Shown here: one piece after another, positions 1-64,000 of the stretch | Position numbering within the stretch: position 1 is the first letter of the stretch | How the letters are laid out: the number at the start of each line of letters is the position of its first letter | IMG/VR virus record: IMGVR_UViG_3300027708_000013 | Source of the DNA: a virus | Lineage: Duplodnaviria > Caudoviricetes | DNA length: 64,000 nt | Reading direction: 5' to 3' (one strand) | Made by a program: the position numbers and the translations under genes | Notes under the pieces: model-generated | Seen by the model: only the letters and a program-made list of their open reading frames with translations | Databases searched by the model: none | Told to the model about the DNA's origin: nothing

Positions 1-7431: not shown

Positions 7432-9193
7432 TTTCTACATCCGTGTTGTAAGTGGTATAGCCGTGTTCTTTAACTACTTTAAGAGTGTTGTTGACCCTAC
7501 CAACCAGTTCATCCTTGTGACTTACCAGCCAAATTGATTTATTACCTTCCCTGGACATTTTTTTAAGAATAGCCAAGCTGTTTTCAACTCCCGATGAGTC
7601 AAGCCCGGAATCAATCAACTCGTCTATAAACAACAAGTTGATGGGTTGATATAAACTTTCCCACACATCGCGGAAACTCCAGCTCAAGGAAAGTATTAAA
7701 CGATTACGCTCGCCACGGCTCAAGTTGTCAAAGTCTAGATCTCTTCCCAGTTCAGTGATGCTTACAGTTAGGTCGTTAAGGAATTTCACAGTGTGCGGTA
7801 AACCAATACGGTCTAGATATTGTCCCAGTCTAGCATTTAAGTAACTTAGATTTTGATCAATGATACGTTTGCGAATAAACGAATCTTTATTAGTCAATAA
7901 CTTTAACAGAAACTCTTGATGTTCTCGCACATTGGTCAGGGTGTTGATAGCATCATAACTAATTTCCTCAATGCCTTGACTTTGCATTTCTGCAATTTGA
8001 TCACGATAAGGATCGTCTTCCTCGCTTTTCACGGCTAACTGTTGTTGCAAACTGGCCACGCTGGCTCTGTGTTGCACAGCATCTTGTTCTTGATCATAAA
8101 ACGTAGCAGGTGCCGAGCCCAGTTCGCCCAATGTAGTCACAGCTTCGGTAAATGCCGCCACATCGTTGACAGCAGTGATCAAATTTTCTTCAGCCACAGT
8201 TAAATCCTGTTGTTTAGCCTCCAAGACCTGTACATGCCGCTCGTCGTGGAACTCCTGCCCACAGGTGTGACACTGATGGTCATGCAGCGATGCGATCTCT
8301 TGCTGGAGTTTTTCAATAGCTTTAGTTTCACGTACTTGATCCTGTGCAGAACGTCGAAGATAGGACTGTACGTCACTGATGTCTTTCTTCTTTTGAAGAT
8401 ACGCCGTAAGTGCCCGGTGTGCCCCAATCTCTTGATCGATATCAAGCTCGAGTAACTGATCGAGCGCCGTCTCCAGGTTGGCAATGTCTGCGTCATGTCG
8501 AGTCTTCCATAAGGTTTGTCTACGCTTTAAGTTTTCAATTTGTTCTTGTACACGCACATTGGCATCGCCCACGGCCTTGATACGATATTCTTCTTGCGTA
8601 ATTGAATCTCGAGTGGCTTTGTTCTGTTCTTTTAGTCGATCAGCTTTTTCACTTAGTAATGTAATGCCCAGCAACTGTTCGATGATAGATCTTTGATCGT
8701 TGGCACGCAGGGCAAGAAATGGTTCGGTATAGGTGTTGAGTGCTACAATGTGTTTGAACATGTCGTGGCTCATGCCCAACATGCGTTCTATTTCTGCTTG
8801 TGTTTCTCTTGAATCACCTTGAGCATCATCGGTGATTTCTCGTTCTGTATCTCCCACAAAGAAACGCATGACATTGGGTTTTCTGCCACGTTCAATTCTA
8901 TAAGTTTCTCCATCCTTTTCAAAATCCACAGTCACCATCATGTTTTTTTGATTGGTTTTATTGATCAAGTTTTCTTTACGGATATTGGTTAGTGCATTGC
9001 CATACAAGGCATAACTGAGAGCATTGATGATGGTGGTCTTACCGGTGCCGTTTCTAGCACCAGAATCGTCTCCACCCAAGTCCAAGTTTTCACCCAGCAC
9101 CAAGGTCAAGTCTTGACGGTCAAAGTTTACAGCCTGGGTGCTGTTGCCCACGCTCATGAAATTTTTTACAGTTAAATCTTTTATTTTGAACAT
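7424..9193 (-). CDS. gp46: Recombination endonuclease ATPase subunit gp46 (Rad50/SbcC-like)
   Basis: Walker A GTGKTT, zinc hook CHTC, signature LSRGE, Walker B LFIDE, SGLD, LVSH. Start placed at ATG 9193 (MFKIKDL). Confidence 0.96.
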   Translation of the reverse strand: MFKIKDLTVKNFMSVGNSTQAVNFDRQDLTLVLGENLDLGGDDSGARNGTGKTTIINALSYALYGNALTNIRKENLINKTNQKNMMVTVDFEKDGETYRIERGRKPNVMRFFVGDTEREITDDAQGDSRETQAEIERMLGMSHDMFKHIVALNTYTEPFLALRANDQRSIIEQLLGITLLSEKADRLKEQNKATRDSITQEEYRIKAVGDANVRVQEQIENLKRRQTLWKTRHDADIANLETALDQLLELDIDQEIGAHRALTAYLQKKKDISDVQSYLRRSAQDQVRETKAIEKLQQEIASLHDHQCHTCGQEFHDERHVQVLEAKQQDLTVAEENLITAVNDVAAFTEAVTTLGELGSAPATFYDQEQDAVQHRASVASLQQQLAVKSEEDDPYRDQIAEMQSQGIEEISYDAINTLTNVREHQEFLLKLLTNKDSFIRKRIIDQNLSYLNARLGQYLDRIGLPHTVKFLNDLTVSITELGRDLDFDNLSRGERNRLILSLSWSFRDVWESLYQPINLLFIDELIDSGLDSSGVENSLAILKKMSREGNKSIWLVSHKDELVGRVNNTLKVVKEHGYTTYNTDVEIV

Positions 9194-10146
9194 TGTTGTA
9201 CACACACCAAGTTTGGGTTGTTGTTAAAACTATCTGGAAATCTTTTTTGCCACAAATCACTGCCAATAATTTCTTCTAGCGTCTTATTATAAAGACTAAT
9301 TTGTGCAAAGTCAATATTTAATATTTTCTTAAAATGATAGTTGATAATTGCATATTGAGTTTTTTGATGTTTAGCCAAGTGCCACCCCATTAACCAACAG
9401 CAAGGCCATATGGTACCATCTGCATATATGCTGACCCATCCTGTTTTTTGACTCAGACAATCAACTTTTACTTGTGTAAACTTCTTTTTATTGAAATTAT
9501 TGCTAGTTGGCTTTATGATAGTATCAACAGGTACTGCGACGATATTTGCACGTTGTATTTGGCCTTGAGTCCCAGTAGCATCAAATCGATCTTGAAGTAT
9601 AGGTAAAAACTTGCGGAACCCTAATTTTTCACTTAATGCCCTGCACTCATCAATTTGATGCCGATTGTGGTCAAATATAATAAATTGCCAAACAGCACAG
9701 CCGCCTACGTCGATAAAAGCCTTTGCATTATCTATAATTTTTTGCCAATCTGTGTTTACTCGATACACATTGTGAGTATCCTCTAACCCGTCTATACCAA
9801 ATACCACACGATGCTTGGTACCAAATACTTTTCCTAAATTGCCCCACCAGGTGGTGTTTCTTAAACTACCATTGGTATGTAAAATAACCTGTGCATTGGT
9901 ATTGTTAATGGCCCATGCCAAAATATCTGCAATTTCTGGATGCATTAGATTGTCACCTGTTGTGCCATTAAAATTAATTTTTTTAACCTGTTGCCAGACA
10001 GTATCGGGTATTTGTTTGATTACTTGAGTCCAATCCAATCGATCATTCGTGGTCATTCCTTCTCCTCGCAGACATAAAGGACAAAGAGCGTTGCAATTAT
10101 TAATAGTTTCAATATCTAACGTAGTGATTTGATCTAAGTTAAACAT
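9181..10146 (-). CDS. Radical SAM protein with C-terminal twitch-like domain
   Basis: CNALCPLC, FNGTTGD, HTNGS, FGIDGL; GTIWPCCW...CVQQC. Confidence 0.9.
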   Translation of the reverse strand: MFNLDQITTLDIETINNCNALCPLCLRGEGMTTNDRLDWTQVIKQIPDTVWQQVKKINFNGTTGDNLMHPEIADILAWAINNTNAQVILHTNGSLRNTTWWGNLGKVFGTKHRVVFGIDGLEDTHNVYRVNTDWQKIIDNAKAFIDVGGCAVWQFIIFDHNRHQIDECRALSEKLGFRKFLPILQDRFDATGTQGQIQRANIVAVPVDTIIKPTSNNFNKKKFTQVKVDCLSQKTGWVSIYADGTIWPCCWLMGWHLAKHQKTQYAIINYHFKKILNIDFAQISLYNKTLEEIIGSDLWQKRFPDSFNNNPNLVCVQQCSK

Positions 10147-11258
10147 TGGTACAATTCTGGAAATGTTTCTGCTATACTTAATCCTCTACGACGGTCAAGT
10201 TCTTGGCATTTACTCAAAAACTTTGAATTGGAGAAACCTGGTTCCTTTGATAAACGGTCATGTATATTTTTAATAGTTGTATCATCAACCTCATTGATTT
10301 GATTTTGTATCCATTCAGACACATCGGCTGTAAAATTATAAAGATTAAAATAAGTTGGAGCATGTAACATATTAAAAAATATTGCAATTTCTTTTTCTTT
10401 ACAATAATCTATAGTTTTTTGCACATACCCAATATTAAATATACTCAATGTGTGCATCACCGTTAATTTTAAATTAGGTAATATCGTGGCCAATTCTTTG
10501 TACTTGGTTAAATTTGCATCAAATTCAGACCATACTGCCGGAAATCTTAAATATTCAAATTGATTCTCTACTCCGTCCATACTAACATTTAACTCAATCT
10601 CACCAAATTTGCTCCAGAATTCTATTTGTTCTGCAGGCATACGTGTGCCGTTTGTATTGTATTTTAATTTAATATGTCTAGCATCGCCGGACTTTACAAA
10701 ATAATCAAATAAATCGCGTTGTTCGTCGATGTTCATCATAAACGGTTCGCCCCCGATGAATTCTATGCTGGCTATATTCTTTGCATGGTCTTTGAGGTGT
10801 TGCCAAATTGGATCTGCAGATGTAATATTCAGCACAGGACCCGACGGCAAATTGAATTTTTTCTTTTCACTTATCCAGCCAGTACTTAGTGTATCGTTAC
10901 AGGTAGTGCATCGTATATTGCAATGATTTCCCAACCTAACATAGTATTCAACAAAATTGGTATTGGGTTCTGTTAGTTGATTTTTAAATTGATAATCAAA
11001 TATTTTCTTGTAAGTTTTATTATCTTGTTGGCGTTTGCTGACACCGCCTTGACTTTCTTGATTCCAACAGGTAGCACATTCGTTAATTTTTTTATTGTCG
11101 AGTAAATTTTGTTTTATGTTGGCCAATTGTGTACTATTGGCATATTCATTGATGTTGTTTGTTTTTATCCCGCCTGCAAACAAACAGCAAGGATTAATTT
11201 GTTTGCCCATGAAATAGTGCATACTAATCCAAGGATTAACACAAAAAGAGTCAGACAT
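10134..11258 (-). CDS. Radical SAM protein with N-terminal SPASM/twitch domain
   Basis: N-terminal CVNPW...PCC...CATCW, then CNIRCTTC, EFIGGEPF, YNTNGT, SMDG. Confidence 0.9.
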   Translation of the reverse strand: MSDSFCVNPWISMHYFMGKQINPCCLFAGGIKTNNINEYANSTQLANIKQNLLDNKKINECATCWNQESQGGVSKRQQDNKTYKKIFDYQFKNQLTEPNTNFVEYYVRLGNHCNIRCTTCNDTLSTGWISEKKKFNLPSGPVLNITSADPIWQHLKDHAKNIASIEFIGGEPFMMNIDEQRDLFDYFVKSGDARHIKLKYNTNGTRMPAEQIEFWSKFGEIELNVSMDGVENQFEYLRFPAVWSEFDANLTKYKELATILPNLKLTVMHTLSIFNIGYVQKTIDYCKEKEIAIFFNMLHAPTYFNLYNFTADVSEWIQNQINEVDDTTIKNIHDRLSKEPGFSNSKFLSKCQELDRRRGLSIAETFPELYQCLT

Positions 11259-12277
11259 TATAAATTCCTATAGATATCTAATAACAGATTTTTATTGAAT
11301 TGTTCGCTTTCGATGTTGCTCAACTGTCCAAACACAATTTGATCCACACTTTCAAAATTAATATTGCCAGCTATTTCGTAATCAGACAACTCTGTCACTT
11401 TGGCCGGTATAAGTGTAATCTCTCGTAACTTATACGTATCTATAAAAGTTTCTTTGATAAAAGTGGCTTCTTCGTAACTAATATCAATGTCTAGGTTAAC
11501 TCTAACATGCATATTGGGTTCCAACATGGACTCGGTGTGCTTGAGTACATCACTGAGTTGAAACACACGATATCTGGGCTGATCGGGCCATGCATGATAC
11601 ACCGGTTCATGATCCCACTCCAGTATCATTAGGCCTCTATCATCGTCACCGGCATCAGCATAGTTGTGCGGGAAACAGTTGCCCAAGTAAGTGACATTGC
11701 CTCTAGTTTGTCTTTTATGAAAGTGTCCAGAATAAACATGTTCAAATCCGGTCAAATCCGTTCGAGGATCGACTTCACCGTGATCCGGCATGGCCACCAT
11801 GGCATTCATCAAGTAGCCCGGCAGTTCAAAATGCCCAAACATGTACTTGCCGGACAGCTTCTTTAATCGTTTATGGTCGTCGCCCACCAGCCACGGAGCA
11901 ATAGTAACATCGCCCATAGTAGTCCAATCGTTACAAATATGGATGTTGGCCAGGTGTCGGGCCCACTCCACACTTTGTACATCACGCTTGTCACGATAAT
12001 ATAAATCGTGATTGCCGGGAATAAAGAATGTTTGCGAAAAGTTTTCATTCAAATGCTCCAAAGCACGTAGGCTGTAGCCCAGTGTGAGAATATTGATCGA
12101 CGCACGATTGTTGTGCCAGTCACCGGTAAAAATACAAGTTTCACAGCCTTCTGCCCGGGCCCGAGCAGTGGCCCATTTGACAAATGCCAAACAATCCTCG
12201 TTGTGCAAGGTGCTGTTGCTTTTCAAGCCAAAATGTATGTCTGTGAAAACTGCTGCTTTTTTAAATAAGTTGGTCAT
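11258..12277 (-). CDS. gp47: Recombination endonuclease nuclease subunit gp47 (Mre11/SbcD-like)
   Basis: Metallophosphoesterase motifs DIHFG, FTGDW, IPGNHD, GHFE, YSGHFH. Confidence 0.96.
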   Translation of the reverse strand: MTNLFKKAAVFTDIHFGLKSNSTLHNEDCLAFVKWATARARAEGCETCIFTGDWHNNRASINILTLGYSLRALEHLNENFSQTFFIPGNHDLYYRDKRDVQSVEWARHLANIHICNDWTTMGDVTIAPWLVGDDHKRLKKLSGKYMFGHFELPGYLMNAMVAMPDHGEVDPRTDLTGFEHVYSGHFHKRQTRGNVTYLGNCFPHNYADAGDDDRGLMILEWDHEPVYHAWPDQPRYRVFQLSDVLKHTESMLEPNMHVRVNLDIDISYEEATFIKETFIDTYKLREITLIPAKVTELSDYEIAGNINFESVDQIVFGQLSNIESEQFNKNLLLDIYRNL

Positions 12278-12283
12278 TTACAT

Positions 12284-12313
12284 AGTGTAGCAAATTTATC
12301 CATACATTTGCAA
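12284..12313 (-). promoter_or_regulatory. Sigma70-like promoter upstream of gp47
   Basis: Minus strand TTGCAA (12313-12308), 18 nt, TACACT (12289-12284). Confidence 0.55.
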
Positions 12314-12321
12314 CCACTGAT

Positions 12322-13074
12322 TTACTCTTTAGTAATATTTGTCTTGTATATTTCTAGTAGATGAAACCCAAATTTTTCATGGGCAACTTTTCCTGGATGC
12401 CCATTCGCTCCATATTTTAAATAGTCCTTAGGCTGATACCCGTTGTCCAAAGCAAAATCTGCAAAACTAAAATTCCATAAATCAATAATGGAATTTTTTG
12501 TATATGAAAATTCTACTAAACTATTTAAAAAAGGAGCCGAGGTCGACACCTCAGGTAATGATGGAAATTTTTGACAGTTACAAAAAATTAAACAGTCAAT
12601 GCCATTGGATTTAGCAAAAGACTCAAACATAATTATATCGGTCAGTAAATTAGTAACTTCTGCTTCTTTACTAAAGTGTAGAAGCCACTGTTTATAGTAA
12701 TTTTTTACTTCAGAATCGGCATATTCGTATACATTGTGTTTAGTATTAACTAGCCCGGTAGACCAATCGAGTTTCTTTATAGATAAACTTGTGATTGGGT
12801 GAAAATCTCCGTCGTTGCCATTGGATGGCAAATGTGGTTGCCATAGTTCGGTTCTACTGATAAATGTTAATCCAATCAATGCTAGTACAGGCCCAATGTG
12901 GTGTTTTCTAATATCAATTAGCGATCTAATAGAACTACGTATAATACGTCGGTTACACGAACCTGGAATTCCCTCGTTTAATAATTTTCCTTTAAGTTCA
13001 GTTGATACCAATTCAGGGTAAATAACATGCTCTTGAATGCTACCAAAACTGCAAGAATTTGAATAAACTATCAT
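12322..13074 (-). CDS. SGNH/GDSL hydrolase-like protein
   Basis: N-terminal NSCSF (block I-like), GSCNRRI (block II) and C-terminal NGHPGKVAH; shares its layout with four paralogs at 50.6-63.2 kb. Confidence 0.6.
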   Translation of the reverse strand: MIVYSNSCSFGSIQEHVIYPELVSTELKGKLLNEGIPGSCNRRIIRSSIRSLIDIRKHHIGPVLALIGLTFISRTELWQPHLPSNGNDGDFHPITSLSIKKLDWSTGLVNTKHNVYEYADSEVKNYYKQWLLHFSKEAEVTNLLTDIIMFESFAKSNGIDCLIFCNCQKFPSLPEVSTSAPFLNSLVEFSYTKNSIIDLWNFSFADFALDNGYQPKDYLKYGANGHPGKVAHEKFGFHLLEIYKTNITKE

Positions 13075-13946
13075 TCGTCTGACCCGTGGCCCACACCTGA
13101 ACCCCAGTCGCCCTGTCGAGTATAACTGGGTGTTAAGCCGTTCATTTCCAGTATGTCATCACGAAGATTTTGATTTCGCTTTTCGATATTGAGCACACGG
13201 GTAAAACTATTGGTAATTGCAGCAGTGTAGTAGGCAAACGGGTTTTGACTTTTTGATTCGTCAAATTGCAGGCCAATTTGACTCAGTTGTAGCAGTGCTT
13301 GGCTACGCATCTCGTCATTGTAGGTGTAGCCACGCCAGTTGCTACGAGTGGCATAACGTTCGCACAGTTTAACAAACATGTGTGCCAATTTTGCTGTCAT
13401 TTTTCCGTGATCTCTATTGAATCGGCCTGTGTCAACAGCTCCACTCCAGTGACTTTTGCCCACACATTCTGCCGCGCCTGACTCATTGATTCGCCAGTGC
13501 TGAAATGGGGGAAAGTTTACCTTGACATATTTGTTGTGTGTGGTATCTAATTCGTCGTATTCTGTAATAAGTGGATCTTCTGAGTCATCAATGTCCAAGG
13601 CACTCATGCGGGCTTTTCGAGTTTTGACATCATCTACAGGAATGTGATCCCATGTCATGATTCTGAATACTACATCACTGTCGGCAACATCACGTAACTT
13701 GACTTGAAATTCATCCAATTTTCTCTTGACACCGGTTTCAGCCACAGCAGTTTCGTGTGCCAATTTGCCCAAGCGTTCTGCACGTAACCTACGGCCTTCC
13801 AGTGTATTTTTCTTGTTAATTTTGTCCACTGTGGGCAGTATCATGTCATAGTTGACATAACCGGGGTCGCTGTAACTGCAATAAGTAGTTTTGCTTTTGT
13901 GGATTTCTTTGAGTATATCTTTGTTATTTAAGTAATTTTGGCGCAA
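13071..13946 (-). CDS. gp55: Late-transcription sigma factor gp55
   Basis: NYLNNKDILKEI, CERYATRSNWRGYTYNDEMRSQALLQL, FDESKSQNPFAYYTAAITNSF. TTG start with GAGGA RBS. Confidence 0.95.
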   Translation of the reverse strand: MRQNYLNNKDILKEIHKSKTTYCSYSDPGYVNYDMILPTVDKINKKNTLEGRRLRAERLGKLAHETAVAETGVKRKLDEFQVKLRDVADSDVVFRIMTWDHIPVDDVKTRKARMSALDIDDSEDPLITEYDELDTTHNKYVKVNFPPFQHWRINESGAAECVGKSHWSGAVDTGRFNRDHGKMTAKLAHMFVKLCERYATRSNWRGYTYNDEMRSQALLQLSQIGLQFDESKSQNPFAYYTAAITNSFTRVLNIEKRNQNLRDDILEMNGLTPSYTRQGDWGSGVGHGSDE

Positions 13947-13968
13947 TTTATTTCCTCGTTGTAAGTGT

Positions 13969-13998
13969 ATACTAACATATATTTACACCTTGGGTCAA
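13969..13998 (-). promoter_or_regulatory. Sigma70-like early/middle promoter for gp55
   Basis: TTGACC (13998-13993), 18 nt, TAGTAT (13974-13969). Confidence 0.6.
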
Positions 13999-14030
13999 CC
14001 ACTTTTATAATAATAGCAGTTTATTTTGTT

Positions 14031-14038
14031 TATAAATA
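14031..14038 (+). promoter_or_regulatory. Canonical T4 late promoter TATAAATA
   Basis: Exact TATAAATA 30 nt upstream of the first baseplate gene. Confidence 0.8.
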
Positions 14039-14067
14039 CTGTATAACTTAATTATCACAGAACAAAT

Positions 14068-14976
14068 ATGCCAATACAATACGATGACGGTTCCAGTATG
14101 CAAACATTTGACGATGGCTCCACGCTGGCTGTGGGCAATGACGGCTCTTTGAGCTCCAGTCCCAGTACCGATTCTGTCAAAGACAAGGGATCAGCTTCCA
14201 GTTTTCTAGACATGAGCAGTATAAGAAAACGAGCTGCTGGGTTATTTTCCGGAGGTGCCCAAACCAATCGTGTTACCACAATGCCCAAGGTAAACACCCT
14301 GAGCCAAGGTCAACCACAACCAGTGGATTGGCGAGTGCGTATAAGTCTAGCCGGAACCGGGTGGACACCGTTGATGGACGATGCTGATACATCATTGTTA
14401 TCTCCCTTGACAAGAACTGCTGAAACAGGGGTAATTTTTCCGTACACACCTGCAATCACTGTGGCACACAATGCCAGATATCAAGAACAAGCTCTGACAC
14501 ACAGCAATTATAAAAATTATTTTTATGAAGGCTCGGATGTGGGTGCAATCACCATCAGTGGAGACTTCACTGTGCAAAACCTAGACGAAGGACAATATCT
14601 GCTGGCAGCCATATACTTTTTTAGAACCTGTACCAAAATGTTTTTTGGTAATGATACAAATGCTGGAAACCCACCGCCCATAGTATTTTTAGATGGCTAC
14701 GGGGACTTTTATTTTCCGCATGTGAGTTGTGTAATAACAAACTTCACACACACCCTGCCGGATTCAGTAGATTATATAGAAATTCCTGTAGGATCTTCGG
14801 CCACAGTGTCCACCGGTACTAAATCTGCCGCCAATCGATTGGTAAGACTGCCCACAGCCAGTCAATTATCTGTAACAGTGCAACCGGTATACAGCAGAGC
14901 CAACATTTACAAAAACTTTACACTGGGCAAATTTGCAAAAGGACAACTATTATCTGGCAATGGAGGATTCTTATAA
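14068..14976 (+). CDS. Baseplate tail-tube initiator/cap protein (gp48/gp54-like)
   Basis: DWRVRISL, GVIFPYTP, HSNY, ITISGDFTVQN, KMFFG...NPPPIVFLDGYG...CVITNF; first gene of the baseplate operon. Confidence 0.7.
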   Translation: MPIQYDDGSSMQTFDDGSTLAVGNDGSLSSSPSTDSVKDKGSASSFLDMSSIRKRAAGLFSGGAQTNRVTTMPKVNTLSQGQPQPVDWRVRISLAGTGWTPLMDDADTSLLSPLTRTAETGVIFPYTPAITVAHNARYQEQALTHSNYKNYFYEGSDVGAITISGDFTVQNLDEGQYLLAAIYFFRTCTKMFFGNDTNAGNPPPIVFLDGYGDFYFPHVSCVITNFTHTLPDSVDYIEIPVGSSATVSTGTKSAANRLVRLPTASQLSVTVQPVYSRANIYKNFTLGKFAKGQLLSGNGGFL

Positions 14977-15281
14977 TGGCTCAAGTTACCTACAGTAGAT
15001 CCAGCCCGTACTTTGGCACTGCAAGTTTTGGTCAGTTTCTTGATGTATTAACTGCACGACCCATCACTGCACAGGATGACGATGTAGTTTATACTATAGA
15101 CGCAATTTATCAATTTCGTCCCGACCTGTTGGCATTTGACTTGTATGGTGACAGTGCTTTATGGTGGGTGTTTGCTGCTCGTAACCCCAATGTGATTGAA
15201 GATCCCTTGTTGGATTTTCGTTCCGGGGCGGTGATACAGATCCCCACCAAGTCTCAATTGACCGCAGATTTGGGAATTTAA
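14976..15281 (+). CDS. gp53: Baseplate wedge protein gp53-like (LysM-like)
   Basis: YQFRPDLLAFDLYGDSALWWVFAARNPNVIEDP...GAVIQIP. Confidence 0.8.
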   Translation: MAQVTYSRSSPYFGTASFGQFLDVLTARPITAQDDDVVYTIDAIYQFRPDLLAFDLYGDSALWWVFAARNPNVIEDPLLDFRSGAVIQIPTKSQLTADLGI

Positions 15282-15284
15282 CTC

Positions 15285-18266
15285 ATGGCCACCGGCTACC
15301 CTGTACTTGACACCTTAGAAAACCTTGCCAATGACTATGCTGCACAACTGAGTGCCGCTATTGCCAATGGAGATGCCCAAGCCATTGCTCAAAACAGGTC
15401 TAATTTAACAGAGATATTTAAATCACTGAGTAACAAGCAAACTCAATTTGAATCTCGCATCGCCGATGCCAAAGCAAATGGGGATACCGAACTTCTTGCC
15501 GAGTTGCGACTAAAAAACACCGCCACAATCAAACTCTTGAACACCACTGCTGCTTATCTGGATTCCAAGACTGCCGATCCCGGTTCCAACACTGCCACAG
15601 ACGCAGTGGTCACAGACAGCGACCAAACTGGAACCACAGTGCCCACGGGTACCACCAAATTAACCAAAGAAGAAACAAACAACATTGATCCTTACAACCC
15701 CAATGCCTGGGGCAGTGAAGGCGCCGCAGTACCTTATAAACCCAATCCTGCACAACAGGCCACATTGAAATCGCCCACCAGTACAGGTAATCAAGCCGGT
15801 GGCCCATTGACCAAAGCAGATCAATCAAACAAAAAAAATACTTCCACTGCCGAAGATACCGCTGAGATAACTTATAAAACAACAGAAAATCGGCTACATC
15901 AATACAACAATTATACCTATGGGTTGAGTCTACATGCACTCACTCAAGCCGACTATAAACAATTAAACAACAATCCAAAACAGTTTAAAATTAATCACAC
16001 ATTGATCAGTTCTGCCAGTAGACATCATGCCACCAGAAGTGAGTTTTTTACTGATGACTTTTATTTTGAAGAGTTAAAGTTAGGCACAGTGATTGGACTC
16101 AATGCCACCAGCAGATCTGGCAACGCCATTGAAATATCTTTCACCATCATCGAGCCCTACGGTATGACATTGATCAATAGATTGCTGGATCTCAGCGAAA
16201 AAACTCTACAAATAGAAAACTACTTGCAAGTTCCTTATCTATTAGAAATTGATTTTTTTGGTTACAACGATGCCGGGGCTCAAGAGAAAAAAATTGCAGA
16301 ATTAAATAAAAAAATCCCCATTAAATTAATTAACATGAAAATGCGGGCCACAGTCAAAGGCACAGAATATCAAATCACTGCGGTACCATTCAATCATCAG
16401 GCCAACTTTTCCAACACACAATCACTCAAAACCACAGTGGAAGTCACAGCCGGCACAGTGGGCGAGTATCTCAATGAACAAGGGGCAAACGCTGCAACAA
16501 TTAAATCTTTTGCCAATTCTATTCAAACCGAAGTGAAAAAAGATGACGAGAGAAAAGAAGCGATAGCCTCTATTAAAATAACCAATTACGATGATGGAAC
16601 TGAGTTAGTAAAAGACTCGGATCCCACTTTAAAGACTAAACAGGCAACTACACCAGTAGTCAAAGACAAAACCTCAACTCCTGCAGGGTCTGCCAGTAAT
16701 CTAAATTTTGTAATTAAAACAGATCAAGGTCTGGCTGCTGCGTACAATGCCTGGTATCAAGCATTGATAATCAATAAAGAAAAAAATATCACTGTACCGG
16801 ATGAAATCTTTTTTAAAATTACCAGCGATAAAATAAAAAATGCCCTGTTGGTTCCGCCTAAAAAACTCAATGAAAATAAAAAGCCAATGAATGATGATCC
16901 TTCTGCTATAGCAGTGCAGTTGAAGAATGACAATCCCAATGGGCCCGCAGCAGTTCAATCTGGCCAAGAAACCAGACAAACATTTACAGTCAATGCCGGA
17001 ACTTCAATTCAATCAATAGTAGAACAGGTTATAACCAATAGCGAGTACATCACAAATCAATTGAAACGTGATGGTGATCAAAATAAAGATATGTCTATTC
17101 CAACCAGTGCCAAGGATCTTAGTAAGGCTGTTGGAAATAAAAATATAAATTGGTTTAAAGTAGTTCCTCACATTGAACTGACAAAGTTTGACAACCAGCG
17201 ACAGGCCTGGGGTAAAAAAATCACCTTTATCATCAGCGAATATATTTACTACAACACCAGCGACGATCGTGCGGCAAAATCTCAATTACCAAATGCAGTT
17301 AAAGATTATCAATATTTTTATACTGGAAAAAATCAAGATGTTATTTCTTTTGACATAGATTTTAATGCTTTATTTTTTACTGCAATACAAGTGGACAAGA
17401 ATGCCAAGGCAGCAACGAGTAAAGCTCTCAACAACAATGATGCAAACACAGCCAGCGACTCGTCAGAAATTTCAATCAAAACCGGATATGGGAACCCAAC
17501 CAACCCGGAACAAATACCCATGCCTCTTAATGTTTCCAATTCCAGCGGTGGTAATTTAGGCAGCGCCGAAGCACAAAAAAATACCAGTTTTAGAGATAGT
17601 CTTTACAGTCAAATGGGCGGTGACATGTTAAATTTAAAATTAAACATCATAGGCGATCCAGATTTTATTAAACAGGATGATATATTATATACAGCACTTA
17701 CAACAGATTATAAACCCAACCAACAATTTGTCGACGGAGAAGCAAGCAGTTTGGTAATGGATCGCGGGGCAATATATTGTCGAGTGACATTTAAAACCCC
17801 CGCCGACATCAATGAAGCCACCGGCGGATTGGCGTATTATAAAGGTGATAGTACCAGCAGCTTCAGTGGGCTGTATCGAGTTTTAAAAGTTTCCAGTGAG
17901 TTTCGTAGTGGTAAATTTATGCAAACTTTAGAAACTGTAAGACAAATAAATCAACCCGGCGATGGTAAAAAAAGCACTGACAATGTTGAGCGAGATAAAA
18001 CAATCAAAGCACCAGAACAAAGCAAAAATGCAAAACAAAAAACCAACAATGTTAATTTAAGTACTGCAAGAGTAGAAGAGAAAACAAGGATCAAAACCAA
18101 AGAAAAGTTCAAAACACCTCCAGTTGCTACCACAGTGTTGAGAGAATTGCCTGAATCGGATCTTGGAACATTTGATTTACAGACAGTAGTGGACACTGCT
18201 GTCACAGTGGCCATTGGCGATAACTCTCTAGCCACAGGTGAATCAATAATTGGTTACTCCATATAA
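15285..18266 (+). CDS. Large baseplate hub protein (gp27-like position)
   Basis: NRLHQYNNYTY, FTIIEPYGMTL, PYLLEIDFFGY, YQYFYTGKN, LNIIGDPDFIKQD, FSGLYRVLKVSSEF..GKFMQTL; lies between gp53 and gp5. Confidence 0.65.
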   Translation: MATGYPVLDTLENLANDYAAQLSAAIANGDAQAIAQNRSNLTEIFKSLSNKQTQFESRIADAKANGDTELLAELRLKNTATIKLLNTTAAYLDSKTADPGSNTATDAVVTDSDQTGTTVPTGTTKLTKEETNNIDPYNPNAWGSEGAAVPYKPNPAQQATLKSPTSTGNQAGGPLTKADQSNKKNTSTAEDTAEITYKTTENRLHQYNNYTYGLSLHALTQADYKQLNNNPKQFKINHTLISSASRHHATRSEFFTDDFYFEELKLGTVIGLNATSRSGNAIEISFTIIEPYGMTLINRLLDLSEKTLQIENYLQVPYLLEIDFFGYNDAGAQEKKIAELNKKIPIKLINMKMRATVKGTEYQITAVPFNHQANFSNTQSLKTTVEVTAGTVGEYLNEQGANAATIKSFANSIQTEVKKDDERKEAIASIKITNYDDGTELVKDSDPTLKTKQATTPVVKDKTSTPAGSASNLNFVIKTDQGLAAAYNAWYQALIINKEKNITVPDEIFFKITSDKIKNALLVPPKKLNENKKPMNDDPSAIAVQLKNDNPNGPAAVQSGQETRQTFTVNAGTSIQSIVEQVITNSEYITNQLKRDGDQNKDMSIPTSAKDLSKAVGNKNINWFKVVPHIELTKFDNQRQAWGKKITFIISEYIYYNTSDDRAAKSQLPNAVKDYQYFYTGKNQDVISFDIDFNALFFTAIQVDKNAKAATSKALNNNDANTASDSSEISIKTGYGNPTNPEQIPMPLNVSNSSGGNLGSAEAQKNTSFRDSLYSQMGGDMLNLKLNIIGDPDFIKQDDILYTALTTDYKPNQQFVDGEASSLVMDRGAIYCRVTFKTPADINEATGGLAYYKGDSTSSFSGLYRVLKVSSEFRSGKFMQTLETVRQINQPGDGKKSTDNVERDKTIKAPEQSKNAKQKTNNVNLSTARVEEKTRIKTKEKFKTPPVATTVLRELPESDLGTFDLQTVVDTAVTVAIGDNSLATGESIIGYSI

Positions 18267-18273
18267 CATCAAC

Positions 18274-18280
18274 TTAAATA
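18274..18280 (+). promoter_or_regulatory. Late promoter-like box (TTAAATA) before gp5
   Basis: Matches NTAAATA, but sits unusually close to the ATG at 18287. Confidence 0.35.
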
Positions 18281-18286
18281 TAAAAT

Positions 18287-21200
18287 ATGCCAATAGATAA
18301 AGTAGCAGGAACCAAAATACCCAAGTGGGCCAAGCGAGACGGTGACTCGGGCATCAAATTTGACACGGCCACATTTATGGGAGTGGTGAAAGATAATAAA
18401 GATCCTCGCAGATTGGGCAGATTACGTGTATGGATTCCAGAATTTGGTCTAGGAGATCAAGGTGTGGAATCCGCGTGGCAAACAGTAAATTATGCAAGCC
18501 CGTTTTTTGGTGCTACATTTGTAGGCGATCAAACCGCTAATAATAAATTTGAAACAACCAATCACACCTACGGCATGTGGATGGTGCCACCGGATGTGGG
18601 CAATCAAGTGCTGTGTACATTTGTCAATGGTGATCCAGATCGCGGTTATTGGTTTGCCTGCGTCAACCCCACTATAAGTCATTACATGGTACCAGCCTTG
18701 GCAGGTGCTAAAAAAACCGACACAGAATTGGCCAGTGCAGATTTAAAAAGCAGTTTAGTCACAGACGGCAGTCAAGTATTGCCAGTGGCAGAATACAACG
18801 AAAATCGAGACGATGCTTTTGCTGCAGATTCCTATAACAATGCCAGACCCATACACGAATTTCAAGCCAATGTGCTGTTTCAGCAAGGACTGGACAGAGA
18901 TGCTGTGCGTGGTGCCATAAGTTCCAACAGCCATAGAGAAAGTCCCAGTCATGTGTTTGGTATCAGTACCCCGGGCCGAGCCTTGGGCAACGATCCCGCA
19001 GATGATCCCACCTACGAGAAAAAATTAGCCGACGGGTCAATCAACATTCTTGACTACGAAGTCAAGGCCAGAAAAGGTGGACATACATTTGTCATGGACG
19101 ACGGTGATGTCAACGGCAAAGACCAGTTGGTACGCATACGTTCATCTGCAGGACATCAGATCCTAATGAATGATACAGAAGGCATCATGTTTATCATTAA
19201 CTCCAGTGGCAGTAGTTGGATTGAGCTGAGTAAAAATGGTGACATGAACATCTACAACGGTGGCAGTTTCAGTGTTCGTGCTCAAGGCGATTTAAACCTA
19301 CGTGCTGACAAGAACATCAACATTGAAGCCGGCAGTGCATTGAACCTACGAGGTGCCACCTATGTCAATGCAGTCAGTGCCGACATCAACATTTCTGCTA
19401 CTAGTTCCACCAATGTTCATGGATCTAAAATCAACATTGGCGCCGGAGGTGCATTGACCTTGGGCGGTGGGTCTGTGTCGGTGGGATCGGGCGGTGCATT
19501 AGAACTCAAAGGCGGCTCTGTAGCCATAGACACCGGTGGGGCCAACAATGCTGGATCAGGAGTAAGTTTACAAACTCAACAGTTTCCTGATACCACTTAC
19601 GATACTAAAACACGACTGTGGAACAGTGTGGCTAATCAAGCTGCCAGCATAGTATCAATATTCCCAGCACATCAACCTTGGATTAAATCTTCCACACCTG
19701 GTGCCCCTACAGAAGCACCCGTACAGATATTGCCTGCCAGTGTGTGCCCACCTAGAACCACTTCATCTCCTGGTGACTATATATTACCCAAACCCAATGG
19801 TAATAAATTAGATTTGGGCAGAGTACACGGTGGTGCCAAAGGTTCGGCACCTTGGTCTACCGATACAGCATTTTTAGATAAAACCAAACAAGTGGCTGCA
19901 AATTTAGGAATTAGCAATTGGCTATGGTTATTGGCTGCTATGTATTTAGAAACCGGTGGTACAATGGATCCAGCCGAGCCCAACGGATTGGGATTTTACG
20001 GGTTGATACAGTTTGGTGGTGACGCTAGAAAACTAGTGGGCTACAATCCCAGTGATATCCCAGCATTTACTGGGCTGTCCCGAGTACAGCAGTTAGATCT
20101 AGTTGAAAAATATTTTAAATTAAATGCGCCGTGGAAGAAAAGCAAAGGTCGCATGGTAGATGTGTATTCGTGTATCAATTGGCCAGTGGCCACTGGCCAA
20201 GATTTAACTTATATAGTGTATGGATTAAATGGATCTCCTCCGGGTGCAACCTACACTGCATTTCAAAACAAAGCCTATAGTCAAAACCACTTTGACAAAA
20301 CTGGAAAAGGTTACGTAAATGTACAAGATTTTGAAACATTTATGCAAACCAAATTAAACGCTGTAAAACAATGCTTGGCCAATGCTGGTACTGCTGTGGA
20401 TCCAGGCACACTACAGTCTAGTTCAGGAATTAAAGTCACAGACAGTTCAGGAAATGCCATTGCTTCGGGATCTAAAACCACCAGTGCCAACACCGACGTC
20501 GGCATCAACAACGCATACGGTCGCACAGTATCATCCAGCTGTCCCAAAGATTGGTTAGGTAAAGCTGAACTGTATAAATCACCAGGGGCCATCAGCTCCG
20601 CAGCTCCTTTGTTGACACAGGCCTATGCCACCAATATGCATGCCGAATTAGGCTATTTTGAAAGCCAGTGGGACTATGCCAGCACTGGTGGGAAAACTTC
20701 AACACCTGCAGGTGCAGCTATTAACGTCGGCACTAAAGGTACAATATTGGTCATGGGCGACAGTATTGCTTGGGGAACTGGTCAAGCACTACAGAAAAAA
20801 TTGTCCTCAACCAGTGTCATGGCCCGAGTTGGTGACAACAGTACAACCATATTGGCCAATGCCAAAAATCCTCCTGCACCGGCCTCCGGACGTGTGGGAA
20901 CTTATCAAGATTATCAGTATGAAAATGATTGGGTAGGTAAAGTCAAAGTGGCAGTAATTTCTTGCGGTAGCAATGATATTGTCAAAGGTGTTGGTAATAA
21001 AACACTGTTGATTGAAAACTTAAAGGCCATTAGAGCCGCATTGCGAGCAGAAAAATACATTTGGATTTTACCCTATGACAGCATAGCCTGCGCTGCTGTA
21101 ACGCAAGTTGCCAGCATCACCGGCGATAAAACTGTGGCACTGACCGATTACCCCAGCGGCGATAAACCACCACTGCATCCAACAAGTTATCCAAATGTGG

Positions 21201-22666
21201 CTGGTGCATTGCAAAAAATAATAACAGAAATAACAGCTGGATCTTCTGCTAGTAATTCCGATGCCACAGCCAAGGCCACCCCGGGTGATGGCACAAGAAT
21301 TGGCAAGTATCAAGTGGATGCGTACCTTTTGGCCGAAGCTGGATATATCAAACCAGATGCTATCAAACAATACGGTGCACAAACATTATCTAAAAACGAA
21401 AGTTGGACCGGTAAAGACAGCATACGCAGTCAAAAAGATTTTTTTGCCAACAAACAACTGCAAGATGATTTACAAAATAAAGAATTTTTGGCCAACTATA
21501 AAACACTGGTCACCAACAAAGGTATCAAACCTGAAGATGACATTTGTATGGCCGCCGGTATGCTGTTTGTGGCACACAAGTATCGCAGTGCGGCATTGGC
21601 TGCCGAATGGCGCCAGTCAGGCAAGGTAAAAACACCACCTACAGTTGCTGGGGAGGCCGGCACTGCTGAAGAATACTTTAATCACGGTAGATATGCAATT
21701 GATGTATTAAGTGCTCAAGCCATAACCGGCACCAGCAATGCTGCTGGCCCAATCGACCTCAGCATTGATCCTGACACAGTGATGCTGTTTAGATCCAGCG
21801 GAACTGGTACCCGAGCTCGCTTTGATGCATCCACCCCCGTACTACGATCGGCCACCCTGCAATTGGCCAAGGCCTATAAAGAAAAGTACGATAAAAAAAT
21901 GCAGGTTAATTCAACACTTCGCACCAATGAAGAGCAAGCGGGACTTTATAATGCCTGGGTTGCAGGAGGCAAAAAAGGAAACTTGGTTGCACCCCCGGGC
22001 ACAAGTCAACACAATCTTGGTCAAGCAATGGACATTCAACACGATGTATATGCACTTGACACAGAATTGGGTCTAGGCAAATACAATTTAAAAACTATCC
22101 CCAACGATTGGCCACATATACAAACAATCAACACCAAGGCCACAGATGCCACTACAGAACCCAAGGCCAGTGGTCCCGGTGACCAATTGGTTGTATTGAT
22201 CACTGGACTAGAAAAAGCCGGTGAAGCATACAAGACCGGTGTTCGAGCCCTGGCCGCACAATTAACTGGGCTAGGTGCTGCCGCAGAAGTGTTTAGTTGT
22301 ACTGATATAGGCGGAGCCTCTGCTTATGTTGTAAAAAATCGTGGAACCAAGAAGGTAATATTAATTGGATTTAGTAAAGGTGCTGAAATAGTTAACCAAA
22401 TGGCTGCCACAGGTATGAAAATAGACCTCATGGTGTGTATTGACGGGTTCCCCACAGTGGGCATGCGTTTGGCCAATTTACCATCAAATGTAGTACGAGC
22501 AGTGAACTATTATAATCCTCGTAATTATGGCGATGCTGGTTACGGTAACCCTTATCCAGCTCCTCCGCCAGCACCAAGAGTTACCCACATAGCAAGCAGT
22601 GTCAATCACATGGCCATCGTGGCAGCGGTATCGGCTAACATAATTTCTGATGTGAGATCGGCGTAA
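18287..22666 (+). CDS. gp5: Baseplate central spike gp5-like with multiple catalytic domains (1459 aa)
   Basis: OB-fold GVVKDNKDPRRLGRLRVWIP...PPDVGNQVLC; beta-helix GHTFVMDDG...RIRSSAGHQILMND; lysozyme-like YLETGG...GLIQF; SGNH GDSI/GSND/LHP; M15 peptidase SQHNLGQAMD...WPH; alpha/beta hydrolase GFSKG. Confidence 0.88.
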   Translation: MPIDKVAGTKIPKWAKRDGDSGIKFDTATFMGVVKDNKDPRRLGRLRVWIPEFGLGDQGVESAWQTVNYASPFFGATFVGDQTANNKFETTNHTYGMWMVPPDVGNQVLCTFVNGDPDRGYWFACVNPTISHYMVPALAGAKKTDTELASADLKSSLVTDGSQVLPVAEYNENRDDAFAADSYNNARPIHEFQANVLFQQGLDRDAVRGAISSNSHRESPSHVFGISTPGRALGNDPADDPTYEKKLADGSINILDYEVKARKGGHTFVMDDGDVNGKDQLVRIRSSAGHQILMNDTEGIMFIINSSGSSWIELSKNGDMNIYNGGSFSVRAQGDLNLRADKNINIEAGSALNLRGATYVNAVSADINISATSSTNVHGSKINIGAGGALTLGGGSVSVGSGGALELKGGSVAIDTGGANNAGSGVSLQTQQFPDTTYDTKTRLWNSVANQAASIVSIFPAHQPWIKSSTPGAPTEAPVQILPASVCPPRTTSSPGDYILPKPNGNKLDLGRVHGGAKGSAPWSTDTAFLDKTKQVAANLGISNWLWLLAAMYLETGGTMDPAEPNGLGFYGLIQFGGDARKLVGYNPSDIPAFTGLSRVQQLDLVEKYFKLNAPWKKSKGRMVDVYSCINWPVATGQDLTYIVYGLNGSPPGATYTAFQNKAYSQNHFDKTGKGYVNVQDFETFMQTKLNAVKQCLANAGTAVDPGTLQSSSGIKVTDSSGNAIASGSKTTSANTDVGINNAYGRTVSSSCPKDWLGKAELYKSPGAISSAAPLLTQAYATNMHAELGYFESQWDYASTGGKTSTPAGAAINVGTKGTILVMGDSIAWGTGQALQKKLSSTSVMARVGDNSTTILANAKNPPAPASGRVGTYQDYQYENDWVGKVKVAVISCGSNDIVKGVGNKTLLIENLKAIRAALRAEKYIWILPYDSIACAAVTQVASITGDKTVALTDYPSGDKPPLHPTSYPNVAGALQKIITEITAGSSASNSDATAKATPGDGTRIGKYQVDAYLLAEAGYIKPDAIKQYGAQTLSKNESWTGKDSIRSQKDFFANKQLQDDLQNKEFLANYKTLVTNKGIKPEDDICMAAGMLFVAHKYRSAALAAEWRQSGKVKTPPTVAGEAGTAEEYFNHGRYAIDVLSAQAITGTSNAAGPIDLSIDPDTVMLFRSSGTGTRARFDASTPVLRSATLQLAKAYKEKYDKKMQVNSTLRTNEEQAGLYNAWVAGGKKGNLVAPPGTSQHNLGQAMDIQHDVYALDTELGLGKYNLKTIPNDWPHIQTINTKATDATTEPKASGPGDQLVVLITGLEKAGEAYKTGVRALAAQLTGLGAAAEVFSCTDIGGASAYVVKNRGTKKVILIGFSKGAEIVNQMAATGMKIDLMVCIDGFPTVGMRLANLPSNVVRAVNYYNPRNYGDAGYGNPYPAPPPAPRVTHIASSVNHMAIVAAVSANIISDVRSA

Positions 22667-22673
22667 TTTTAGA

Positions 22674-22680
22674 ATAAATA
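22674..22680 (+). promoter_or_regulatory. Late promoter box ATAAATA before gp25
   Basis: Intergenic ATAAATA, very close to the start at 22688. Confidence 0.5.
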
Positions 22681-22687
22681 TATTACT

Positions 22688-23065
22688 ATGACCACACTAT
22701 ACAAAGGATTCAGCACTGTCAACCGATACAAAAAGTTTCGTGTCACTGACATTGACTTGATCAAACAGGACTTGATCAATCATTTCAACATTAAAAAAGG
22801 TGAAAAAGTCATGCAACCGGACTTTGGCACCATTGTTTGGAGCCTGTTGTTTGAACCCATGACTGCCACTGTGCGTCAAGCCATCATCGATGATGTCAAG
22901 TCGGTGGTGGGATATGATCCACGCACCAATTTACAAAACATAACCATCAACGAATACCAGAACGGTATACAAATAATGGTGGATCTACTGTATATTCCCA
23001 CCAATCAATTGACAGCATTGAACTTGCAATTTGATTCCAATACACAACGACTCACAGTAAGATAG
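22688..23065 (+). CDS. gp25: Baseplate wedge subunit gp25
   Basis: DIDLIKQDLINHFNIKKGEKVMQPDFGTIVWSLLFEP...YDPR. Confidence 0.93.
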   Translation: MTTLYKGFSTVNRYKKFRVTDIDLIKQDLINHFNIKKGEKVMQPDFGTIVWSLLFEPMTATVRQAIIDDVKSVVGYDPRTNLQNITINEYQNGIQIMVDLLYIPTNQLTALNLQFDSNTQRLTVR

Positions 23066-23093
23066 CTAATAATATACCCTGTTTTTGATTGTA

Positions 23094-23100
23094 ATAAATA
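23094..23100 (+). promoter_or_regulatory. Late promoter box ATAAATA before gp6
   Basis: Intergenic, 21 nt upstream of ATG 23122. Confidence 0.65.
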
Positions 23101-23121
23101 CTCTATAAGGGATATTTTCGC

Positions 23122-26100
23122 ATGTCTATCACTACACGTCAAACAAATTTATTGGTAAACCAGGACTGGACTACCCTGTACCAGAGTTTTCAAAATGCCA
23201 ACTTTCAAAGCTATGACTTTGAAACCATACGCAAAAGCATGATCGATTATCTGCGTAACTACTATCCAGAAGATTTTAATGATTTTACAGAAAGCTCAGA
23301 GTACATAGCATTAATTGACTTGATTGCTTTTTTAGGACAGAGTCTAGCATTTAGAACAGATTTAAATGCACGTGAAAGTTTTTTTGACACTGCACAAAGA
23401 CGTGACAGTATTTTAAAACTGGCCAGTTTAATCAATTACAATGCCAAACGTACTGTACCTGCTGCGGGCTATTTGAAAATTGACAGCATCACCACCAGCG
23501 AGAGTGTGACAGACAGCAACGGCCTAGATCTAGCCAACCTGTTGATCAATTGGAATGACACCACCAACGAAGATTGGCAAGAACAATTCACTGCCATATT
23601 TAATGCTGCTTTAATTAACAATCAAAACATCGGCACTCCGGGCAACACACAAGACATCAATGGCATCATGACCAGTGAGTACAGCATTAATTTATTGGGC
23701 GGAGTGATTCCCACTTACACTTTCAATGCCACAATAGAAGGCACCAGTACACCGTTTGAAGCAGTGAGTGCCACATCAGCAGGACAAAGTTATGTATACG
23801 AAGCCAGTCCGGCACCCAGTGGAAAATTCAATATCCTGTATCAAAATGACAATCTTGGCAATGCCAGCAACAACACCGGGTATTTTGTTTACTTTAAACA
23901 AGGTACACTGAACAATTTAGTTTTAAACCTACAACAGAGTTTACCCAATCGCATAGTCAATGTCAACTACGACAACATCAACAACACAGATGTTTGGTTG
24001 TATAAACTTGACAATGCTGGAGTACCCAATACCATATGGAGCAGTGTTCCTGCTGTGGCCGGCATCAACATCATTTACAATCAAAGCACCAATCGTAACT
24101 TGTATCAGATCAATACCAGAGCCAATGATCAAATTGATTTAGTATTTGGTGACGGTAGTTTTGCCAACATTCCGCAGGGAAATTTCCAATTATTTTATCG
24201 AGTCAGCAACGGATTAAATTATAAAATTACTCCCGACGAAATGCAAAACATTGTGATTGCTTTAAACTATGTCAGTAAGAGCAACAGAGTAGAAACGCTG
24301 ACTGTACGTGCCAGTTTATACTACACAGTGACCAATGCTGCCACAAGAGAACTAGTGGACGACATTCGTGTAAAAGCACCACAGCAGTACTATACACAGA
24401 ACAGAATGATCACAGGTGAAGACTATAATCTTTTCCCGTACACCAACTTCAGTAGCATTTTAAAAGTCAAGGCAGTGAACAGAACCAGTTCCGGTATCAG
24501 TAGATATCTAGATGTGCTGGATGTCACTGGAAAATATTCCAGTACCAACATGTTTGGTACAGATGGTTGGTTGTATAAACAAAATTCTGTGCCCAGCTCA
24601 ACGTTTGGCTTTGCATCAACCAACGACATAAACAATGTAATTTACAACACAGTAATACCTATTTTAAACAGTACAGAAGTTAAGCATTTCTATTATGCCA
24701 ATTACACAAGATATACACCTGCTGTGACCACCACGTGGACACAGGCCACGGCCAATTCTGGTAGCAGCACTGGTTACTTGACCAACGGAACTGTAATTCA
24801 AACGGTTGGATACGTAACCAACACCAACTTTAAATATATCACTAACGGAACACTATTAAAATTCACAGCCGGCACAGGAAATTATTTCAATGCACAAAAC
24901 GTAATAGTGTCTGGTACTCCGGTATATGAAAATGATAAAAAATATATTTGGGTAGCAGTGGCATCTGTTGCCAACAGTAATACATTACAAATAACACAAA
25001 ACATACCCACAGGTGCTGTGCTTGAAAGTATTATTCCTGTGTTTAAAAATGATTTCAGTAACTTGGCATTTGTTAGCACCATGGTTAATTTGATAAAGAG
25101 TTATAAAAACTTTGGAATCAGATACGATGTACCCTCACAAACTTGGAAAATTATTGCACCAGCCGATTTAAACACTACCTCGGCATTCAGCTTGGCCAAT
25201 ACAGGTGATACCACGGGTGGGGGACTAGACAGCAGTTGGATAGTATCCTTTGCCTACAACGGTGTCAACTACAATCTAGCCCATCGTAATTTAAAATATG
25301 TATTTGAAAGTTTAGAACAAACACGTTTTTACTTTGATCCAAAAGTAAAAGTATTTGACAGCAAATCCGGAGCAACTGTGATTGATCAGGTATCGATATT
25401 AAAAAACAACACAGCACCTGACAGTTTAACCACAGCATTGGGACAAGATCAATTATGGTACATTTACAACAATGTTGTCACAGCGGATGGAAGAATTGAC
25501 TATACACAGGTATTGGTTACTTTTAGTGCTGTCAACAATGACGGTGTTCCTGATGATCCAGATATTTTTACCAATGTTGCCAACACTGCAACCACAGGTA
25601 AGTATGTATTTTTTCAACAGGTCACTGATGCCAACACCAACGTTGGAAACTTTTTAACAGCCGCTCCGGTTGACAACAGCTTGATAGTGACAACCTATAC
25701 CACTCAAAGTGCTATATTAACCAATCAAAATTTATATGTTGATGGGCAAGTATTTTATGCCACCAGCGAAGATAAATTTTATGTACTGTCAATTTCTGCT
25801 GCTGGAAACCGTACACTTGCACAGTCTACCAGCTACATAGCCGAAGTTGGAAGACAAAAGTTAAACTTCCAGTATAGACACAACAGCCCAAACACACGCC
25901 GTATAGATCCCAGTCCCAACAATATTATGGACTTGTATTTGTTGACCACAGACTATACCACCGATTACACAGCATGGGTAAGAGATACTACCAATACCTT
26001 GACAGAACCAGCACTGCCAACCAATGAAGAATTAAAATTAACCTATGGTTCTGGTGCCACCAGCTTAGAAAATTACAAAGCACTCAGTGACACAATCATT

Positions 26101-26511
26101 TATAACCCTGGCAGATATAAGCCGGTGTTTGGCGCCAAGGCAGACTCAGCACTGCAAGCCACATTTAAAGTGGTTAAAAATCCAAATTTAACCATCAGCG
26201 ATAATGATGTAATCAGTGGAGTGATTGCTGCAATCAACACTTATTTTGACACAGCCAATTGGAACTTTGGCGAGACATTTTATTTCAGTGAACTAGCTAC
26301 TTATTTGCATAACACACTGGCACCAAACGTGGCCAGTATTATTATTGTGCCAGCCAACACTGATGTGGCGTTTGGTGGACTCATGCAGATTAATTCCAAT
26401 CCAGATGAAATTATCATAAGTTGTGCCACAGCCAGCAATGTACAAATCATCAGTGCCATAACTGCTGCACAAATTAATCAGACCTTGGCCGGGTCAAACA
26501 CAATCGTATAA
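23122..26511 (+). CDS. gp6: Baseplate wedge subunit gp6-like (1129 aa)
   Basis: YDFETIRKSMIDYLR, FNDFTESSEYIALIDLIAF, FFDTAQRRDSILKLA, DLVFGDG, QNRMITGEDY, FGETFYFSEL. Confidence 0.9.
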   Translation: MSITTRQTNLLVNQDWTTLYQSFQNANFQSYDFETIRKSMIDYLRNYYPEDFNDFTESSEYIALIDLIAFLGQSLAFRTDLNARESFFDTAQRRDSILKLASLINYNAKRTVPAAGYLKIDSITTSESVTDSNGLDLANLLINWNDTTNEDWQEQFTAIFNAALINNQNIGTPGNTQDINGIMTSEYSINLLGGVIPTYTFNATIEGTSTPFEAVSATSAGQSYVYEASPAPSGKFNILYQNDNLGNASNNTGYFVYFKQGTLNNLVLNLQQSLPNRIVNVNYDNINNTDVWLYKLDNAGVPNTIWSSVPAVAGINIIYNQSTNRNLYQINTRANDQIDLVFGDGSFANIPQGNFQLFYRVSNGLNYKITPDEMQNIVIALNYVSKSNRVETLTVRASLYYTVTNAATRELVDDIRVKAPQQYYTQNRMITGEDYNLFPYTNFSSILKVKAVNRTSSGISRYLDVLDVTGKYSSTNMFGTDGWLYKQNSVPSSTFGFASTNDINNVIYNTVIPILNSTEVKHFYYANYTRYTPAVTTTWTQATANSGSSTGYLTNGTVIQTVGYVTNTNFKYITNGTLLKFTAGTGNYFNAQNVIVSGTPVYENDKKYIWVAVASVANSNTLQITQNIPTGAVLESIIPVFKNDFSNLAFVSTMVNLIKSYKNFGIRYDVPSQTWKIIAPADLNTTSAFSLANTGDTTGGGLDSSWIVSFAYNGVNYNLAHRNLKYVFESLEQTRFYFDPKVKVFDSKSGATVIDQVSILKNNTAPDSLTTALGQDQLWYIYNNVVTADGRIDYTQVLVTFSAVNNDGVPDDPDIFTNVANTATTGKYVFFQQVTDANTNVGNFLTAAPVDNSLIVTTYTTQSAILTNQNLYVDGQVFYATSEDKFYVLSISAAGNRTLAQSTSYIAEVGRQKLNFQYRHNSPNTRRIDPSPNNIMDLYLLTTDYTTDYTAWVRDTTNTLTEPALPTNEELKLTYGSGATSLENYKALSDTIIYNPGRYKPVFGAKADSALQATFKVVKNPNLTISDNDVISGVIAAINTYFDTANWNFGETFYFSELATYLHNTLAPNVASIIIVPANTDVAFGGLMQINSNPDEIIISCATASNVQIISAITAAQINQTLAGSNTIV

Positions 26512-26523
26512 TCGGGAACAGCA

Positions 26524-29500
26524 ATGGCATCAATAAAAACTGCAAATTTTTTACCTGAAGTATTTAGGACAGACACCAATCGTAAGTTCTTGGGTGCTAC
26601 CCTGGACCAATTGGTTACTCCGCCAGACTTGAGAAAAGTCAATGCTTATGTGGGTCGTAAATTTGCACCAACGTATCAAAATTCCAATAACTACCAGCCT
26701 GAGAGCAGTGCGTTAAGACAGAATTATCAACTAGAGCCCAGTGTAGTAGTTAAAAATAAAACTGGCACAGTGGAATTTTTTAGCAGTTATATTGATTTAA
26801 TTAATCAAATTGGATACAGTGGCGGCTTTGTCAACGATCACAGTAGATTGTTTTCCAGTGAAACTTATAGTTTTGATGGCTTATTTGATTTTGACAAATT
26901 TGTAAATTTTAATCAATACTATTGGTTAACCGACGGACCAACCACAGTGGAAGTGTTTGGTGCCGGTGTGGATCAAACTCAAACTTTCACCGTGACAAGA
27001 GATGCCGGCAATGGAGCCTATCGTTTTTCTGGATCAGGGTTGGCAAAAAATCCAGCCGTGCGGTTAGCCCGTGGCGGTACTTATCAGTTTGTAGTAAATC
27101 AACCTGGTTATCCTTTTTGGATTCAAAGCACTATAGGCACATCGGGATTAAAAAACAATCAAAGTAATTTAAGCAGTAGAGACATCTTGGGAATAGAAAA
27201 CAATGGCACCGATGTGGGCACCATTACATTTCGAGTTCCGCAATCCACAGCACAAGATTATTACATTTACATGCAATACCCCAATAATGATATTGGGTCG
27301 GGCACTGTGGATACTTCAACTGATTTGCATTACAATCAAATTCAAGGCGCCACGCTTAGCCAATTGGCGGCCCTGGGCGGACTTGACGGAGTAAAATCGC
27401 AGTTATTGGGTAAAACTTTTATCTTTACCAACAGTGATATTGATGATGCCTATTGGACAGTCGACGGAAACACTGTACCCAAAGCCACACGTAGGAATGT
27501 TTGGCAAATTCAAGCTGTTGATCCATTGGCCCAAGACCCGGTTATTAGTTTGATATCAATCACCACTGTGACAAAAAATCAAAAAATTTATGTAGCCAGT
27601 GGACAAAACTATGCAGAATATAGTTTTTATTTAGACCAACAGTTTCTTACGTACAAACAAATTCCAAACATCACAGCACCGTTGTCTACCATTTATTATC
27701 AAGATGGTGTCAGTGCCGGATATGCGGGACAATTTAATCTTGTTGCAATTGATGACAACACATTAAAAGTTGATGATGACATTGTGGGTAAAGCAGATTA
27801 TACCAGCCCCAACGGTGTTGTATTCACCAACGGATTAAAAATTCAATTTGATGCCAGTGCTGTGCCTGCCACTTATGCCAACAACGCATATTATGTTGAG
27901 GGTGTAGGAACTGCTATACAATTATTATTAGCAACAAATTTTCAAACACCGGAGCCATATGCTGCCAACGGCATTGGCACTCCGGACTACATTACAATCA
28001 ATCGTGCCAGTCAAGATTTAAATCCGTGGACACGTAGTAATCGTTGGTTCCACATTGATGTTATCAAAGCCGCAGCCTCTTACAACAACGAAGTACCAGT
28101 ATTTGACCAAAACGTCAGAGCCAACCGTCCCATTATTGAATTTGAAGCTGATTTGCAACTTTATAATTTTGGACGTGTGGCAAAAACTCCAGTAGACATA
28201 TTTGACTTGACTACAACAGATGCACGTAACACAGTTGAGCTTAGTGGGTCGTTTCAATTAAACGGGGTCTCATTACAAAACGGGCAACGTGTGGTGTTTG
28301 CCAATGATTTTGATCCCACAGTGAGAAATCAAATATTTGTTATCAACATTTCGGAGATCAGTCAAACTCCTGTTATTACTTTAAGTCTGGCAGAAGACAG
28401 TGAGACCAGCACTTACAATAATTTAATTGTGTTACAAGGAGCCAACAAAGGCACAGAATATTGGTTCAACGGTAGCAACTGGATTGCAGGGCAACAAAAG
28501 ACTGGGGTCAATCAAACTCCCATGTTTGATGTATACGACGGCAATGGCATCAGCCTGGGCGACGTTACAATATATCCCGCATCTACTTTTGCTACTGCTA
28601 CTAATAATCTTGGAACTGTTGTTGGAGGAACAAAAATCTTTTCATACCAACCAGGCACTGGTGTTGATGACCAAATCTTAGGTTTCCCTTTGAGTTATAG
28701 AACATTTAATCAAGTTGGTGATATACAGTTCAATAACAATTTTGATACAGATGTATTTTCATACACAGCCGCCTCTGCCACACAAACAGAAAATATTCAT
28801 TCTGCGGGCACACTAAGAAAAAATTCTGGACTTGTTGCCAGTGCCGCAAGAAATTCGTGGGCCAAAGTTACTGAACCCAGCCGTCAGTATCAGCTGATAA
28901 GTGGAGTGTATGATGGTGTAAATCGTTATTTTGAAATTGACATACGACCTGAAGCTAGAACCACAATACCTTATTTTAAAGTTTTTAAAAACTTTGTCGA
29001 ATTGACCACTGCACAATTTCAAACAGTATCAGCCGGTGTTAAACTGTATGTAAAAATAACAGACTCCACCTTGGCCATTGACGATAAAATAGATATTTTG
29101 ATTTACAGCAAAACAGTCAGTGCCTTGGGTTATTATCAAGTTCCGGATAACCTAAACTTCAACACTGAAAACACTAATTTTTCTAGTTTAACTTTGGGAC
29201 AGTTGCGTAACCACTTGGTAACATTGGTGTCCAACAGCAATCAAGTCACAGGTTCAGCATTTGGTGCTAATAATCTCAGAGATAGACCCATCAAAGCTCA
29301 AGGCGGAAATATTTTACAAAACGCCAGCCCAGTGTTGTACAGTGAATTATTTTTAGTTGATCCCGAAATTAATTTCTTAAAAGGCTTAGAACTGGCCAGA
29401 CACAATTACGGCAGAATTAAAAACAAAATACTTGAATCGGCTGTTAAATTAAAAACCATTGACACCAACGACATTCCAGGCATGTTGGACTCTATATTGT

Positions 29501-32500
29501 TGACTATTAACAGTGTTAAGAACAGCTCGTTCCCGTGGTATTATAGTGACATGGTTCCATATGGTCCGTTAAAAAATACTATTACTTACACAGTGATTGA
29601 TGCTGAACAGATAGATTACGAAATAACAAACATTTTTGTTGATACTGAGTTGAGCAATCAATCGGTACTGGTATATGTCAACAATGTGCAATTGACCAAA
29701 GGTCAAGACTATGTGTTTGATACCACACGTGCCGGTATTACGTTTAAAATCTCATTGGCTGTGGACGATGTAATTACAATCAACGAGTACAGTGACACTG
29801 ACGGAAATTATATTCCTGAAACTCCGACTAAATTAGGATTGTATCCTAAATTTACTCCTAAAATTTATTTAGATGAAACTTATGTCGATCCTATCAATGT
29901 AATACAAGGACATGACGGCAGTATAACACCAGCATTTAACGATTTCAGAGATCAATTGCTGTTGGAATTTGAATTGCGTATTTACAACAATATCAAAATT
30001 GATGCCACTGTGGTCAGTAACAACATCTATGACACAGTTCCGGGAAAATTTCGTACAACAGATTACACCAATGCAGAGTTTACAAGATTATTAAGCAGAA
30101 GCTTTTTGCAATGGGTTGGTGCCAATAGAGTTGACTTTACCAGTAATACGTATTTTGTTGGAGACGATCCATTCACTTGGAACTTCAGCAGATTCTTTGA
30201 CACAGTCAACGGAGAAGCCTTGCCGGGAACTTGGCGTGCCATTTATCAATATTTTTACGACACTGTAGCCCCTAACACAGCACCGTGGGAAATGTTGGGC
30301 TTTAGCGAACAACCCCTTTGGTGGGAAACACGTTATGGTGTTGCACCCTACACCGGTGGAAATTTAGTATTATGGGGCGACTTAGAAGTTGGCTATGTTT
30401 GGAACAACGGTGACAGTTATACTGATGCAAGATTTGCACGTCCGGGATTGTTGAGTATTATCCCTGTAGACGAAAACGGCAATTTACGCAATCCTGCACA
30501 ATTTTTAGTAAAGTCTTTCAACAGTAACCAAGCCAATGGCAGTTATGCAGTGGGACAACAAGGTCCAGTAGAAACAGCTTGGCGTCGCAGTAGCGATTAT
30601 CCTTATGCTGTGCAAGAAGCCATTGCACTGGCAAGACCAGGATATTTCTTTGGTACCTTGATGGATGTCACTAGATATTACAAAGATACCATGCTGGATC
30701 AATATGTATTGAGTGACAGTTTGCAACGCATAACTCCGGGGGCAATTCGTATTAATGGCCAAAGCTCTGGCACCAGCATTCGTCGAGTGGCCGGTTACAT
30801 AAACTGGATAGCTGAATATTTACGTGGACAGGGAATAGAACCGGTCGACAAAATTTCTGGATACTTGGACTCGGTCACTGTGCAATTGGCTTATAAAATG
30901 GCCGGATACAGTGATAAATCATTTTTACAAGTATTGGCGGAACAAGCAAGTCCCACCAGTACCACCAACAGTGTGGTAATACCAGCAGAAAACTACACAC
31001 TGGAATTGTATAAATCAACTCCAGTTAAAACAGTTGCCTACAGTGCAGTTATAGTAGAAAAAAGCGAAAACGGTTATACGGTGAGTGGTTACGACACCAG
31101 TAATCCTTACTTTACTATTATTCCCAGTTTGGCCAATAACAATGCTTATCCCGTAACAGTGTTGAACGACACCGGCATAGTGTATCAAGATTATCAAAAA
31201 TACAAGATCACAGTGCCTTATGGATTTGAGTTTACCAATAAACAACAAGTGGTGGATTTCTTAATCAGTTATGAAAGATACTTAATTGGCAGTGGATTTG
31301 TTCTTGCTGATAAAGATCCCAACTTAGAAACACAAAGAGATTTTAAACTCAGTGTTCAAGAATTTTTAGCCTGGAGCCAGCAGGGCTGGGCAGTGGGCAC
31401 TGTTATGATATTAAGTCCTGTGCTGAATCACTTGACTGTGAACAGCACGTCAGGAGTGGTTGATAAGATAGAAAATGCACCATTGCAGTCTAGAATCTTA
31501 GACCCTGAATTTAATTTTATCAAGTACAACGAACTCACAGTGACAAGAACAGATAATGTGTTTACATTGACTGCTGTATCTGGCCGTACCATTGCTTTGG
31601 CTGTGTTGGACATAGTGGAATATGAACATGTAGTAATTTTTGACAACGTCACGGTGTTCAACGATGTGATCTATGTACCTAGTTTGGGTAACAGACAGTA
31701 CAGATTAAAATTGATAGGGCAAAAAACTGGATCGTGGACTGGTGCATTAAATCCTCCAGGATTTGTTTACAACAGTAGCACAGTAGATGTATGGCAACCG
31801 GGAGTTGATTACTTGTTGGGCAGTTTGGTTACATACAAAGATGTTTATTATACCAACACACAAAATTTAACAGCCACCAACACATTTTCTCCTTCACAAT
31901 GGAAACGTCTCAACAAGAATCAAATACAAACAGGACTACTACCAAACTTTAGTTACAATGCCGGCAAGTCACTGAGATATAACAATTTCAATGACCCAGA
32001 ATTGCAAGGCGACTTCGCTAACTTTGTTGGTAACGAAATAGGATTCACACCTAGACAATACTTGACAAACTTTGGTATTGATATACCCACACAGGCTAAA
32101 TTTTATCAAGGGTTCATTAGACAAAAAGGCACATTAAATTCTATATCAGCATTTACAGCGGCAGGTTTCAATGGCGTAAGCAGCACAATCAATTTGTATG
32201 AAGATTGGGCCATGCGTGTGGGCGAGTACGGTGCAACAAACAACAATAGATATGTTGAATTAATACTCAGCGAAGGCGTGTTCAAAGGCGAACCTGCTGT
32301 GTTTAATTTTTTAAACAACGGCACCACAGCCACAGACAACATTGTGTCAGTGTATCCCGACAATATATACCGGTCCAGCATTGGGTATTCTCCAACAATC
32401 TTTAAAGATAGAGATGACGCAAGTTTTTATGAAAACGATATATTAACTGCCGGTTATGTCAGCGTGGCAGATGTGGACACACAGATATTCAACATACAAG

Positions 32501-35500
32501 CATATGGACAACTTAATTCGCAAATGGCCAATGTAGCCCCGGGCTACAAAATTTGGGCCGCACAGGACAACGTCAGCTCCAGCTGGGCAGTGTATCGTGT
32601 AAACGAAACCAATGTTCTAATAAATTCAGTTTTTTACAATGTTGATTACACCATCACTGCAACTACAAATCGGGCACATGGCTTTGGTCGTGGCGACTAT
32701 GTTGTGATCAAAGGATTTGACGGAAGAGTTGATGGTTTTTATCAAGTGTCTTCTGTGGTTGATAATTATAATTTCAATCTAATAATTGATGTCAACAGTT
32801 ATCCTGTGCTGAAGTCTGCAGGAACCATCACCGGACTGGGGGTAGTTTATCGATTACAAACAGTGAGAATAAAATCACCTACAGATTTAAACGCCATTAC
32901 TCCTTTAAATCAATGGCTGGATGGCGATAAGTTATGGGTTGATGCAGATCAAAATACACCAGGTTGGTTGGTATACAACAAGTCCAGCCCGTGGACCACT
33001 GCCAATGCCAGCGTGGTGACCAGTCCCTTGAGTATGCAGTTGGATGCCAACAGTTACATCAGTAATTCTGGATTCGGCACAGTGTCGACTATAAATCAGG
33101 CAGGAACATTTGCAGCGGCCAGTTTACCTAATTTAGGTATGGGCAATGTAATTGCATTTGTATCCAATGTCACCAATGGTTACAACTTTACCATGGTGGC
33201 CAATCTTGGTGCACCGCCAAGTAATAGTGCAAGTTTGTTTGGCGCCAGTCTACACAGTTCGGGTAATTTATTATATGTAGGAAATCCTGGCAACGGCAGC
33301 ACAGAGTATGGTAGAACACATATCCATAAATTTAATGCTACTGACACTGGTACTCCCACTGTAAACACTACTGCTGTTGCTACCGCTATCCTGCAAGCGT
33401 CGGTTGACGTTGAACCTGGAAAGACTTTATTTAAAACAACAACAGTTGGCGGAAGACCACTGGCAGATGTTAATAATTCCGGCACAGTATCTCCATTGGA
33501 TGCATTGGCATACAATCAATGGATAGGCGGAGTCAACACAAACCCAGGTCAGATTTCTTGGATTACCGGTACTTTACACCCTTATATTCTAGCAAACCCT
33601 GCCACTTATGGCGCATATATTAATGACTTCTTTACTTTATCACAAACATTATCAAGCCCATTCACTGGTAATACTGGAGATCAATTTGGTTACAGTGTAA
33701 GTGCCAGCGATGATGGTACTTGGTTATATGTTGGGGCTCCTGGTGCAGGCAATGTTTATGTATATCATGCCAATACAACCAGTTACTACAGCCTTGCCAA
33801 CACCATTGTGGGCAACAGCTATGTCAGCACAGGCAATGCTGTATCATCACGATTTGGTTATGTAGTCAGCACCACAAGCGAAGGTGACTATACTGCCATT
33901 GGAGCTCCAGGTGAAAGCATCGCAGGAGTATCATCTGCTGGTGCAGTTTATACGTTTAACCGCAGTCAAGAATCATTTATTGCCTCAGGCAACACAGCAT
34001 ATTACCCACAGTATGCTATTTCCGCTAATACTTTATTGGTCACAGTCAATGGCAATGTTGTAACCACTGGATACACCAGCAACAGCAGTGCTGTGACATT
34101 TACAGCAACACCCACAGTGGGAACCACTATCACCATCGATACTAATAAAATACAATTAGTAAAAAAATTAACAGAAACTGTTCCTGGCAGCGGAAATCAA
34201 TTTGGAACAGTGGCACACATATCCGGCAATGACGCAGATGTGTATGCATCAAGTCCCGGTTACAGCGAAGTGGGTTACCACAGTGGTGTTGTTTATAGAT
34301 TTGCCAACTACGGTGCCAATTACGGCACTGTGGCAGGCACAGTATACGATCCAGTGGTCACAGTGGGTCATAACTTGTATATCAATGGACAGTTAGTGAC
34401 GTTTGGTGCCAATGTTGGTGGCAGTTTAGTGGGCAATTTACAATCCATTGTGGCCAACATCAATTCAGCCAACATACCGGGCATCACAGCAACAGCACAA
34501 GATTATGGATTATTGACATTGACCAGCAACGTAGCAGTACCATACAAGAAATTATTAATTACACCAGGTACAGGAACAGCATTGGCCAACATTGGGCTAG
34601 ATGTTTATACCAATGTGCAATCTATCAAACATCCAGGCTCAGCTGATGTCAACGCTTTTGGTAGTCAACTTACATCCAGTGCGGACAGCAACAATTTAAT
34701 AGTCAGTGCCAACAGAGGCCAAACCAACAACGCAATGACTTTTGATCAATTGCTGACTCGCTTTGATGCAGATGCTACGTCATTCAGCGATATGCTACAG
34801 GGTTCGGGAGTGGTATACATTTATGGTTTAGTTGAAGGTTCATTGACATCAACCACACTGGATCAATACGTGTTGGTGCAACAATTACAAAACAACGCAG
34901 TAAGCTCTAATGATCAATTGGGCAGTAGTCTGGCATTGAATGCCAACATATTATTAGTCGGGGCTCCCGGCGATAGTAACCACTTAACGACTGACTCTGT
35001 GAGTCAAGCATTGACCAGTATTCCCAATGCCGGTACATACTACACATACAAAAACATCAGCGGCAACGTGGGCTGGGATATTATCGGCAGTGAGCAACCA
35101 CAAGTTGACATCAGCAGCATTACTAGAATGTATCTATACAATAACGTTACTGATACCTTGTTGACAAACTTTGATCATATTGATCCGGCCAAAGGCAAGG
35201 TACTAGGTATTGCTGAACAAGATTTAGATTACATTACTTCGTATGATCCGGCCATTTACAATGCCGGTGGTGGCCCCGAAGCCGGTCCCTTGGGCGGAGC
35301 CAGTCCAGACTTCCATTGGGGATCTGCACAAGTTGGGAAAACTTGGTGGGATACCAGCCTGGTTCGTTATGTAGATTATGAGCAGGGCAACTTAACTTAT
35401 CGTGCTAACCACTGGGGCGAAATGTTCCCGGGCAGCACTGTTCAAGTGTGTGAGTGGGTGGCAAGTTCTGTTCCGCCCGACCAATACACCGGCAGTGGCC

Positions 35501-38500
35501 AACCGCTTTATACAGAATTTCAATCTTATGTAGAAGAAAACTATGTAGACCAAGCAACCAAAGTTGTACGCACCAGATATTACTTCTGGGTTAAAGATAA
35601 AACCACAGTGCCAACAAATTCAACAAGAAGAAACAGTGTTAAAATTTTACAAGAAATTATTGCCAACCCCACTGCTCAATCGGTTCCCTATGCTGCCGTA
35701 CTACGCAATGATGCTGTAAGTCTTTACAACATAGGCGATTATTTAACTGGTGCTGGCAACACAGTGGTATTCCATGCTGACACAGATGCATTAATTAACA
35801 ACAATATCATGCATAACGAGTGGCAATTGGTTCAAGAAGGCAACAGCAACAGTTTGATTCCCACCAGGATTGTTGAAAAAATAATTGACAGTTTGGCTGG
35901 AGTGGACCAGTATGGCAACACAATCCCAGACGCAACATTAACACCACAAACAAGAATTGGGTTAGACTTTACTCAAACTGTATTTGTTGACAGAATGACA
36001 GCGTTGAAAAACTTTGTTGAATATGTCAATAACGTAATGATACAATATCCCATTGTAGAGCAACGCAACATCAACAATTTATACAGTGCAGAAGCTCAAC
36101 CTGCAGATACTGAGTATGATCTTGCTATTGCTACTCGGGCAGAACTAGATTACATCAACACAGCAACAACATTATCAAATTATACTGTGCTGGTGATCAA
36201 TAACGAAACACAAAACGGACTTTGGACTGTGCATACATGGACAGGTACAGCGTGGAGCACGGTGCGTACTCAAAGTTACTACACTCCGTTTTACTGGAGT
36301 TTTGCTGACTGGTACGACAGTACCTACAACTCCAGCGACACTGTAAAATATTTGGCCAACACCTACGCTGATCTAGCCACATTGACAGCCTCGGCAAATG
36401 ACACTGCTCAAGTAGCCAACAGAGGTAACGGTGAATTTGCTGTGTATCGTTACAACGGTTCTGCCTGGGACTTGGTGGGACTTGAAAACGGTACCATTCA
36501 ATACAACAGTACATTGTACACCACTGATGTGGCTGCTAATGAAATCAGAATACTATTTGAAACCATACGTGACAGTATTTTTGTTGATACACTAATTGGT
36601 AATTTCAATGGTCTGTTCTTTTATTTGATTAACTATGTACTAACCGAACAAAAATCTGTAGATTGGGTATTTAAAACCAGCTTTGTCACAGTGTTGCATC
36701 AGCTGAAAAAATTAGAACAGTTCCCTGCGTATATTCAAGACAACCAAACATACTACGAGAATTATATCAACGAAGTTAAGCCGTATAGAACCAGCATACG
36801 TGAATACTTGATCAACTATCAAGGTACCGATGATTTCACTGGCGATATTACAGACTTTGATATCCCAGCAACTTATATTGCCAATATCAATGCTTATCGT
36901 AGTCCTGATGGTAGTTTGCCGTCAGATGCTTACAGTTTAGCCACATTGCCGCAGTACAGTCAATGGAACAACAATCACAGTTACAGCATCAACACTGTCA
37001 CTGTGAGCAACTCAGGTGCCAACTACTATACAACTCCTACAATCACAGTGACAGGCGGTGGCGGCACAGGCGCCAATATACAAGCAGTTCTTGACGTGGC
37101 CAGCAATACCATTGCTAGATTTGACGTAGTTGATTCAGGATCAGGCTATACTTCTACTCCTACCATACAGATCAATGGGTCAGGTGTAAATGCTGCTGGA
37201 TATCCAAAATTGGTGTCAGAGCAGTTCATTACCAGTGTACCTGTGCAGACTATAACCACTGTGGGCAACGCTGTGATTTATGTTGGCAACATTGTTACTC
37301 AACCCAACACAGGTGCATCAGGAGTTGCTTACTCAGCTTCAACAGGCAACATTATTACTTTAAAAGATGTTGTTGGTACATTTGTCAGCAACCAATGGTT
37401 GTTCAGCGACTCCAGTAATTTATCAATACGTCCAGGTGTAGCCACAGTGTCAATGAAATTGACCGGCAATCTCGTTGCCTACACAGGCAATATTATTAAT
37501 CAACCGGGCAGTGGTGCACAGGCAGAAGTATACTACAATACCACAGGAAATGTTGTATCACTGTGGAATTATTCAGGAACTTTTGTTGGTAACGCATATC
37601 TATATAGAAACGGGTCAAACCTCAATATTAAGCCTGCGTATTATACTGTTTCCACAGTGACACCTGTTGGTTCTTATACTGCATTTGAGGATCAAAGCTA
37701 CAACAAAGTTAGAACATTTACTACACATGTGAAATTTGATAGAACCACTTATACCAGCAATATATCAGCATGGCAACCCAACGTCACAGTGTCGGCCAAT
37801 TCGCGTGTGAGTTATCAAGGCAGTGCATACCAAGCCAACTCCACAGTATACAGCAGTGCTACACTTAAATTAAGCAGTAATATTTCAGCCACAGTGGGTG
37901 ACTATGTAACACAAGGTAACAATGTCAGTGCCAATGCTAGAATTGTTTCAATTGCCAGCAACAGTTTAATCACAGTGGCCAATTTAACTGGTAATTTTTT
38001 ACGACGCACCGGTAATATTGCAATCAACGGCATCACTTCTGTAGCCAGTCCTGTGGCAGTTACAAATATATTTGATTATGGAAAATATTCATTATTGTCA
38101 ACTGCTAATTTAAGCAATGCCAGTGATCGCATTACTGCTGCTTATCAACCTGGATCGGGTATGCCGGGTTTAGATTTGGCACAGTTGATGTCGGGCATAG
38201 AATATCCAGGTGTACAAGTGCAAGGCGTAAAATTTGGAGCCACAACTTCAAATATCGCATCTAACATACTGTATTTTTACAGTAACACTTCAACACTGTA
38301 CAGTTCTAACGTGGCCGTGCTTGATTTTACTACCTACGGGCTACAACCAACATTGCCCATATCTATTGTTAATCTTGACACCGGGTTGAGAAGCAATGTC
38401 ACAATATTAAATGTCACAACTGGATCAATGTTCCTGGTGGGTGCAATGGCCAATATCGCATTGGGTGCCAACATCAGTATTGTGTATTATGATTACAACG

Positions 38501-39489
38501 ATCCTGCCTACTTAGACACCAACATACAAAGTTTTTATCGTGACTCTGCACTCGGCACCCGTGCCGAAGATATCAACGTTGATGGCGGTGGATACTACGA
38601 CACTTATAGCAGTCATGCTCCTGAGGAATTGATACCAGGAGTGACATTTGACAGTTTAAACATGATGGTGTATACACAAACTGGGAATGCCAATGTGGGT
38701 TATCGTGTGGTTCACAACATGTCGGCCAATGCGGCCAGTGTCAGCACACAGTATTGGCCTCAGTACTACGCTATTTTCTCAGCCAATACCACTGCACTGT
38801 CGGCAAATTTAAACATCACTGACAGTAATGTATATGTAACCAGTACCGCTGGATTGGCTACACCGTTGCCACAGTATACACAACCGGGTGTAATTTATGT
38901 CAACGGCGAAAAAATTACTTACTATACAATTGATAGAGTTAACAATGTATTGGGACAGCTACGTCGAGGGGTAGATGGCACCGGAGCACCTGTAGTTCAT
39001 CCAGCAGGAACAGCAGTGGTTGAATCATCTGTAAATCAGCTGATACCAACCAGTACCACACGTGGTGCCAATGTGCATCTTGGCAGTTGGTTAAACTTAA
39101 AAGTATCTGCCAATGTATCAATATTAGATGATAACTTATCCAATGATATAGTGGACAACATTTCCAATAACATAACTTCGTACCCGCAGGATCTACTAGA
39201 ATATCTAACATTGAACACAAATGCCACTGTGACTGTGGGAAATACCATTGCCCAATTGGCAACAGGTGCATCGGGTGTGGTAGCAGCCAACAGCACCGGA
39301 ATCACTGTTACAATATGGGCCGCCAATGCAACTGGAGCTTTCTCGTCCAATATCTTGGCCAACACCTATGTTTACAGAAATGGTGCCAATTTAACTGCCA
39401 AAACTGTGGGTATTTCCTACGACACAGTGGATGGCACAGGATTGGCTGGCAGTAACACAACTCAAGCTGTGTTTATTAGAGGGTATTAA
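26524..39489 (+). CDS. Giant baseplate/structural protein (4321 aa) with FG-GAP beta-propeller repeats
   Basis: N-terminus LPEVFRTDTNRKFL...FDFDKFVNFNQYYW; FG-GAP repeats (FGYSV...VGAPGAG, FGYVV...IGAPGE, LGSSL...VGAPGD); late INEVKPYRTSIRE motif. Follows gp6 as in gp7-type wedge initiators. Confidence 0.75.
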   Translation: MASIKTANFLPEVFRTDTNRKFLGATLDQLVTPPDLRKVNAYVGRKFAPTYQNSNNYQPESSALRQNYQLEPSVVVKNKTGTVEFFSSYIDLINQIGYSGGFVNDHSRLFSSETYSFDGLFDFDKFVNFNQYYWLTDGPTTVEVFGAGVDQTQTFTVTRDAGNGAYRFSGSGLAKNPAVRLARGGTYQFVVNQPGYPFWIQSTIGTSGLKNNQSNLSSRDILGIENNGTDVGTITFRVPQSTAQDYYIYMQYPNNDIGSGTVDTSTDLHYNQIQGATLSQLAALGGLDGVKSQLLGKTFIFTNSDIDDAYWTVDGNTVPKATRRNVWQIQAVDPLAQDPVISLISITTVTKNQKIYVASGQNYAEYSFYLDQQFLTYKQIPNITAPLSTIYYQDGVSAGYAGQFNLVAIDDNTLKVDDDIVGKADYTSPNGVVFTNGLKIQFDASAVPATYANNAYYVEGVGTAIQLLLATNFQTPEPYAANGIGTPDYITINRASQDLNPWTRSNRWFHIDVIKAAASYNNEVPVFDQNVRANRPIIEFEADLQLYNFGRVAKTPVDIFDLTTTDARNTVELSGSFQLNGVSLQNGQRVVFANDFDPTVRNQIFVINISEISQTPVITLSLAEDSETSTYNNLIVLQGANKGTEYWFNGSNWIAGQQKTGVNQTPMFDVYDGNGISLGDVTIYPASTFATATNNLGTVVGGTKIFSYQPGTGVDDQILGFPLSYRTFNQVGDIQFNNNFDTDVFSYTAASATQTENIHSAGTLRKNSGLVASAARNSWAKVTEPSRQYQLISGVYDGVNRYFEIDIRPEARTTIPYFKVFKNFVELTTAQFQTVSAGVKLYVKITDSTLAIDDKIDILIYSKTVSALGYYQVPDNLNFNTENTNFSSLTLGQLRNHLVTLVSNSNQVTGSAFGANNLRDRPIKAQGGNILQNASPVLYSELFLVDPEINFLKGLELARHNYGRIKNKILESAVKLKTIDTNDIPGMLDSILLTINSVKNSSFPWYYSDMVPYGPLKNTITYTVIDAEQIDYEITNIFVDTELSNQSVLVYVNNVQLTKGQDYVFDTTRAGITFKISLAVDDVITINEYSDTDGNYIPETPTKLGLYPKFTPKIYLDETYVDPINVIQGHDGSITPAFNDFRDQLLLEFELRIYNNIKIDATVVSNNIYDTVPGKFRTTDYTNAEFTRLLSRSFLQWVGANRVDFTSNTYFVGDDPFTWNFSRFFDTVNGEALPGTWRAIYQYFYDTVAPNTAPWEMLGFSEQPLWWETRYGVAPYTGGNLVLWGDLEVGYVWNNGDSYTDARFARPGLLSIIPVDENGNLRNPAQFLVKSFNSNQANGSYAVGQQGPVETAWRRSSDYPYAVQEAIALARPGYFFGTLMDVTRYYKDTMLDQYVLSDSLQRITPGAIRINGQSSGTSIRRVAGYINWIAEYLRGQGIEPVDKISGYLDSVTVQLAYKMAGYSDKSFLQVLAEQASPTSTTNSVVIPAENYTLELYKSTPVKTVAYSAVIVEKSENGYTVSGYDTSNPYFTIIPSLANNNAYPVTVLNDTGIVYQDYQKYKITVPYGFEFTNKQQVVDFLISYERYLIGSGFVLADKDPNLETQRDFKLSVQEFLAWSQQGWAVGTVMILSPVLNHLTVNSTSGVVDKIENAPLQSRILDPEFNFIKYNELTVTRTDNVFTLTAVSGRTIALAVLDIVEYEHVVIFDNVTVFNDVIYVPSLGNRQYRLKLIGQKTGSWTGALNPPGFVYNSSTVDVWQPGVDYLLGSLVTYKDVYYTNTQNLTATNTFSPSQWKRLNKNQIQTGLLPNFSYNAGKSLRYNNFNDPELQGDFANFVGNEIGFTPRQYLTNFGIDIPTQAKFYQGFIRQKGTLNSISAFTAAGFNGVSSTINLYEDWAMRVGEYGATNNNRYVELILSEGVFKGEPAVFNFLNNGTTATDNIVSVYPDNIYRSSIGYSPTIFKDRDDASFYENDILTAGYVSVADVDTQIFNIQAYGQLNSQMANVAPGYKIWAAQDNVSSSWAVYRVNETNVLINSVFYNVDYTITATTNRAHGFGRGDYVVIKGFDGRVDGFYQVSSVVDNYNFNLIIDVNSYPVLKSAGTITGLGVVYRLQTVRIKSPTDLNAITPLNQWLDGDKLWVDADQNTPGWLVYNKSSPWTTANASVVTSPLSMQLDANSYISNSGFGTVSTINQAGTFAAASLPNLGMGNVIAFVSNVTNGYNFTMVANLGAPPSNSASLFGASLHSSGNLLYVGNPGNGSTEYGRTHIHKFNATDTGTPTVNTTAVATAILQASVDVEPGKTLFKTTTVGGRPLADVNNSGTVSPLDALAYNQWIGGVNTNPGQISWITGTLHPYILANPATYGAYINDFFTLSQTLSSPFTGNTGDQFGYSVSASDDGTWLYVGAPGAGNVYVYHANTTSYYSLANTIVGNSYVSTGNAVSSRFGYVVSTTSEGDYTAIGAPGESIAGVSSAGAVYTFNRSQESFIASGNTAYYPQYAISANTLLVTVNGNVVTTGYTSNSSAVTFTATPTVGTTITIDTNKIQLVKKLTETVPGSGNQFGTVAHISGNDADVYASSPGYSEVGYHSGVVYRFANYGANYGTVAGTVYDPVVTVGHNLYINGQLVTFGANVGGSLVGNLQSIVANINSANIPGITATAQDYGLLTLTSNVAVPYKKLLITPGTGTALANIGLDVYTNVQSIKHPGSADVNAFGSQLTSSADSNNLIVSANRGQTNNAMTFDQLLTRFDADATSFSDMLQGSGVVYIYGLVEGSLTSTTLDQYVLVQQLQNNAVSSNDQLGSSLALNANILLVGAPGDSNHLTTDSVSQALTSIPNAGTYYTYKNISGNVGWDIIGSEQPQVDISSITRMYLYNNVTDTLLTNFDHIDPAKGKVLGIAEQDLDYITSYDPAIYNAGGGPEAGPLGGASPDFHWGSAQVGKTWWDTSLVRYVDYEQGNLTYRANHWGEMFPGSTVQVCEWVASSVPPDQYTGSGQPLYTEFQSYVEENYVDQATKVVRTRYYFWVKDKTTVPTNSTRRNSVKILQEIIANPTAQSVPYAAVLRNDAVSLYNIGDYLTGAGNTVVFHADTDALINNNIMHNEWQLVQEGNSNSLIPTRIVEKIIDSLAGVDQYGNTIPDATLTPQTRIGLDFTQTVFVDRMTALKNFVEYVNNVMIQYPIVEQRNINNLYSAEAQPADTEYDLAIATRAELDYINTATTLSNYTVLVINNETQNGLWTVHTWTGTAWSTVRTQSYYTPFYWSFADWYDSTYNSSDTVKYLANTYADLATLTASANDTAQVANRGNGEFAVYRYNGSAWDLVGLENGTIQYNSTLYTTDVAANEIRILFETIRDSIFVDTLIGNFNGLFFYLINYVLTEQKSVDWVFKTSFVTVLHQLKKLEQFPAYIQDNQTYYENYINEVKPYRTSIREYLINYQGTDDFTGDITDFDIPATYIANINAYRSPDGSLPSDAYSLATLPQYSQWNNNHSYSINTVTVSNSGANYYTTPTITVTGGGGTGANIQAVLDVASNTIARFDVVDSGSGYTSTPTIQINGSGVNAAGYPKLVSEQFITSVPVQTITTVGNAVIYVGNIVTQPNTGASGVAYSASTGNIITLKDVVGTFVSNQWLFSDSSNLSIRPGVATVSMKLTGNLVAYTGNIINQPGSGAQAEVYYNTTGNVVSLWNYSGTFVGNAYLYRNGSNLNIKPAYYTVSTVTPVGSYTAFEDQSYNKVRTFTTHVKFDRTTYTSNISAWQPNVTVSANSRVSYQGSAYQANSTVYSSATLKLSSNISATVGDYVTQGNNVSANARIVSIASNSLITVANLTGNFLRRTGNIAINGITSVASPVAVTNIFDYGKYSLLSTANLSNASDRITAAYQPGSGMPGLDLAQLMSGIEYPGVQVQGVKFGATTSNIASNILYFYSNTSTLYSSNVAVLDFTTYGLQPTLPISIVNLDTGLRSNVTILNVTTGSMFLVGAMANIALGANISIVYYDYNDPAYLDTNIQSFYRDSALGTRAEDINVDGGGYYDTYSSHAPEELIPGVTFDSLNMMVYTQTGNANVGYRVVHNMSANAASVSTQYWPQYYAIFSANTTALSANLNITDSNVYVTSTAGLATPLPQYTQPGVIYVNGEKITYYTIDRVNNVLGQLRRGVDGTGAPVVHPAGTAVVESSVNQLIPTSTTRGANVHLGSWLNLKVSANVSILDDNLSNDIVDNISNNITSYPQDLLEYLTLNTNATVTVGNTIAQLATGASGVVAANSTGITVTIWAANATGAFSSNILANTYVYRNGANLTAKTVGISYDTVDGTGLAGSNTTQAVFIRGY

Positions 39490-39493
39490 TGCA

Positions 39494-39500
39494 ATAAATA
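39494..39500 (+). promoter_or_regulatory. Late promoter box ATAAATA
   Basis: Intergenic, 23 nt before ATG 39524. Confidence 0.65.
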
Positions 39501-39523
39501 TAACAATAGAGAAATGAAATAAT

Positions 39524-40570
39524 ATGGCAACAATAACCATCACCGCACTACCACTAAGCACCACAATGACAGATGCCACATATCTGCCGGTGGACAACGC
39601 TGCTGTAACCCAAAAAATCACTGGGTTATCGCTAAAAACCTACATGACCACCTTGCCAAACTTGACGGTTGCCGGCACCATTGGTGGAACTTTGACCACT
39701 GCTACACAACCCAATATTGCTACATTGGGTGTATTGACTGGGGTCAGCACCACAGGGCAAATAGTCAGCACCCTTGCCACTGGAACAGCTCCACTGGCCG
39801 TTGCCAGTACGACCCTTGTAGCAAATTTGTACACAGCCAGAAGTGCCCTAGCAGATGCAACCACCAATGGTGTCACTGTCACAACTGCATTGAATACACG
39901 ATCCGGCAGCGACATGTCGCTCACTGGCAACATTGGTAATATTACTGCTGTATTAAACACCGTAAACAGTTACCCCGGTACTTGGGGAGGAACTGCCAGT
40001 GGAATATATCAAATTCCAAATTTAACAGTAAACGCCAAAGGACTAATAACCTATGCTGGCAATACTGCATTAAATTTAACTGCATCAGCAGTTACTAATT
40101 TAGCAGGCACCGCCAATCAAATCACAGTCACCGGCGGCAATGTTGGGGCATTGACTCTAAGTATACCCAGTCAACTGAATGTTACTAATATTTCTGCTGC
40201 TAACGTAGCGTCTACAACTGTGTACGACAACAGCAATCGTGTATTAACGTCGGTCACTGTGACAGCAGGTACAGGCATGAGTGGTGGCGGAACTGTTGCC
40301 GGACCAACTGGTTCAGTAACTTTAAATAATTCTGGAATACTTAGTGTTACCAGTGGCGGAGGGCTAAGTGTTGCCACAGTGTCGGGTGCGGTTACAATAA
40401 CCAACACAGGTGTAACCGGAGTCAACGGCGGGTCGGGAGTTGCTGTTAGTGCCGCAACAGGTGCTGTGACAATTTCTCTTGCCAGCGGCTACAACGGTTA
40501 TGGGGCACGAGTCATAAGTTCGGGAACACCGTCGGGCGGTAGTGATGGTGATATCTGGTACAGGATTTAA
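39524..40570 (+). CDS. Tail fibre-like protein (Thr/Gly/Val-rich beta repeats)
   Basis: ITALP...YLPVD N-terminus, GTAPLAVASTTLVANL, repeated GVTSV-like units and C-terminal GGSDGDIWYRI. Confidence 0.65.
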   Translation: MATITITALPLSTTMTDATYLPVDNAAVTQKITGLSLKTYMTTLPNLTVAGTIGGTLTTATQPNIATLGVLTGVSTTGQIVSTLATGTAPLAVASTTLVANLYTARSALADATTNGVTVTTALNTRSGSDMSLTGNIGNITAVLNTVNSYPGTWGGTASGIYQIPNLTVNAKGLITYAGNTALNLTASAVTNLAGTANQITVTGGNVGALTLSIPSQLNVTNISAANVASTTVYDNSNRVLTSVTVTAGTGMSGGGTVAGPTGSVTLNNSGILSVTSGGGLSVATVSGAVTITNTGVTGVNGGSGVAVSAATGAVTISLASGYNGYGARVISSGTPSGGSDGDIWYRI

Positions 40571-40573
40571 TCA

Positions 40574-41254
40574 ATGCCACAAGTCTATGTGCGTAATTCT
40601 GGTGTCTGGACAGAACCTAAAGAGATTTTTGTTCGTGCCAATGGCGGATGGAATACAGTTCGCGAGGTTTACGTGAATTCCAATGGCAATTGGCTACTTA
40701 CTTATCCTGTTCACGGCAGTCAATTTCTTAACTCAGGTTCGGGTACATTTACTGTTCCGTCAGGAATATATAGCCTAACAGTGTCCTATCCCACTGCTGG
40801 TGGAATCGTATCACAAGGTTTCTCAGTGACACCGGGTGATGCCTTTGCTTACAACATAGCTGACTTTGGCAGCGCCAGTACATTTGGTGGTATAACAGCT
40901 CCGGTGTTTGACACACAGGTTTATTCTCGCAGTGGTAATGTCGATGCTGTGTTGGTAATAACCACCAGTTGTGCCGGAGCCCAGAGTTTTCAAATAAATG
41001 CCGAAAGCAATCATGGCACACTGGGCAAAAATCTATCATTAACTCCAGTTCTATTGGAGGTATGCCAAGGAGATTTACAGGTGTATAACAGCTACTACAG
41101 CGGTAGAGGCACCATCAGTGGTGGCGGGACTCCTTATCTCAGTGGAGACAGTTATTATTTTCAAGTCTCCATTGGAGATCCGCAAAACAGTGAAGGTTAT
41201 CACGTAGACCGTTGGAATTTGAGACAACGTGTGCCATTTACAGTTTCGTGGTGA
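40574..41254 (+). CDS. Putative fibre-tip/adhesin protein
   Basis: Trp-spaced N-terminus VYVRNSGVW...GGWNTVREVYV...GNWLLTYP, then SGTFTVPSGIYSL. Confidence 0.55.
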   Translation: MPQVYVRNSGVWTEPKEIFVRANGGWNTVREVYVNSNGNWLLTYPVHGSQFLNSGSGTFTVPSGIYSLTVSYPTAGGIVSQGFSVTPGDAFAYNIADFGSASTFGGITAPVFDTQVYSRSGNVDAVLVITTSCAGAQSFQINAESNHGTLGKNLSLTPVLLEVCQGDLQVYNSYYSGRGTISGGGTPYLSGDSYYFQVSIGDPQNSEGYHVDRWNLRQRVPFTVSW

Positions 41255-41263
41255 TAAAACACA

Positions 41264-41270
41264 ATAAATA
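41264..41270 (+). promoter_or_regulatory. Late promoter box ATAAATA
   Basis: 22 nt upstream of ATG 41293; argues against the track's upstream start at 41212. Confidence 0.6.
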
Positions 41271-41292
41271 TATAGATATAATTAGGTACCTT

Positions 41293-41985
41293 ATGACACA
41301 CACTACTCAACAACCCAAAACTACACAGCCAGAACGTCAACCCGACGATGTAGGCGGAATATATGTTCGTGGACATATCAAAATTTCTGATCCAGAAACC
41401 AAAGAAGTTTTGGTGGATAAATCAAATGCCATACACTACGAAAACATCAGTCAAGCCATTGCCTACTGTTTGTCCAATAAAAATGGAACAAACGGTAATT
41501 TCATCTATGAAATGCGATTTGGCAACGGTGGATCCAGTATAGATCCAACCGGAGTTATTACTTATTTGCCACCCAACACCACTACTCAAAACAGTAACTT
41601 GTACAATCCCACTTATAGTAAAATTGTTGATGACACAACCAGTGCCAATCTAGACCCCACAAGAAACTACATACAAATTCGTCATGTGCCCGGCACAGTT
41701 TACACTGATATATTGGTGAGTTGCTTGCTAGACTACGGTGAGCCTGCTGGCCAAAGTGCATTTGACAACAGTCAAACCCTGGCAGATACATACACATTTG
41801 ATGAATTGGGCCTTGTAGGCAGAGATCCCGCTGGAACAACAGATGTATCGGGCAGTGGAACATTTACATCTGATGCTGGACCCTTGTTGACGCATGTGAT
41901 TTTCCATCCAGTACAAAAAGCATTGAACAGATTGATTCAAGTTGATTACACAGTGAGAATCCAAACTTTAACTAATTTAAGCTAG
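41293..41985 (+). CDS. Conserved virion protein (tail-collar/fibre-attachment-like)
   Basis: GHIKISDP...NAIHYEN, MRFGNGG, CLLDYGEP, YTFDELGL, LTHVIFHPVQKALNR. Confidence 0.55.
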   Translation: MTHTTQQPKTTQPERQPDDVGGIYVRGHIKISDPETKEVLVDKSNAIHYENISQAIAYCLSNKNGTNGNFIYEMRFGNGGSSIDPTGVITYLPPNTTTQNSNLYNPTYSKIVDDTTSANLDPTRNYIQIRHVPGTVYTDILVSCLLDYGEPAGQSAFDNSQTLADTYTFDELGLVGRDPAGTTDVSGSGTFTSDAGPLLTHVIFHPVQKALNRLIQVDYTVRIQTLTNLS

Positions 41986-41993
41986 GATAAAAC

Positions 41994-43154
41994 ATGAGCT
42001 ATACTATTACCCAAACAGATGGAACAATAATATTACAGTTACCCGACGGCACAGCCGACGGACCTGATGTCAACCCCGGATTAAATAAAACTGACATCAA
42101 TTTGATTGGTAAAAATTATGCCACATACGGTTTGATACAAAATGAAAATTTTATAAAATTATTACAAAATTTTGCCTATGATACTCCACCGTTAAATCCT
42201 TTGACAGGAGAAATATGGTACGATACATCCACTAGTTTCTTAAAGGTATATTCGGGCAACACATGGACAGCAGTGAGTCCACTAACTGTGTCAGACACAC
42301 AACCCACTTCAACAGTCATTGGTGCTGAATGGTGGGACACGGTAAATTATCAACTTAAAATGTTCAACGGCAGCACTTGGACTACAATTGGTCCTGGTTA
42401 CAGTCAAGTGGATGGCGTTTCTGGTGCCATTGTTGATCACATAATAGATACCGGCAATATCAGTCACACTGTGATTAAAATGTATATCAATGGTGTGATA
42501 ACCAGTATTATTAGCAACGATGCAGCTTTTACTCCACTGTCAGCCTTGACAGGATTTGCTACAATACAAACAGGTATCAACATGAGCACTGCCCTTTCAG
42601 GCATTTTCATTGGTACAGCCACTAACAGTCAAAACTTGGGCAACATTGTTGCTACCAACTATGCAAGAACTGACATCACTTCCTCCTTTGCGGCCAACAT
42701 ATCAATCGGTGGCGGAAACTTTACATTTAAATCAGCCCCGGGCGGTGCAGCTTCCATCGGCAATCCTGTACTAGGTGCCAATATCACTTTATACAACAAT
42801 GTTAGTGGAATTACTACACCAACTGTAACGATTGATGGTGCAACTGGGTTAGTAACAGTGGCAGGAGATCCCATCTCTAACACAGGTGTTGCAACAAAAA
42901 ATTATGTTGACACCAGCATAGTCACAGCAACTACTCCATTGGCACCCATAGCCAGTGCAACACTAACAGGTACTCCCAACTCGACTACACCTGTAGCTAC
43001 AGACAACACCACTAGAATTGCAACAACAGCATTTACACAAGCGGCCATTGCGGCCAGTACACAGGCACTGTGGCAAGGCAGTCATCAATTTGTCAGCACA
43101 GTGACTCCCACTGTATTAGATGGTAGTGTGGGAGATTTTTGGTTTCAAATCTAA
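41994..43154 (+). CDS. Tail fibre/baseplate-attached protein, paralog A
   Basis: LIGKNY..YG...NENFIKLLQNFAY..PP.NP.TGEIWYDT repeats, IATTAF, C-terminal GSVGDFWFQI. Confidence 0.65.
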   Translation: MSYTITQTDGTIILQLPDGTADGPDVNPGLNKTDINLIGKNYATYGLIQNENFIKLLQNFAYDTPPLNPLTGEIWYDTSTSFLKVYSGNTWTAVSPLTVSDTQPTSTVIGAEWWDTVNYQLKMFNGSTWTTIGPGYSQVDGVSGAIVDHIIDTGNISHTVIKMYINGVITSIISNDAAFTPLSALTGFATIQTGINMSTALSGIFIGTATNSQNLGNIVATNYARTDITSSFAANISIGGGNFTFKSAPGGAASIGNPVLGANITLYNNVSGITTPTVTIDGATGLVTVAGDPISNTGVATKNYVDTSIVTATTPLAPIASATLTGTPNSTTPVATDNTTRIATTAFTQAAIAASTQALWQGSHQFVSTVTPTVLDGSVGDFWFQI

Positions 43155-43157
43155 ACT

Positions 43158-45113
43158 ATGACCTATCTACCATACGGCCTAACTAGAATCAAACAAGGTT
43201 CCGCATGGAAACCCATAAAGAGTCTTTGGTATAAAAACTCTGCGGGTACTTGGATCGCAGTAAAAACAGCGTGGACTAAACGCTCGGATGGAGTGTGGGA
43301 AAGAGTTTATCCCACACCGGCCGGTGTCAATACTGCCACCCCCACATCATTCACAGTTGAAGTATATCAGAACTGGCGTCCGGCTTTTCAAACTATAAAT
43401 TTTACAAATATTGGCGATAGGGCTTTAACTATTGCCAATGTAATTGCCTACGATGGTGTAAAAACCATAACCACAGTGAACCTGTCAGGCATGAATAGTG
43501 GTGTACCCTACACCATAGATACAGGTGGCACTGGATCTGTTGTTGCTAATGTTTATGGCAAAGCCGTGGGCACCAGCACAGGCAACATTACCTTTGTCAA
43601 TGACACTGGATACTTTGGCTCAGACGGTAATGTTGCCTATTGGCCTGGCAATCAAACAGTGATACCCATTACCACCACAGTGCTGGCCGGCTACAGCGAC
43701 ATCACAACAGTGCCTGGACCAGCTAATAACGGATACACTTACTATCAAGGAACCACCAGTTCGGACACATTGACCATTACCAATTCTGGCACTGGTGCCA
43801 ATCTTGTGGTGTCCGGCATCACTTCTGGCACTTATACACAAGTTGCTAATTTTGTTGGCAACATTGGTGCCAATTTTACTACATTCTCTGGCAATTCCGT
43901 CAGCAGAGCTATCACACTGGCCAATTTGAAAGCCGGCACATATCAAGATCAATTTGTTGTTAATAGTAATGCACGTAGCAAAAACACATACACAGTTCCA
44001 GTGACACTCAACGTATTGGCTGCTCATGGCAGTGAAAATTTTACTACAGTTGGCACCTACACTTGGACTGTACCTGCGGGAGTACTAAGCATCAATGTTA
44101 CAGCCCTGGGCGGCGGTGGCGGTGGTGGAGGTAATGACGCTAGTCCCGGGCATGCTGGCTTTACTGGACATTTAATCTCTGGGCCACTTAATGTGGTACC
44201 CGGGGATACCTTAACATTTTACATTGGTGGTGGTGGCTCGGGTGGATACTCCAGCAATCAATCTCCTGTAGGCAGTGGGCCCGGCGGATGGGGCAATGGT
44301 ACATACGATGGCGGGCGAGGCGGTAATGCCGGCTCAGGTGGAGTATCGGGCGGTGGTGGTGGCGGAGGTGGCGCCACAGTTATATTAAAAAATGGATCAC
44401 CTATGGCAGTAGCCGGTGGTGGTGGTGGTGGTGGTGGCGGTGGCTGGCACAGTGCCGGACGAGGAAGATCGGGCTACAGTTCCAGTGGCAGTACTGCTGG
44501 TGGTGCAGGACAAGACTATCCCGGTGACGGTGGAGGCGGAGGCGGAGGTGGAGGCGGATCAAACGGTGGGTCCGGTGGCGGACTGGTAGGCGGAGACAAC
44601 GGTGCTTATTCGGGCAGTGACGGTGCTGATATAGTATTAGGTGGATGGAGTCAGTCAGGTCAAAGTGGTGACAGCGGATGGTATGCTACAGGACAAGAAG
44701 CTGGTGTTTGGAATAGTTTTATATCTACTTATGGCATTTGGATCGGCGGACCATACGATGTCGCTACAGTGAGTTACAGTACCACTTTAAACTTCCCGAC
44801 CTCGGGCAACTATACATTTAATATAAGTATTGATAATGCTGGTTTTATTAGCATTGATGGCACGGAGGTATTAGACAACCCCTCTAGTTGGGGAGGAGTA
44901 GATAGTGCTTCAGTTTATGTTTCTGCTGGATCTCACACTATAACTGTAACTGGTACAAACTACGGCGGACCAGCAGCAATATCAGCACAAATCGTAAACC
45001 CAAGCGGATCAGAATTATGGAATACTTTGGCGGCATTGAACACCGGCACTAATTACAACGGAGGCCCAACAGCTGCCTCGGGTGGTAATGGTTATGTGTC
45101 GTTCTCGTGGTAA
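43158..45113 (+). CDS. Glycine-rich adhesin/receptor-binding protein (651 aa)
   Basis: Trp-spaced N-terminus, two Ig-like segments (TINFTNIG..LTI, TLTITNSG...LVVSGI), many polyglycine runs, PA14-like C-terminus (YTFNISIDNAGFISIDG). Confidence 0.7.
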   Translation: MTYLPYGLTRIKQGSAWKPIKSLWYKNSAGTWIAVKTAWTKRSDGVWERVYPTPAGVNTATPTSFTVEVYQNWRPAFQTINFTNIGDRALTIANVIAYDGVKTITTVNLSGMNSGVPYTIDTGGTGSVVANVYGKAVGTSTGNITFVNDTGYFGSDGNVAYWPGNQTVIPITTTVLAGYSDITTVPGPANNGYTYYQGTTSSDTLTITNSGTGANLVVSGITSGTYTQVANFVGNIGANFTTFSGNSVSRAITLANLKAGTYQDQFVVNSNARSKNTYTVPVTLNVLAAHGSENFTTVGTYTWTVPAGVLSINVTALGGGGGGGGNDASPGHAGFTGHLISGPLNVVPGDTLTFYIGGGGSGGYSSNQSPVGSGPGGWGNGTYDGGRGGNAGSGGVSGGGGGGGGATVILKNGSPMAVAGGGGGGGGGGWHSAGRGRSGYSSSGSTAGGAGQDYPGDGGGGGGGGGGSNGGSGGGLVGGDNGAYSGSDGADIVLGGWSQSGQSGDSGWYATGQEAGVWNSFISTYGIWIGGPYDVATVSYSTTLNFPTSGNYTFNISIDNAGFISIDGTEVLDNPSSWGGVDSASVYVSAGSHTITVTGTNYGGPAAISAQIVNPSGSELWNTLAALNTGTNYNGGPTAASGGNGYVSFSW

Positions 45114-45116
45114 ATA
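45110..45116 (+). promoter_or_regulatory. Late promoter-like box GTAAATA
   Basis: Overlaps the upstream stop codon, 21 nt before ATG 45138. Confidence 0.45.
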
Positions 45117-45137
45117 ACATTAATATGGAAATTTTCT

Positions 45138-46469
45138 ATGGCGTATAGCTTAACAAAAACAAACGGATCTACTTTAATAAATTTAGCTGATGGTGTAGCC
45201 AACGGACCAGACATCGATGCCAACGCTGCTGTGGCCAGTGTCAATTTAATTGGAAAAAACAAAGCCAGTTATGGATTTTACCTAAACGAAAATTTCATAA
45301 AATTATTGGAAAATTTTGCCTACAGTACTGCACCTGTTAGCCCAACCACTGGACAAATTTGGTGGGATACTTCAAACGCTGTGTTAAAAGTTTATAATGG
45401 CACAGCTTGGAAAGAAATAGCACATTCTGCTCCGGGTAGCACCAGTCCAAGTAATGCCATAGCCGGAGATCTTTGGTGGAATACCACTGCCAGTACATTA
45501 AATGTTTACAGCGGAACTGCCTGGATTACCATCGGCCCGGCTATTCCTCCAGGTTCAGCTGTGACACAATTTGTAAACAATCAATTAACAGACCCACTTT
45601 CAGCAATACACAATGTGGGTAACCTTGTGGTCAACAACAAACTTGCTGCAGTGGTTAGTACAGAGTCAACCTCATTCACTGTGTCAACGCCAGTATTGGG
45701 TCAAACTACAATAGCACCAGGATTTACCATAGCCAATAATGTTACCATTGGAGGTAGTATTTCTGGACAAGGGTTGGCAATAACCGGCACCGCAACTTTA
45801 AATGGTTCGCCCATTGCCACTGTCAGCAACAGCGGAGTTGCTAGTTTTGCAGCCATCAACTCCACCCCAATTGGCAATGCTGTGCCCAGCACAGGAGCAT
45901 TTACAACTTTAACCAGTGGCAGTTTCAATGGTATTGTTGGCAATGCAACTCCGGCCGCGGGTGCATTTACCACAGTTACCACCGCAGGCAACATAACTCC
46001 TACAGCTAATTTAACATACAATTTAGGTTCAACCACAGCCTGGTGGAACAACATTTATGGCACAGCAATACACGCACAATACGCTGACTTAGCTGAACGT
46101 TTTGCCGCAGATCAGCCCATGACAGCGGGCACAGTGGTGGCATTGGGTGGCTCGGCAGAAATTACAGTAGTTGATCAAGAATTAAGTGAAAGTGTGTTTG
46201 GAGTCATAAGTACTAAAGCAGCTTACTTAATGAATTCTGGAGCTGGGTCAAACGAAACACATCCTCCTGTGGCAGTACAAGGTCGTGTTCCTGTTCAAGT
46301 AACCGGTGTTGTACGCAAAGGTGATAGATTAGTTTCAGCAGGAAACGGTAGGGCAAGAGCCGGTGCACGTAATGAAATTACCGCATGGAATGTAATTGGG
46401 CGAGCATTGGAAGATAAACTAGATTCGGGATCAGGCACAATCGAAGCTGTGGTAAAACTAAATTCGTAA
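45138..46469 (+). CDS. Tail fibre-like protein, paralog B, with C-terminal chaperone/auto-processing-like domain
   Basis: Same N-terminal module as 41994 (LIGKN..YG...NENFIKLLENFAY...GQIWWDT); C-terminal YADLAERF...GTVVALGG...GVISTKAAYLMN...GRVPV...KGDRLVS. Confidence 0.7.
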   Translation: MAYSLTKTNGSTLINLADGVANGPDIDANAAVASVNLIGKNKASYGFYLNENFIKLLENFAYSTAPVSPTTGQIWWDTSNAVLKVYNGTAWKEIAHSAPGSTSPSNAIAGDLWWNTTASTLNVYSGTAWITIGPAIPPGSAVTQFVNNQLTDPLSAIHNVGNLVVNNKLAAVVSTESTSFTVSTPVLGQTTIAPGFTIANNVTIGGSISGQGLAITGTATLNGSPIATVSNSGVASFAAINSTPIGNAVPSTGAFTTLTSGSFNGIVGNATPAAGAFTTVTTAGNITPTANLTYNLGSTTAWWNNIYGTAIHAQYADLAERFAADQPMTAGTVVALGGSAEITVVDQELSESVFGVISTKAAYLMNSGAGSNETHPPVAVQGRVPVQVTGVVRKGDRLVSAGNGRARAGARNEITAWNVIGRALEDKLDSGSGTIEAVVKLNS

Positions 46470-46478
46470 GGAATAAAA

Positions 46479-47375
46479 ATGTCGTATGCACAAGGTGGCT
46501 TGATTGAAGCCTCGGATTATAATAACTTTTTAAATGGCTCAAACCAATTAAACACTGTTTGGAGCACAGGATCAGGAGCCGTTGGCTATGGTCAAACTGC
46601 ATTATCCACTGTTAGTCAAAGCGGAACAGTGACAGCTACTCAGTGGGCTACGATGATCAACACATTAAACAACGTGAGAAATCATCAAAGTGGAGTTGGA
46701 TCGGGCATTAGTGCCACCACTGCTGGCTCTACCATCAACTATCTGAGTACCTTGGCAACTCAAATCAACACCACTTACACCAATGCTGCTTTGTATGCCA
46801 CACAGGGAACCACAGTGACTGGATCAACATTTACTCTAGGTGTTTCAAGTACCACAGGTGTTAATACTGGTTTTAGTCGAGGTGTAACTTTTTCCAGTGT
46901 TCAAGCTGCTAGATACTTTTTCAATGCCGGCGGACAGCTGACTTTGGTTCTGGGCACCAACAGCAGCAATGGATCAGGTTCCAGTTCAAGCCTGGCAAGA
47001 TTAATCACAGGACTGGGCGGAGTCACAGTGAGAAACACAACCAATACTGGACGTTCAGGTTCGGGTATTACATTAAATACCAATAACACTGCATTTGGAT
47101 ACAGAAATCAAGGAACTTCTAATACAAATATTATATCTGTAACTGACACAACAGCAGCCTACACTGCCGATGCTGCATCAATTGGCTTGTACACTCCTAC
47201 CATCGATACAACCTCTGGAGCCAATGGTAGCCAGGTTTATTTTTATATTAGTTACTTAGTAGCGGACCACACTTGGGACGACACAATAAGTCTCAATATA
47301 ACCAGTAGAGTAGACATCACACCCCCAGAATCCACATATTTATCCAATGTGTGGGGCACTCCCACCATATCCTAA
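46479..47375 (+). CDS. Putative virion structural protein
   Basis: Ser/Thr/Gly-rich; GYGQ, VTATQW..MINTL, ARYFFNAGG motifs; last gene of the late unit. Confidence 0.55.
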   Translation: MSYAQGGLIEASDYNNFLNGSNQLNTVWSTGSGAVGYGQTALSTVSQSGTVTATQWATMINTLNNVRNHQSGVGSGISATTAGSTINYLSTLATQINTTYTNAALYATQGTTVTGSTFTLGVSSTTGVNTGFSRGVTFSSVQAARYFFNAGGQLTLVLGTNSSNGSGSSSSLARLITGLGGVTVRNTTNTGRSGSGITLNTNNTAFGYRNQGTSNTNIISVTDTTAAYTADAASIGLYTPTIDTTSGANGSQVYFYISYLVADHTWDDTISLNITSRVDITPPESTYLSNVWGTPTIS

Positions 47376-47377
47376 TT

Positions 47378-47400
47378 CAATCAACCAATAGTGTTGATTG
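47378..47400 (+). terminator. 8-bp hairpin after the tail module
   Basis: CAATCAAC (47378-47385), 7-nt loop, GTTGATTG (47393-47400); only a weak T-tract follows. Confidence 0.4.
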
Positions 47401-47422
47401 GATTGGCTTTTAATGTTACAAT
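47394..47422 (+). promoter_or_regulatory. Sigma70-type promoter with extended -10
   Basis: TTGATT (47394-47399), 17 nt, TG-T-TACAAT (-10 at 47417-47422). Confidence 0.7.
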
Positions 47423-47428
47423 AGCAAT

Positions 47429-47743
47429 ATGACTGAACTAGAAAAACTCACTGCCGAAATACGCAGAGCCACCGATTATCACGTTAACAAAACAATACTG
47501 AGAGAAAAAATCCAAACAGATTTGCACGTGGCATACAACGGTGGATTATTTAAAGTTACACAAGAACTGTTGGCATTTGTTGCCACTTATCGTGCTGATA
47601 CCTTGTACATAGAAGATACATATCATAATCCAATCGAAGTTGACCGCGATGAGTTTCGTACTATTTGCGAACAGCACTATCAACAAGCAATGAATACCTG
47701 GCACCAACAACATGCAGAAATTAAACAACTTAGAAAAATCTAA
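47429..47743 (+). CDS. Hypothetical protein (104 aa)
   Basis: Clean ORF directly after the promoter, overlapping the next gene. Confidence 0.75.
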   Translation: MTELEKLTAEIRRATDYHVNKTILREKIQTDLHVAYNGGLFKVTQELLAFVATYRADTLYIEDTYHNPIEVDRDEFRTICEQHYQQAMNTWHQQHAEIKQLRKI

Positions 47744-48536
47744 GGGTGTTGTAGTATTTGCATTTAACACAGCTACAGTTGATTATGTTGCCATAGCAGA
47801 TCAAACTAGTAGATTAACTGCACATCATTTACAATTACCCATCACATTGATCACTGACCACGCCGCTGAACCCAAATTTGCATACGATGAAATCATAAGA
47901 GTCGACACCATCGGTGGCAATGTTCGCAACGACTTAAACAATCAACCAGTGGAATGGCGTAACTTTGGTAGATACCTGGCATACCAACTATCGCCCTATG
48001 ATGAAACAGTATTGCTGGATACAGATTATCTAGTACTGGACCACAGCATATTGAAACTGTGGGCCACGGAGTTTGATTACAAATTGATGCATGATAATCG
48101 AACAGCAAAGGGTATAGACACTAGCACCATGGGAGTGAATTCCTTGCCATTTGTTTGGGCCACTGTGGCGTTATTTAGACGCAGTGAACGTGCTCGATTG
48201 TTTTTCGATTTAATTGGTCGTGTGCAAAGAAACTATTCCTACTATAAAAGTTTGTACAGTATACACGAAACAAGTTACAGAAATGATTATGCTTTTGCCA
48301 TAGCCAATATAATATTGAACGGGTACACAGTGAATGCATCGCAAGGCATACCCTGGAGCATGTTTACTGTTGATCAAAAGATAGAACGGATGGCAATGAT
48401 AAATTCGCAAATTAGAATTTATCATCAGGCCACGGCAATAGTTGTACCCCGGCAATGCATACACGTGATGGATAAAGAATATTTACAAAGCGATAATTTT
48501 CAACAACTGGTAGAGGCAATAATTGAGTCAGCATAA
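47712..48536 (+). CDS. GT-A fold glycosyltransferase-like protein
   Basis: AYQLSPYDETVLLDTDYLV (DxD), WATVALF, YRNDYAFAIA, HVMDK; GT8-like layout. Confidence 0.7.
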   Translation: MQKLNNLEKSKGVVVFAFNTATVDYVAIADQTSRLTAHHLQLPITLITDHAAEPKFAYDEIIRVDTIGGNVRNDLNNQPVEWRNFGRYLAYQLSPYDETVLLDTDYLVLDHSILKLWATEFDYKLMHDNRTAKGIDTSTMGVNSLPFVWATVALFRRSERARLFFDLIGRVQRNYSYYKSLYSIHETSYRNDYAFAIANIILNGYTVNASQGIPWSMFTVDQKIERMAMINSQIRIYHQATAIVVPRQCIHVMDKEYLQSDNFQQLVEAIIESA

Positions 48537-49368
48537 AGAACCGCAAGGGTTCGTTACCTTTGCACAAAATACTGAAGAAGTGAATTACCTAGAACTGGCT
48601 TACTTGCAGTGCTTGAATGTCAAAGCCACGCAAAAGAACAACAGTTATGCTGTCATAGTGGACGCTGAAACTCGTGCTCTGGTAGAAGATCGCCATACCA
48701 AAACGTTTGATTACATCATTGATTTACCTGTGGATCACAACACCACCACTGCTAGATTTGCCAACGAGTATCAAGTGTTTGCTCTTACTCCGTTTAAAGA
48801 AACTGTCAAGTTGGAAAGCGATCTGTTGTTTACGCGAAGCATAGATCACTGGTGGACAGCATTTAGATTACGCGATGTTTGTCTCAGCACTGGTGCTAAA
48901 AATTATCGCGGCATACTATCCGGTGTAAGAAAATACCGACAGTTGTTTGATGAAAATAATTTACCCGATGTGTACAACGGTTTGATGTATTTTAGATATT
49001 CAAGACAGGCAGCGGATTTTTTCAACACAGCTGGTTTGATTTCACAGTGTTGGGATCTGTATCAAGAGCAATTGAAGAACTGTGCAGAAGAAACTCCCAG
49101 CACAGATGTGATATATGCCATTGCCGCATTGACAGTGGGCACAGATGCAGTTACTATGCCCAGTATGGACTTTATAAATTTTGTACACATGAAGTCAGGC
49201 TTCAACGGCTGGAGCGACACACAGAGTTGGTTGGACACAGTGGTGCATGAACGTGATGGCAATGTTGTACGTATCAACAACTTGAATCAATATCATCCAG
49301 TACACTACCATGACAAAACCTATGCCACCCAAGAGTTAACGGAATATTATGAATCAAGACGAACGTGA
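48523..49368 (+). CDS. GT-A fold glycosyltransferase-like protein (paralog of the upstream gene)
   Basis: FALTPFKETVKLESDLLF, DVYNGLMYF, STDVIYAIA, FVHMK, HYHDK. Confidence 0.65.
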   Translation: MSQHKEPQGFVTFAQNTEEVNYLELAYLQCLNVKATQKNNSYAVIVDAETRALVEDRHTKTFDYIIDLPVDHNTTTARFANEYQVFALTPFKETVKLESDLLFTRSIDHWWTAFRLRDVCLSTGAKNYRGILSGVRKYRQLFDENNLPDVYNGLMYFRYSRQAADFFNTAGLISQCWDLYQEQLKNCAEETPSTDVIYAIAALTVGTDAVTMPSMDFINFVHMKSGFNGWSDTQSWLDTVVHERDGNVVRINNLNQYHPVHYHDKTYATQELTEYYESRRT

Positions 49369-49708
49369 TTTTTGGGCACAAGTTGAAAGCCTGATCATCC
49401 CCATTCCTAAAGTTGAAATAGAATATAGATTGCACTACAATGAATTGGGCGAGATTGTTATGTGTAGTATGGCAGACCACCCTGAATCAAACCACTATGT
49501 TGTGGTATCAAAAGACAAATATGAACGATACTTTGATTATCGCATAGTTAAAGGACAATTAATAAAGATTGACCAAGCCAGCATTTATAGTGTAAAATTA
49601 ACTAAATCCAATACAGGCTACCGAACAGTAAAAAATCACGCTGGATTAATTATAGAGACTGGCGAATCATACTCGGAAACAGAATATTATGACCACAGAA
49701 ATCATTGA
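49349..49708 (+). CDS. Hypothetical protein (119 aa)
   Basis: Translationally coupled ORF within the operon. Confidence 0.7.
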   Translation: MNQDERDFWAQVESLIIPIPKVEIEYRLHYNELGEIVMCSMADHPESNHYVVVSKDKYERYFDYRIVKGQLIKIDQASIYSVKLTKSNTGYRTVKNHAGLIIETGESYSETEYYDHRNH

Positions 49709-50585
49709 CGTTGCAGATTTAGATTGCATCTTTTTAACCTACAATGAACCCAATCGAGAAATCAATTGGATTAGAGTACAAAACATGGTGCCTTGGGCCA
49801 AGCGAGTAGATGGAGTCAAAGGATCGGATGCTGCACACAAGGCAGCGGCAGCGGCCAGTGACACTGATCGCTTTGTATTAATTGATGGTGACAACATTCC
49901 TGACCCTGAATTTTTTAATCTACAACTAGAGCTAGACGATACCAATCGTGACTGTGTATTTAGATGGCGGGCTAAAAATCACATAAATGGATTGATGTAT
50001 GGCAACGGTGGTGTCAGCTGTTGGACTCGAGAATTTATATACAACATGCGTACCCACGAAGCCACGGATGGTTCTGCAGAGAATGATGTAGAGTTTTGTT
50101 TTTATCCTAATTACTGGGCCATGCACGATTGTTATTCGACTACCTATCCCAATGCCACACCTGAACAGGCATGGCGAGCTGGATTCCGCGAAGGTGTCAA
50201 GATGTGTTTGGATCGTGGCGCAAGGCCCAACATGCCCGAATTTGAAAGACGTGTACACAATCGCAACTATGATCATTTATGCATTTGGCAAACTGTGGGC
50301 GCCGATGTCGAAAACGGATCATGGGCAATATACGGAGCAAGACTTGGCACATACATGACCATGATAGAAAAGTGGAACTATCGAGATGTACAAGACTTTG
50401 ATGTATTGGCAAGATTATGGCAAAGTTTTAAACAAGACGGCCCAGATCAATGTGCCAGTGTGGGAGAAACCTTACGCACACGCTTGGGATTGCCTATTGT
50501 AGACATGTCGGCTGATGCCAGTAGATTCTTCAAACATCATTACAAATCGCAGTTTAGAAATACTGGTCCCATGGCAAGAGAATGA
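49689..50585 (+). CDS. GT-A fold glycosyltransferase-like protein
   Basis: IFLTYNEP, VDGVKGSDAAHKAAA, FVLIDGDN (DxD), NGLMYGNGG, AWRAGFREGVKM. Confidence 0.65.
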   Translation: MTTEIIDVADLDCIFLTYNEPNREINWIRVQNMVPWAKRVDGVKGSDAAHKAAAAASDTDRFVLIDGDNIPDPEFFNLQLELDDTNRDCVFRWRAKNHINGLMYGNGGVSCWTREFIYNMRTHEATDGSAENDVEFCFYPNYWAMHDCYSTTYPNATPEQAWRAGFREGVKMCLDRGARPNMPEFERRVHNRNYDHLCIWQTVGADVENGSWAIYGARLGTYMTMIEKWNYRDVQDFDVLARLWQSFKQDGPDQCASVGETLRTRLGLPIVDMSADASRFFKHHYKSQFRNTGPMARE

Positions 50586-50635
50586 TAAATTTAACAAATA
50601 GAGCCGGTGGTGGTTTAATTAAAGGATTTACATAA

Positions 50636-51355
50636 ATGAATTTACTTATTAATGGAGGTTCGATTAGTCGTGGACCCACTAGCTGGCCGTACGCCATACA
50701 AAAAAAATTTAATAGTAATATTGTAAACCTATCACAAGCTGGTGCCGGTAATACTTATCTACACGAAACAACAATATCAGAGTTAGCACAAAGAACATAC
50801 GATTTAGTTATTGTACAGTGGGTACCTTTTATACGTATTGATTATAAAGTGCAAAATATTGAATTATTTAATAATACAATATTTACATCAAATTATCAAT
50901 ACAAACAGAATGACTGGCCTGGTAAAATAATTTATCCGATTAATGATCAAGATTATGTAGAAAAAGATTGGATCTTTGGTTGCGGATATGCTGTTAATCA
51001 AGACAGAGATCCAAATATAGTCAAGGTATTTGAAAATTATTATCAATATATTGGGTCATCAGAGCAAACATATCATTTATTAATAAAAATGATCTCCCTA
51101 CAAAGTTATTTAAAAGCAAACTCAATTCCTTATTTGTTTTGTTTTGGTAGAAAATTTAAAACATTTGACAGACATAGGCATTTGTTTAATCAACTTGACA
51201 TGAACCATATGTATGTCGATCAATTTTTACTTGATATTGCAGAAAACAACAACATGTGGGATGTCACCGATCAGTCCCACCCTAGCCCAGAAGCATATGA
51301 AATATACGCAAACTTATTGATAGAAAAAATCCAAGGACTGATGATACGCGAATGA
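50636..51355 (+). CDS. SGNH hydrolase-like protein
   Basis: NGGSIS, GAGNTYL, VIVQW and C-terminal SHPSPEAY. Confidence 0.6.
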   Translation: MNLLINGGSISRGPTSWPYAIQKKFNSNIVNLSQAGAGNTYLHETTISELAQRTYDLVIVQWVPFIRIDYKVQNIELFNNTIFTSNYQYKQNDWPGKIIYPINDQDYVEKDWIFGCGYAVNQDRDPNIVKVFENYYQYIGSSEQTYHLLIKMISLQSYLKANSIPYLFCFGRKFKTFDRHRHLFNQLDMNHMYVDQFLLDIAENNNMWDVTDQSHPSPEAYEIYANLLIEKIQGLMIRE

Positions 51356-52299
51356 AATTTGTTATAATACCAGCTGATAATTTTATATGGAATCAATCGG
51401 AGTTAATGTCGTTCTTGGTGAACAATCAAGAGAAAGATATACTGTTGTCAGTTAATAGCGAAGGATGTTGCCTCAATGCTATTGGTGTATACAAAATTTT
51501 AGATTTATTTAAATTTAAATCAGTGACTATATTATCTAATAACATTTTTGAATCTCATAACACCTATAACATAGTTAATGCTCAATCTTACTTTAAATTT
51601 TTTCAGATTGAAAAAGAATACAAAGAGTATCATGTATGGAATAACTCTAAGCTGTTTGGAGCTCTGTACAATCGACCAATATGGCATCGAATTGGTATTG
51701 CAAGTCACTTGTATGCAAATCACAGGACAGTCAGCATGGTAAATTTTCGAGCCAACCCACATGATGAGGACAGTCGAACACTTTTTGAACTACAGTCCTT
51801 GTTTGAAACAGATCCTGCATCGGTTGAGAACTTTATACAAACATATAAAAAATTTCCCGCACTGCTGAAAGAATTTGACGACTATACTGTTGGAGCCACA
51901 ACAACGCAACACACCGACCAATTGTGCAAATTATACACTGAGTTTTTAATTGATATTGTAGCAGAAACATTCACCAGTGGTAAAACTTTTTTTGCTACTG
52001 AAAAAACAGTAAGACCAATATTGCTTAAAAAACCATTTATTATAATGGGCCCAAAGTGCTTTCTAATACATCTACGGCAAATGGGATTTAAAACATTTAA
52101 TGACTATTGGAGCGAAGATTACGATGGATATGAACCAAAACAAAAATACAAAATGATATTAGAATCGATAGATAATATAGCATCTAAATCACAGCAAGAA
52201 ATAAGTTCCATGTACGCAGACATGCAAGAAATATTGGAACACAATTATAATTTGCTAATCAATAAAAAATTTCTAACTAAATTGACCTATGTTGGATAA
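51352..52299 (+). CDS. GT-B-like glycosyltransferase-related protein
   Basis: DIVAETF...FATEKTVRPILLKKPFIIMG...LRQMGFKTF..YWSEDYD...HNY, resembling GT10/GT47-type C-terminal nucleotide-sugar binding regions. Confidence 0.55.
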   Translation: MKFVIIPADNFIWNQSELMSFLVNNQEKDILLSVNSEGCCLNAIGVYKILDLFKFKSVTILSNNIFESHNTYNIVNAQSYFKFFQIEKEYKEYHVWNNSKLFGALYNRPIWHRIGIASHLYANHRTVSMVNFRANPHDEDSRTLFELQSLFETDPASVENFIQTYKKFPALLKEFDDYTVGATTTQHTDQLCKLYTEFLIDIVAETFTSGKTFFATEKTVRPILLKKPFIIMGPKCFLIHLRQMGFKTFNDYWSEDYDGYEPKQKYKMILESIDNIASKSQQEISSMYADMQEILEHNYNLLINKKFLTKLTYVG

Positions 52300-53674
52300 A
52301 AGCGTATTCATGTCAGCAGCCGAAGAGATGCAAGCAAAACTTGGCAACTCACTCTGCTTGGCCAAATGGCAACAAGTGAGCCTACATCTTCCCACCGGTC
52401 TCAATAATTCGTGTTACCATCCACCATTGCATGCCATAGATGCTGATGCTGTAAAACTCAATCCCAGTGCATTACACAACACCGAACACAAGAAACAGCA
52501 ACGCATCATCATGTTGAAAAATGAACAACCTGCAGAGTGTAGTTACTGTTGGAACATAGAACGACATGATCAATTAAGCGACAGACATTATAGGTCAGGA
52601 GAACCGTGGGCCGCAGAACACTACGAAGCAATCAAAAACTCTCGAGGAGATGAAGATGTTGTACCCAGTTATGTGGAAGTTAATTTTAATCATGCTTGTA
52701 ACCTTGCTTGCAGTTATTGTAGTCCGCAGTTTAGTTCAACATGGCAAGCGGAAGTGGATCGATGGGGAGGGTACCCAACTACAACAATTCATAACGACCC
52801 TAGTCATTTTACTGGTCGTAATAGGCCAATCCCGGCCAGTCATGAAAATCCTTACGTAGAGGCATTTTGGTCATGGTGGCCAGAACTGTACCCCAAACTG
52901 CGACACTTTAGAATGACCGGTGGTGAACCATTGATGGACCGCAACACTTATCGGGTATTTGATTATGTGTTGGCCATGCCAAAACCAGATCTACATTTAA
53001 ATGTCACCAGCAACTTCAGCGTGGACCAGGCGTTGTTTGAACGATATTTGGACTATGTAAAACAGTTATGTGCAATACAGATAGAACATTTCATGCAGTA
53101 TGTCAGCTTGGATTCTGGCAACATCAAACATGCAGAATATATCAGGCATGGTCTCAACATGAATAGATTACATGAATATGTCAACAGATATTTGACAGAA
53201 GTGCCCCACCGTAACAGTCTGACATTCATTATCACCATGAATAATTTAAGTGTGCTGGGCCTACAACGTCAATTGCAATGGATACTGGATTTAAGAAAAC
53301 GTCACAGCACCACATATCAACGTGTTTGGTTTGATACTCCCTTGCTACGCACACCCACCTGGCAAAGCCTACAGATACTGCCACCTGTATACACAGGTGT
53401 GTTGGAACGTGTGTCCGACTGGATGGAACTGAACTTGGAAACAGAGGAAGATCCATTCCAAGGTTTTAAAGACTACGAAGTACAACGCCTACGCAGAGAC
53501 ATAGCATGGATGCAGGAAGGTTGCAAGTTAGACCCCGACTATGTTAAACTACAACGTGCAGACTTTTATCGGTTCTTCAATGAACACGACAAAAGGCGTC
53601 AAACAGATTTTTTAACTACTTTTCCCGAAATGCGTGAATTTTGGAAAGAATGTGAATACCATGCCAAGAATTGA
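52289..53674 (+). CDS. Radical SAM protein with N-terminal twitch/SPASM domain
   Basis: CLAKW...SCYHP...CSYCW; CNLACSYC; MTGGEP; VTSN; SLD. Confidence 0.92.
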   Translation: MLDKSVFMSAAEEMQAKLGNSLCLAKWQQVSLHLPTGLNNSCYHPPLHAIDADAVKLNPSALHNTEHKKQQRIIMLKNEQPAECSYCWNIERHDQLSDRHYRSGEPWAAEHYEAIKNSRGDEDVVPSYVEVNFNHACNLACSYCSPQFSSTWQAEVDRWGGYPTTTIHNDPSHFTGRNRPIPASHENPYVEAFWSWWPELYPKLRHFRMTGGEPLMDRNTYRVFDYVLAMPKPDLHLNVTSNFSVDQALFERYLDYVKQLCAIQIEHFMQYVSLDSGNIKHAEYIRHGLNMNRLHEYVNRYLTEVPHRNSLTFIITMNNLSVLGLQRQLQWILDLRKRHSTTYQRVWFDTPLLRTPTWQSLQILPPVYTGVLERVSDWMELNLETEEDPFQGFKDYEVQRLRRDIAWMQEGCKLDPDYVKLQRADFYRFFNEHDKRRQTDFLTTFPEMREFWKECEYHAKN

Positions 53675-55022
53675 CAATGAGACCGACTTAGAATACAAAA
53701 AAAGAGTAATTGACATCAAGAGCGAAAGCTTTTGTGCGGCCAAATGGTACAACGCCACCATATGGTTGGGATCAGGTCAAACCACCAGTTGTCATCATCC
53801 ATTACCACATGCCATAGATATCGACGAGATTCGAACCAATCCCAAGGCCATACACAACACACAACGGAAAAAAATGGAACGCGAACAGATGCAACGCGGA
53901 GAACGTCCCGCAGGTTGTGAGTACTGTTGGAAGATTGAAGACATCGGGCGAGACAACATAAGTGATAGAGTTTACAAAACAGTTATATATTCAGATGAGG
54001 ATTTGAGAAATGCATTCGCTAGGCCAGCCAGCACAGATGTGGATTTACAAACGCTTGAAATTGCTTTTGATCGCACATGCAATTTTGGGTGTAGTTACTG
54101 TAACCCTGCTTTCAGCAGCACTTGGGTTAAAGATATTGACACCATGGGTGCTTATACCGGCCTCACTTCAGACGGTAGGAATCATTACACTCATAATCAT
54201 GCAAGTAGTCAGCTTTATCGCTTTGGTGAAAGTAATCCTTACGTTGAAGCGTTCTTTGCATGGTGGGAGTCAGATCTCCATCGCACACTTCAGGAGCTTC
54301 GATTAACTGGTGGAGAGCCACTGATGTCGGGCGACACCTGGAGATTATTGGAATGGTTCAAGAACAACAACAGTCGAGTCAACCCTGACATGCGGTTTGC
54401 CATCAACAGCAATCTTGGCGCCAAACCAGAATTGATTGATCGACTTGTTGCGGCCGCCCACAGCATCAAGCATTTTCACCTGTACACCAGTAACGAAGCA
54501 ACAGGTGTACAAAGCGAATACATTCGTGATGGGCTGGTATGGGATACATGGACTGCCAATGTGGAACAGGTGTTGCGTGATGCTGACCTAGAAGGATTTC
54601 ACATTATGTGTACCATCAACGCATTATGCTTGGATAGTTTAACTGATTTTTTGGATCAATGCCTGGAGTGGAAAGACCTATGTGGCCGAGACTTCCCTAC
54701 ATTCTCACTAAATATATTACGCTTTCCAAGTTTTCAAAGTCCTTTAGTGTTGCCAGATGACATACGCAACGGCTATAAACTTAAATTACAAGCATGGTTC
54801 AACACAAATAAAAACAATCAGTTATTACATCAATTTGAAACCAATCAAGTACAACGCTTGATAGACTATTTAGATGTAGTCAAAACTCCGCATGTGGGTG
54901 CAGCAGAACAAAGCGTATTACAACAGGACTTTAAGAAATTTTATACACAATACGACCAACGCAGAGGCAAAAACTTTACAACAACATTTCCCAACCTAGC
55001 AGAATGGTATGACTCGTTCTAA
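53661..55022 (+). CDS. Radical SAM protein with N-terminal twitch/SPASM domain (tandem paralog)
   Basis: CAAKW...SCHHP...CEYCW; CNFGCSYC; LTGGEP; INSN. Start moved to ATG 53661. Confidence 0.92.
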   Translation: MPRIDNETDLEYKKRVIDIKSESFCAAKWYNATIWLGSGQTTSCHHPLPHAIDIDEIRTNPKAIHNTQRKKMEREQMQRGERPAGCEYCWKIEDIGRDNISDRVYKTVIYSDEDLRNAFARPASTDVDLQTLEIAFDRTCNFGCSYCNPAFSSTWVKDIDTMGAYTGLTSDGRNHYTHNHASSQLYRFGESNPYVEAFFAWWESDLHRTLQELRLTGGEPLMSGDTWRLLEWFKNNNSRVNPDMRFAINSNLGAKPELIDRLVAAAHSIKHFHLYTSNEATGVQSEYIRDGLVWDTWTANVEQVLRDADLEGFHIMCTINALCLDSLTDFLDQCLEWKDLCGRDFPTFSLNILRFPSFQSPLVLPDDIRNGYKLKLQAWFNTNKNNQLLHQFETNQVQRLIDYLDVVKTPHVGAAEQSVLQQDFKKFYTQYDQRRGKNFTTTFPNLAEWYDSF

Positions 55023-55749
55023 ATATAAAACACTACTAGTTTCGGGGTGCAGTTTTACACATAATGACTGTGAAGAGCATTTTGCTTGGGCAAATGATTT
55101 AGCAGTGTGGACTGGAATGAATATTATTAACCTAGCCATACCGGGTGCTGGCAACACTCACATTGCCAATAGCATCATGCTATATATTGAACAACACAAT
55201 TTAGATCCTGCTGACACATTAGTTATGGCCATGTGGTCGGGAGTGGCACGTATAGATTGGATAACAGACAAGTCGTTATCAAATTTTAAAAATGCATACC
55301 CATTTACTTACAATTATGATGGTTACAATGAGTTGGTTCTTGGCGGTAGTTGGTGGCACCCCAAACGCAGAACGCATATTGAGCAAACACTAGTTGAATA
55401 CAGCAAATATCAAAGCTCGCACAGTTTTGCATTACACAGTTGGTTATCAATGTCAAATTTGTCTAACTACCTAACAGTAAAAGGATTTGAATTCTATTAC
55501 TCATCGATAACAGATATCAAGAATACCAAAGAGTTATGGGTCGATTACAATAAAGAATTAACAGACTTGAATTTATCGATTGATAAAACAAAATGGATAG
55601 TACCATGCTTAGGTGACTACTGTAGAGATCTAGATTTATTGCAAGATGATAAGTTCCATCCCAGTATGCAAGGACACGAAACTTGGACTAAAGCAATAGC
55701 AATGCCATTTTTGGCTGAAAGAAATATATTGACATGGCAGACAACATAG
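55009..55749 (+). CDS. SGNH hydrolase-like protein
   Basis: SGCSFT, GAGNTHI, AMWSG..R.D and C-terminal DKFHPSMQGH. Confidence 0.65.
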   Translation: MTRSKYKTLLVSGCSFTHNDCEEHFAWANDLAVWTGMNIINLAIPGAGNTHIANSIMLYIEQHNLDPADTLVMAMWSGVARIDWITDKSLSNFKNAYPFTYNYDGYNELVLGGSWWHPKRRTHIEQTLVEYSKYQSSHSFALHSWLSMSNLSNYLTVKGFEFYYSSITDIKNTKELWVDYNKELTDLNLSIDKTKWIVPCLGDYCRDLDLLQDDKFHPSMQGHETWTKAIAMPFLAERNILTWQTT

Positions 55750-57050
55750 AAGATTATTACAAAAATTACAACTACGGTGCCCGCAAGCCCATTTATATCA
55801 AAGAATCAGAATTAACACCAGATCAACTTGATAGACTAGTAAAAAGCGATGAGTTCTGCATGATCCCTTGGATACACATGCATGCCTTCCCGGATGGTCG
55901 TGCTTATCCCTGTTGTTTAAGTGAGCCCGATCATCCTGTTGGCAATCTCAAAACACACACCATGCGTGAAATATGGAATGATGCACCGCTGAAACAAATG
56001 CGAGTCAACATGCTGAACAACGTTCCATCAAAAGAATGTACTAAATGTTACGAACAAGAGAAAAGTCGCTTGTTTAGTATGAGAGAAAGTGCTAACAAAA
56101 ACTTTGGACATCATATTGGCCTAGTGGACAACACACGGCCCGATGGTCAGTACGATGATTTTAAATTACGCTACTACGACATTCGCTTCAGTAACCTTTG
56201 CAATTTTGCCTGCAGAACTTGTGGTGGTATCTTCTCTAGCAATTGGCACAAAGACGAAAAGGCCGCAGGATGGGATCCGAAGCATCCACAGATAATGTAT
56301 GCCGGACGAGACAAAGGTGACATGTGGCAACAGATGCAAGAGCACATTCCTCACTTGGAACAAATCTACTGGGCCGGCGGCGAACCCCTGATCATGGAAG
56401 AACATTGGAAAGTGTTAGACGAGCTGGTTCGACGTGAAATGTTTCATGTACGACTAATTTATAACACAAACTTCAGTGAACTCAAATTCAAAGGTCGTGA
56501 TGTACTTGAGATGTGGAAACTGTTTGACTGTGTCAGCATAGGTGCCAGCCTTGATGGTAGTTATCAGCGTGGAGAGTACATACGCAAAGGGCAAAACTGG
56601 AAAGAAACTGTAGAGAACCGTGAGCGTATGTTGAAGATTTGTCCCAACGTGGATTTCTATGTATCGAGTACAGTCAGCATGATGAACGTGTTGCACATCA
56701 CAGACTTTCATAGAGAATGGGTGGATCTGGGACTGTTACGCCCAATGGATTGGAACATAAACATACTACAACATCCACATCGCTATCGTGTAGATGTACT
56801 GCCTGAACCGTTAAAATTGCAAGCACAAGATAAAATTCAAACACATTTAGAATGGTTACGTCCCTTGGATACATTATCCCGTGCCACTTCGGGGTACGAA
56901 GGTGTAGTCAACTTTATGATGGCACAAGACAGCACACATGAATTACCTAGTTTCTTTAAAACTAATAATCTAATAGATCAAGTACGCAGTGAAGATTTCT
57001 TTGCAGTGTTTCCAGAATTAAAGGCGATACAACAATATGACCCTTCCTGA
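55734..57050 (+). CDS. Radical SAM protein with N-terminal SPASM domain
   Basis: CMIPW...GRAYPCC...CTKCY; CNFACRTC; WAGGEP; YNTN; SLDG. Confidence 0.92.
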   Translation: MADNIEDYYKNYNYGARKPIYIKESELTPDQLDRLVKSDEFCMIPWIHMHAFPDGRAYPCCLSEPDHPVGNLKTHTMREIWNDAPLKQMRVNMLNNVPSKECTKCYEQEKSRLFSMRESANKNFGHHIGLVDNTRPDGQYDDFKLRYYDIRFSNLCNFACRTCGGIFSSNWHKDEKAAGWDPKHPQIMYAGRDKGDMWQQMQEHIPHLEQIYWAGGEPLIMEEHWKVLDELVRREMFHVRLIYNTNFSELKFKGRDVLEMWKLFDCVSIGASLDGSYQRGEYIRKGQNWKETVENRERMLKICPNVDFYVSSTVSMMNVLHITDFHREWVDLGLLRPMDWNINILQHPHRYRVDVLPEPLKLQAQDKIQTHLEWLRPLDTLSRATSGYEGVVNFMMAQDSTHELPSFFKTNNLIDQVRSEDFFAVFPELKAIQQYDPS

Positions 57051-58254
57051 CACAATTTGTATGCTACCATGGATCAGTGTGGAGGCCAGTCCCATGGGCA
57101 CTGTACGGCCTTGCTGTTTGGCTCATGATGAGATCCCAGATGAGCAAGGAGTCAAGTACGATTTAAACAACACCGATCTTGAAACTGCGTATCACAGTGA
57201 GTATATGCAGGAGTTACGTAGGCAATTTCGTGCAGGTGCAAAGCCTGCCACCTGTACACGTTGTTGGGACGAAGAAGCCGCTGGCCGAGCCAGCAAAAGA
57301 ATACACACACAGATAAGACTAAAGGAATTATACCCAAAAGTGGACTGGGCAAACGATGACCCGGATCAACTGTGGTTTGTGGATTTGAAACTGGGAAACA
57401 TTTGCAATCTCAAATGTCGTATATGTGGCTCGTGGAGTAGCAGCAAGTGGGCTGAAGAGGAAATGGCCTACTTGCCCGCAGGCGTAGACAAAAAATCACA
57501 CATAGCCTATACCTGGTTACGACAGGGTGCATGGCCACGCAAGACTGCTACATTCTGGGACAACATGAGGTCATTGTTGCCCAATATACGGTATATAGAA
57601 TTCACCGGCGGTGAACCCTGGCTGATTGAAGAACATTTTGATCTTTTAAAGTATGCAGTGTTGCGTGGACACAGCAAGCATATTGACATTCATTACAACA
57701 CCAATGCCACACAAGAACCCTCACAAGAACATTTTAATTTATGGGACGAGTTCGGCCGTGTGGATATTGCGTTTAGCGTTGACAATGTTGGGGATAGATT
57801 TGAATATGAACGCTACGGTGCAAAATGGGATCAAGCAAATACAATAGTTGACAAAATACATGGTTTTAGAACATTTCGCCACGGTTCTATTACTACACAG
57901 TTATGTTTCACTATTAATATACAGAATGTCTACTACTTAGATGAGCTACTTGCCTGGGCCGACACAAAAAAGTTTGGTAGTGTGTACTTTAACATGTTGC
58001 ACAGTCCTGACCATATGAGCATACAGAACATGACACCAGCTGCACAAGAATTAGTGTTGAACAAACTCAAAACCGTATTTTGGACCAGCAGTAAATACCA
58101 ACAAGAAATTGACAGTGTAATTCGATTTATAGAACTTGGCTCGGGCAGTGATGGTCAAGAGTTTTTAAGACAGATGCAACAGACCGATGCTTATCGCAAG
58201 CAGTGTTTCGCGGATACACACCTAGAAATAGCCAAGGCAATGGGATATAAATAA
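57037..58254 (+). CDS. Radical SAM protein with N-terminal SPASM domain
   Basis: CMLPW...GTVRPCC...CTRCW; CNLKCRIC; FTGGEP; YNTN; SVD. Confidence 0.92.
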   Translation: MTLPDTICMLPWISVEASPMGTVRPCCLAHDEIPDEQGVKYDLNNTDLETAYHSEYMQELRRQFRAGAKPATCTRCWDEEAAGRASKRIHTQIRLKELYPKVDWANDDPDQLWFVDLKLGNICNLKCRICGSWSSSKWAEEEMAYLPAGVDKKSHIAYTWLRQGAWPRKTATFWDNMRSLLPNIRYIEFTGGEPWLIEEHFDLLKYAVLRGHSKHIDIHYNTNATQEPSQEHFNLWDEFGRVDIAFSVDNVGDRFEYERYGAKWDQANTIVDKIHGFRTFRHGSITTQLCFTINIQNVYYLDELLAWADTKKFGSVYFNMLHSPDHMSIQNMTPAAQELVLNKLKTVFWTSSKYQQEIDSVIRFIELGSGSDGQEFLRQMQQTDAYRKQCFADTHLEIAKAMGYK

Positions 58255-59318
58255 TGCATCTTCAGCTTTGGGACATGTCATATTATTCCGGGGATTTAGC
58301 CTATTATAATTACCCGTGCGACAAAGAATTTGGTGATTTGTTATTTTTTTTAAAAAGAATAAAGACAAGGAAAAAAATTCACCTGACAGACATAATCCAT
58401 TGGAAAATGAAATATCCCTCAAAGGGATATGATGTATATATAATCTGTGCTTTTGGGGAATTTGTCAATGAAGAGTTTTTAAATCTAATAGATCAAGACA
58501 AGTACTTCAATAACAAGATGGTAATTTTATTAACTTCGCAGTATTGGGAGCCGAATAAATTCAACACAATAAAAGTATTTTATTTAGAACATTTACAAAC
58601 AATAATTAGATTTTTTAAACCAACAGAATCAAAAAATATTAAACAAAGAATCTACACACACGGAATATTATCTAGACGTACAACATTTCATAAAAGTTAT
58701 ATCTTGATAAATCTATTAGAACGTTTTTCAAAGGATCTACAGTATACATTTTGTAACGAGCCCGAGCACGAATATAGTTTAGAAAAATTGAGTCAAACTC
58801 TAGATATGTACTATCCTGGATTAACGCCAACCGATGCTCAATTAAATTTATTGACATATTTACACAACAATCCAACTGTAGTTGAGGGGCATCAGTGGTC
58901 GGTTGACAACAGGATTTATACAGAATCTCAACTGATTTGGACCACAGAGTCTATATTTTTATCTAGGCATAATGCCCCTACTGCATACCTAACTGAAAAA
59001 ACAATTAAATCACTGGTCAGTAGAACTCCGTTTATTATAGTAGGACAAAAACACAGTTACGCTAGAATAAAATCGTTGGGGTTCCTGGACTATACAGATG
59101 AATTCAACATACAGTTTGATGATTTATCCGATCTTGATCGTTTCGCAGGTGTAATTAATTTAATGGATACGTTTGATTTCGCTAGTTTTTTAACATCATC
59201 AACAGCACAAGAAATGGCAGATTATAATTATCATTATTTTTTCGATGGATTTGTTGATCATGCTAATCGACAAAATGAAGAAAAAATAGAACACATACTG
59301 GAATTTGTCAATGCATAA
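58254..59318 (+). CDS. GT-B-like glycosyltransferase-related protein
   Basis: IWTTES...YLTEKTIKSLVSRTPFIIVG...IKSLGF...ADYNY; same family as 51352. Confidence 0.5.
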   Translation: MHLQLWDMSYYSGDLAYYNYPCDKEFGDLLFFLKRIKTRKKIHLTDIIHWKMKYPSKGYDVYIICAFGEFVNEEFLNLIDQDKYFNNKMVILLTSQYWEPNKFNTIKVFYLEHLQTIIRFFKPTESKNIKQRIYTHGILSRRTTFHKSYILINLLERFSKDLQYTFCNEPEHEYSLEKLSQTLDMYYPGLTPTDAQLNLLTYLHNNPTVVEGHQWSVDNRIYTESQLIWTTESIFLSRHNAPTAYLTEKTIKSLVSRTPFIIVGQKHSYARIKSLGFLDYTDEFNIQFDDLSDLDRFAGVINLMDTFDFASFLTSSTAQEMADYNYHYFFDGFVDHANRQNEEKIEHILEFVNA

Positions 59319-60600
59319 ACCCACCACTTTATGTATGGCTCCTTGGACACACACTTATCTAAGCCCACAAACAGAAAGAAGAATGTGCTGTGCATCAAGA
59401 GAACCAGCACAAAATTTTGAGCAATACATAGACACAGCTGCTGGCACAGGCGAATATCGACCCATTACTTTAGACCAACACTGGAACAGTGAACACATGC
59501 GTAGTGTGAGACGTAGAATGATGGCAGGCGAAACCCTACCCGAGTGTACTGTGTGCAATGATCAACTGCTCAACACAGATGTTTACCGCAGTTATTTCAA
59601 CAACATGTTTGGCAATAAGTATGAGTATGCAATGGCAAACACAGATGCTGGGGGATACACCACTGTAAAACCAGTATCGTGGGATTATAGATTTAGCAAT
59701 CTTTGTAACTTCAAATGCCGTATGTGCGGTGACATGTTGAGCAGTAGTTGGGAAACAGAACAACGCCAACACAACATGATTGACTACACAAATCCAAAAA
59801 ACAATTGGATGCGGCCCGAAGTTAAACAACAGATCTCTCAGTTTCAAGACACACAAATTGAAGCAGAATTCAGTGAGGCAGTGGAACAGCATAGAATAGA
59901 AGAAGTATATTGGGTAGGTGGCGAACCCCTGATGTATGAACAGCATTGGCGGTACATGAAAAGAATAATAGAATTGGGAGACGGAAAAAATGTTTACGCT
60001 AGATACAATACAAATCTCAGTAGGGTTGATCATCGTGGTGTTAATCTCTATCGGGACATACTGGCTGGGCTACGTGACTGGCAAATCTGTGCAAGCATCG
60101 ATGGCACGGGACGAATTGGAGAGTATATTAGATCAGGTCTTGATTTTACTCAATGGCTTGCAAACATCCGCCAAGGAATTGAGATCCAACGTCATAGCCG
60201 CCAAATCCGTTTGGACTTCACTCTTACTACACCAGGACTCTTTGAAGTACAAAAGATACAATCGCTCGCAAAAGAACTCGGAGTAGATGTATTAGCCAAA
60301 GTGGTTTTTAGTTTCACACCAGACATTGTCATGAGCCCGTTGGCCTTACCTCGAGAGTTATTACATCCTTGGGTGGACGAAATCATTGCCGAGTTAAAGC
60401 CCGGTGCCCTACAGGATATACTTGTCCAGCTGAAAACTAGACCCACCTTCGAGGAACAGTGGCCAGATACCTATTCAGCAGGACTCAAAAAGGGCAAACG
60501 CCGCATAGAAACACTTGAATCTATCCGACGAGACGTGTATACTATGAAGGATATACTGGCAGAACGACCTGCGGTATTGACATGGTGGAATTCAATATGA
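59311..60600 (+). CDS. Radical SAM protein with N-terminal SPASM domain
   Basis: CMAPW...RRMCC...CTVC; CNFKCRMC; WVGGEP; YNTN; SIDG. Confidence 0.92.
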   Translation: MHKPTTLCMAPWTHTYLSPQTERRMCCASREPAQNFEQYIDTAAGTGEYRPITLDQHWNSEHMRSVRRRMMAGETLPECTVCNDQLLNTDVYRSYFNNMFGNKYEYAMANTDAGGYTTVKPVSWDYRFSNLCNFKCRMCGDMLSSSWETEQRQHNMIDYTNPKNNWMRPEVKQQISQFQDTQIEAEFSEAVEQHRIEEVYWVGGEPLMYEQHWRYMKRIIELGDGKNVYARYNTNLSRVDHRGVNLYRDILAGLRDWQICASIDGTGRIGEYIRSGLDFTQWLANIRQGIEIQRHSRQIRLDFTLTTPGLFEVQKIQSLAKELGVDVLAKVVFSFTPDIVMSPLALPRELLHPWVDEIIAELKPGALQDILVQLKTRPTFEEQWPDTYSAGLKKGKRRIETLESIRRDVYTMKDILAERPAVLTWWNSI

Positions 60601-61682
60601 CAATGAATAAAGTTCGAATAGTACTACGCAATCCCCTGAATCATCAAGAACAGATGGACTACACTATTGTTGCCAACGACTCTGAACTGGCACAGGATTG
60701 GATTTCAGCTTTAAAATTATTACTACAGAGTGGAAAACTGCTGGAGAAGAACTTTTGCTTCATGGGCTTCCCCCGAACCGCCAGAAACTTGGATTATTTG
60801 TGTGGGGAATTAAATCAACATGTAACGACAATTAATGATTTTTTCTTTGATTATCAAATTGCGGAAACATTCTCTCCCGACTCAGTGCGTGGACGTGACT
60901 ATGCTGAAAATGGTATCAACCATGCAGTAATGAATCGTCTACACAATCACTTTGAACAATTGCAAGGCACAGTGGATGACCTAAGCACCTATTACCGAAA
61001 CGCAAATTATGACGTCAAGTATGCCATACGTCAGTTAAATAATCTTTGTCACGAAATGGAAGGTTTGATACTGAGTCAGCGTAAGTTAACAACTGACCCT
61101 TACTGGGTACGTCCCAGTCAGATCACTACATTCTTAAATGCTGACAGGTACGATTTAAAAGATGCACATAGATCGGGGTTTGTTGCCAACGGATATGATC
61201 GAGTACAGGGTGGTGTTTACATGCACTGGACACAGATAGGCAAGACCCTGTTTGAAGTGTTCCGTGATGAATCGGCTCCACGATTGACAGCCGCAACATG
61301 CGAAGCAGTTACAGAATTGAAATATTACTCGGGCGAGTTTGACGTAGAGTGGGGAAATGATGTTGTGCGTAACAGTGGGCACCCGTGGCATGACAAAGAG
61401 CAAAGTCATTTTGAGGCTTGGTTAATTGAAAATGGAAGAGATTCCAGAGATGCTAAACTTAGTCTAGGATACCTGCCCTTGGGACAGGTTGACTTACTGG
61501 GTAGTTTTGGTACTATGGATTATCGAACAATTTGGAATATATTGTCCTCACACTTGGACATTTACAAGATAGAAGTAGACGGTGTAGCACAGACATTTGA
61601 CTATTGCTGGAGTGATGCCACTTACCAACAACAGCAAATCAACATGATGAGGCCTGGGTATGATTATAGTAGCCGGGGGTGA
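60597..61682 (+). CDS. Hypothetical protein (~361 aa)
   Basis: ATGA-coupled to the upstream radical SAM gene; no motif recognised. Confidence 0.75.
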   Translation: MTMNKVRIVLRNPLNHQEQMDYTIVANDSELAQDWISALKLLLQSGKLLEKNFCFMGFPRTARNLDYLCGELNQHVTTINDFFFDYQIAETFSPDSVRGRDYAENGINHAVMNRLHNHFEQLQGTVDDLSTYYRNANYDVKYAIRQLNNLCHEMEGLILSQRKLTTDPYWVRPSQITTFLNADRYDLKDAHRSGFVANGYDRVQGGVYMHWTQIGKTLFEVFRDESAPRLTAATCEAVTELKYYSGEFDVEWGNDVVRNSGHPWHDKEQSHFEAWLIENGRDSRDAKLSLGYLPLGQVDLLGSFGTMDYRTIWNILSSHLDIYKIEVDGVAQTFDYCWSDATYQQQQINMMRPGYDYSSRG

Positions 61683-62478
61683 CAGTTTTGTATATGGTGC
61701 AGAATTAAAAGACTGTGCAGGAAAACCCAGTGAATCAACTTGGCCTGCACTGCTATCAAAAAATATCAACGCTGAATATACATGTGTTGCTGAAAGCGGA
61801 AATGCCAACAACGCCATTGCACGCCAATTAATGACTGCTTGCGAAGCACGTAAACATCAAGACTTGTTTGTAATAGTTCAATGGACATTCACACACAGGT
61901 ATGAATTCAGATTCAACTACAACACTCAACGCAGATCCTCGCCTTGGCACAGTATCAATTTATGGGATATAGTGGACGATCCAGCCAGTTTAAAAAAAGA
62001 GTTTGTTACTTTTGATTCCGCAGTATTTGATGCTCATGTAAACAATAAATTAATGCTGGATAATTCTGGGCTGACAGATTTTGCCAAAACATTTTACAAG
62101 CATGTGGGCAACAACGAGTATTATGAAACCTATACCAGTTTAAAAGAAATACTGTTCTTACAACAATATTTAGAAATAAATAAAATACCGTACTTGTTTG
62201 CACCAGCTGACATTTATTTAGAAAATAGTGATGCTTATCTTAGACACAGTGCAGATGTCACAATGCAGTCAATTTATAATCAAATTGATTGGAGTCGTTG
62301 GTACTCGTTTCCTTGCGGAACAGGAGCAGATCAAACAACAACTCCAAGAGGTTTTTACCAGTGGGCAGTAGAGAATAAATACCCTATAGGCACCACACAT
62401 CCATTAGAACCGGCCCATCAAGCAGCCGCCAACTTAATACAGGAGAAATTCAATGAACTGGTTACGAAATCTATATAA
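61660..62478 (+). CDS. SGNH hydrolase-like protein
   Basis: GGDSFV (block I GDS), GNANNAI, IVQWT...R.E and C-terminal THPLEPAH. Confidence 0.7.
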   Translation: MIIVAGGDSFVYGAELKDCAGKPSESTWPALLSKNINAEYTCVAESGNANNAIARQLMTACEARKHQDLFVIVQWTFTHRYEFRFNYNTQRRSSPWHSINLWDIVDDPASLKKEFVTFDSAVFDAHVNNKLMLDNSGLTDFAKTFYKHVGNNEYYETYTSLKEILFLQQYLEINKIPYLFAPADIYLENSDAYLRHSADVTMQSIYNQIDWSRWYSFPCGTGADQTTTPRGFYQWAVENKYPIGTTHPLEPAHQAAANLIQEKFNELVTKSI

Positions 62479-62554
62479 CAGAATTGTACTAGAACGACGT
62501 TATCGTAAGAAGTTAAAAGAGTTGCGTCGAAGAGATCCGTTTATTTACAAATGA
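62453..62554 (+). CDS. Small basic protein, 33 aa (below the ORF-track cut-off)
   Basis: AGGAG RBS at 62441-62445; MNWLRNLYNRIVLERRYRKKLKELRRRDPFIYK; its stop overlaps the next ATG (ATGA). Confidence 0.7.
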   Translation: MNWLRNLYNRIVLERRYRKKLKELRRRDPFIYK

Positions 62555-63219
62555 TTAACCGTATATTAGCAGTGGGTGACAGTTTTACCTACGGTGACGA
62601 ACTAACCGATCTTGCCACAGCTTACCCTGCTTTACTGGCACAACAATTTGGTGCACAAGTTGATAATCAAGCTAGGCCAGGATCAGGCAACACACGAATG
62701 GTTAGAACTGTTGTTGATCATGTGGGTCGTAACAGTCCTGTGGCAATTGATCGAGCTGATTTGATCATCATTGGTTGGAGTAGCCCCGGAAGAATAGAAT
62801 TTGCAGATGCCACTGGCGTTTACGACATATGGCCTGGATATTCAGGCAACATGTTTACCCGCGAAGGTCAGTCCTGGCGACTGGAACTAATAGACTACAT
62901 AAGCAAATATCATGATCCACAATATTTGTACCAACAATATTTGCTAAATGTCATCATGTTGCAGAATTTTTTAAAAAGTCACAATCAACGTTATGTTATG
63001 TTGAACACAGTCAGCAACGAATATTATCACAACACTTACTATTCGCAATTTGCACATCTAACACAATTAGTAGATGCAGAACATTATTTAGGATGGCCTC
63101 GAGAGGGCATGGCAGAATGGACTCAAAGTTGTCCGCGTGGTGCCGGTGGGCATTTTTTAGAAGAAGGTCACCAACAAGTGGCAGAAAAAATATATCATCA
63201 TGTCAATTCTAGGAGTTAG
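62551..63219 (+). CDS. SGNH hydrolase-like protein
   Basis: VGDSFT, GSGNTRM, IIGWS...R.E and C-terminal GHFLEEGH. Confidence 0.7.
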   Translation: MINRILAVGDSFTYGDELTDLATAYPALLAQQFGAQVDNQARPGSGNTRMVRTVVDHVGRNSPVAIDRADLIIIGWSSPGRIEFADATGVYDIWPGYSGNMFTREGQSWRLELIDYISKYHDPQYLYQQYLLNVIMLQNFLKSHNQRYVMLNTVSNEYYHNTYYSQFAHLTQLVDAEHYLGWPREGMAEWTQSCPRGAGGHFLEEGHQQVAEKIYHHVNSRS

Positions 63220-64000
63220 TGCCGGCTTCCACGATGCCTCGGTGGCAGTGGTAGATCCTGCAGGTGAAATCTTATTTGCTGCTCACAGTGAACGTTATAG
63301 TAAAATAAAGAACGATGCTGACATACATCGTGACTTGATAGCTGAGTTGGGGCAATGGAACATCGATCATATTGCATACTATGAACGTCCGTGGCTAAAA
63401 CAACTACGACAGTTGTACTCAGGGCAGGGCATTGAGTGGAACAAACTAACTGCTGGCCAAATTGTAAAACAACAACTATGCGGACTTTTTAAAGATGTTC
63501 CCATCAGTACACACAGTCATCATTTAAGTCATGCAGCCGGTGGATTTCAAACCAGTATATTTAATCGAGCCACGGTGGTGGTGATTGATGCAGTAGGTGA
63601 GTGGGACACCATCACCATATGGGCGGCGGAATATGTCAATGGTCAAGCACGATATAAAAAACTTTGGAGTCAACAATATCCGCACAGTATAGGATTGTTT
63701 TACACAGCGGCCACAGCCGAAGTGGGCTTACGGCCCATGGAAGATGAGTACGTGCTGATGGGCATGAGTGCATATGGTAAGCCTGTGGTAGTATCAAAAA
63801 TGAAAACGGATTTGGTAAGCAATCAGTCTTTGATAACATTCCAACAAAACCTACACACCGGATTACCTTCAAGTTATGCAGACTATTACAATGGTGTGGA
63901 TATAGCCGCATCAGCACAGGCGTTGTGCGAGGAATTGATTTACTCCGTGATGCAACGTGCCAAACAGTTTGACTGGAGCGGAAATCTAGTGTATACTGGT
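63200..64000 (+). CDS. Carbamoyltransferase, NodU/CmcH/TobZ family (truncated; absent from the ORF track)
   Basis: Manual translation: MSILGVSAGFHDASVAVV...AAHSERYSKIKND...YYERP...HHLSHAAGG...VIDAVGEWDT...SIGLFY...EYVLMGMSAYG...DIAASAQ. Confidence 0.93.
   Translation, partial: MSILGVSAGFHDASVAVVDPAGEILFAAHSERYSKIKNDADIHRDLIAELGQWNIDHIAYYERPWLKQLRQLYSGQGIEWNKLTAGQIVKQQLCGLFKDVPISTHSHHLSHAAGGFQTSIFNRATVVVIDAVGEWDTITIWAAEYVNGQARYKKLWSQQYPHSIGLFYTAATAEVGLRPMEDEYVLMGMSAYGKPVVVSKMKTDLVSNQSLITFQQNLHTGLPSSYADYYNGVDIAASAQALCEELIYSVMQRAKQFDWSGNLVYTG

Follow-up and report, generated by a model that had tools for sequence, protein, structure and literature searches.

The open reading frame studied here (18287..22666, plus strand) lies in a window of 64,000 nucleotides, the whole stretch of DNA analysed, and comes from the genome of an uncultured phage of ~341 kb. 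It is intact and encodes 1459 amino acids (aa) plus a stop codon. It is encoded among baseplate genes, one mark of a gp5/VgrG-type spike, with a gp53-like gene on one side and gp25-like and gp6-like baseplate wedge genes on the other. The features recognised along the gene are given below, where LT1 and LT2 denote the first and second domains of predicted glycan-cleaving type.

18287..22666, plus strand: whole gene, gp5/VgrG-type central spike with five predicted C-terminal enzyme modules
18374..18676, plus strand: N-terminal OB fold (aa ~30-130); Pfam Phage_base_V, 8kea_D
18677..19156, plus strand: conserved middle region (aa 131-290) with many invariant residues
19157..19582, plus strand: beta-helix needle (aa ~291-432); profile matches to VgrG/CIS spike helices
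19583..19843, plus strand: conserved post-helix neck (aa 433-519); invariant W445, H462, P464 and C487
19844..20371, plus strand: LT1, predicted SLT-type lytic transglycosylase (aa 520-695); E555, GLIQ 572-575, 9udh_A
20564..20686, plus strand: N-terminal piece of LT2 (aa 760-800); helix ending in E792-S793
20717..21253, plus strand: SGNH hydrolase nested in LT2 (aa 811-989); S826, G849, N896, H964 (D959), flanked by low-confidence linkers
21296..21730, plus strand: C-terminal piece of LT2 (aa 1004-1148); GKYQ 1006-1009, then a helical body
21764..22141, plus strand: M15 zinc peptidase, LAS-type, VanY-like (aa 1160-1285); R1212, H1242, D1249, D1274, H1277
22169..22663, plus strand: minimal alpha/beta hydrolase (aa 1295-1459); S1363 in GFSKG, D1386, H1441

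An OB fold and a beta-helix of gp5/VgrG type span aa 30-432 of the protein. Pfam Phage_base_V matched the OB fold with 35.2 bits (E 1.6e-8), above its cut-off of 23.8, the central-spike chain 8kea_D aligned to aa 52-127, and PHROG 13211 ('baseplate hub subunit and tail lysozyme') matched aa 31-422 with E 1.4e-38. The repeat pattern of the needle is visible in the sequence, and a profile from 27 relatives matched VgrG and contractile-injection-system spike helices at E values of 2e-5 to 5e-4, among them 7aef_q (2.3e-5), 9rce_F (8.3e-5) and 8gra_I (9.9e-5). The original prediction of a gp5-type spike with an OB fold and a beta-helix needle was therefore borne out by the Pfam, PHROG and VgrG helix matches. 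With the tail-associated lysozyme gp5 of phage T4 (1k28) the protein shares the OB fold, the trimer-type needle, the baseplate neighbourhood and the presence of predicted wall-degrading enzymes on the same chain, but the sequence match is marginal (E 0.074) and confined to the helix. As the original prediction had stated, T4 gp5 carries one lysozyme domain; this domain, of T4-lysozyme type, is located elsewhere in the chain, following the OB fold and preceding the helix. In our protein nothing recognisable lies there (Pfam, PHROG and solved-structure profile searches gave no lysozyme family match in aa 131-290), and five modules follow the helix instead.

The search with aa 480-1459 gave 1271 homologous proteins (E<=0.001), and each of the five C-terminal modules is a conserved domain. 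The motifs quoted in the original prediction were all located in the translation: ETGG at 555-558, GLIQFG at 572-577, YFESQ at 790-794 and GKYQ at 1006-1009 for the lytic domains, and GDSIAWG at 824-830, SQHNLGQAMD at 1240-1249, DWPH at 1274-1277 and GFSKG at 1361-1365 for the others. Its nucleotide ranges of ~19850-20370 and ~21830-22120 correspond to aa 522-695 (LT1) and aa 1182-1278 (M15), respectively. Of the five catalytic domains that it proposed, four were recovered by profile or fold searches, while LT2 was recognised by its motifs, its family membership and its language-model neighbours.

As judged from its sequence, LT1 is a predicted SLT-type lytic transglycosylase. The single sequence matched the solved lytic transglycosidase 9udh_A with E 1.6e-7 and the LT1 profile (A7) matched it with E 5.8e-55, followed by weaker matches to MltC and Slt70. 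Pfam SLT was matched by 31 of the 63 members of the LT1 family, the spike's own sequence falling below the Pfam threshold. The catalytic motif consists of E555-T556 plus G572-L-I-Q575, in which the E, G, I and Q are invariant in the 63 sequences.

LT2 is probably a second, lysozyme-like domain. Its C-terminal piece matched PHROG 27932 (E 8.7e-12) and has 76 homologues. In the AlphaFold model E792-S793 closes helix 39-54, and GKYQ lies in a short hairpin. Among 64 uninterrupted domains of the LT2 family, G and Y are present in all, E in 56 and S in 57. Pfam Transglycosylas was matched by three of these 64 family members, and the language-model neighbours of LT2 carry SLT or Destabilase. LT2 itself had no Pfam match and no sequence match to solved structures in the PDB, and in the profile comparison with LT1 the catalytic motifs alone aligned, with a probability of 2%. 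The lists from fold searches with the LT2-SGNH model (Foldseek, VIA) were filled by SGNH neighbours.

The SGNH domain, which the original prediction had placed after the second lysozyme-like domain, sits inside LT2 and splits it into two pieces. The distance from the Glu to the Gly of GKYQ is 14-22 residues in the 64 uninterrupted domains vs. 214 in the spike, and shorter relatives mostly skip from query aa ~797 directly to ~1001. In addition, the two LT2 halves of the model superpose on an uninterrupted relative domain over 197 residues with an rmsd of 2.0. How SGNH and LT2 are oriented towards each other was predicted at low confidence (pTM 0.62). The SGNH model itself (pLDDT 88) gave Z 15.0 to 1yzf (rmsd 3.9 over 153 residues) and 14.6 to OatA-C in VIA, where the top 50 rows were all SGNH proteins. 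Blocks I, II, III and V are represented by S826 (in GDS), G849, N896 (in GxND) and H964, conserved in 23-29 homologues. D959 lies five residues before H964 in the spike, whereas P0004 and stand-alone homologues have the usual D-x-x-H.

The M15 module was identified by Pfam VanY, whose cut-off of 25 bits it exceeded with 31.5, by PHROG 2649 endolysin (E 6.6e-13) and by Foldseek matches to Ply500 (2vo9_A) and VanY (5hnm_A). Its motif set comprises the Zn ligands H1242-x6-D1249 and H1277, the acid in D1274-x-x-H1277 and the substrate-binding R1212. This R/H/D/D/H set is conserved across 38 M15-only fragments, apart from one substitution by Gly and a few rows that are truncated. The last module has an alpha/beta hydrolase fold, with Z 14.7 to 2qjw (rmsd 2.9 over 150 residues) in VIA, all 50 listed rows being alpha/beta hydrolases. 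Its best Pfam match, BAAT_C, stayed below threshold (17.7 bits vs. 20.9). The Ser-Asp-His triad (S1363, D1386, H1441) is invariant in 12 sequences, and in the model S1363 is at the strand-helix elbow after strand 207-213, D1386 follows strand 232-236 and H1441 precedes the last helix. The expected catalytic residues are thus conserved in all five modules. It must be considered that one or more modules could be catalytically dead and serve as wall-binding anchors only, given that the catalytic Glu is missing from eight of the 64 uninterrupted members of the LT2 family and that the Asp-His spacing of the spike SGNH is atypical. Every expected catalytic residue is, however, present and invariant in the spike and its close relatives, and we regard this explanation as very improbable.

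With respect to substrates, the original prediction had assigned esterase activity to both serine hydrolases. The alpha/beta hydrolase cannot be assigned as an esterase because its fold also houses peptidases and lipases. For the SGNH domain, an Ape1-type O-acetylpeptidoglycan esterase is a candidate by fold similarity and domain context: its structural neighbours include Ape1 (Z 12.4/12.3 in VIA) and the SGNH domains of OatA/PatB (Foldseek, VIA). Alternatively, the two serine hydrolases might act on other envelope layers, either on O-acetyl groups of O-antigen or capsule or, in a phospholipase- or lipase-like manner easing membrane passage, on lipid or lipoprotein esters of the outer membrane. 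Both folds are also known to act on lipids, O-antigens and capsules. The SGNH neighbours comprise TesA/lysophospholipase L1 and carbohydrate acetylesterases (Foldseek, VIA), as well as gp63.1, a tail fibre of phage G7C that deacetylates O-antigen (Z 11.2). Those of the alpha/beta hydrolase comprise lipases, cutinases, thioesterases and acetylxylan esterases, a cutinase and an acetylxylan esterase being matched by Foldseek, and its profile weakly matched the thioesterase domains of surfactin (E 0.0087 vs. the PDB) and fengycin synthesis around the nucleophile. However, the SGNH domain is nested in a domain of glycan-cleaving type and has homologues beside LysM, Phage_lysozyme2 and LT domains, the alpha/beta hydrolase is always accompanied by the M15 peptidoglycan peptidase, and an enzyme that deacetylates surface glycans would be expected to sit on peripheral fibres or spikes, not behind the central needle. 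Action on other layers is therefore considered unlikely, and peptidoglycan is the more likely target.

The protein belongs to the known tail-associated cell-wall hydrolases, of which the five-module array with nesting is a new version. Evolved VgrG proteins of type VI secretion, e.g. Vibrio cholerae VgrG-3 with its C-terminal peptidoglycan hydrolase, likewise have enzyme domains behind the beta-helix, and among solved structures it was VgrG-type spikes that matched the N-terminal part best. Unlike VgrG, which has one module, the phage spike has five, one of them nested, and is without a fused gp27-like part. Phage phi29 gp13, a two-domain virion-associated lysin with a lysozyme plus an M23 peptidase, also combines glycan and peptide cleavage, the pair predicted for the spike, on one tail-tip protein, but with two modules instead of five and without esterases or nesting. 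Among phage proteins named 'baseplate hub subunit and tail lysozyme', that of jumbo phage PA5oct shares the N-terminal spike (38% identity), and those of phiM9, Atu_ph04, OLIVR5 and P10VF share LT2 (32-36% identity). The latter are T4-like phages of Rhizobium, Agrobacterium and Sinorhizobium.

Comparison of the domain strings of relatives, which the original prediction had proposed, revealed that they carry subsets of these modules and that the module order varies. Pairings of SGNH with wall-lytic domains recur as SGNH plus Phage_lysozyme2 (P0051) and LysM plus SGNH (P0115), the combination Gp5_OB, SGNH and LT2 is present in P0032 and P0093, and the sister spikes P0010, P0024 and P0034 carry a C-terminal SGNH. 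In other large phages a PAAR spike-tip protein either has the hydrolase and M15 pair fused to it or is encoded immediately before the pair. Between spikes with 95% identity in the needle, LT1 shows 53% identity, which, together with the varying subsets, suggests that the cargo is exchanged like receptor-binding modules. In 50,697 deposited phage records, none covered at least 80% of the LT2-SGNH unit, none matched the alpha/beta hydrolase module and none contained the five-module architecture.

T4 gp5 is proteolytically processed, and by this precedent the C-terminal array could be cleaved off in assembly and then be loosely attached, lost or acting elsewhere, e.g. as an ejected protein. Long, low-complexity and low-confidence linkers after aa 432, 696, 800, 990 and 1285, and the conserved neck after the helix with its invariant His and Cys, would be compatible with such cleavage. 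Against it, C-terminal lytic modules are present on this type of N-terminal spike in dozens of relatives, an argument for a function of the fusion as such; evolved VgrG proteins are active while their C-terminal enzymes remain attached, and a cleavage motif was not identified in the spike. We consider cleavage rather improbable, and the full-length protein would be expected in the virion.

The explanation that we favour, and hold to be likely, is that this protein forms the central spike with which a jumbo phage with a contractile tail pierces the membrane, and that its enzyme array opens peptidoglycan. The needle would first be pushed across the outer membrane, after which the C-terminal array tethered to it would open the peptidoglycan locally, LT1 and LT2 cutting glycan strands and the M15 zinc peptidase cutting stem peptides or cross-links. 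The SGNH domain, held on two flexible linkers a few residues past the catalytic Glu of LT2, would strip O-acetyl groups from MurNAc C6, whose presence would otherwise prevent cleavage of lysozyme and transglycosylase type. The small Ser-Asp-His alpha/beta hydrolase might remove a further ester- or amide-linked envelope substituent. Bacteria use peptidoglycan O-acetylation to block lysozyme-type enzymes. Lytic transglycosylases have been described as requiring prior de-O-acetylation in order to act (bioRxiv 10.1101/2021.09.23.461501; PMC6174289), and in Neisseria Ape1 depends on the transglycosylase LtgA to function optimally (PMC7083599). In the spike as in the Neisseria pair, an SGNH esterase fold is combined with an enzyme, predicted in the spike, that cleaves glycan strands; however, Ape1 and LtgA are two distinct housekeeping proteins of the bacterium with affinity for one another, and Ape1 has a CBM35 domain, whereas the spike SGNH is minimal, is 17-19% identical to Ape1 and is spliced into a predicted glycosidase-type domain. 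From this nesting, an O-acetylated host peptidoglycan is a reasonable inference, so that the acylated part of the 'thick or acylated envelope' originally proposed for the host is plausible; its thick wall found no support. We suggest, tentatively and with some doubt, that SGNH-in-LT2 may be a 'deacetylate, then cut' unit directed against peptidoglycan O-acetylation, and that interchangeable modules, carried as cargo on gp5 or on the PAAR tip, may form a second layer of host range matched to wall chemistry.

Tail-associated wall hydrolases usually carry one or two activities, and this spike has five predicted catalytic modules. The PAAR-linked copies of the hydrolase and M15 pair would represent a second delivery route for the same cargo. 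The splicing of an esterase beside a glycosidase-type active site leads to the prediction that O-acetylation of the wall hinders phages on entry, and that they bring the enzyme for removing it. Modules of this kind are also candidate enzyme-based antibacterials against lysozyme-resistant walls.

One uninterrupted frame of 1459 codons (18287..22666, plus strand) encodes the central spike of this uncultured phage, protein P0001, and the longest recorded contig with an identical protein measures 340,958 bases. The spike gene lies within a plus-strand block of virion genes, organized as follows:

14068-14976, plus strand, "virion structural protein"
14976-15281, plus strand, gp53-like wedge protein
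15285-18266, plus strand, "virion structural protein"
18287-22666, plus strand, central spike P0001
22688-23065, plus strand, gp25-like wedge protein
23122-26511, plus strand, gp6-like wedge protein
26524-39489, plus strand, 4321-codon ORF directly 3' of the gp6-like wedge gene

The last of these occupies one fifth of the window in a single reading frame. An assembly chimera was ruled out, given that four more proteins from other samples, 55-87% identical, have the same complete architecture. The cultured phages nearest to P0001 are jumbo myophages, namely PA5oct (38% identity), Atu_ph07 and the Serratia BF / Erwinia group, with similarity confined to the N-terminal 350-400 residues.

The N-terminal part is that of a gp5-type needle. 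Residues 30-130 match, above the Pfam threshold, the OB domain that occurs in spikes of phages and type VI systems, and aa 31-422 matched PHROG 13211, "baseplate hub subunit and tail lysozyme" (E 1.4e-38). A profile of 27 relatives matched the solved beta-helices of VgrG and contractile-injection-system spikes (E 2e-5 to 5e-4) and, marginally, T4 gp5. In T4 gp5 the lysozyme comes after the OB fold and ahead of the helix, whereas no enzymatic domain was found in P0001 from the OB fold to the beta-helix. The corresponding interval (aa 131-290; 18677-19156) is strongly conserved, has no family match and contains many invariant polar residues, including E169, N171, H190, Q193, D203, D205, S213, R217 and E218. 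The neck that follows the helix (aa 433-519; 19583-19843) is also conserved, with W445, H462, P464 and C487 invariant across 27 spikes and H462 belonging to a P-x-H-E/Q-P-W motif; in a trimer, this neck could constitute a metal-binding apex.

The first enzymatic domain behind the needle, LT1 (aa 520-695), belongs to the SLT-type lytic transglycosylases and has its catalytic Glu in position. The single sequence matched the solved "lytic transglycosidase" 9udh_A with E 1.6e-7, and a 63-sequence profile did so over the entire domain with E 5.8e-55; weaker profile matches were a phage internal protein, MltC and Slt70-type enzymes. Pfam SLT was matched in 31 of the 63 family members, and E555, G572, I574 and Q575 were invariant in all 63. 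Within LT1, four family members gave weak Pfam EF-hand_1 matches (E 0.01-0.1) at aa ~667-688 (20285-20350), which may be a calcium-binding loop like that of the transglycosylase Slt35.

The second domain, LT2, is split in P0001 by an inserted esterase-fold domain. In BLAST comparisons, most relatives (1075-1113 aa) kept unbroken coordinates of their own across query positions ~797 to ~1001, and the multiple alignment agrees. LT2 belongs to a large family: among 76 collected LT2 matches, all 64 tested matched PHROG 27932, and 10 of the 64 additionally matched an "endolysin" PHROG. The family motif consists of ES followed, after 14-22 residues, by G-K/R-Y-Q (Glu in 56, Ser in 57, Gly and Tyr in all of 64 sequences); in P0001, G1006 comes 214 residues after E792. 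Residues 740-1150 were modelled with AlphaFold from an alignment of 44 rows (A3), selected by local MAFFT tests, in which SGNH and LT2 fragments fell on the correct columns. A pooled alignment of all LT2-only and SGNH-only fragments (A2) had been dropped because SGNH fragments fell on LT2 columns. The model has a mean pLDDT of 88, with low confidence only in the two linkers on either side of the insert.

The insert (model residues 72-250; aa 811-989) is an SGNH hydrolase. It resembled 1yzf (Z 15.0), the C-terminal domain of OatA (Z 14.6), the Ape1 peptidoglycan O-acetylesterases 8gld and 4k3u (Z 12.4 and 12.3) and the domain of phage G7C gp63.1 that deacetylates O-antigen (Z 11.2). The signature blocks S826 (GDS), G849, N896 (GSND) and H964 are kept in 23-29 homologues; in P0001 the acid, D959, precedes the His by five residues, and relatives have the usual D-x-x-H. 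In the model, both pieces of LT2 assemble into one all-helical domain that superposes on the uninterrupted domains of gp5-like clusters (197 residues, rmsd 2.0), with E792 at a helix end and GKYQ in a short hairpin right after the insert.

Regarding the fold of LT2, its profile gave chance matches alone against PDB sequences (E >1), and Pfam identified "Transglycosylas" in 3 of 64 members and otherwise no meaningful match. NCBIfam gave no match above threshold on three segments of P0001. When the model was used for fold searches (PDB Foldseek and the VIA wide, viral and Atlas sets), the SGNH domain took up the PDB lists. SLT or Destabilase were the sole recurring named families among language-model neighbours of two LT2 members, which is a lead only. 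The hhalign comparison with LT1 was set aside as evidence of homology, given that it aligned only the catalytic motifs (E-S/T...G-x-x-Q) with a probability of 2%. On balance, LT2 is quite probably a lysozyme-like glycan-cleaving domain.

The zinc peptidase (M15; aa 1160-1285) matched Pfam VanY above threshold and PHROG 2649, "endolysin", with E 6.6e-13. R1212, H1242, D1249, D1274 and H1277 are kept in nearly all aligned homologues, and the final motif, D-x-x-H, has the form seen in phage L-alanoyl-D-glutamate peptidases (Ply500, T5). In a second model (aa 1150-1459; pLDDT 85), Foldseek related this part to VanY and to the catalytic domain of the endolysin Ply500. The C-terminal domain (aa 1295-1459) was weakly matched by sequence (BAAT_C under the Pfam threshold; surfactin thioesterase domain, E 0.0087). 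Its model matched 2qjw with Z 14.7, and all 50 listed rows were alpha/beta hydrolases, including esterases, lipases, thioesterases, a cutinase and dienelactone hydrolases; Foldseek also returned cutinases and acetylxylan esterases. S1363 (G-F-S-K-G) is modelled between a strand and a helix, D1386 after the next strand and H1441 before the last helix, and the three are invariant in 12 sequences with a lowest identity of 36%. The fold match and the invariant residues therefore show a hydrolase fold with an intact triad, a fold that is home to esterases, lipases, thioesterases and peptidases.

Domain mapping of 172 collected proteins revealed that the same needle type bears differing module sets.

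Modules behind the needle and proteins bearing them
LT2 alone: 15 proteins
LT1 alone: 5 proteins
LT2-M15: 6 proteins
LT1-LT2-M15: 10 proteins
LT1-LT2: 2 proteins
LT1-LT2-SGNH: P0010
LT2-M15-SGNH: P0024
LT1-SGNH: P0034
LT1-LT2-M15-hydrolase: P0006
Full set with nested SGNH: P0001-P0005

In the Gp5_OB proteins P0032 and P0093, SGNH is immediately N-terminal of LT2, and further SGNH homologues adjoin Phage_lysozyme2 or LysM. Region-wise identities to P0001 form a mosaic: P0003 is 95% identical in the needle and 53% in LT1, and P0002 94% in the needle and 67% in the hydrolase. Such sharp divergence of a single module in near-identical spikes indicates recent cassette replacement. In the needle tree (midpoint root, some deeper forks at 85-87 support), proteins with nested SGNH do not form a single group, and P0007, which has neither SGNH nor hydrolase, is the sister of P0004/P0005 (support 100/99). 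Taken together, the varied sets, the mosaic identities and the tree lead us to conclude that the modules move by recombination. Among 50,697 deposited phage records, none matched the LT2-SGNH unit with at least 80% coverage and none matched the hydrolase module.

A search of proteins of similar length for hydrolase-domain homologues returned one fragment only. Outside the spikes, the hydrolase module had homologues only in ~505-aa proteins with a C-terminal Peptidase_M15_3, plus one 403-aa protein. The latter is encoded, on two large-phage contigs, directly 3' of a PAAR protein of 107 aa (E 4.6e-9 to Pfam PAAR_motif), and the 505-aa forms have the same PAAR domain at their N-terminus (56% identical, E 6e-39). 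The loci, on contigs of other large phages, in which a PAAR protein precedes, or is fused to, hydrolase and Peptidase_M15_3 are:

L001, 8001-9515
L002, 7668-9212
L003, 1218-2762

The tip of gp5/VgrG needles is capped by PAAR proteins, and thus the hydrolase and M15 pair would ride the piercing tip complex in two different fusions, which supports a role in envelope penetration. The PAAR-linked pair resembles, on the phage side, the "specialised PAAR effectors" of type VI secretion. L001:1-17515 and L002:1-17212 also encode a porin, an OmpA-like protein, peroxiredoxin, superoxide dismutase, a fatty-acid desaturase, Fe-S assembly proteins, HSP70 and ribosomal protein S21. A PAAR protein used as query had no tblastn match in the 64-kb window, the genome extending ~280 kb beyond it.

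O-acetylation of MurNAc at C6 blocks lysozymes and lytic transglycosylases. Transglycosylase action requires prior de-O-acetylation by the SGNH esterase Ape1 (PMC6174289; bioRxiv 10.1101/2021.09.23.461501), and in Neisseria the optimal function of Ape1 depends on the transglycosylase LtgA (PMC7083599). By analogy, P0001 would hold the two roles in one chain, and its SGNH esterase would join de-acetylation to glycan cleavage, its tether starting only a few residues away from the Glu that is putatively catalytic. Alternatively, the esterase targets could be acetyl groups of surface glycans, or membrane or lipoprotein esters, especially for the C-terminal hydrolase. The joining of esterase and glycan-cleaving activities in one chain, with peptidoglycan as target, is the most likely reading by this analogy.

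The original prediction of five enzymatic modules on a gp5-type spike was thus confirmed by the intact 1459-codon frame and by profile, fold and motif searches. As for its interpretation, the folds and catalytic residues were supported, but this support does not extend to the proposal of a host with a thick or acylated envelope. P0001 is a tail-associated wall hydrolase with an evolved-VgrG-like layout, which is a known kind; what is new in it is the number of modules, the nesting of one domain within another and their cassette-like exchange.

Follow-up and report, generated by a model that had tools for sequence, protein, structure and literature searches.

A conserved operon behind the tail-fibre genes

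We analysed a 64,000-nucleotide stretch of DNA (the window) from a freshwater (lake) T4-like jumbo phage of roughly 350 kb; coordinates refer to the plus strand unless stated otherwise. Fourteen genes running from position 50636 to beyond 64000 are translationally overlapping, with overlaps of 1–41 bases between neighbours in the list of open reading frames. Their order (SGNH-GT-rSAM-rSAM-SGNH-rSAM-rSAM-GT-rSAM-hypothetical-SGNH-peptide-SGNH-carbamoyltransferase, with rSAM for radical SAM and GT for glycosyltransferase) is exactly that given in a preliminary description of this DNA. The same gene order recurs in 80 IMG/VR contigs of related phages at 50–91% protein identity and is therefore not a product of chance. 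The conserved unit is larger than had been described: synteny across the 80 contigs places its start at ~47429, just after the tail-fibre genes, instead of at 50636, and its end about, or at least, 2.8 kb past the end of the window.

Upstream lies a tail-fibre/virion structural protein gene (45138..46469) with a C-terminal Peptidase_G2-type intramolecular chaperone, identified by Pfam Peptidase_G2, the PHROG virion structural and tail fibre families and synteny. This gene is found upstream of the operon in relatives too, and the position of the operon behind fibre genes is kept in all 80 loci. Directly before the operon, and always immediately before it in nearly all 80 loci, is the gene for a 298-aa protein rich in Ser, Thr, Gly and Asn (46479..47375), a candidate fibre-like acceptor for which a family search gave no match. 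A terminator-like hairpin (47372..47406), with a stem of 14 pairs and a run rich in T behind it, stands between this gene and the operon; a search for a T4-type late promoter before the operon found none, so late expression is at most presumed. The conserved unit itself opens with a 104-aa protein (47429..47743) and also includes a 119-aa protein (49349..49708), both recognised by synteny. Its core consists of three GT-like genes, five old radical SAM orthogroups, a 366-aa protein, a 33-aa peptide and a carbamoyltransferase, while the SGNH-like and GT10-like genes are variable accessories among the 80 loci. Gene content, conservation and intact motifs were established directly, as was the absence of membrane segments: no operon protein has a hydrophobic stretch at transmembrane level.

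Glycosyltransferase-like and SGNH-like proteins

The first two GT-like genes are GT8-like paralogs that have a common N-terminal F(A/V)xNTxxVDY motif. One (47712..48536) is of GT-A type with a DTD motif and had no match of its own in a database search; the other (48523..49368) has a degenerate ESD motif, and its profile weakly matches residues 20–134 of glycogenin-1 (E 0.02). The third and most conserved (49689..50585; 298 aa, 69–81% identity among 35 aligned orthologs) is GT-A-like, with a DGDN motif and a weak GT2-type signal: Pfam Glyco_tranf_2_3 matches under its cut-off (E 0.0018), and an Atlas neighbour cluster was automatically named GT2-like. Two further proteins, of 315 aa (51352..52299) and 354 aa (58254..59318), are accessory and distantly paralogous (19% identity, with a common TEKT..PFI..G motif). 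Neither has a match in Pfam, NCBIfam, PHROG or PDB sequences. The 315-aa protein has a GT10-like (GT-B) lead in the Atlas, at a sub-threshold 0.79, and its structural kin include fusions to NDP-sugar epimerase/dehydratase or methyltransferase domains; for the 354-aa protein the other loci hold no ortholog covering more than 80%, and partial matches are weak (23–26%). The motif and the GT10 lead leave the 'GT-B-like' label that both had been given unproven, and the count of five GT-like genes in the window could be verified only in part. The weak GT assignments, two of them unsupported, weigh against a glycan-building reading of the operon.

Four SGNH-like genes lie in the operon and a fifth outside it (12322..13074, minus strand; family HMM E 5.8e-20), which confirms both counts in the earlier description; those of the operon are DUF6071-type paralogs. 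The first (50636..51355; GGS...DQSH) is a variable accessory present in a minority of loci and the second (55009..55749; GCS...DKFH) a rare one. The third (61660..62478; GDS...THP) was placed by the family HMM, and the fourth (62551..63219; GDS...GGH) passes the DUF6071 cut-off (E 4.7e-9). Pfam matches are weak overall, with DUF6071 at E 5e-9 to 5e-4 and GDSL families under their cut-offs; the family HMM matches the four operon proteins at E 1e-37 to 4e-80, and they are clear paralogs in which the block I Ser and block V His are kept.

Radical SAM enzymes and the 366-residue protein

The five radical SAM enzymes of the operon all belong to NCBIfam NF033640 (N_Twi_rSAM; cut-off 170 bits), an N-terminal twitch family without a characterised member: RS1 (52289..53674; E 2.3e-86, orthologs 58–91%), RS2 (53634..55022; E 6e-92), RS3 (55734..57050; E 1.2e-120, AF2 model pLDDT 89), RS4 (57037..58254; E 3.5e-98) and RS5 (59305..60600; E 3.5e-85). 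As had been proposed, all five are of twitch type, with the CxxxCxxC motif and four N-terminal Cys kept, and the catalytic Cys and GGE motif are invariant across related loci. Across the 80 loci the five orthogroups are 50–91% identical within themselves and only 23–26% alike between paralogs; in four loci RS3 and RS4 form a single fused gene. A sixth family member (10134..11258, minus strand; E 1.6e-87) adjoins gp46/gp47-like genes outside the operon, and with three ordinary enzymes this makes up the nine radical SAMs reported for the window. Relatives carry 6–13 N_Twi copies over the family cut-off, dispersed around the genome.

The analogy to BtrN and NeoN drawn in the preliminary description extends to fold class only. 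The model of one radical SAM lies equally near, at Z 11–12, to the peptide maturases SkfB, CteB and anSME, to the sugar-nucleoside enzyme BlsE and to viperin, and this lack of preference counts against sugar tailoring. The 366-aa core protein (60582..61682) is modelled (AF2, pLDDT 87) as a cyclophilin-like barrel with a four-helix insertion, with only middling fold matches (Z ≤9). Its family comprises 609 clusters, one representative of which, a metagenomic relative, is fused to an RS3-like radical SAM and stands between Laminin_G_3 proteins; judged from this gene fusion, the 366-aa protein appears to be a radical SAM partner.

The 33-residue peptide and the carbamoyltransferase

The last gene in the window (63200..64000, cut by the window end) encodes a class III (NodU/TobZ/GdmN-type) carbamoyltransferase (Carbam_trans_N, E 8e-23). 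Its full length of 491 aa was read on another contig, 99.98% identical to this one; searched with that sequence, NovN, GdmN and TobZ match at E 1e-49 to 1e-33, and it is a true TobZ/GdmN-type enzyme. The 33-aa basic microprotein (62453..62554), with the tail ...RKRDPFIYK, had earlier been given no particular role, yet its gene is among the most conserved. Its length is 33 aa in each of 69 loci, and E14, Y17, R18, D28, P29, F30 and Y32 never change although their codons turn over synonymously. In 69/69 loci the peptide lies directly upstream of [SGNH-like]-carbamoyltransferase, and SGNH-like genes accompany it in 63/69, mostly on both sides.

Structure prediction of the peptide with the carbamoyltransferase gave a complex score, which is the model's own confidence only, of 0.64 against 0.00 for the best of three controls; the mark for this score is passed by 58/80 solved complexes and 2/110 mismatched pairs. 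One of three runs scored 0.00; 70% or more of the contacts are common to the runs, and the pLDDT of the partner is 55 or higher (78 in both good runs). In the predicted complex the peptide touches residues 10–11, 74–76, 131–132, 161–173 and 179–180, which by alignment with GdmN are loop 1, the end of helix 1, loop 2, helix 2 and loop 3, the same elements that form the crystallographic GdmN acceptor pocket (PMC9633730). H11 in loop 1 corresponds to the general base H27 of GdmN, and D130, next to loop 2, to the metal ligand D156. The predicted binding of the peptide in this acceptor pocket is a new observation.

A tiny, highly conserved peptide in one operon with five twitch/SPASM-type radical SAMs is the classic signature of a RiPP pathway, in which all enzymes of the operon would act on the peptide as their substrate or scaffold: it would be cross-linked, epimerised or oxidised by the radical SAMs, decorated by the carbamoyltransferase and GT-like enzymes, and processed or released by SGNH-like hydrolases as a fixed, cofactor-like or bioactive glycopeptide. 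The invariant core, like that of PqqA or MftA, suits a fixed product, SkfB, CteB, SuiB and anSME are among the radical SAM fold neighbours, and the peptide is predicted to occupy the acceptor pocket. A RiPP precursor modified near its C-terminus by a NodU-like enzyme is known (PMC13174530). An RS2-type radical SAM also accompanies the peptide module in the cultured Ralstonia phage RsoM2USA. We nevertheless consider this reading unlikely. The peptide has no Cys, Pfam and NCBIfam recognise no RRE-type domain in the radical SAMs (the RS3 model is helical after the barrel), and neither protease nor exporter is present. N_Twi enzymes also occur without the peptide: the sixth window copy is 50 kb away, Vibrio phage K566 has four copies and no peptide or carbamoyltransferase nearby, and the 6–13 copies of relatives are scattered. 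The constant neighbour of the peptide is the carbamoyltransferase, not a radical SAM, and sugar-nucleotide genes are nearby.

Glycosylated DNA is common in T4-like phages. A phage TobZ-like enzyme is known to carbamoylate 5hmC in DNA (PMC8670742). The GT-like enzymes, carbamoyltransferase and radical SAMs might decorate hydroxymethylated pyrimidines against host nucleases, on the model of 5-carbamoyloxymethylcytosine or glucosyl-hmC; a thymidylate-synthase gene ~8 kb downstream would fit, as would other radical SAMs of the window that stand among recombination genes. The published DNA enzymes, however, co-occur with ThyA-like hydroxymethylase, dCMP deaminase and MazG-type genes, and carbamoyltransferases with flanking glycosyltransferases were found only on unmodified contigs (PMC8670742). 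Relatives have a canonical ThyA homolog (360 bits) whose PFNVASY motif contains the Asn typical of uracil-specific enzymes, and this phage has ThyX in its place; the gene therefore encodes a thymidylate synthase and no dCMP hydroxymethylase. With the operon tied to fibre genes in 80 loci and the peptide tail predicted to fill the acceptor pocket, DNA hypermodification seems very improbable.

Downstream sugar genes and a proposed pathway

A search for nucleotide-sugar genes elsewhere in the genome, suggested in the preliminary description, found a PseC-like sugar aminotransferase (E 6.5e-50) and a dTDP-glucose-4,6-dehydratase-like SDR (E 1.4e-32) 5–7 kb downstream, both conserved in relatives; an APS-kinase-like/nucleotidyltransferase fusion is also encoded downstream. 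Complete relatives encode no sugar-1-phosphate nucleotidyltransferase, which counts against a sugar product. The combination of twitch radical SAM, aminotransferase and TobZ-type carbamoyltransferase resembles aminoglycoside tailoring, and similar cyanophage genes have been annotated as 'antibiotic synthesis genes' (PMC12801897). A free small molecule of this kind, or remodelling of the host envelope glycan, for example to block superinfection, is nonetheless quite unlikely: scaffold synthase, cyclitol synthase, exporter, flippase and polymerase are all missing, as is any membrane protein, and the place behind the fibre genes is strictly kept. To our knowledge, aminoglycoside clusters have neither GT8-like enzymes nor a peptide carrier.

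Catalytic motifs are intact and relatives show a strong correlation in gene content, in keeping with the coherent phage-encoded tailoring pathway that had been suggested; nothing was seen that would speak for inactive copies, uncorrelated gene content or known single-function families without a common substrate class. The literature searched contains no phage pathway composed in this way that has been characterised, in agreement with the preliminary description. The GT8-like and GT-A-like genes upstream, the TobZ/GdmN-type enzyme, the SGNH-like paralogs, the downstream sugar and APS-kinase-like genes and the lack of membrane proteins together favour a sugar-type product. The glycan-decorating pathway described earlier is supported in part, though not in its BtrN/NeoN likeness or GT-B labels. 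We put at about one half the probability that this is one translationally coupled operon whose enzymes, soluble throughout, assemble and decorate a structure of glycan type on an acceptor in the cytoplasm, probably a virion fibre.

For this glycan pathway we infer substrate, product and target as follows. Host NDP-sugars would first be remodelled in part by the phage 4,6-dehydratase-like SDR and PseC-like aminotransferase. The GT8-like pair, the GT-A-like enzyme and optionally the GT10-like proteins would then move sugars onto the acceptor, most likely the upstream Ser/Thr-rich fibre-like protein or else another virion protein. Each of the five radical SAMs may abstract hydrogen at a defined sugar position, leading to oxidation, epimerisation, deoxygenation or C-C/C-methyl chemistry with the single auxiliary cluster as electron sink. 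Finally, the end module would add carbamoyl groups via a carrier: the TobZ/GdmN-type enzyme would form carbamoyl-AMP and pass the carbamoyl to Tyr32 in the PFIYK tail of the peptide, the Ser of an SGNH-like (DUF6071) protein would accept it from the aryl carbamate, and the SGNH-like paralogs would hand it to glycan hydroxyls or amines. The downstream APS-kinase-like/nucleotidyltransferase fusion may provide another activated group.

Comparison with acyl-tyrosine shuttles

We thus propose the 33-aa peptide as a carbamoyl (acyl)-tyrosine carrier acting through Tyr32. TobZ-type enzymes usually carbamoylate the final substrate directly and a carrier is not obviously needed, and in 6/69 loci with peptide and carbamoyltransferase no SGNH-like gene was detected nearby; both points count against a shuttle. 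The module does occur in a cultured phage: RsoM2USA carries SGNH-rSAM-SGNH-peptide(...RKQDPFIYK)-SGNH-carbamoyltransferase, unannotated there and noted here for the first time, and the radical SAM that accompanies it, RsoM2USA_202, is 53% identical to RS2. A NodU-like enzyme has been reported to carbamoylate a ribosomal peptide at a residue close to its C-terminus (PMC13174530), and SGNH transferases are established to take acyl groups from acyl-Tyr in an FXY motif (PMC12148441). The predicted binding of the peptide in the carbamoyltransferase pocket fits a shuttle of the DltX/PatA kind feeding the SGNH-like proteins. The phage peptide tail has FXY and lacks the XXF of the DltX/PatA motif, which counts against the shuttle. 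The proposed carrier would resemble the acyl-tyrosine shuttles of DltX/DltB/DltD and PatA/PatB, in a version that would here be soluble.

Extent and conservation of the operon

The window carries genes of a T4-like jumbo phage (gp20 portal, a baseplate protein, gp25 and gp6 homologues, a 4321-aa baseplate-region protein, fibre genes and gp46/gp47-like genes). No phage in GenBank is close to it at the DNA level and a near-identical cultured phage was not found. A 154 kb contig from a JGI lake metagenome (L081) is 99.98% identical to the window and adds 9.2 kb past its end, and related IMG/VR contigs reach 329–357 kb and are rated complete.

The preliminary description had reported a cluster of radical SAM, SGNH, GT-B-like and carbamoyltransferase genes starting at 50636. 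That observation was confirmed, with 14 plus-strand ORFs running from 50636 to the window end in the sequence claimed and neighbours overlapping throughout, but the start proposed for it cuts through a larger unit. This became apparent when the window proteins were compared with 80 related loci, retrieved with one of the radical SAM enzymes. The conserved order begins with a 298-aa Ser/Thr-rich protein (46479–47375), a 104-aa protein (47429–47743), two GT8-like proteins (47712–48536 and 48523–49368), a 119-aa protein (49349–49708) and a GT-A-like protein (49689–50585), followed after a variable segment by the first operon radical SAM enzyme, RS1 (52289–53674). It continues through RS2 (53634–55022), RS3 (55734–57050), RS4 (57037–58254) and RS5 (59305–60600), with variable segments on both sides of RS2 and between RS4 and RS5, to a 366-aa protein (60582–61682). 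The end of the unit is formed by a 33-aa peptide (62453–62554), with SGNH-like genes as variable neighbours on either side, and by the carbamoyltransferase (63200 to past the window end). The unit itself starts at about 47429, past a terminator-like hairpin at 47372–47406. The variable component across the 80 loci consists of the SGNH-like genes (50636–51355, 55009–55749, 61660–62478 and 62551–63219) and of the genes for 315-aa (51352–52299) and 354-aa (58254–59318) proteins, and each of the five radical SAM enzymes is kept; these five are old, retained orthogroups and not recent duplicates.

Sigma-70 and terminator scans gave background levels apart from the hairpin at 47372. The T4-type late promoter TATAAATA does not occur before 47429, so that the timing of the operon cannot be inferred from it; the whole window holds two copies, at 14031 and, within the operon, at 58246, which is below chance. 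The second copy (58246–58253) directly precedes the accessory gene for the 354-aa protein, too near its ATG to be judged; this gene has weak partial matches only in the other loci and no full-length counterpart there. Two lake metatranscriptome runs contain exact short contigs of the phage, scattered over 46–64 kb; these were rejected as proof of expression because they are assembled contigs for which DNA carry-over is possible.

None of the operon proteins contains a hydrophobic stretch of transmembrane strength, and the operon is without a flippase, polymerase or exporter. Its product, whatever its nature, is built in the cytoplasm. A free metabolite or a modification of the host envelope would be an improbable product, given that no scaffold, export or membrane component is found in the operon.

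Radical SAM enzymes

RS1 to RS5 all belong to the NCBIfam family NF033640 (N_Twi_rSAM), scoring 286–403 bits against a curated cut-off of 170 bits (E-values of 2e-86 to 1e-120, model positions 1–398), which bears out their earlier assignment as SPASM/twitch enzymes. The SPASM-type Pfam match lies N-terminal of the Radical_SAM match. Across 26 sequences that include all five paralogues, C42, C61, C102 and C105 of the auxiliary site and C156, C160 and C163 of the CxxxCxxC motif are invariant; the operon enzymes also have a GGEP motif in common, and identity among the paralogues is just 23–26%. We found no paper naming or characterising the family or any member, and since NF033640 is a sequence model without a characterised member, membership confers no function.

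The earlier count of nine radical SAM enzymes in the window was right: six are of the N-terminal-twitch type, the sixth lying at 10134–11258 on the minus strand (NF033640, 294 bits), and three have the ordinary SPASM order (5597–6601, 6595–7431 and 9181–10146, all minus). These last four form a second group, within a recombination module at 5597–13074 (minus) where they are interleaved with the gp46-like (7424–9205) and gp47-like (11258–12277) recombination nuclease genes. The module also carries a fifth SGNH-like paralogue (12322–13074, minus), detected with a family HMM built on the operon paralogues.

The RS3 model (pLDDT 89) predicts the usual partial barrel followed by helices only. Its closest solved structures are SkfB (Z 12.3), BlsE (12.2), anSME (12.0), CteB (12.0) and viperin (11.4), and in Foldseek viperin ranks first (E 6e-6). 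Because these neighbours are tied at Z 11–12, the fold cannot separate sugar, peptide and nucleotide substrates, and an assignment of substrate class on this basis was rejected. In four related phages (L019, L020, L021 and L025; about 9983–12529) RS3 and RS4 are one ORF of 837–848 aa, a Rosetta-stone hint that they are paired enzymes.

On the lake contig L081, RS2 is split into two genes (365 and 91 aa; about 1113–2472, equivalent to window 53634–55022). The sole difference in the blastn alignment of L081 with the window is a 2-base gap, which presumably causes the split and would reflect either a misassembly or a natural frameshift.

Complete relatives carry 6–13 copies above the family cut-off, dispersed over the genome, compared with none in 14 control genomes. 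One operon radical SAM enzyme matched more than 6,700 protein clusters, a figure that stands for at least that many among the matches listed, and the homologues listed by the search were all phage-like metagenome proteins. N-terminal-twitch enzymes are thus very common in aquatic jumbo phages and none has a known reaction; a conserved operon in which they stand with sugar enzymes is a concrete place to seek new radical carbohydrate chemistry. Four N-terminal-twitch-like enzymes also lie in a row with hypothetical genes in the Vibrio phage K566 (OZ196521.1, 161.5–168.3 kb), where the neighbourhood contains no carbamoyltransferase, peptide, 366-aa homologue or other operon gene; K566 is a possible second cultured handle on the family.

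SGNH-like, GT-like and 366-aa proteins

The four operon genes called SGNH in the preliminary description are evident paralogues. Their matches to DUF6071 and GDSL families are weak: the GDSL families fall under their cut-offs, and DUF6071 exceeds its own for two genes only, at 50636 (27.5 against 27) and 62551 (36.7). All five paralogues examined retain the Ser of block I and the His of block V, a G-x-N block is present and DxxH occurs in two, and a weak profile match to a GDSL protein was obtained in the PDB (E 0.034).

Assignments for the GT-like proteins are less firm. An orthologue profile of 48523–49368 matches glycogenin-1 weakly (E 0.02, about 110 residues) and the protein has no Pfam match; its paralogue at 47712–48536 has a DTD motif and no match of its own, in Pfam or elsewhere. 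The 315-aa and 354-aa proteins had been called GT-B-like. No family match was found for them in Pfam, NCBIfam, PHROG or the PDB sequences; what speaks for the label is a common TEKT..PFI..G motif, a sub-threshold lead to GT10 clusters in the Atlas (feature score 0.78–0.79) and the existence of structural relatives that are fused to an NDP-sugar dehydratase domain. Both are accordingly GT candidates only. PDB-sequence profiles of the two GT-like families and of the 315/354-aa family gave nothing useful. A 'VTTEKNS' stretch resembling the TEKT motif was seen in a 386-aa protein encoded downstream on L081 (13745–14905, minus), which may be a further member of this putative GT-like family.

The 366-aa core protein was modelled at pLDDT 87 using 42 orthologues. 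Foldseek found no PDB structure with an E-value of 0.001 or lower, nothing usable came from the Atlas, and the VIA-wide matches were to cyclophilin-like barrels and helix bundles at Z 7–9, which is the range of common arrangements. The family comprises 609 clusters and its AFDB relatives are uncharacterised. One representative is fused to an RS3-like radical SAM enzyme and flanked by Laminin_G_3 proteins, which ties the family to radical SAM enzymes and to surface-type phage proteins. In other members the fusion partner is a 410-aa domain of unknown function, and radical SAM genes lie alongside. A distant relative on a bacterial-looking contig (L084, 674–2113) has a coiled-coil-like N-terminal extension and stands alone among NfeD and purine biosynthesis genes, so the family is not confined to radical SAM operons.

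Downstream genes and the DNA modification alternative

Past the window end, L081 continues with a 230-aa SGNH-like gene directly after the carbamoyltransferase (the sixth paralogue, present in the seed alignment of the family HMM), an APS-kinase-like/nucleotidyltransferase fusion and four unknown genes. These are followed by a PseC-like sugar aminotransferase (E 6.5e-50), an NDP-sugar 4,6-dehydratase-like SDR (E 1.4e-32) and ThyX. Two complete relatives also have the aminotransferase and the SDR, along with two of the four unknown genes. The same region encodes a 677-aa protein (L081 14904–16937) with repeats of IDTAEFDFSWHPDP.EP.YSY.FPTQHQ, which has 43–65% identity in relatives and no family match. 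The functions of a sugar-1-phosphate nucleotidyltransferase (NTP_transferase), a SAM synthetase and a flavodoxin, none of which was found in four complete relatives, are presumably supplied by the host.

ThyX (L081 20003–20669) occupies the position downstream of the sugar genes at which two complete relatives carry a canonical ThyA (L086 8615–9526 and L087 7971–8882); thymidylate synthase has undergone non-orthologous replacement in this phage group. This bears on the possibility that the operon hypermodifies DNA, which is prompted by a published phage 5hmC carbamoyltransferase (PMC8670742). The published enzyme pairs with a ThyA-like hydroxymethylase, whereas the relatives' ThyA is canonical (360 bits, with the Asn of PFNVASY) and ThyX takes its place here, so that a normal thymidylate synthase is present in both; moreover, carbamoyltransferases flanked by glycosyltransferases were seen on unmodified contigs only (PMC8670742). 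DNA as the target is thus very unlikely.

A microprotein predicted to bind the carbamoyltransferase

The carbamoyltransferase is genuine. Its full-length 491-aa protein aligns with NovN, GdmN and TobZ at E-values of 1e-49 to 1e-33, contains both Carbam_trans_N (Kae1-like) and Carbam_trans_C (YrdC-like) domains of Pfam, and matches phrog_1601 at 2.8e-94. In the HMMER alignment H107, H111, D130 and D294 correspond to the metal (iron) ligands H133, H137, D156 and D333 of GdmN, and H11 to its general base H27; all five residues are invariant in 38 orthologues.

The 33-codon ORF at 62453–62554 occurs in 69 loci, always at the same length. Residues E14, Y17, R18, D28, P29, F30 and Y32 are invariant while codons turn over freely, Pro being encoded by all four of its codons and Arg by four, a pattern that marks the ORF as a translated and strongly constrained microprotein. 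The peptide is very basic, has no Cys and ends in PFIYK, Lys33 being replaced by Arg in two of 60 variants; a Pfam search at E 10 gave no DUF5989 and no other match. On its downstream side the peptide gene in every case either adjoins the carbamoyltransferase or is separated from it by an SGNH-like gene, and the stop of the peptide ORF overlaps the next start. SGNH-like genes are present in 63 of the 69 loci, mostly on both sides of the peptide.

A predicted complex of the enzyme with the peptide scored 0.64, compared with 0.00 for the best of three controls. The score is the model's own confidence; of 80 solved complexes 58 attained the mark used for it, as did two of 110 mismatched pairs. 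One of three runs scored 0.00; contact agreement was at least 70%, and partner pLDDT did not fall below 55 and was 78 in the two good runs. The predicted contacts join the peptide helix face (residues 9–24) and tail (29–33) to enzyme residues 10–11, 74–76, 131–132, 161–173, 179–180 and 207–223, which in the GdmN alignment are loop 1 (with H11, equivalent to H27), the end of helix 1, loop 2 by D130 (equivalent to D156), helix 2 and loop 3. These elements jointly form the carbamoyl-acceptor pocket of GdmN (PMC9633730). The peptide tail is therefore predicted to sit in the acceptor pocket, the result expected if the tail Tyr, or Lys33, were carbamoylated. Among all the steps considered here, the pairing of peptide and carbamoyltransferase has the most specific support.

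A peptide in an operon of modifying enzymes could also be the substrate of everything around it, as in a RiPP-like pathway. The peptide gene would fit such a scheme, but Pfam and NCBIfam recognise no RRE-type domain in the operon radical SAM enzymes. N-terminal-twitch enzymes are also found without the peptide, it is the carbamoyltransferase that accompanies the peptide throughout, and the operon lies among sugar genes; we consider the RiPP-like scheme unlikely.

A glycan-type tailoring pathway is the best-supported interpretation of the operon, on the basis of its genomic context. The more specific scheme that we propose has a probability of roughly 0.3: the peptide would be a free cytoplasmic carbamoyl-tyrosine carrier, loaded by the TobZ-type enzyme and unloaded by the DUF6071 SGNH-like proteins, and the N-terminal-twitch radical SAM enzymes would be position-specific editors of a virion-glycoprotein glycan. 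A chemically elaborate coat on the fibres would matter for host recognition, for how well virions withstand enzymes and grazing, and for phage engineering.

A related module in a cultured Ralstonia phage

The best GenBank match of the carbamoyltransferase, at 45% identity, is in the Ralstonia phage RsoM2USA (344 kb). The gene order there is SGNH-like (203), radical SAM (202), SGNH-like (201), a 36-codon ORF, SGNH-like (200) and carbamoyltransferase (199), and the product of gene 202 is 53% identical to RS2. The 36-codon ORF is unannotated (MG752970.1; L089 11026–11136), ends in RKQDPFIYK and takes up the 109 bp that separate genes 201 and 200. Genes 199–203 are all listed as hypothetical and the description of the phage is silent on them. 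This arrangement indicates that the end module is portable together with one type of radical SAM enzyme, and its occurrence in a cultured phage opens it to study in culture and makes the question testable now. Besides this module, the present analysis adds to the preliminary description a core defined by synteny and the gene fusions; it also maps the predicted interface to the acceptor pocket known from GdmN and weakens the 5hmC alternative.

Comparison with known systems

In mycobacteriophages and in giant viruses (Mimivirus, chloroviruses), structural proteins are decorated in the cytoplasm by soluble glycosyltransferases and by enzymes that modify sugar nucleotides, all encoded by the virus. 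To our knowledge, no case of virus-encoded virion glycosylation involves radical SAM enzymes, a carbamoyltransferase or a peptide carrier. All five operon radical SAM enzymes have the NF033640 architecture, a four-Cys auxiliary-cluster domain followed by a CxxxCxxC barrel, and differ from the family at large in forming five ancient orthogroups within one operon.

The carbamoyltransferase shares with TobZ, GdmN and NovN (PMC9633730) the Kae1-like and YrdC-like domains, the four metal ligands and the general-base His. It is shorter than GdmN at 491 aa, without the C-terminal dimerisation domain, and the predicted occupant of its acceptor pocket is a peptide tail in place of an antibiotic. The phage 5hmC carbamoyltransferase is likewise phage-encoded and of the TobZ family (PMC8670742), but the neighbours here are SGNH-like, radical SAM and GT-like genes. 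[quoted passage not shown] A carbamoyltransferase is similarly predicted to bind the C-terminal motif of a ribosomal peptide here; unlike in that system, the invariant residue is Tyr32, Lys33 varies, and there are no YcaO or MNIO partners.

Cyanobacterial saxitoxin clusters (sxtI-sxtJ-sxtK-sxtL) also group a carbamoyltransferase with sxtK, a tiny ORF of 165 nt, and with the GDSL-type gene sxtL (PMC2679770). The phage differs in having no SxtJ homologue and a peptide with no Pfam match. SxtK/DUF5989 presumably ends in PFIY.

The closest parallel for the proposed carrier is the acyl-tyrosine shuttle of DltX/DltB/DltD and PatA/PatB, in which an acyl group passes from the invariant Tyr of an FXYXXF motif in DltX or the PatA tail (FIYANF in NgPatA) to an SGNH Ser and on to the glycan (PMC12148441). 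Both arrangements have an invariant Tyr within F-x-Y of a microprotein or tail and adjoining proteins that are SGNH-fold in the known systems and SGNH-like in the phage. The phage tail P-F-I-Y-K-stop holds the F-x-Y with its Tyr and ends one residue past it, so that the XXF of FXYXXF is missing and the full motif does not occur, and the peptide is soluble, very basic and without a membrane anchor. Pfam and NCBIfam searches found no MBOAT or AT3 family among the operon proteins; the proposed loader is instead an ATP-dependent carbamoyltransferase and the cargo a carbamoyl group. By analogy, the peptide module may work like an acyl-tyrosine shuttle without being a member of the DltX/PatA class. 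If so, it would be the first soluble, MBOAT-independent shuttle of this type and the first enzymatic aryl-carbamate donor, and would extend the recently established acyl-tyrosine shuttle from membrane-based envelope acylation to a soluble carrier and carbamoyl transfer.
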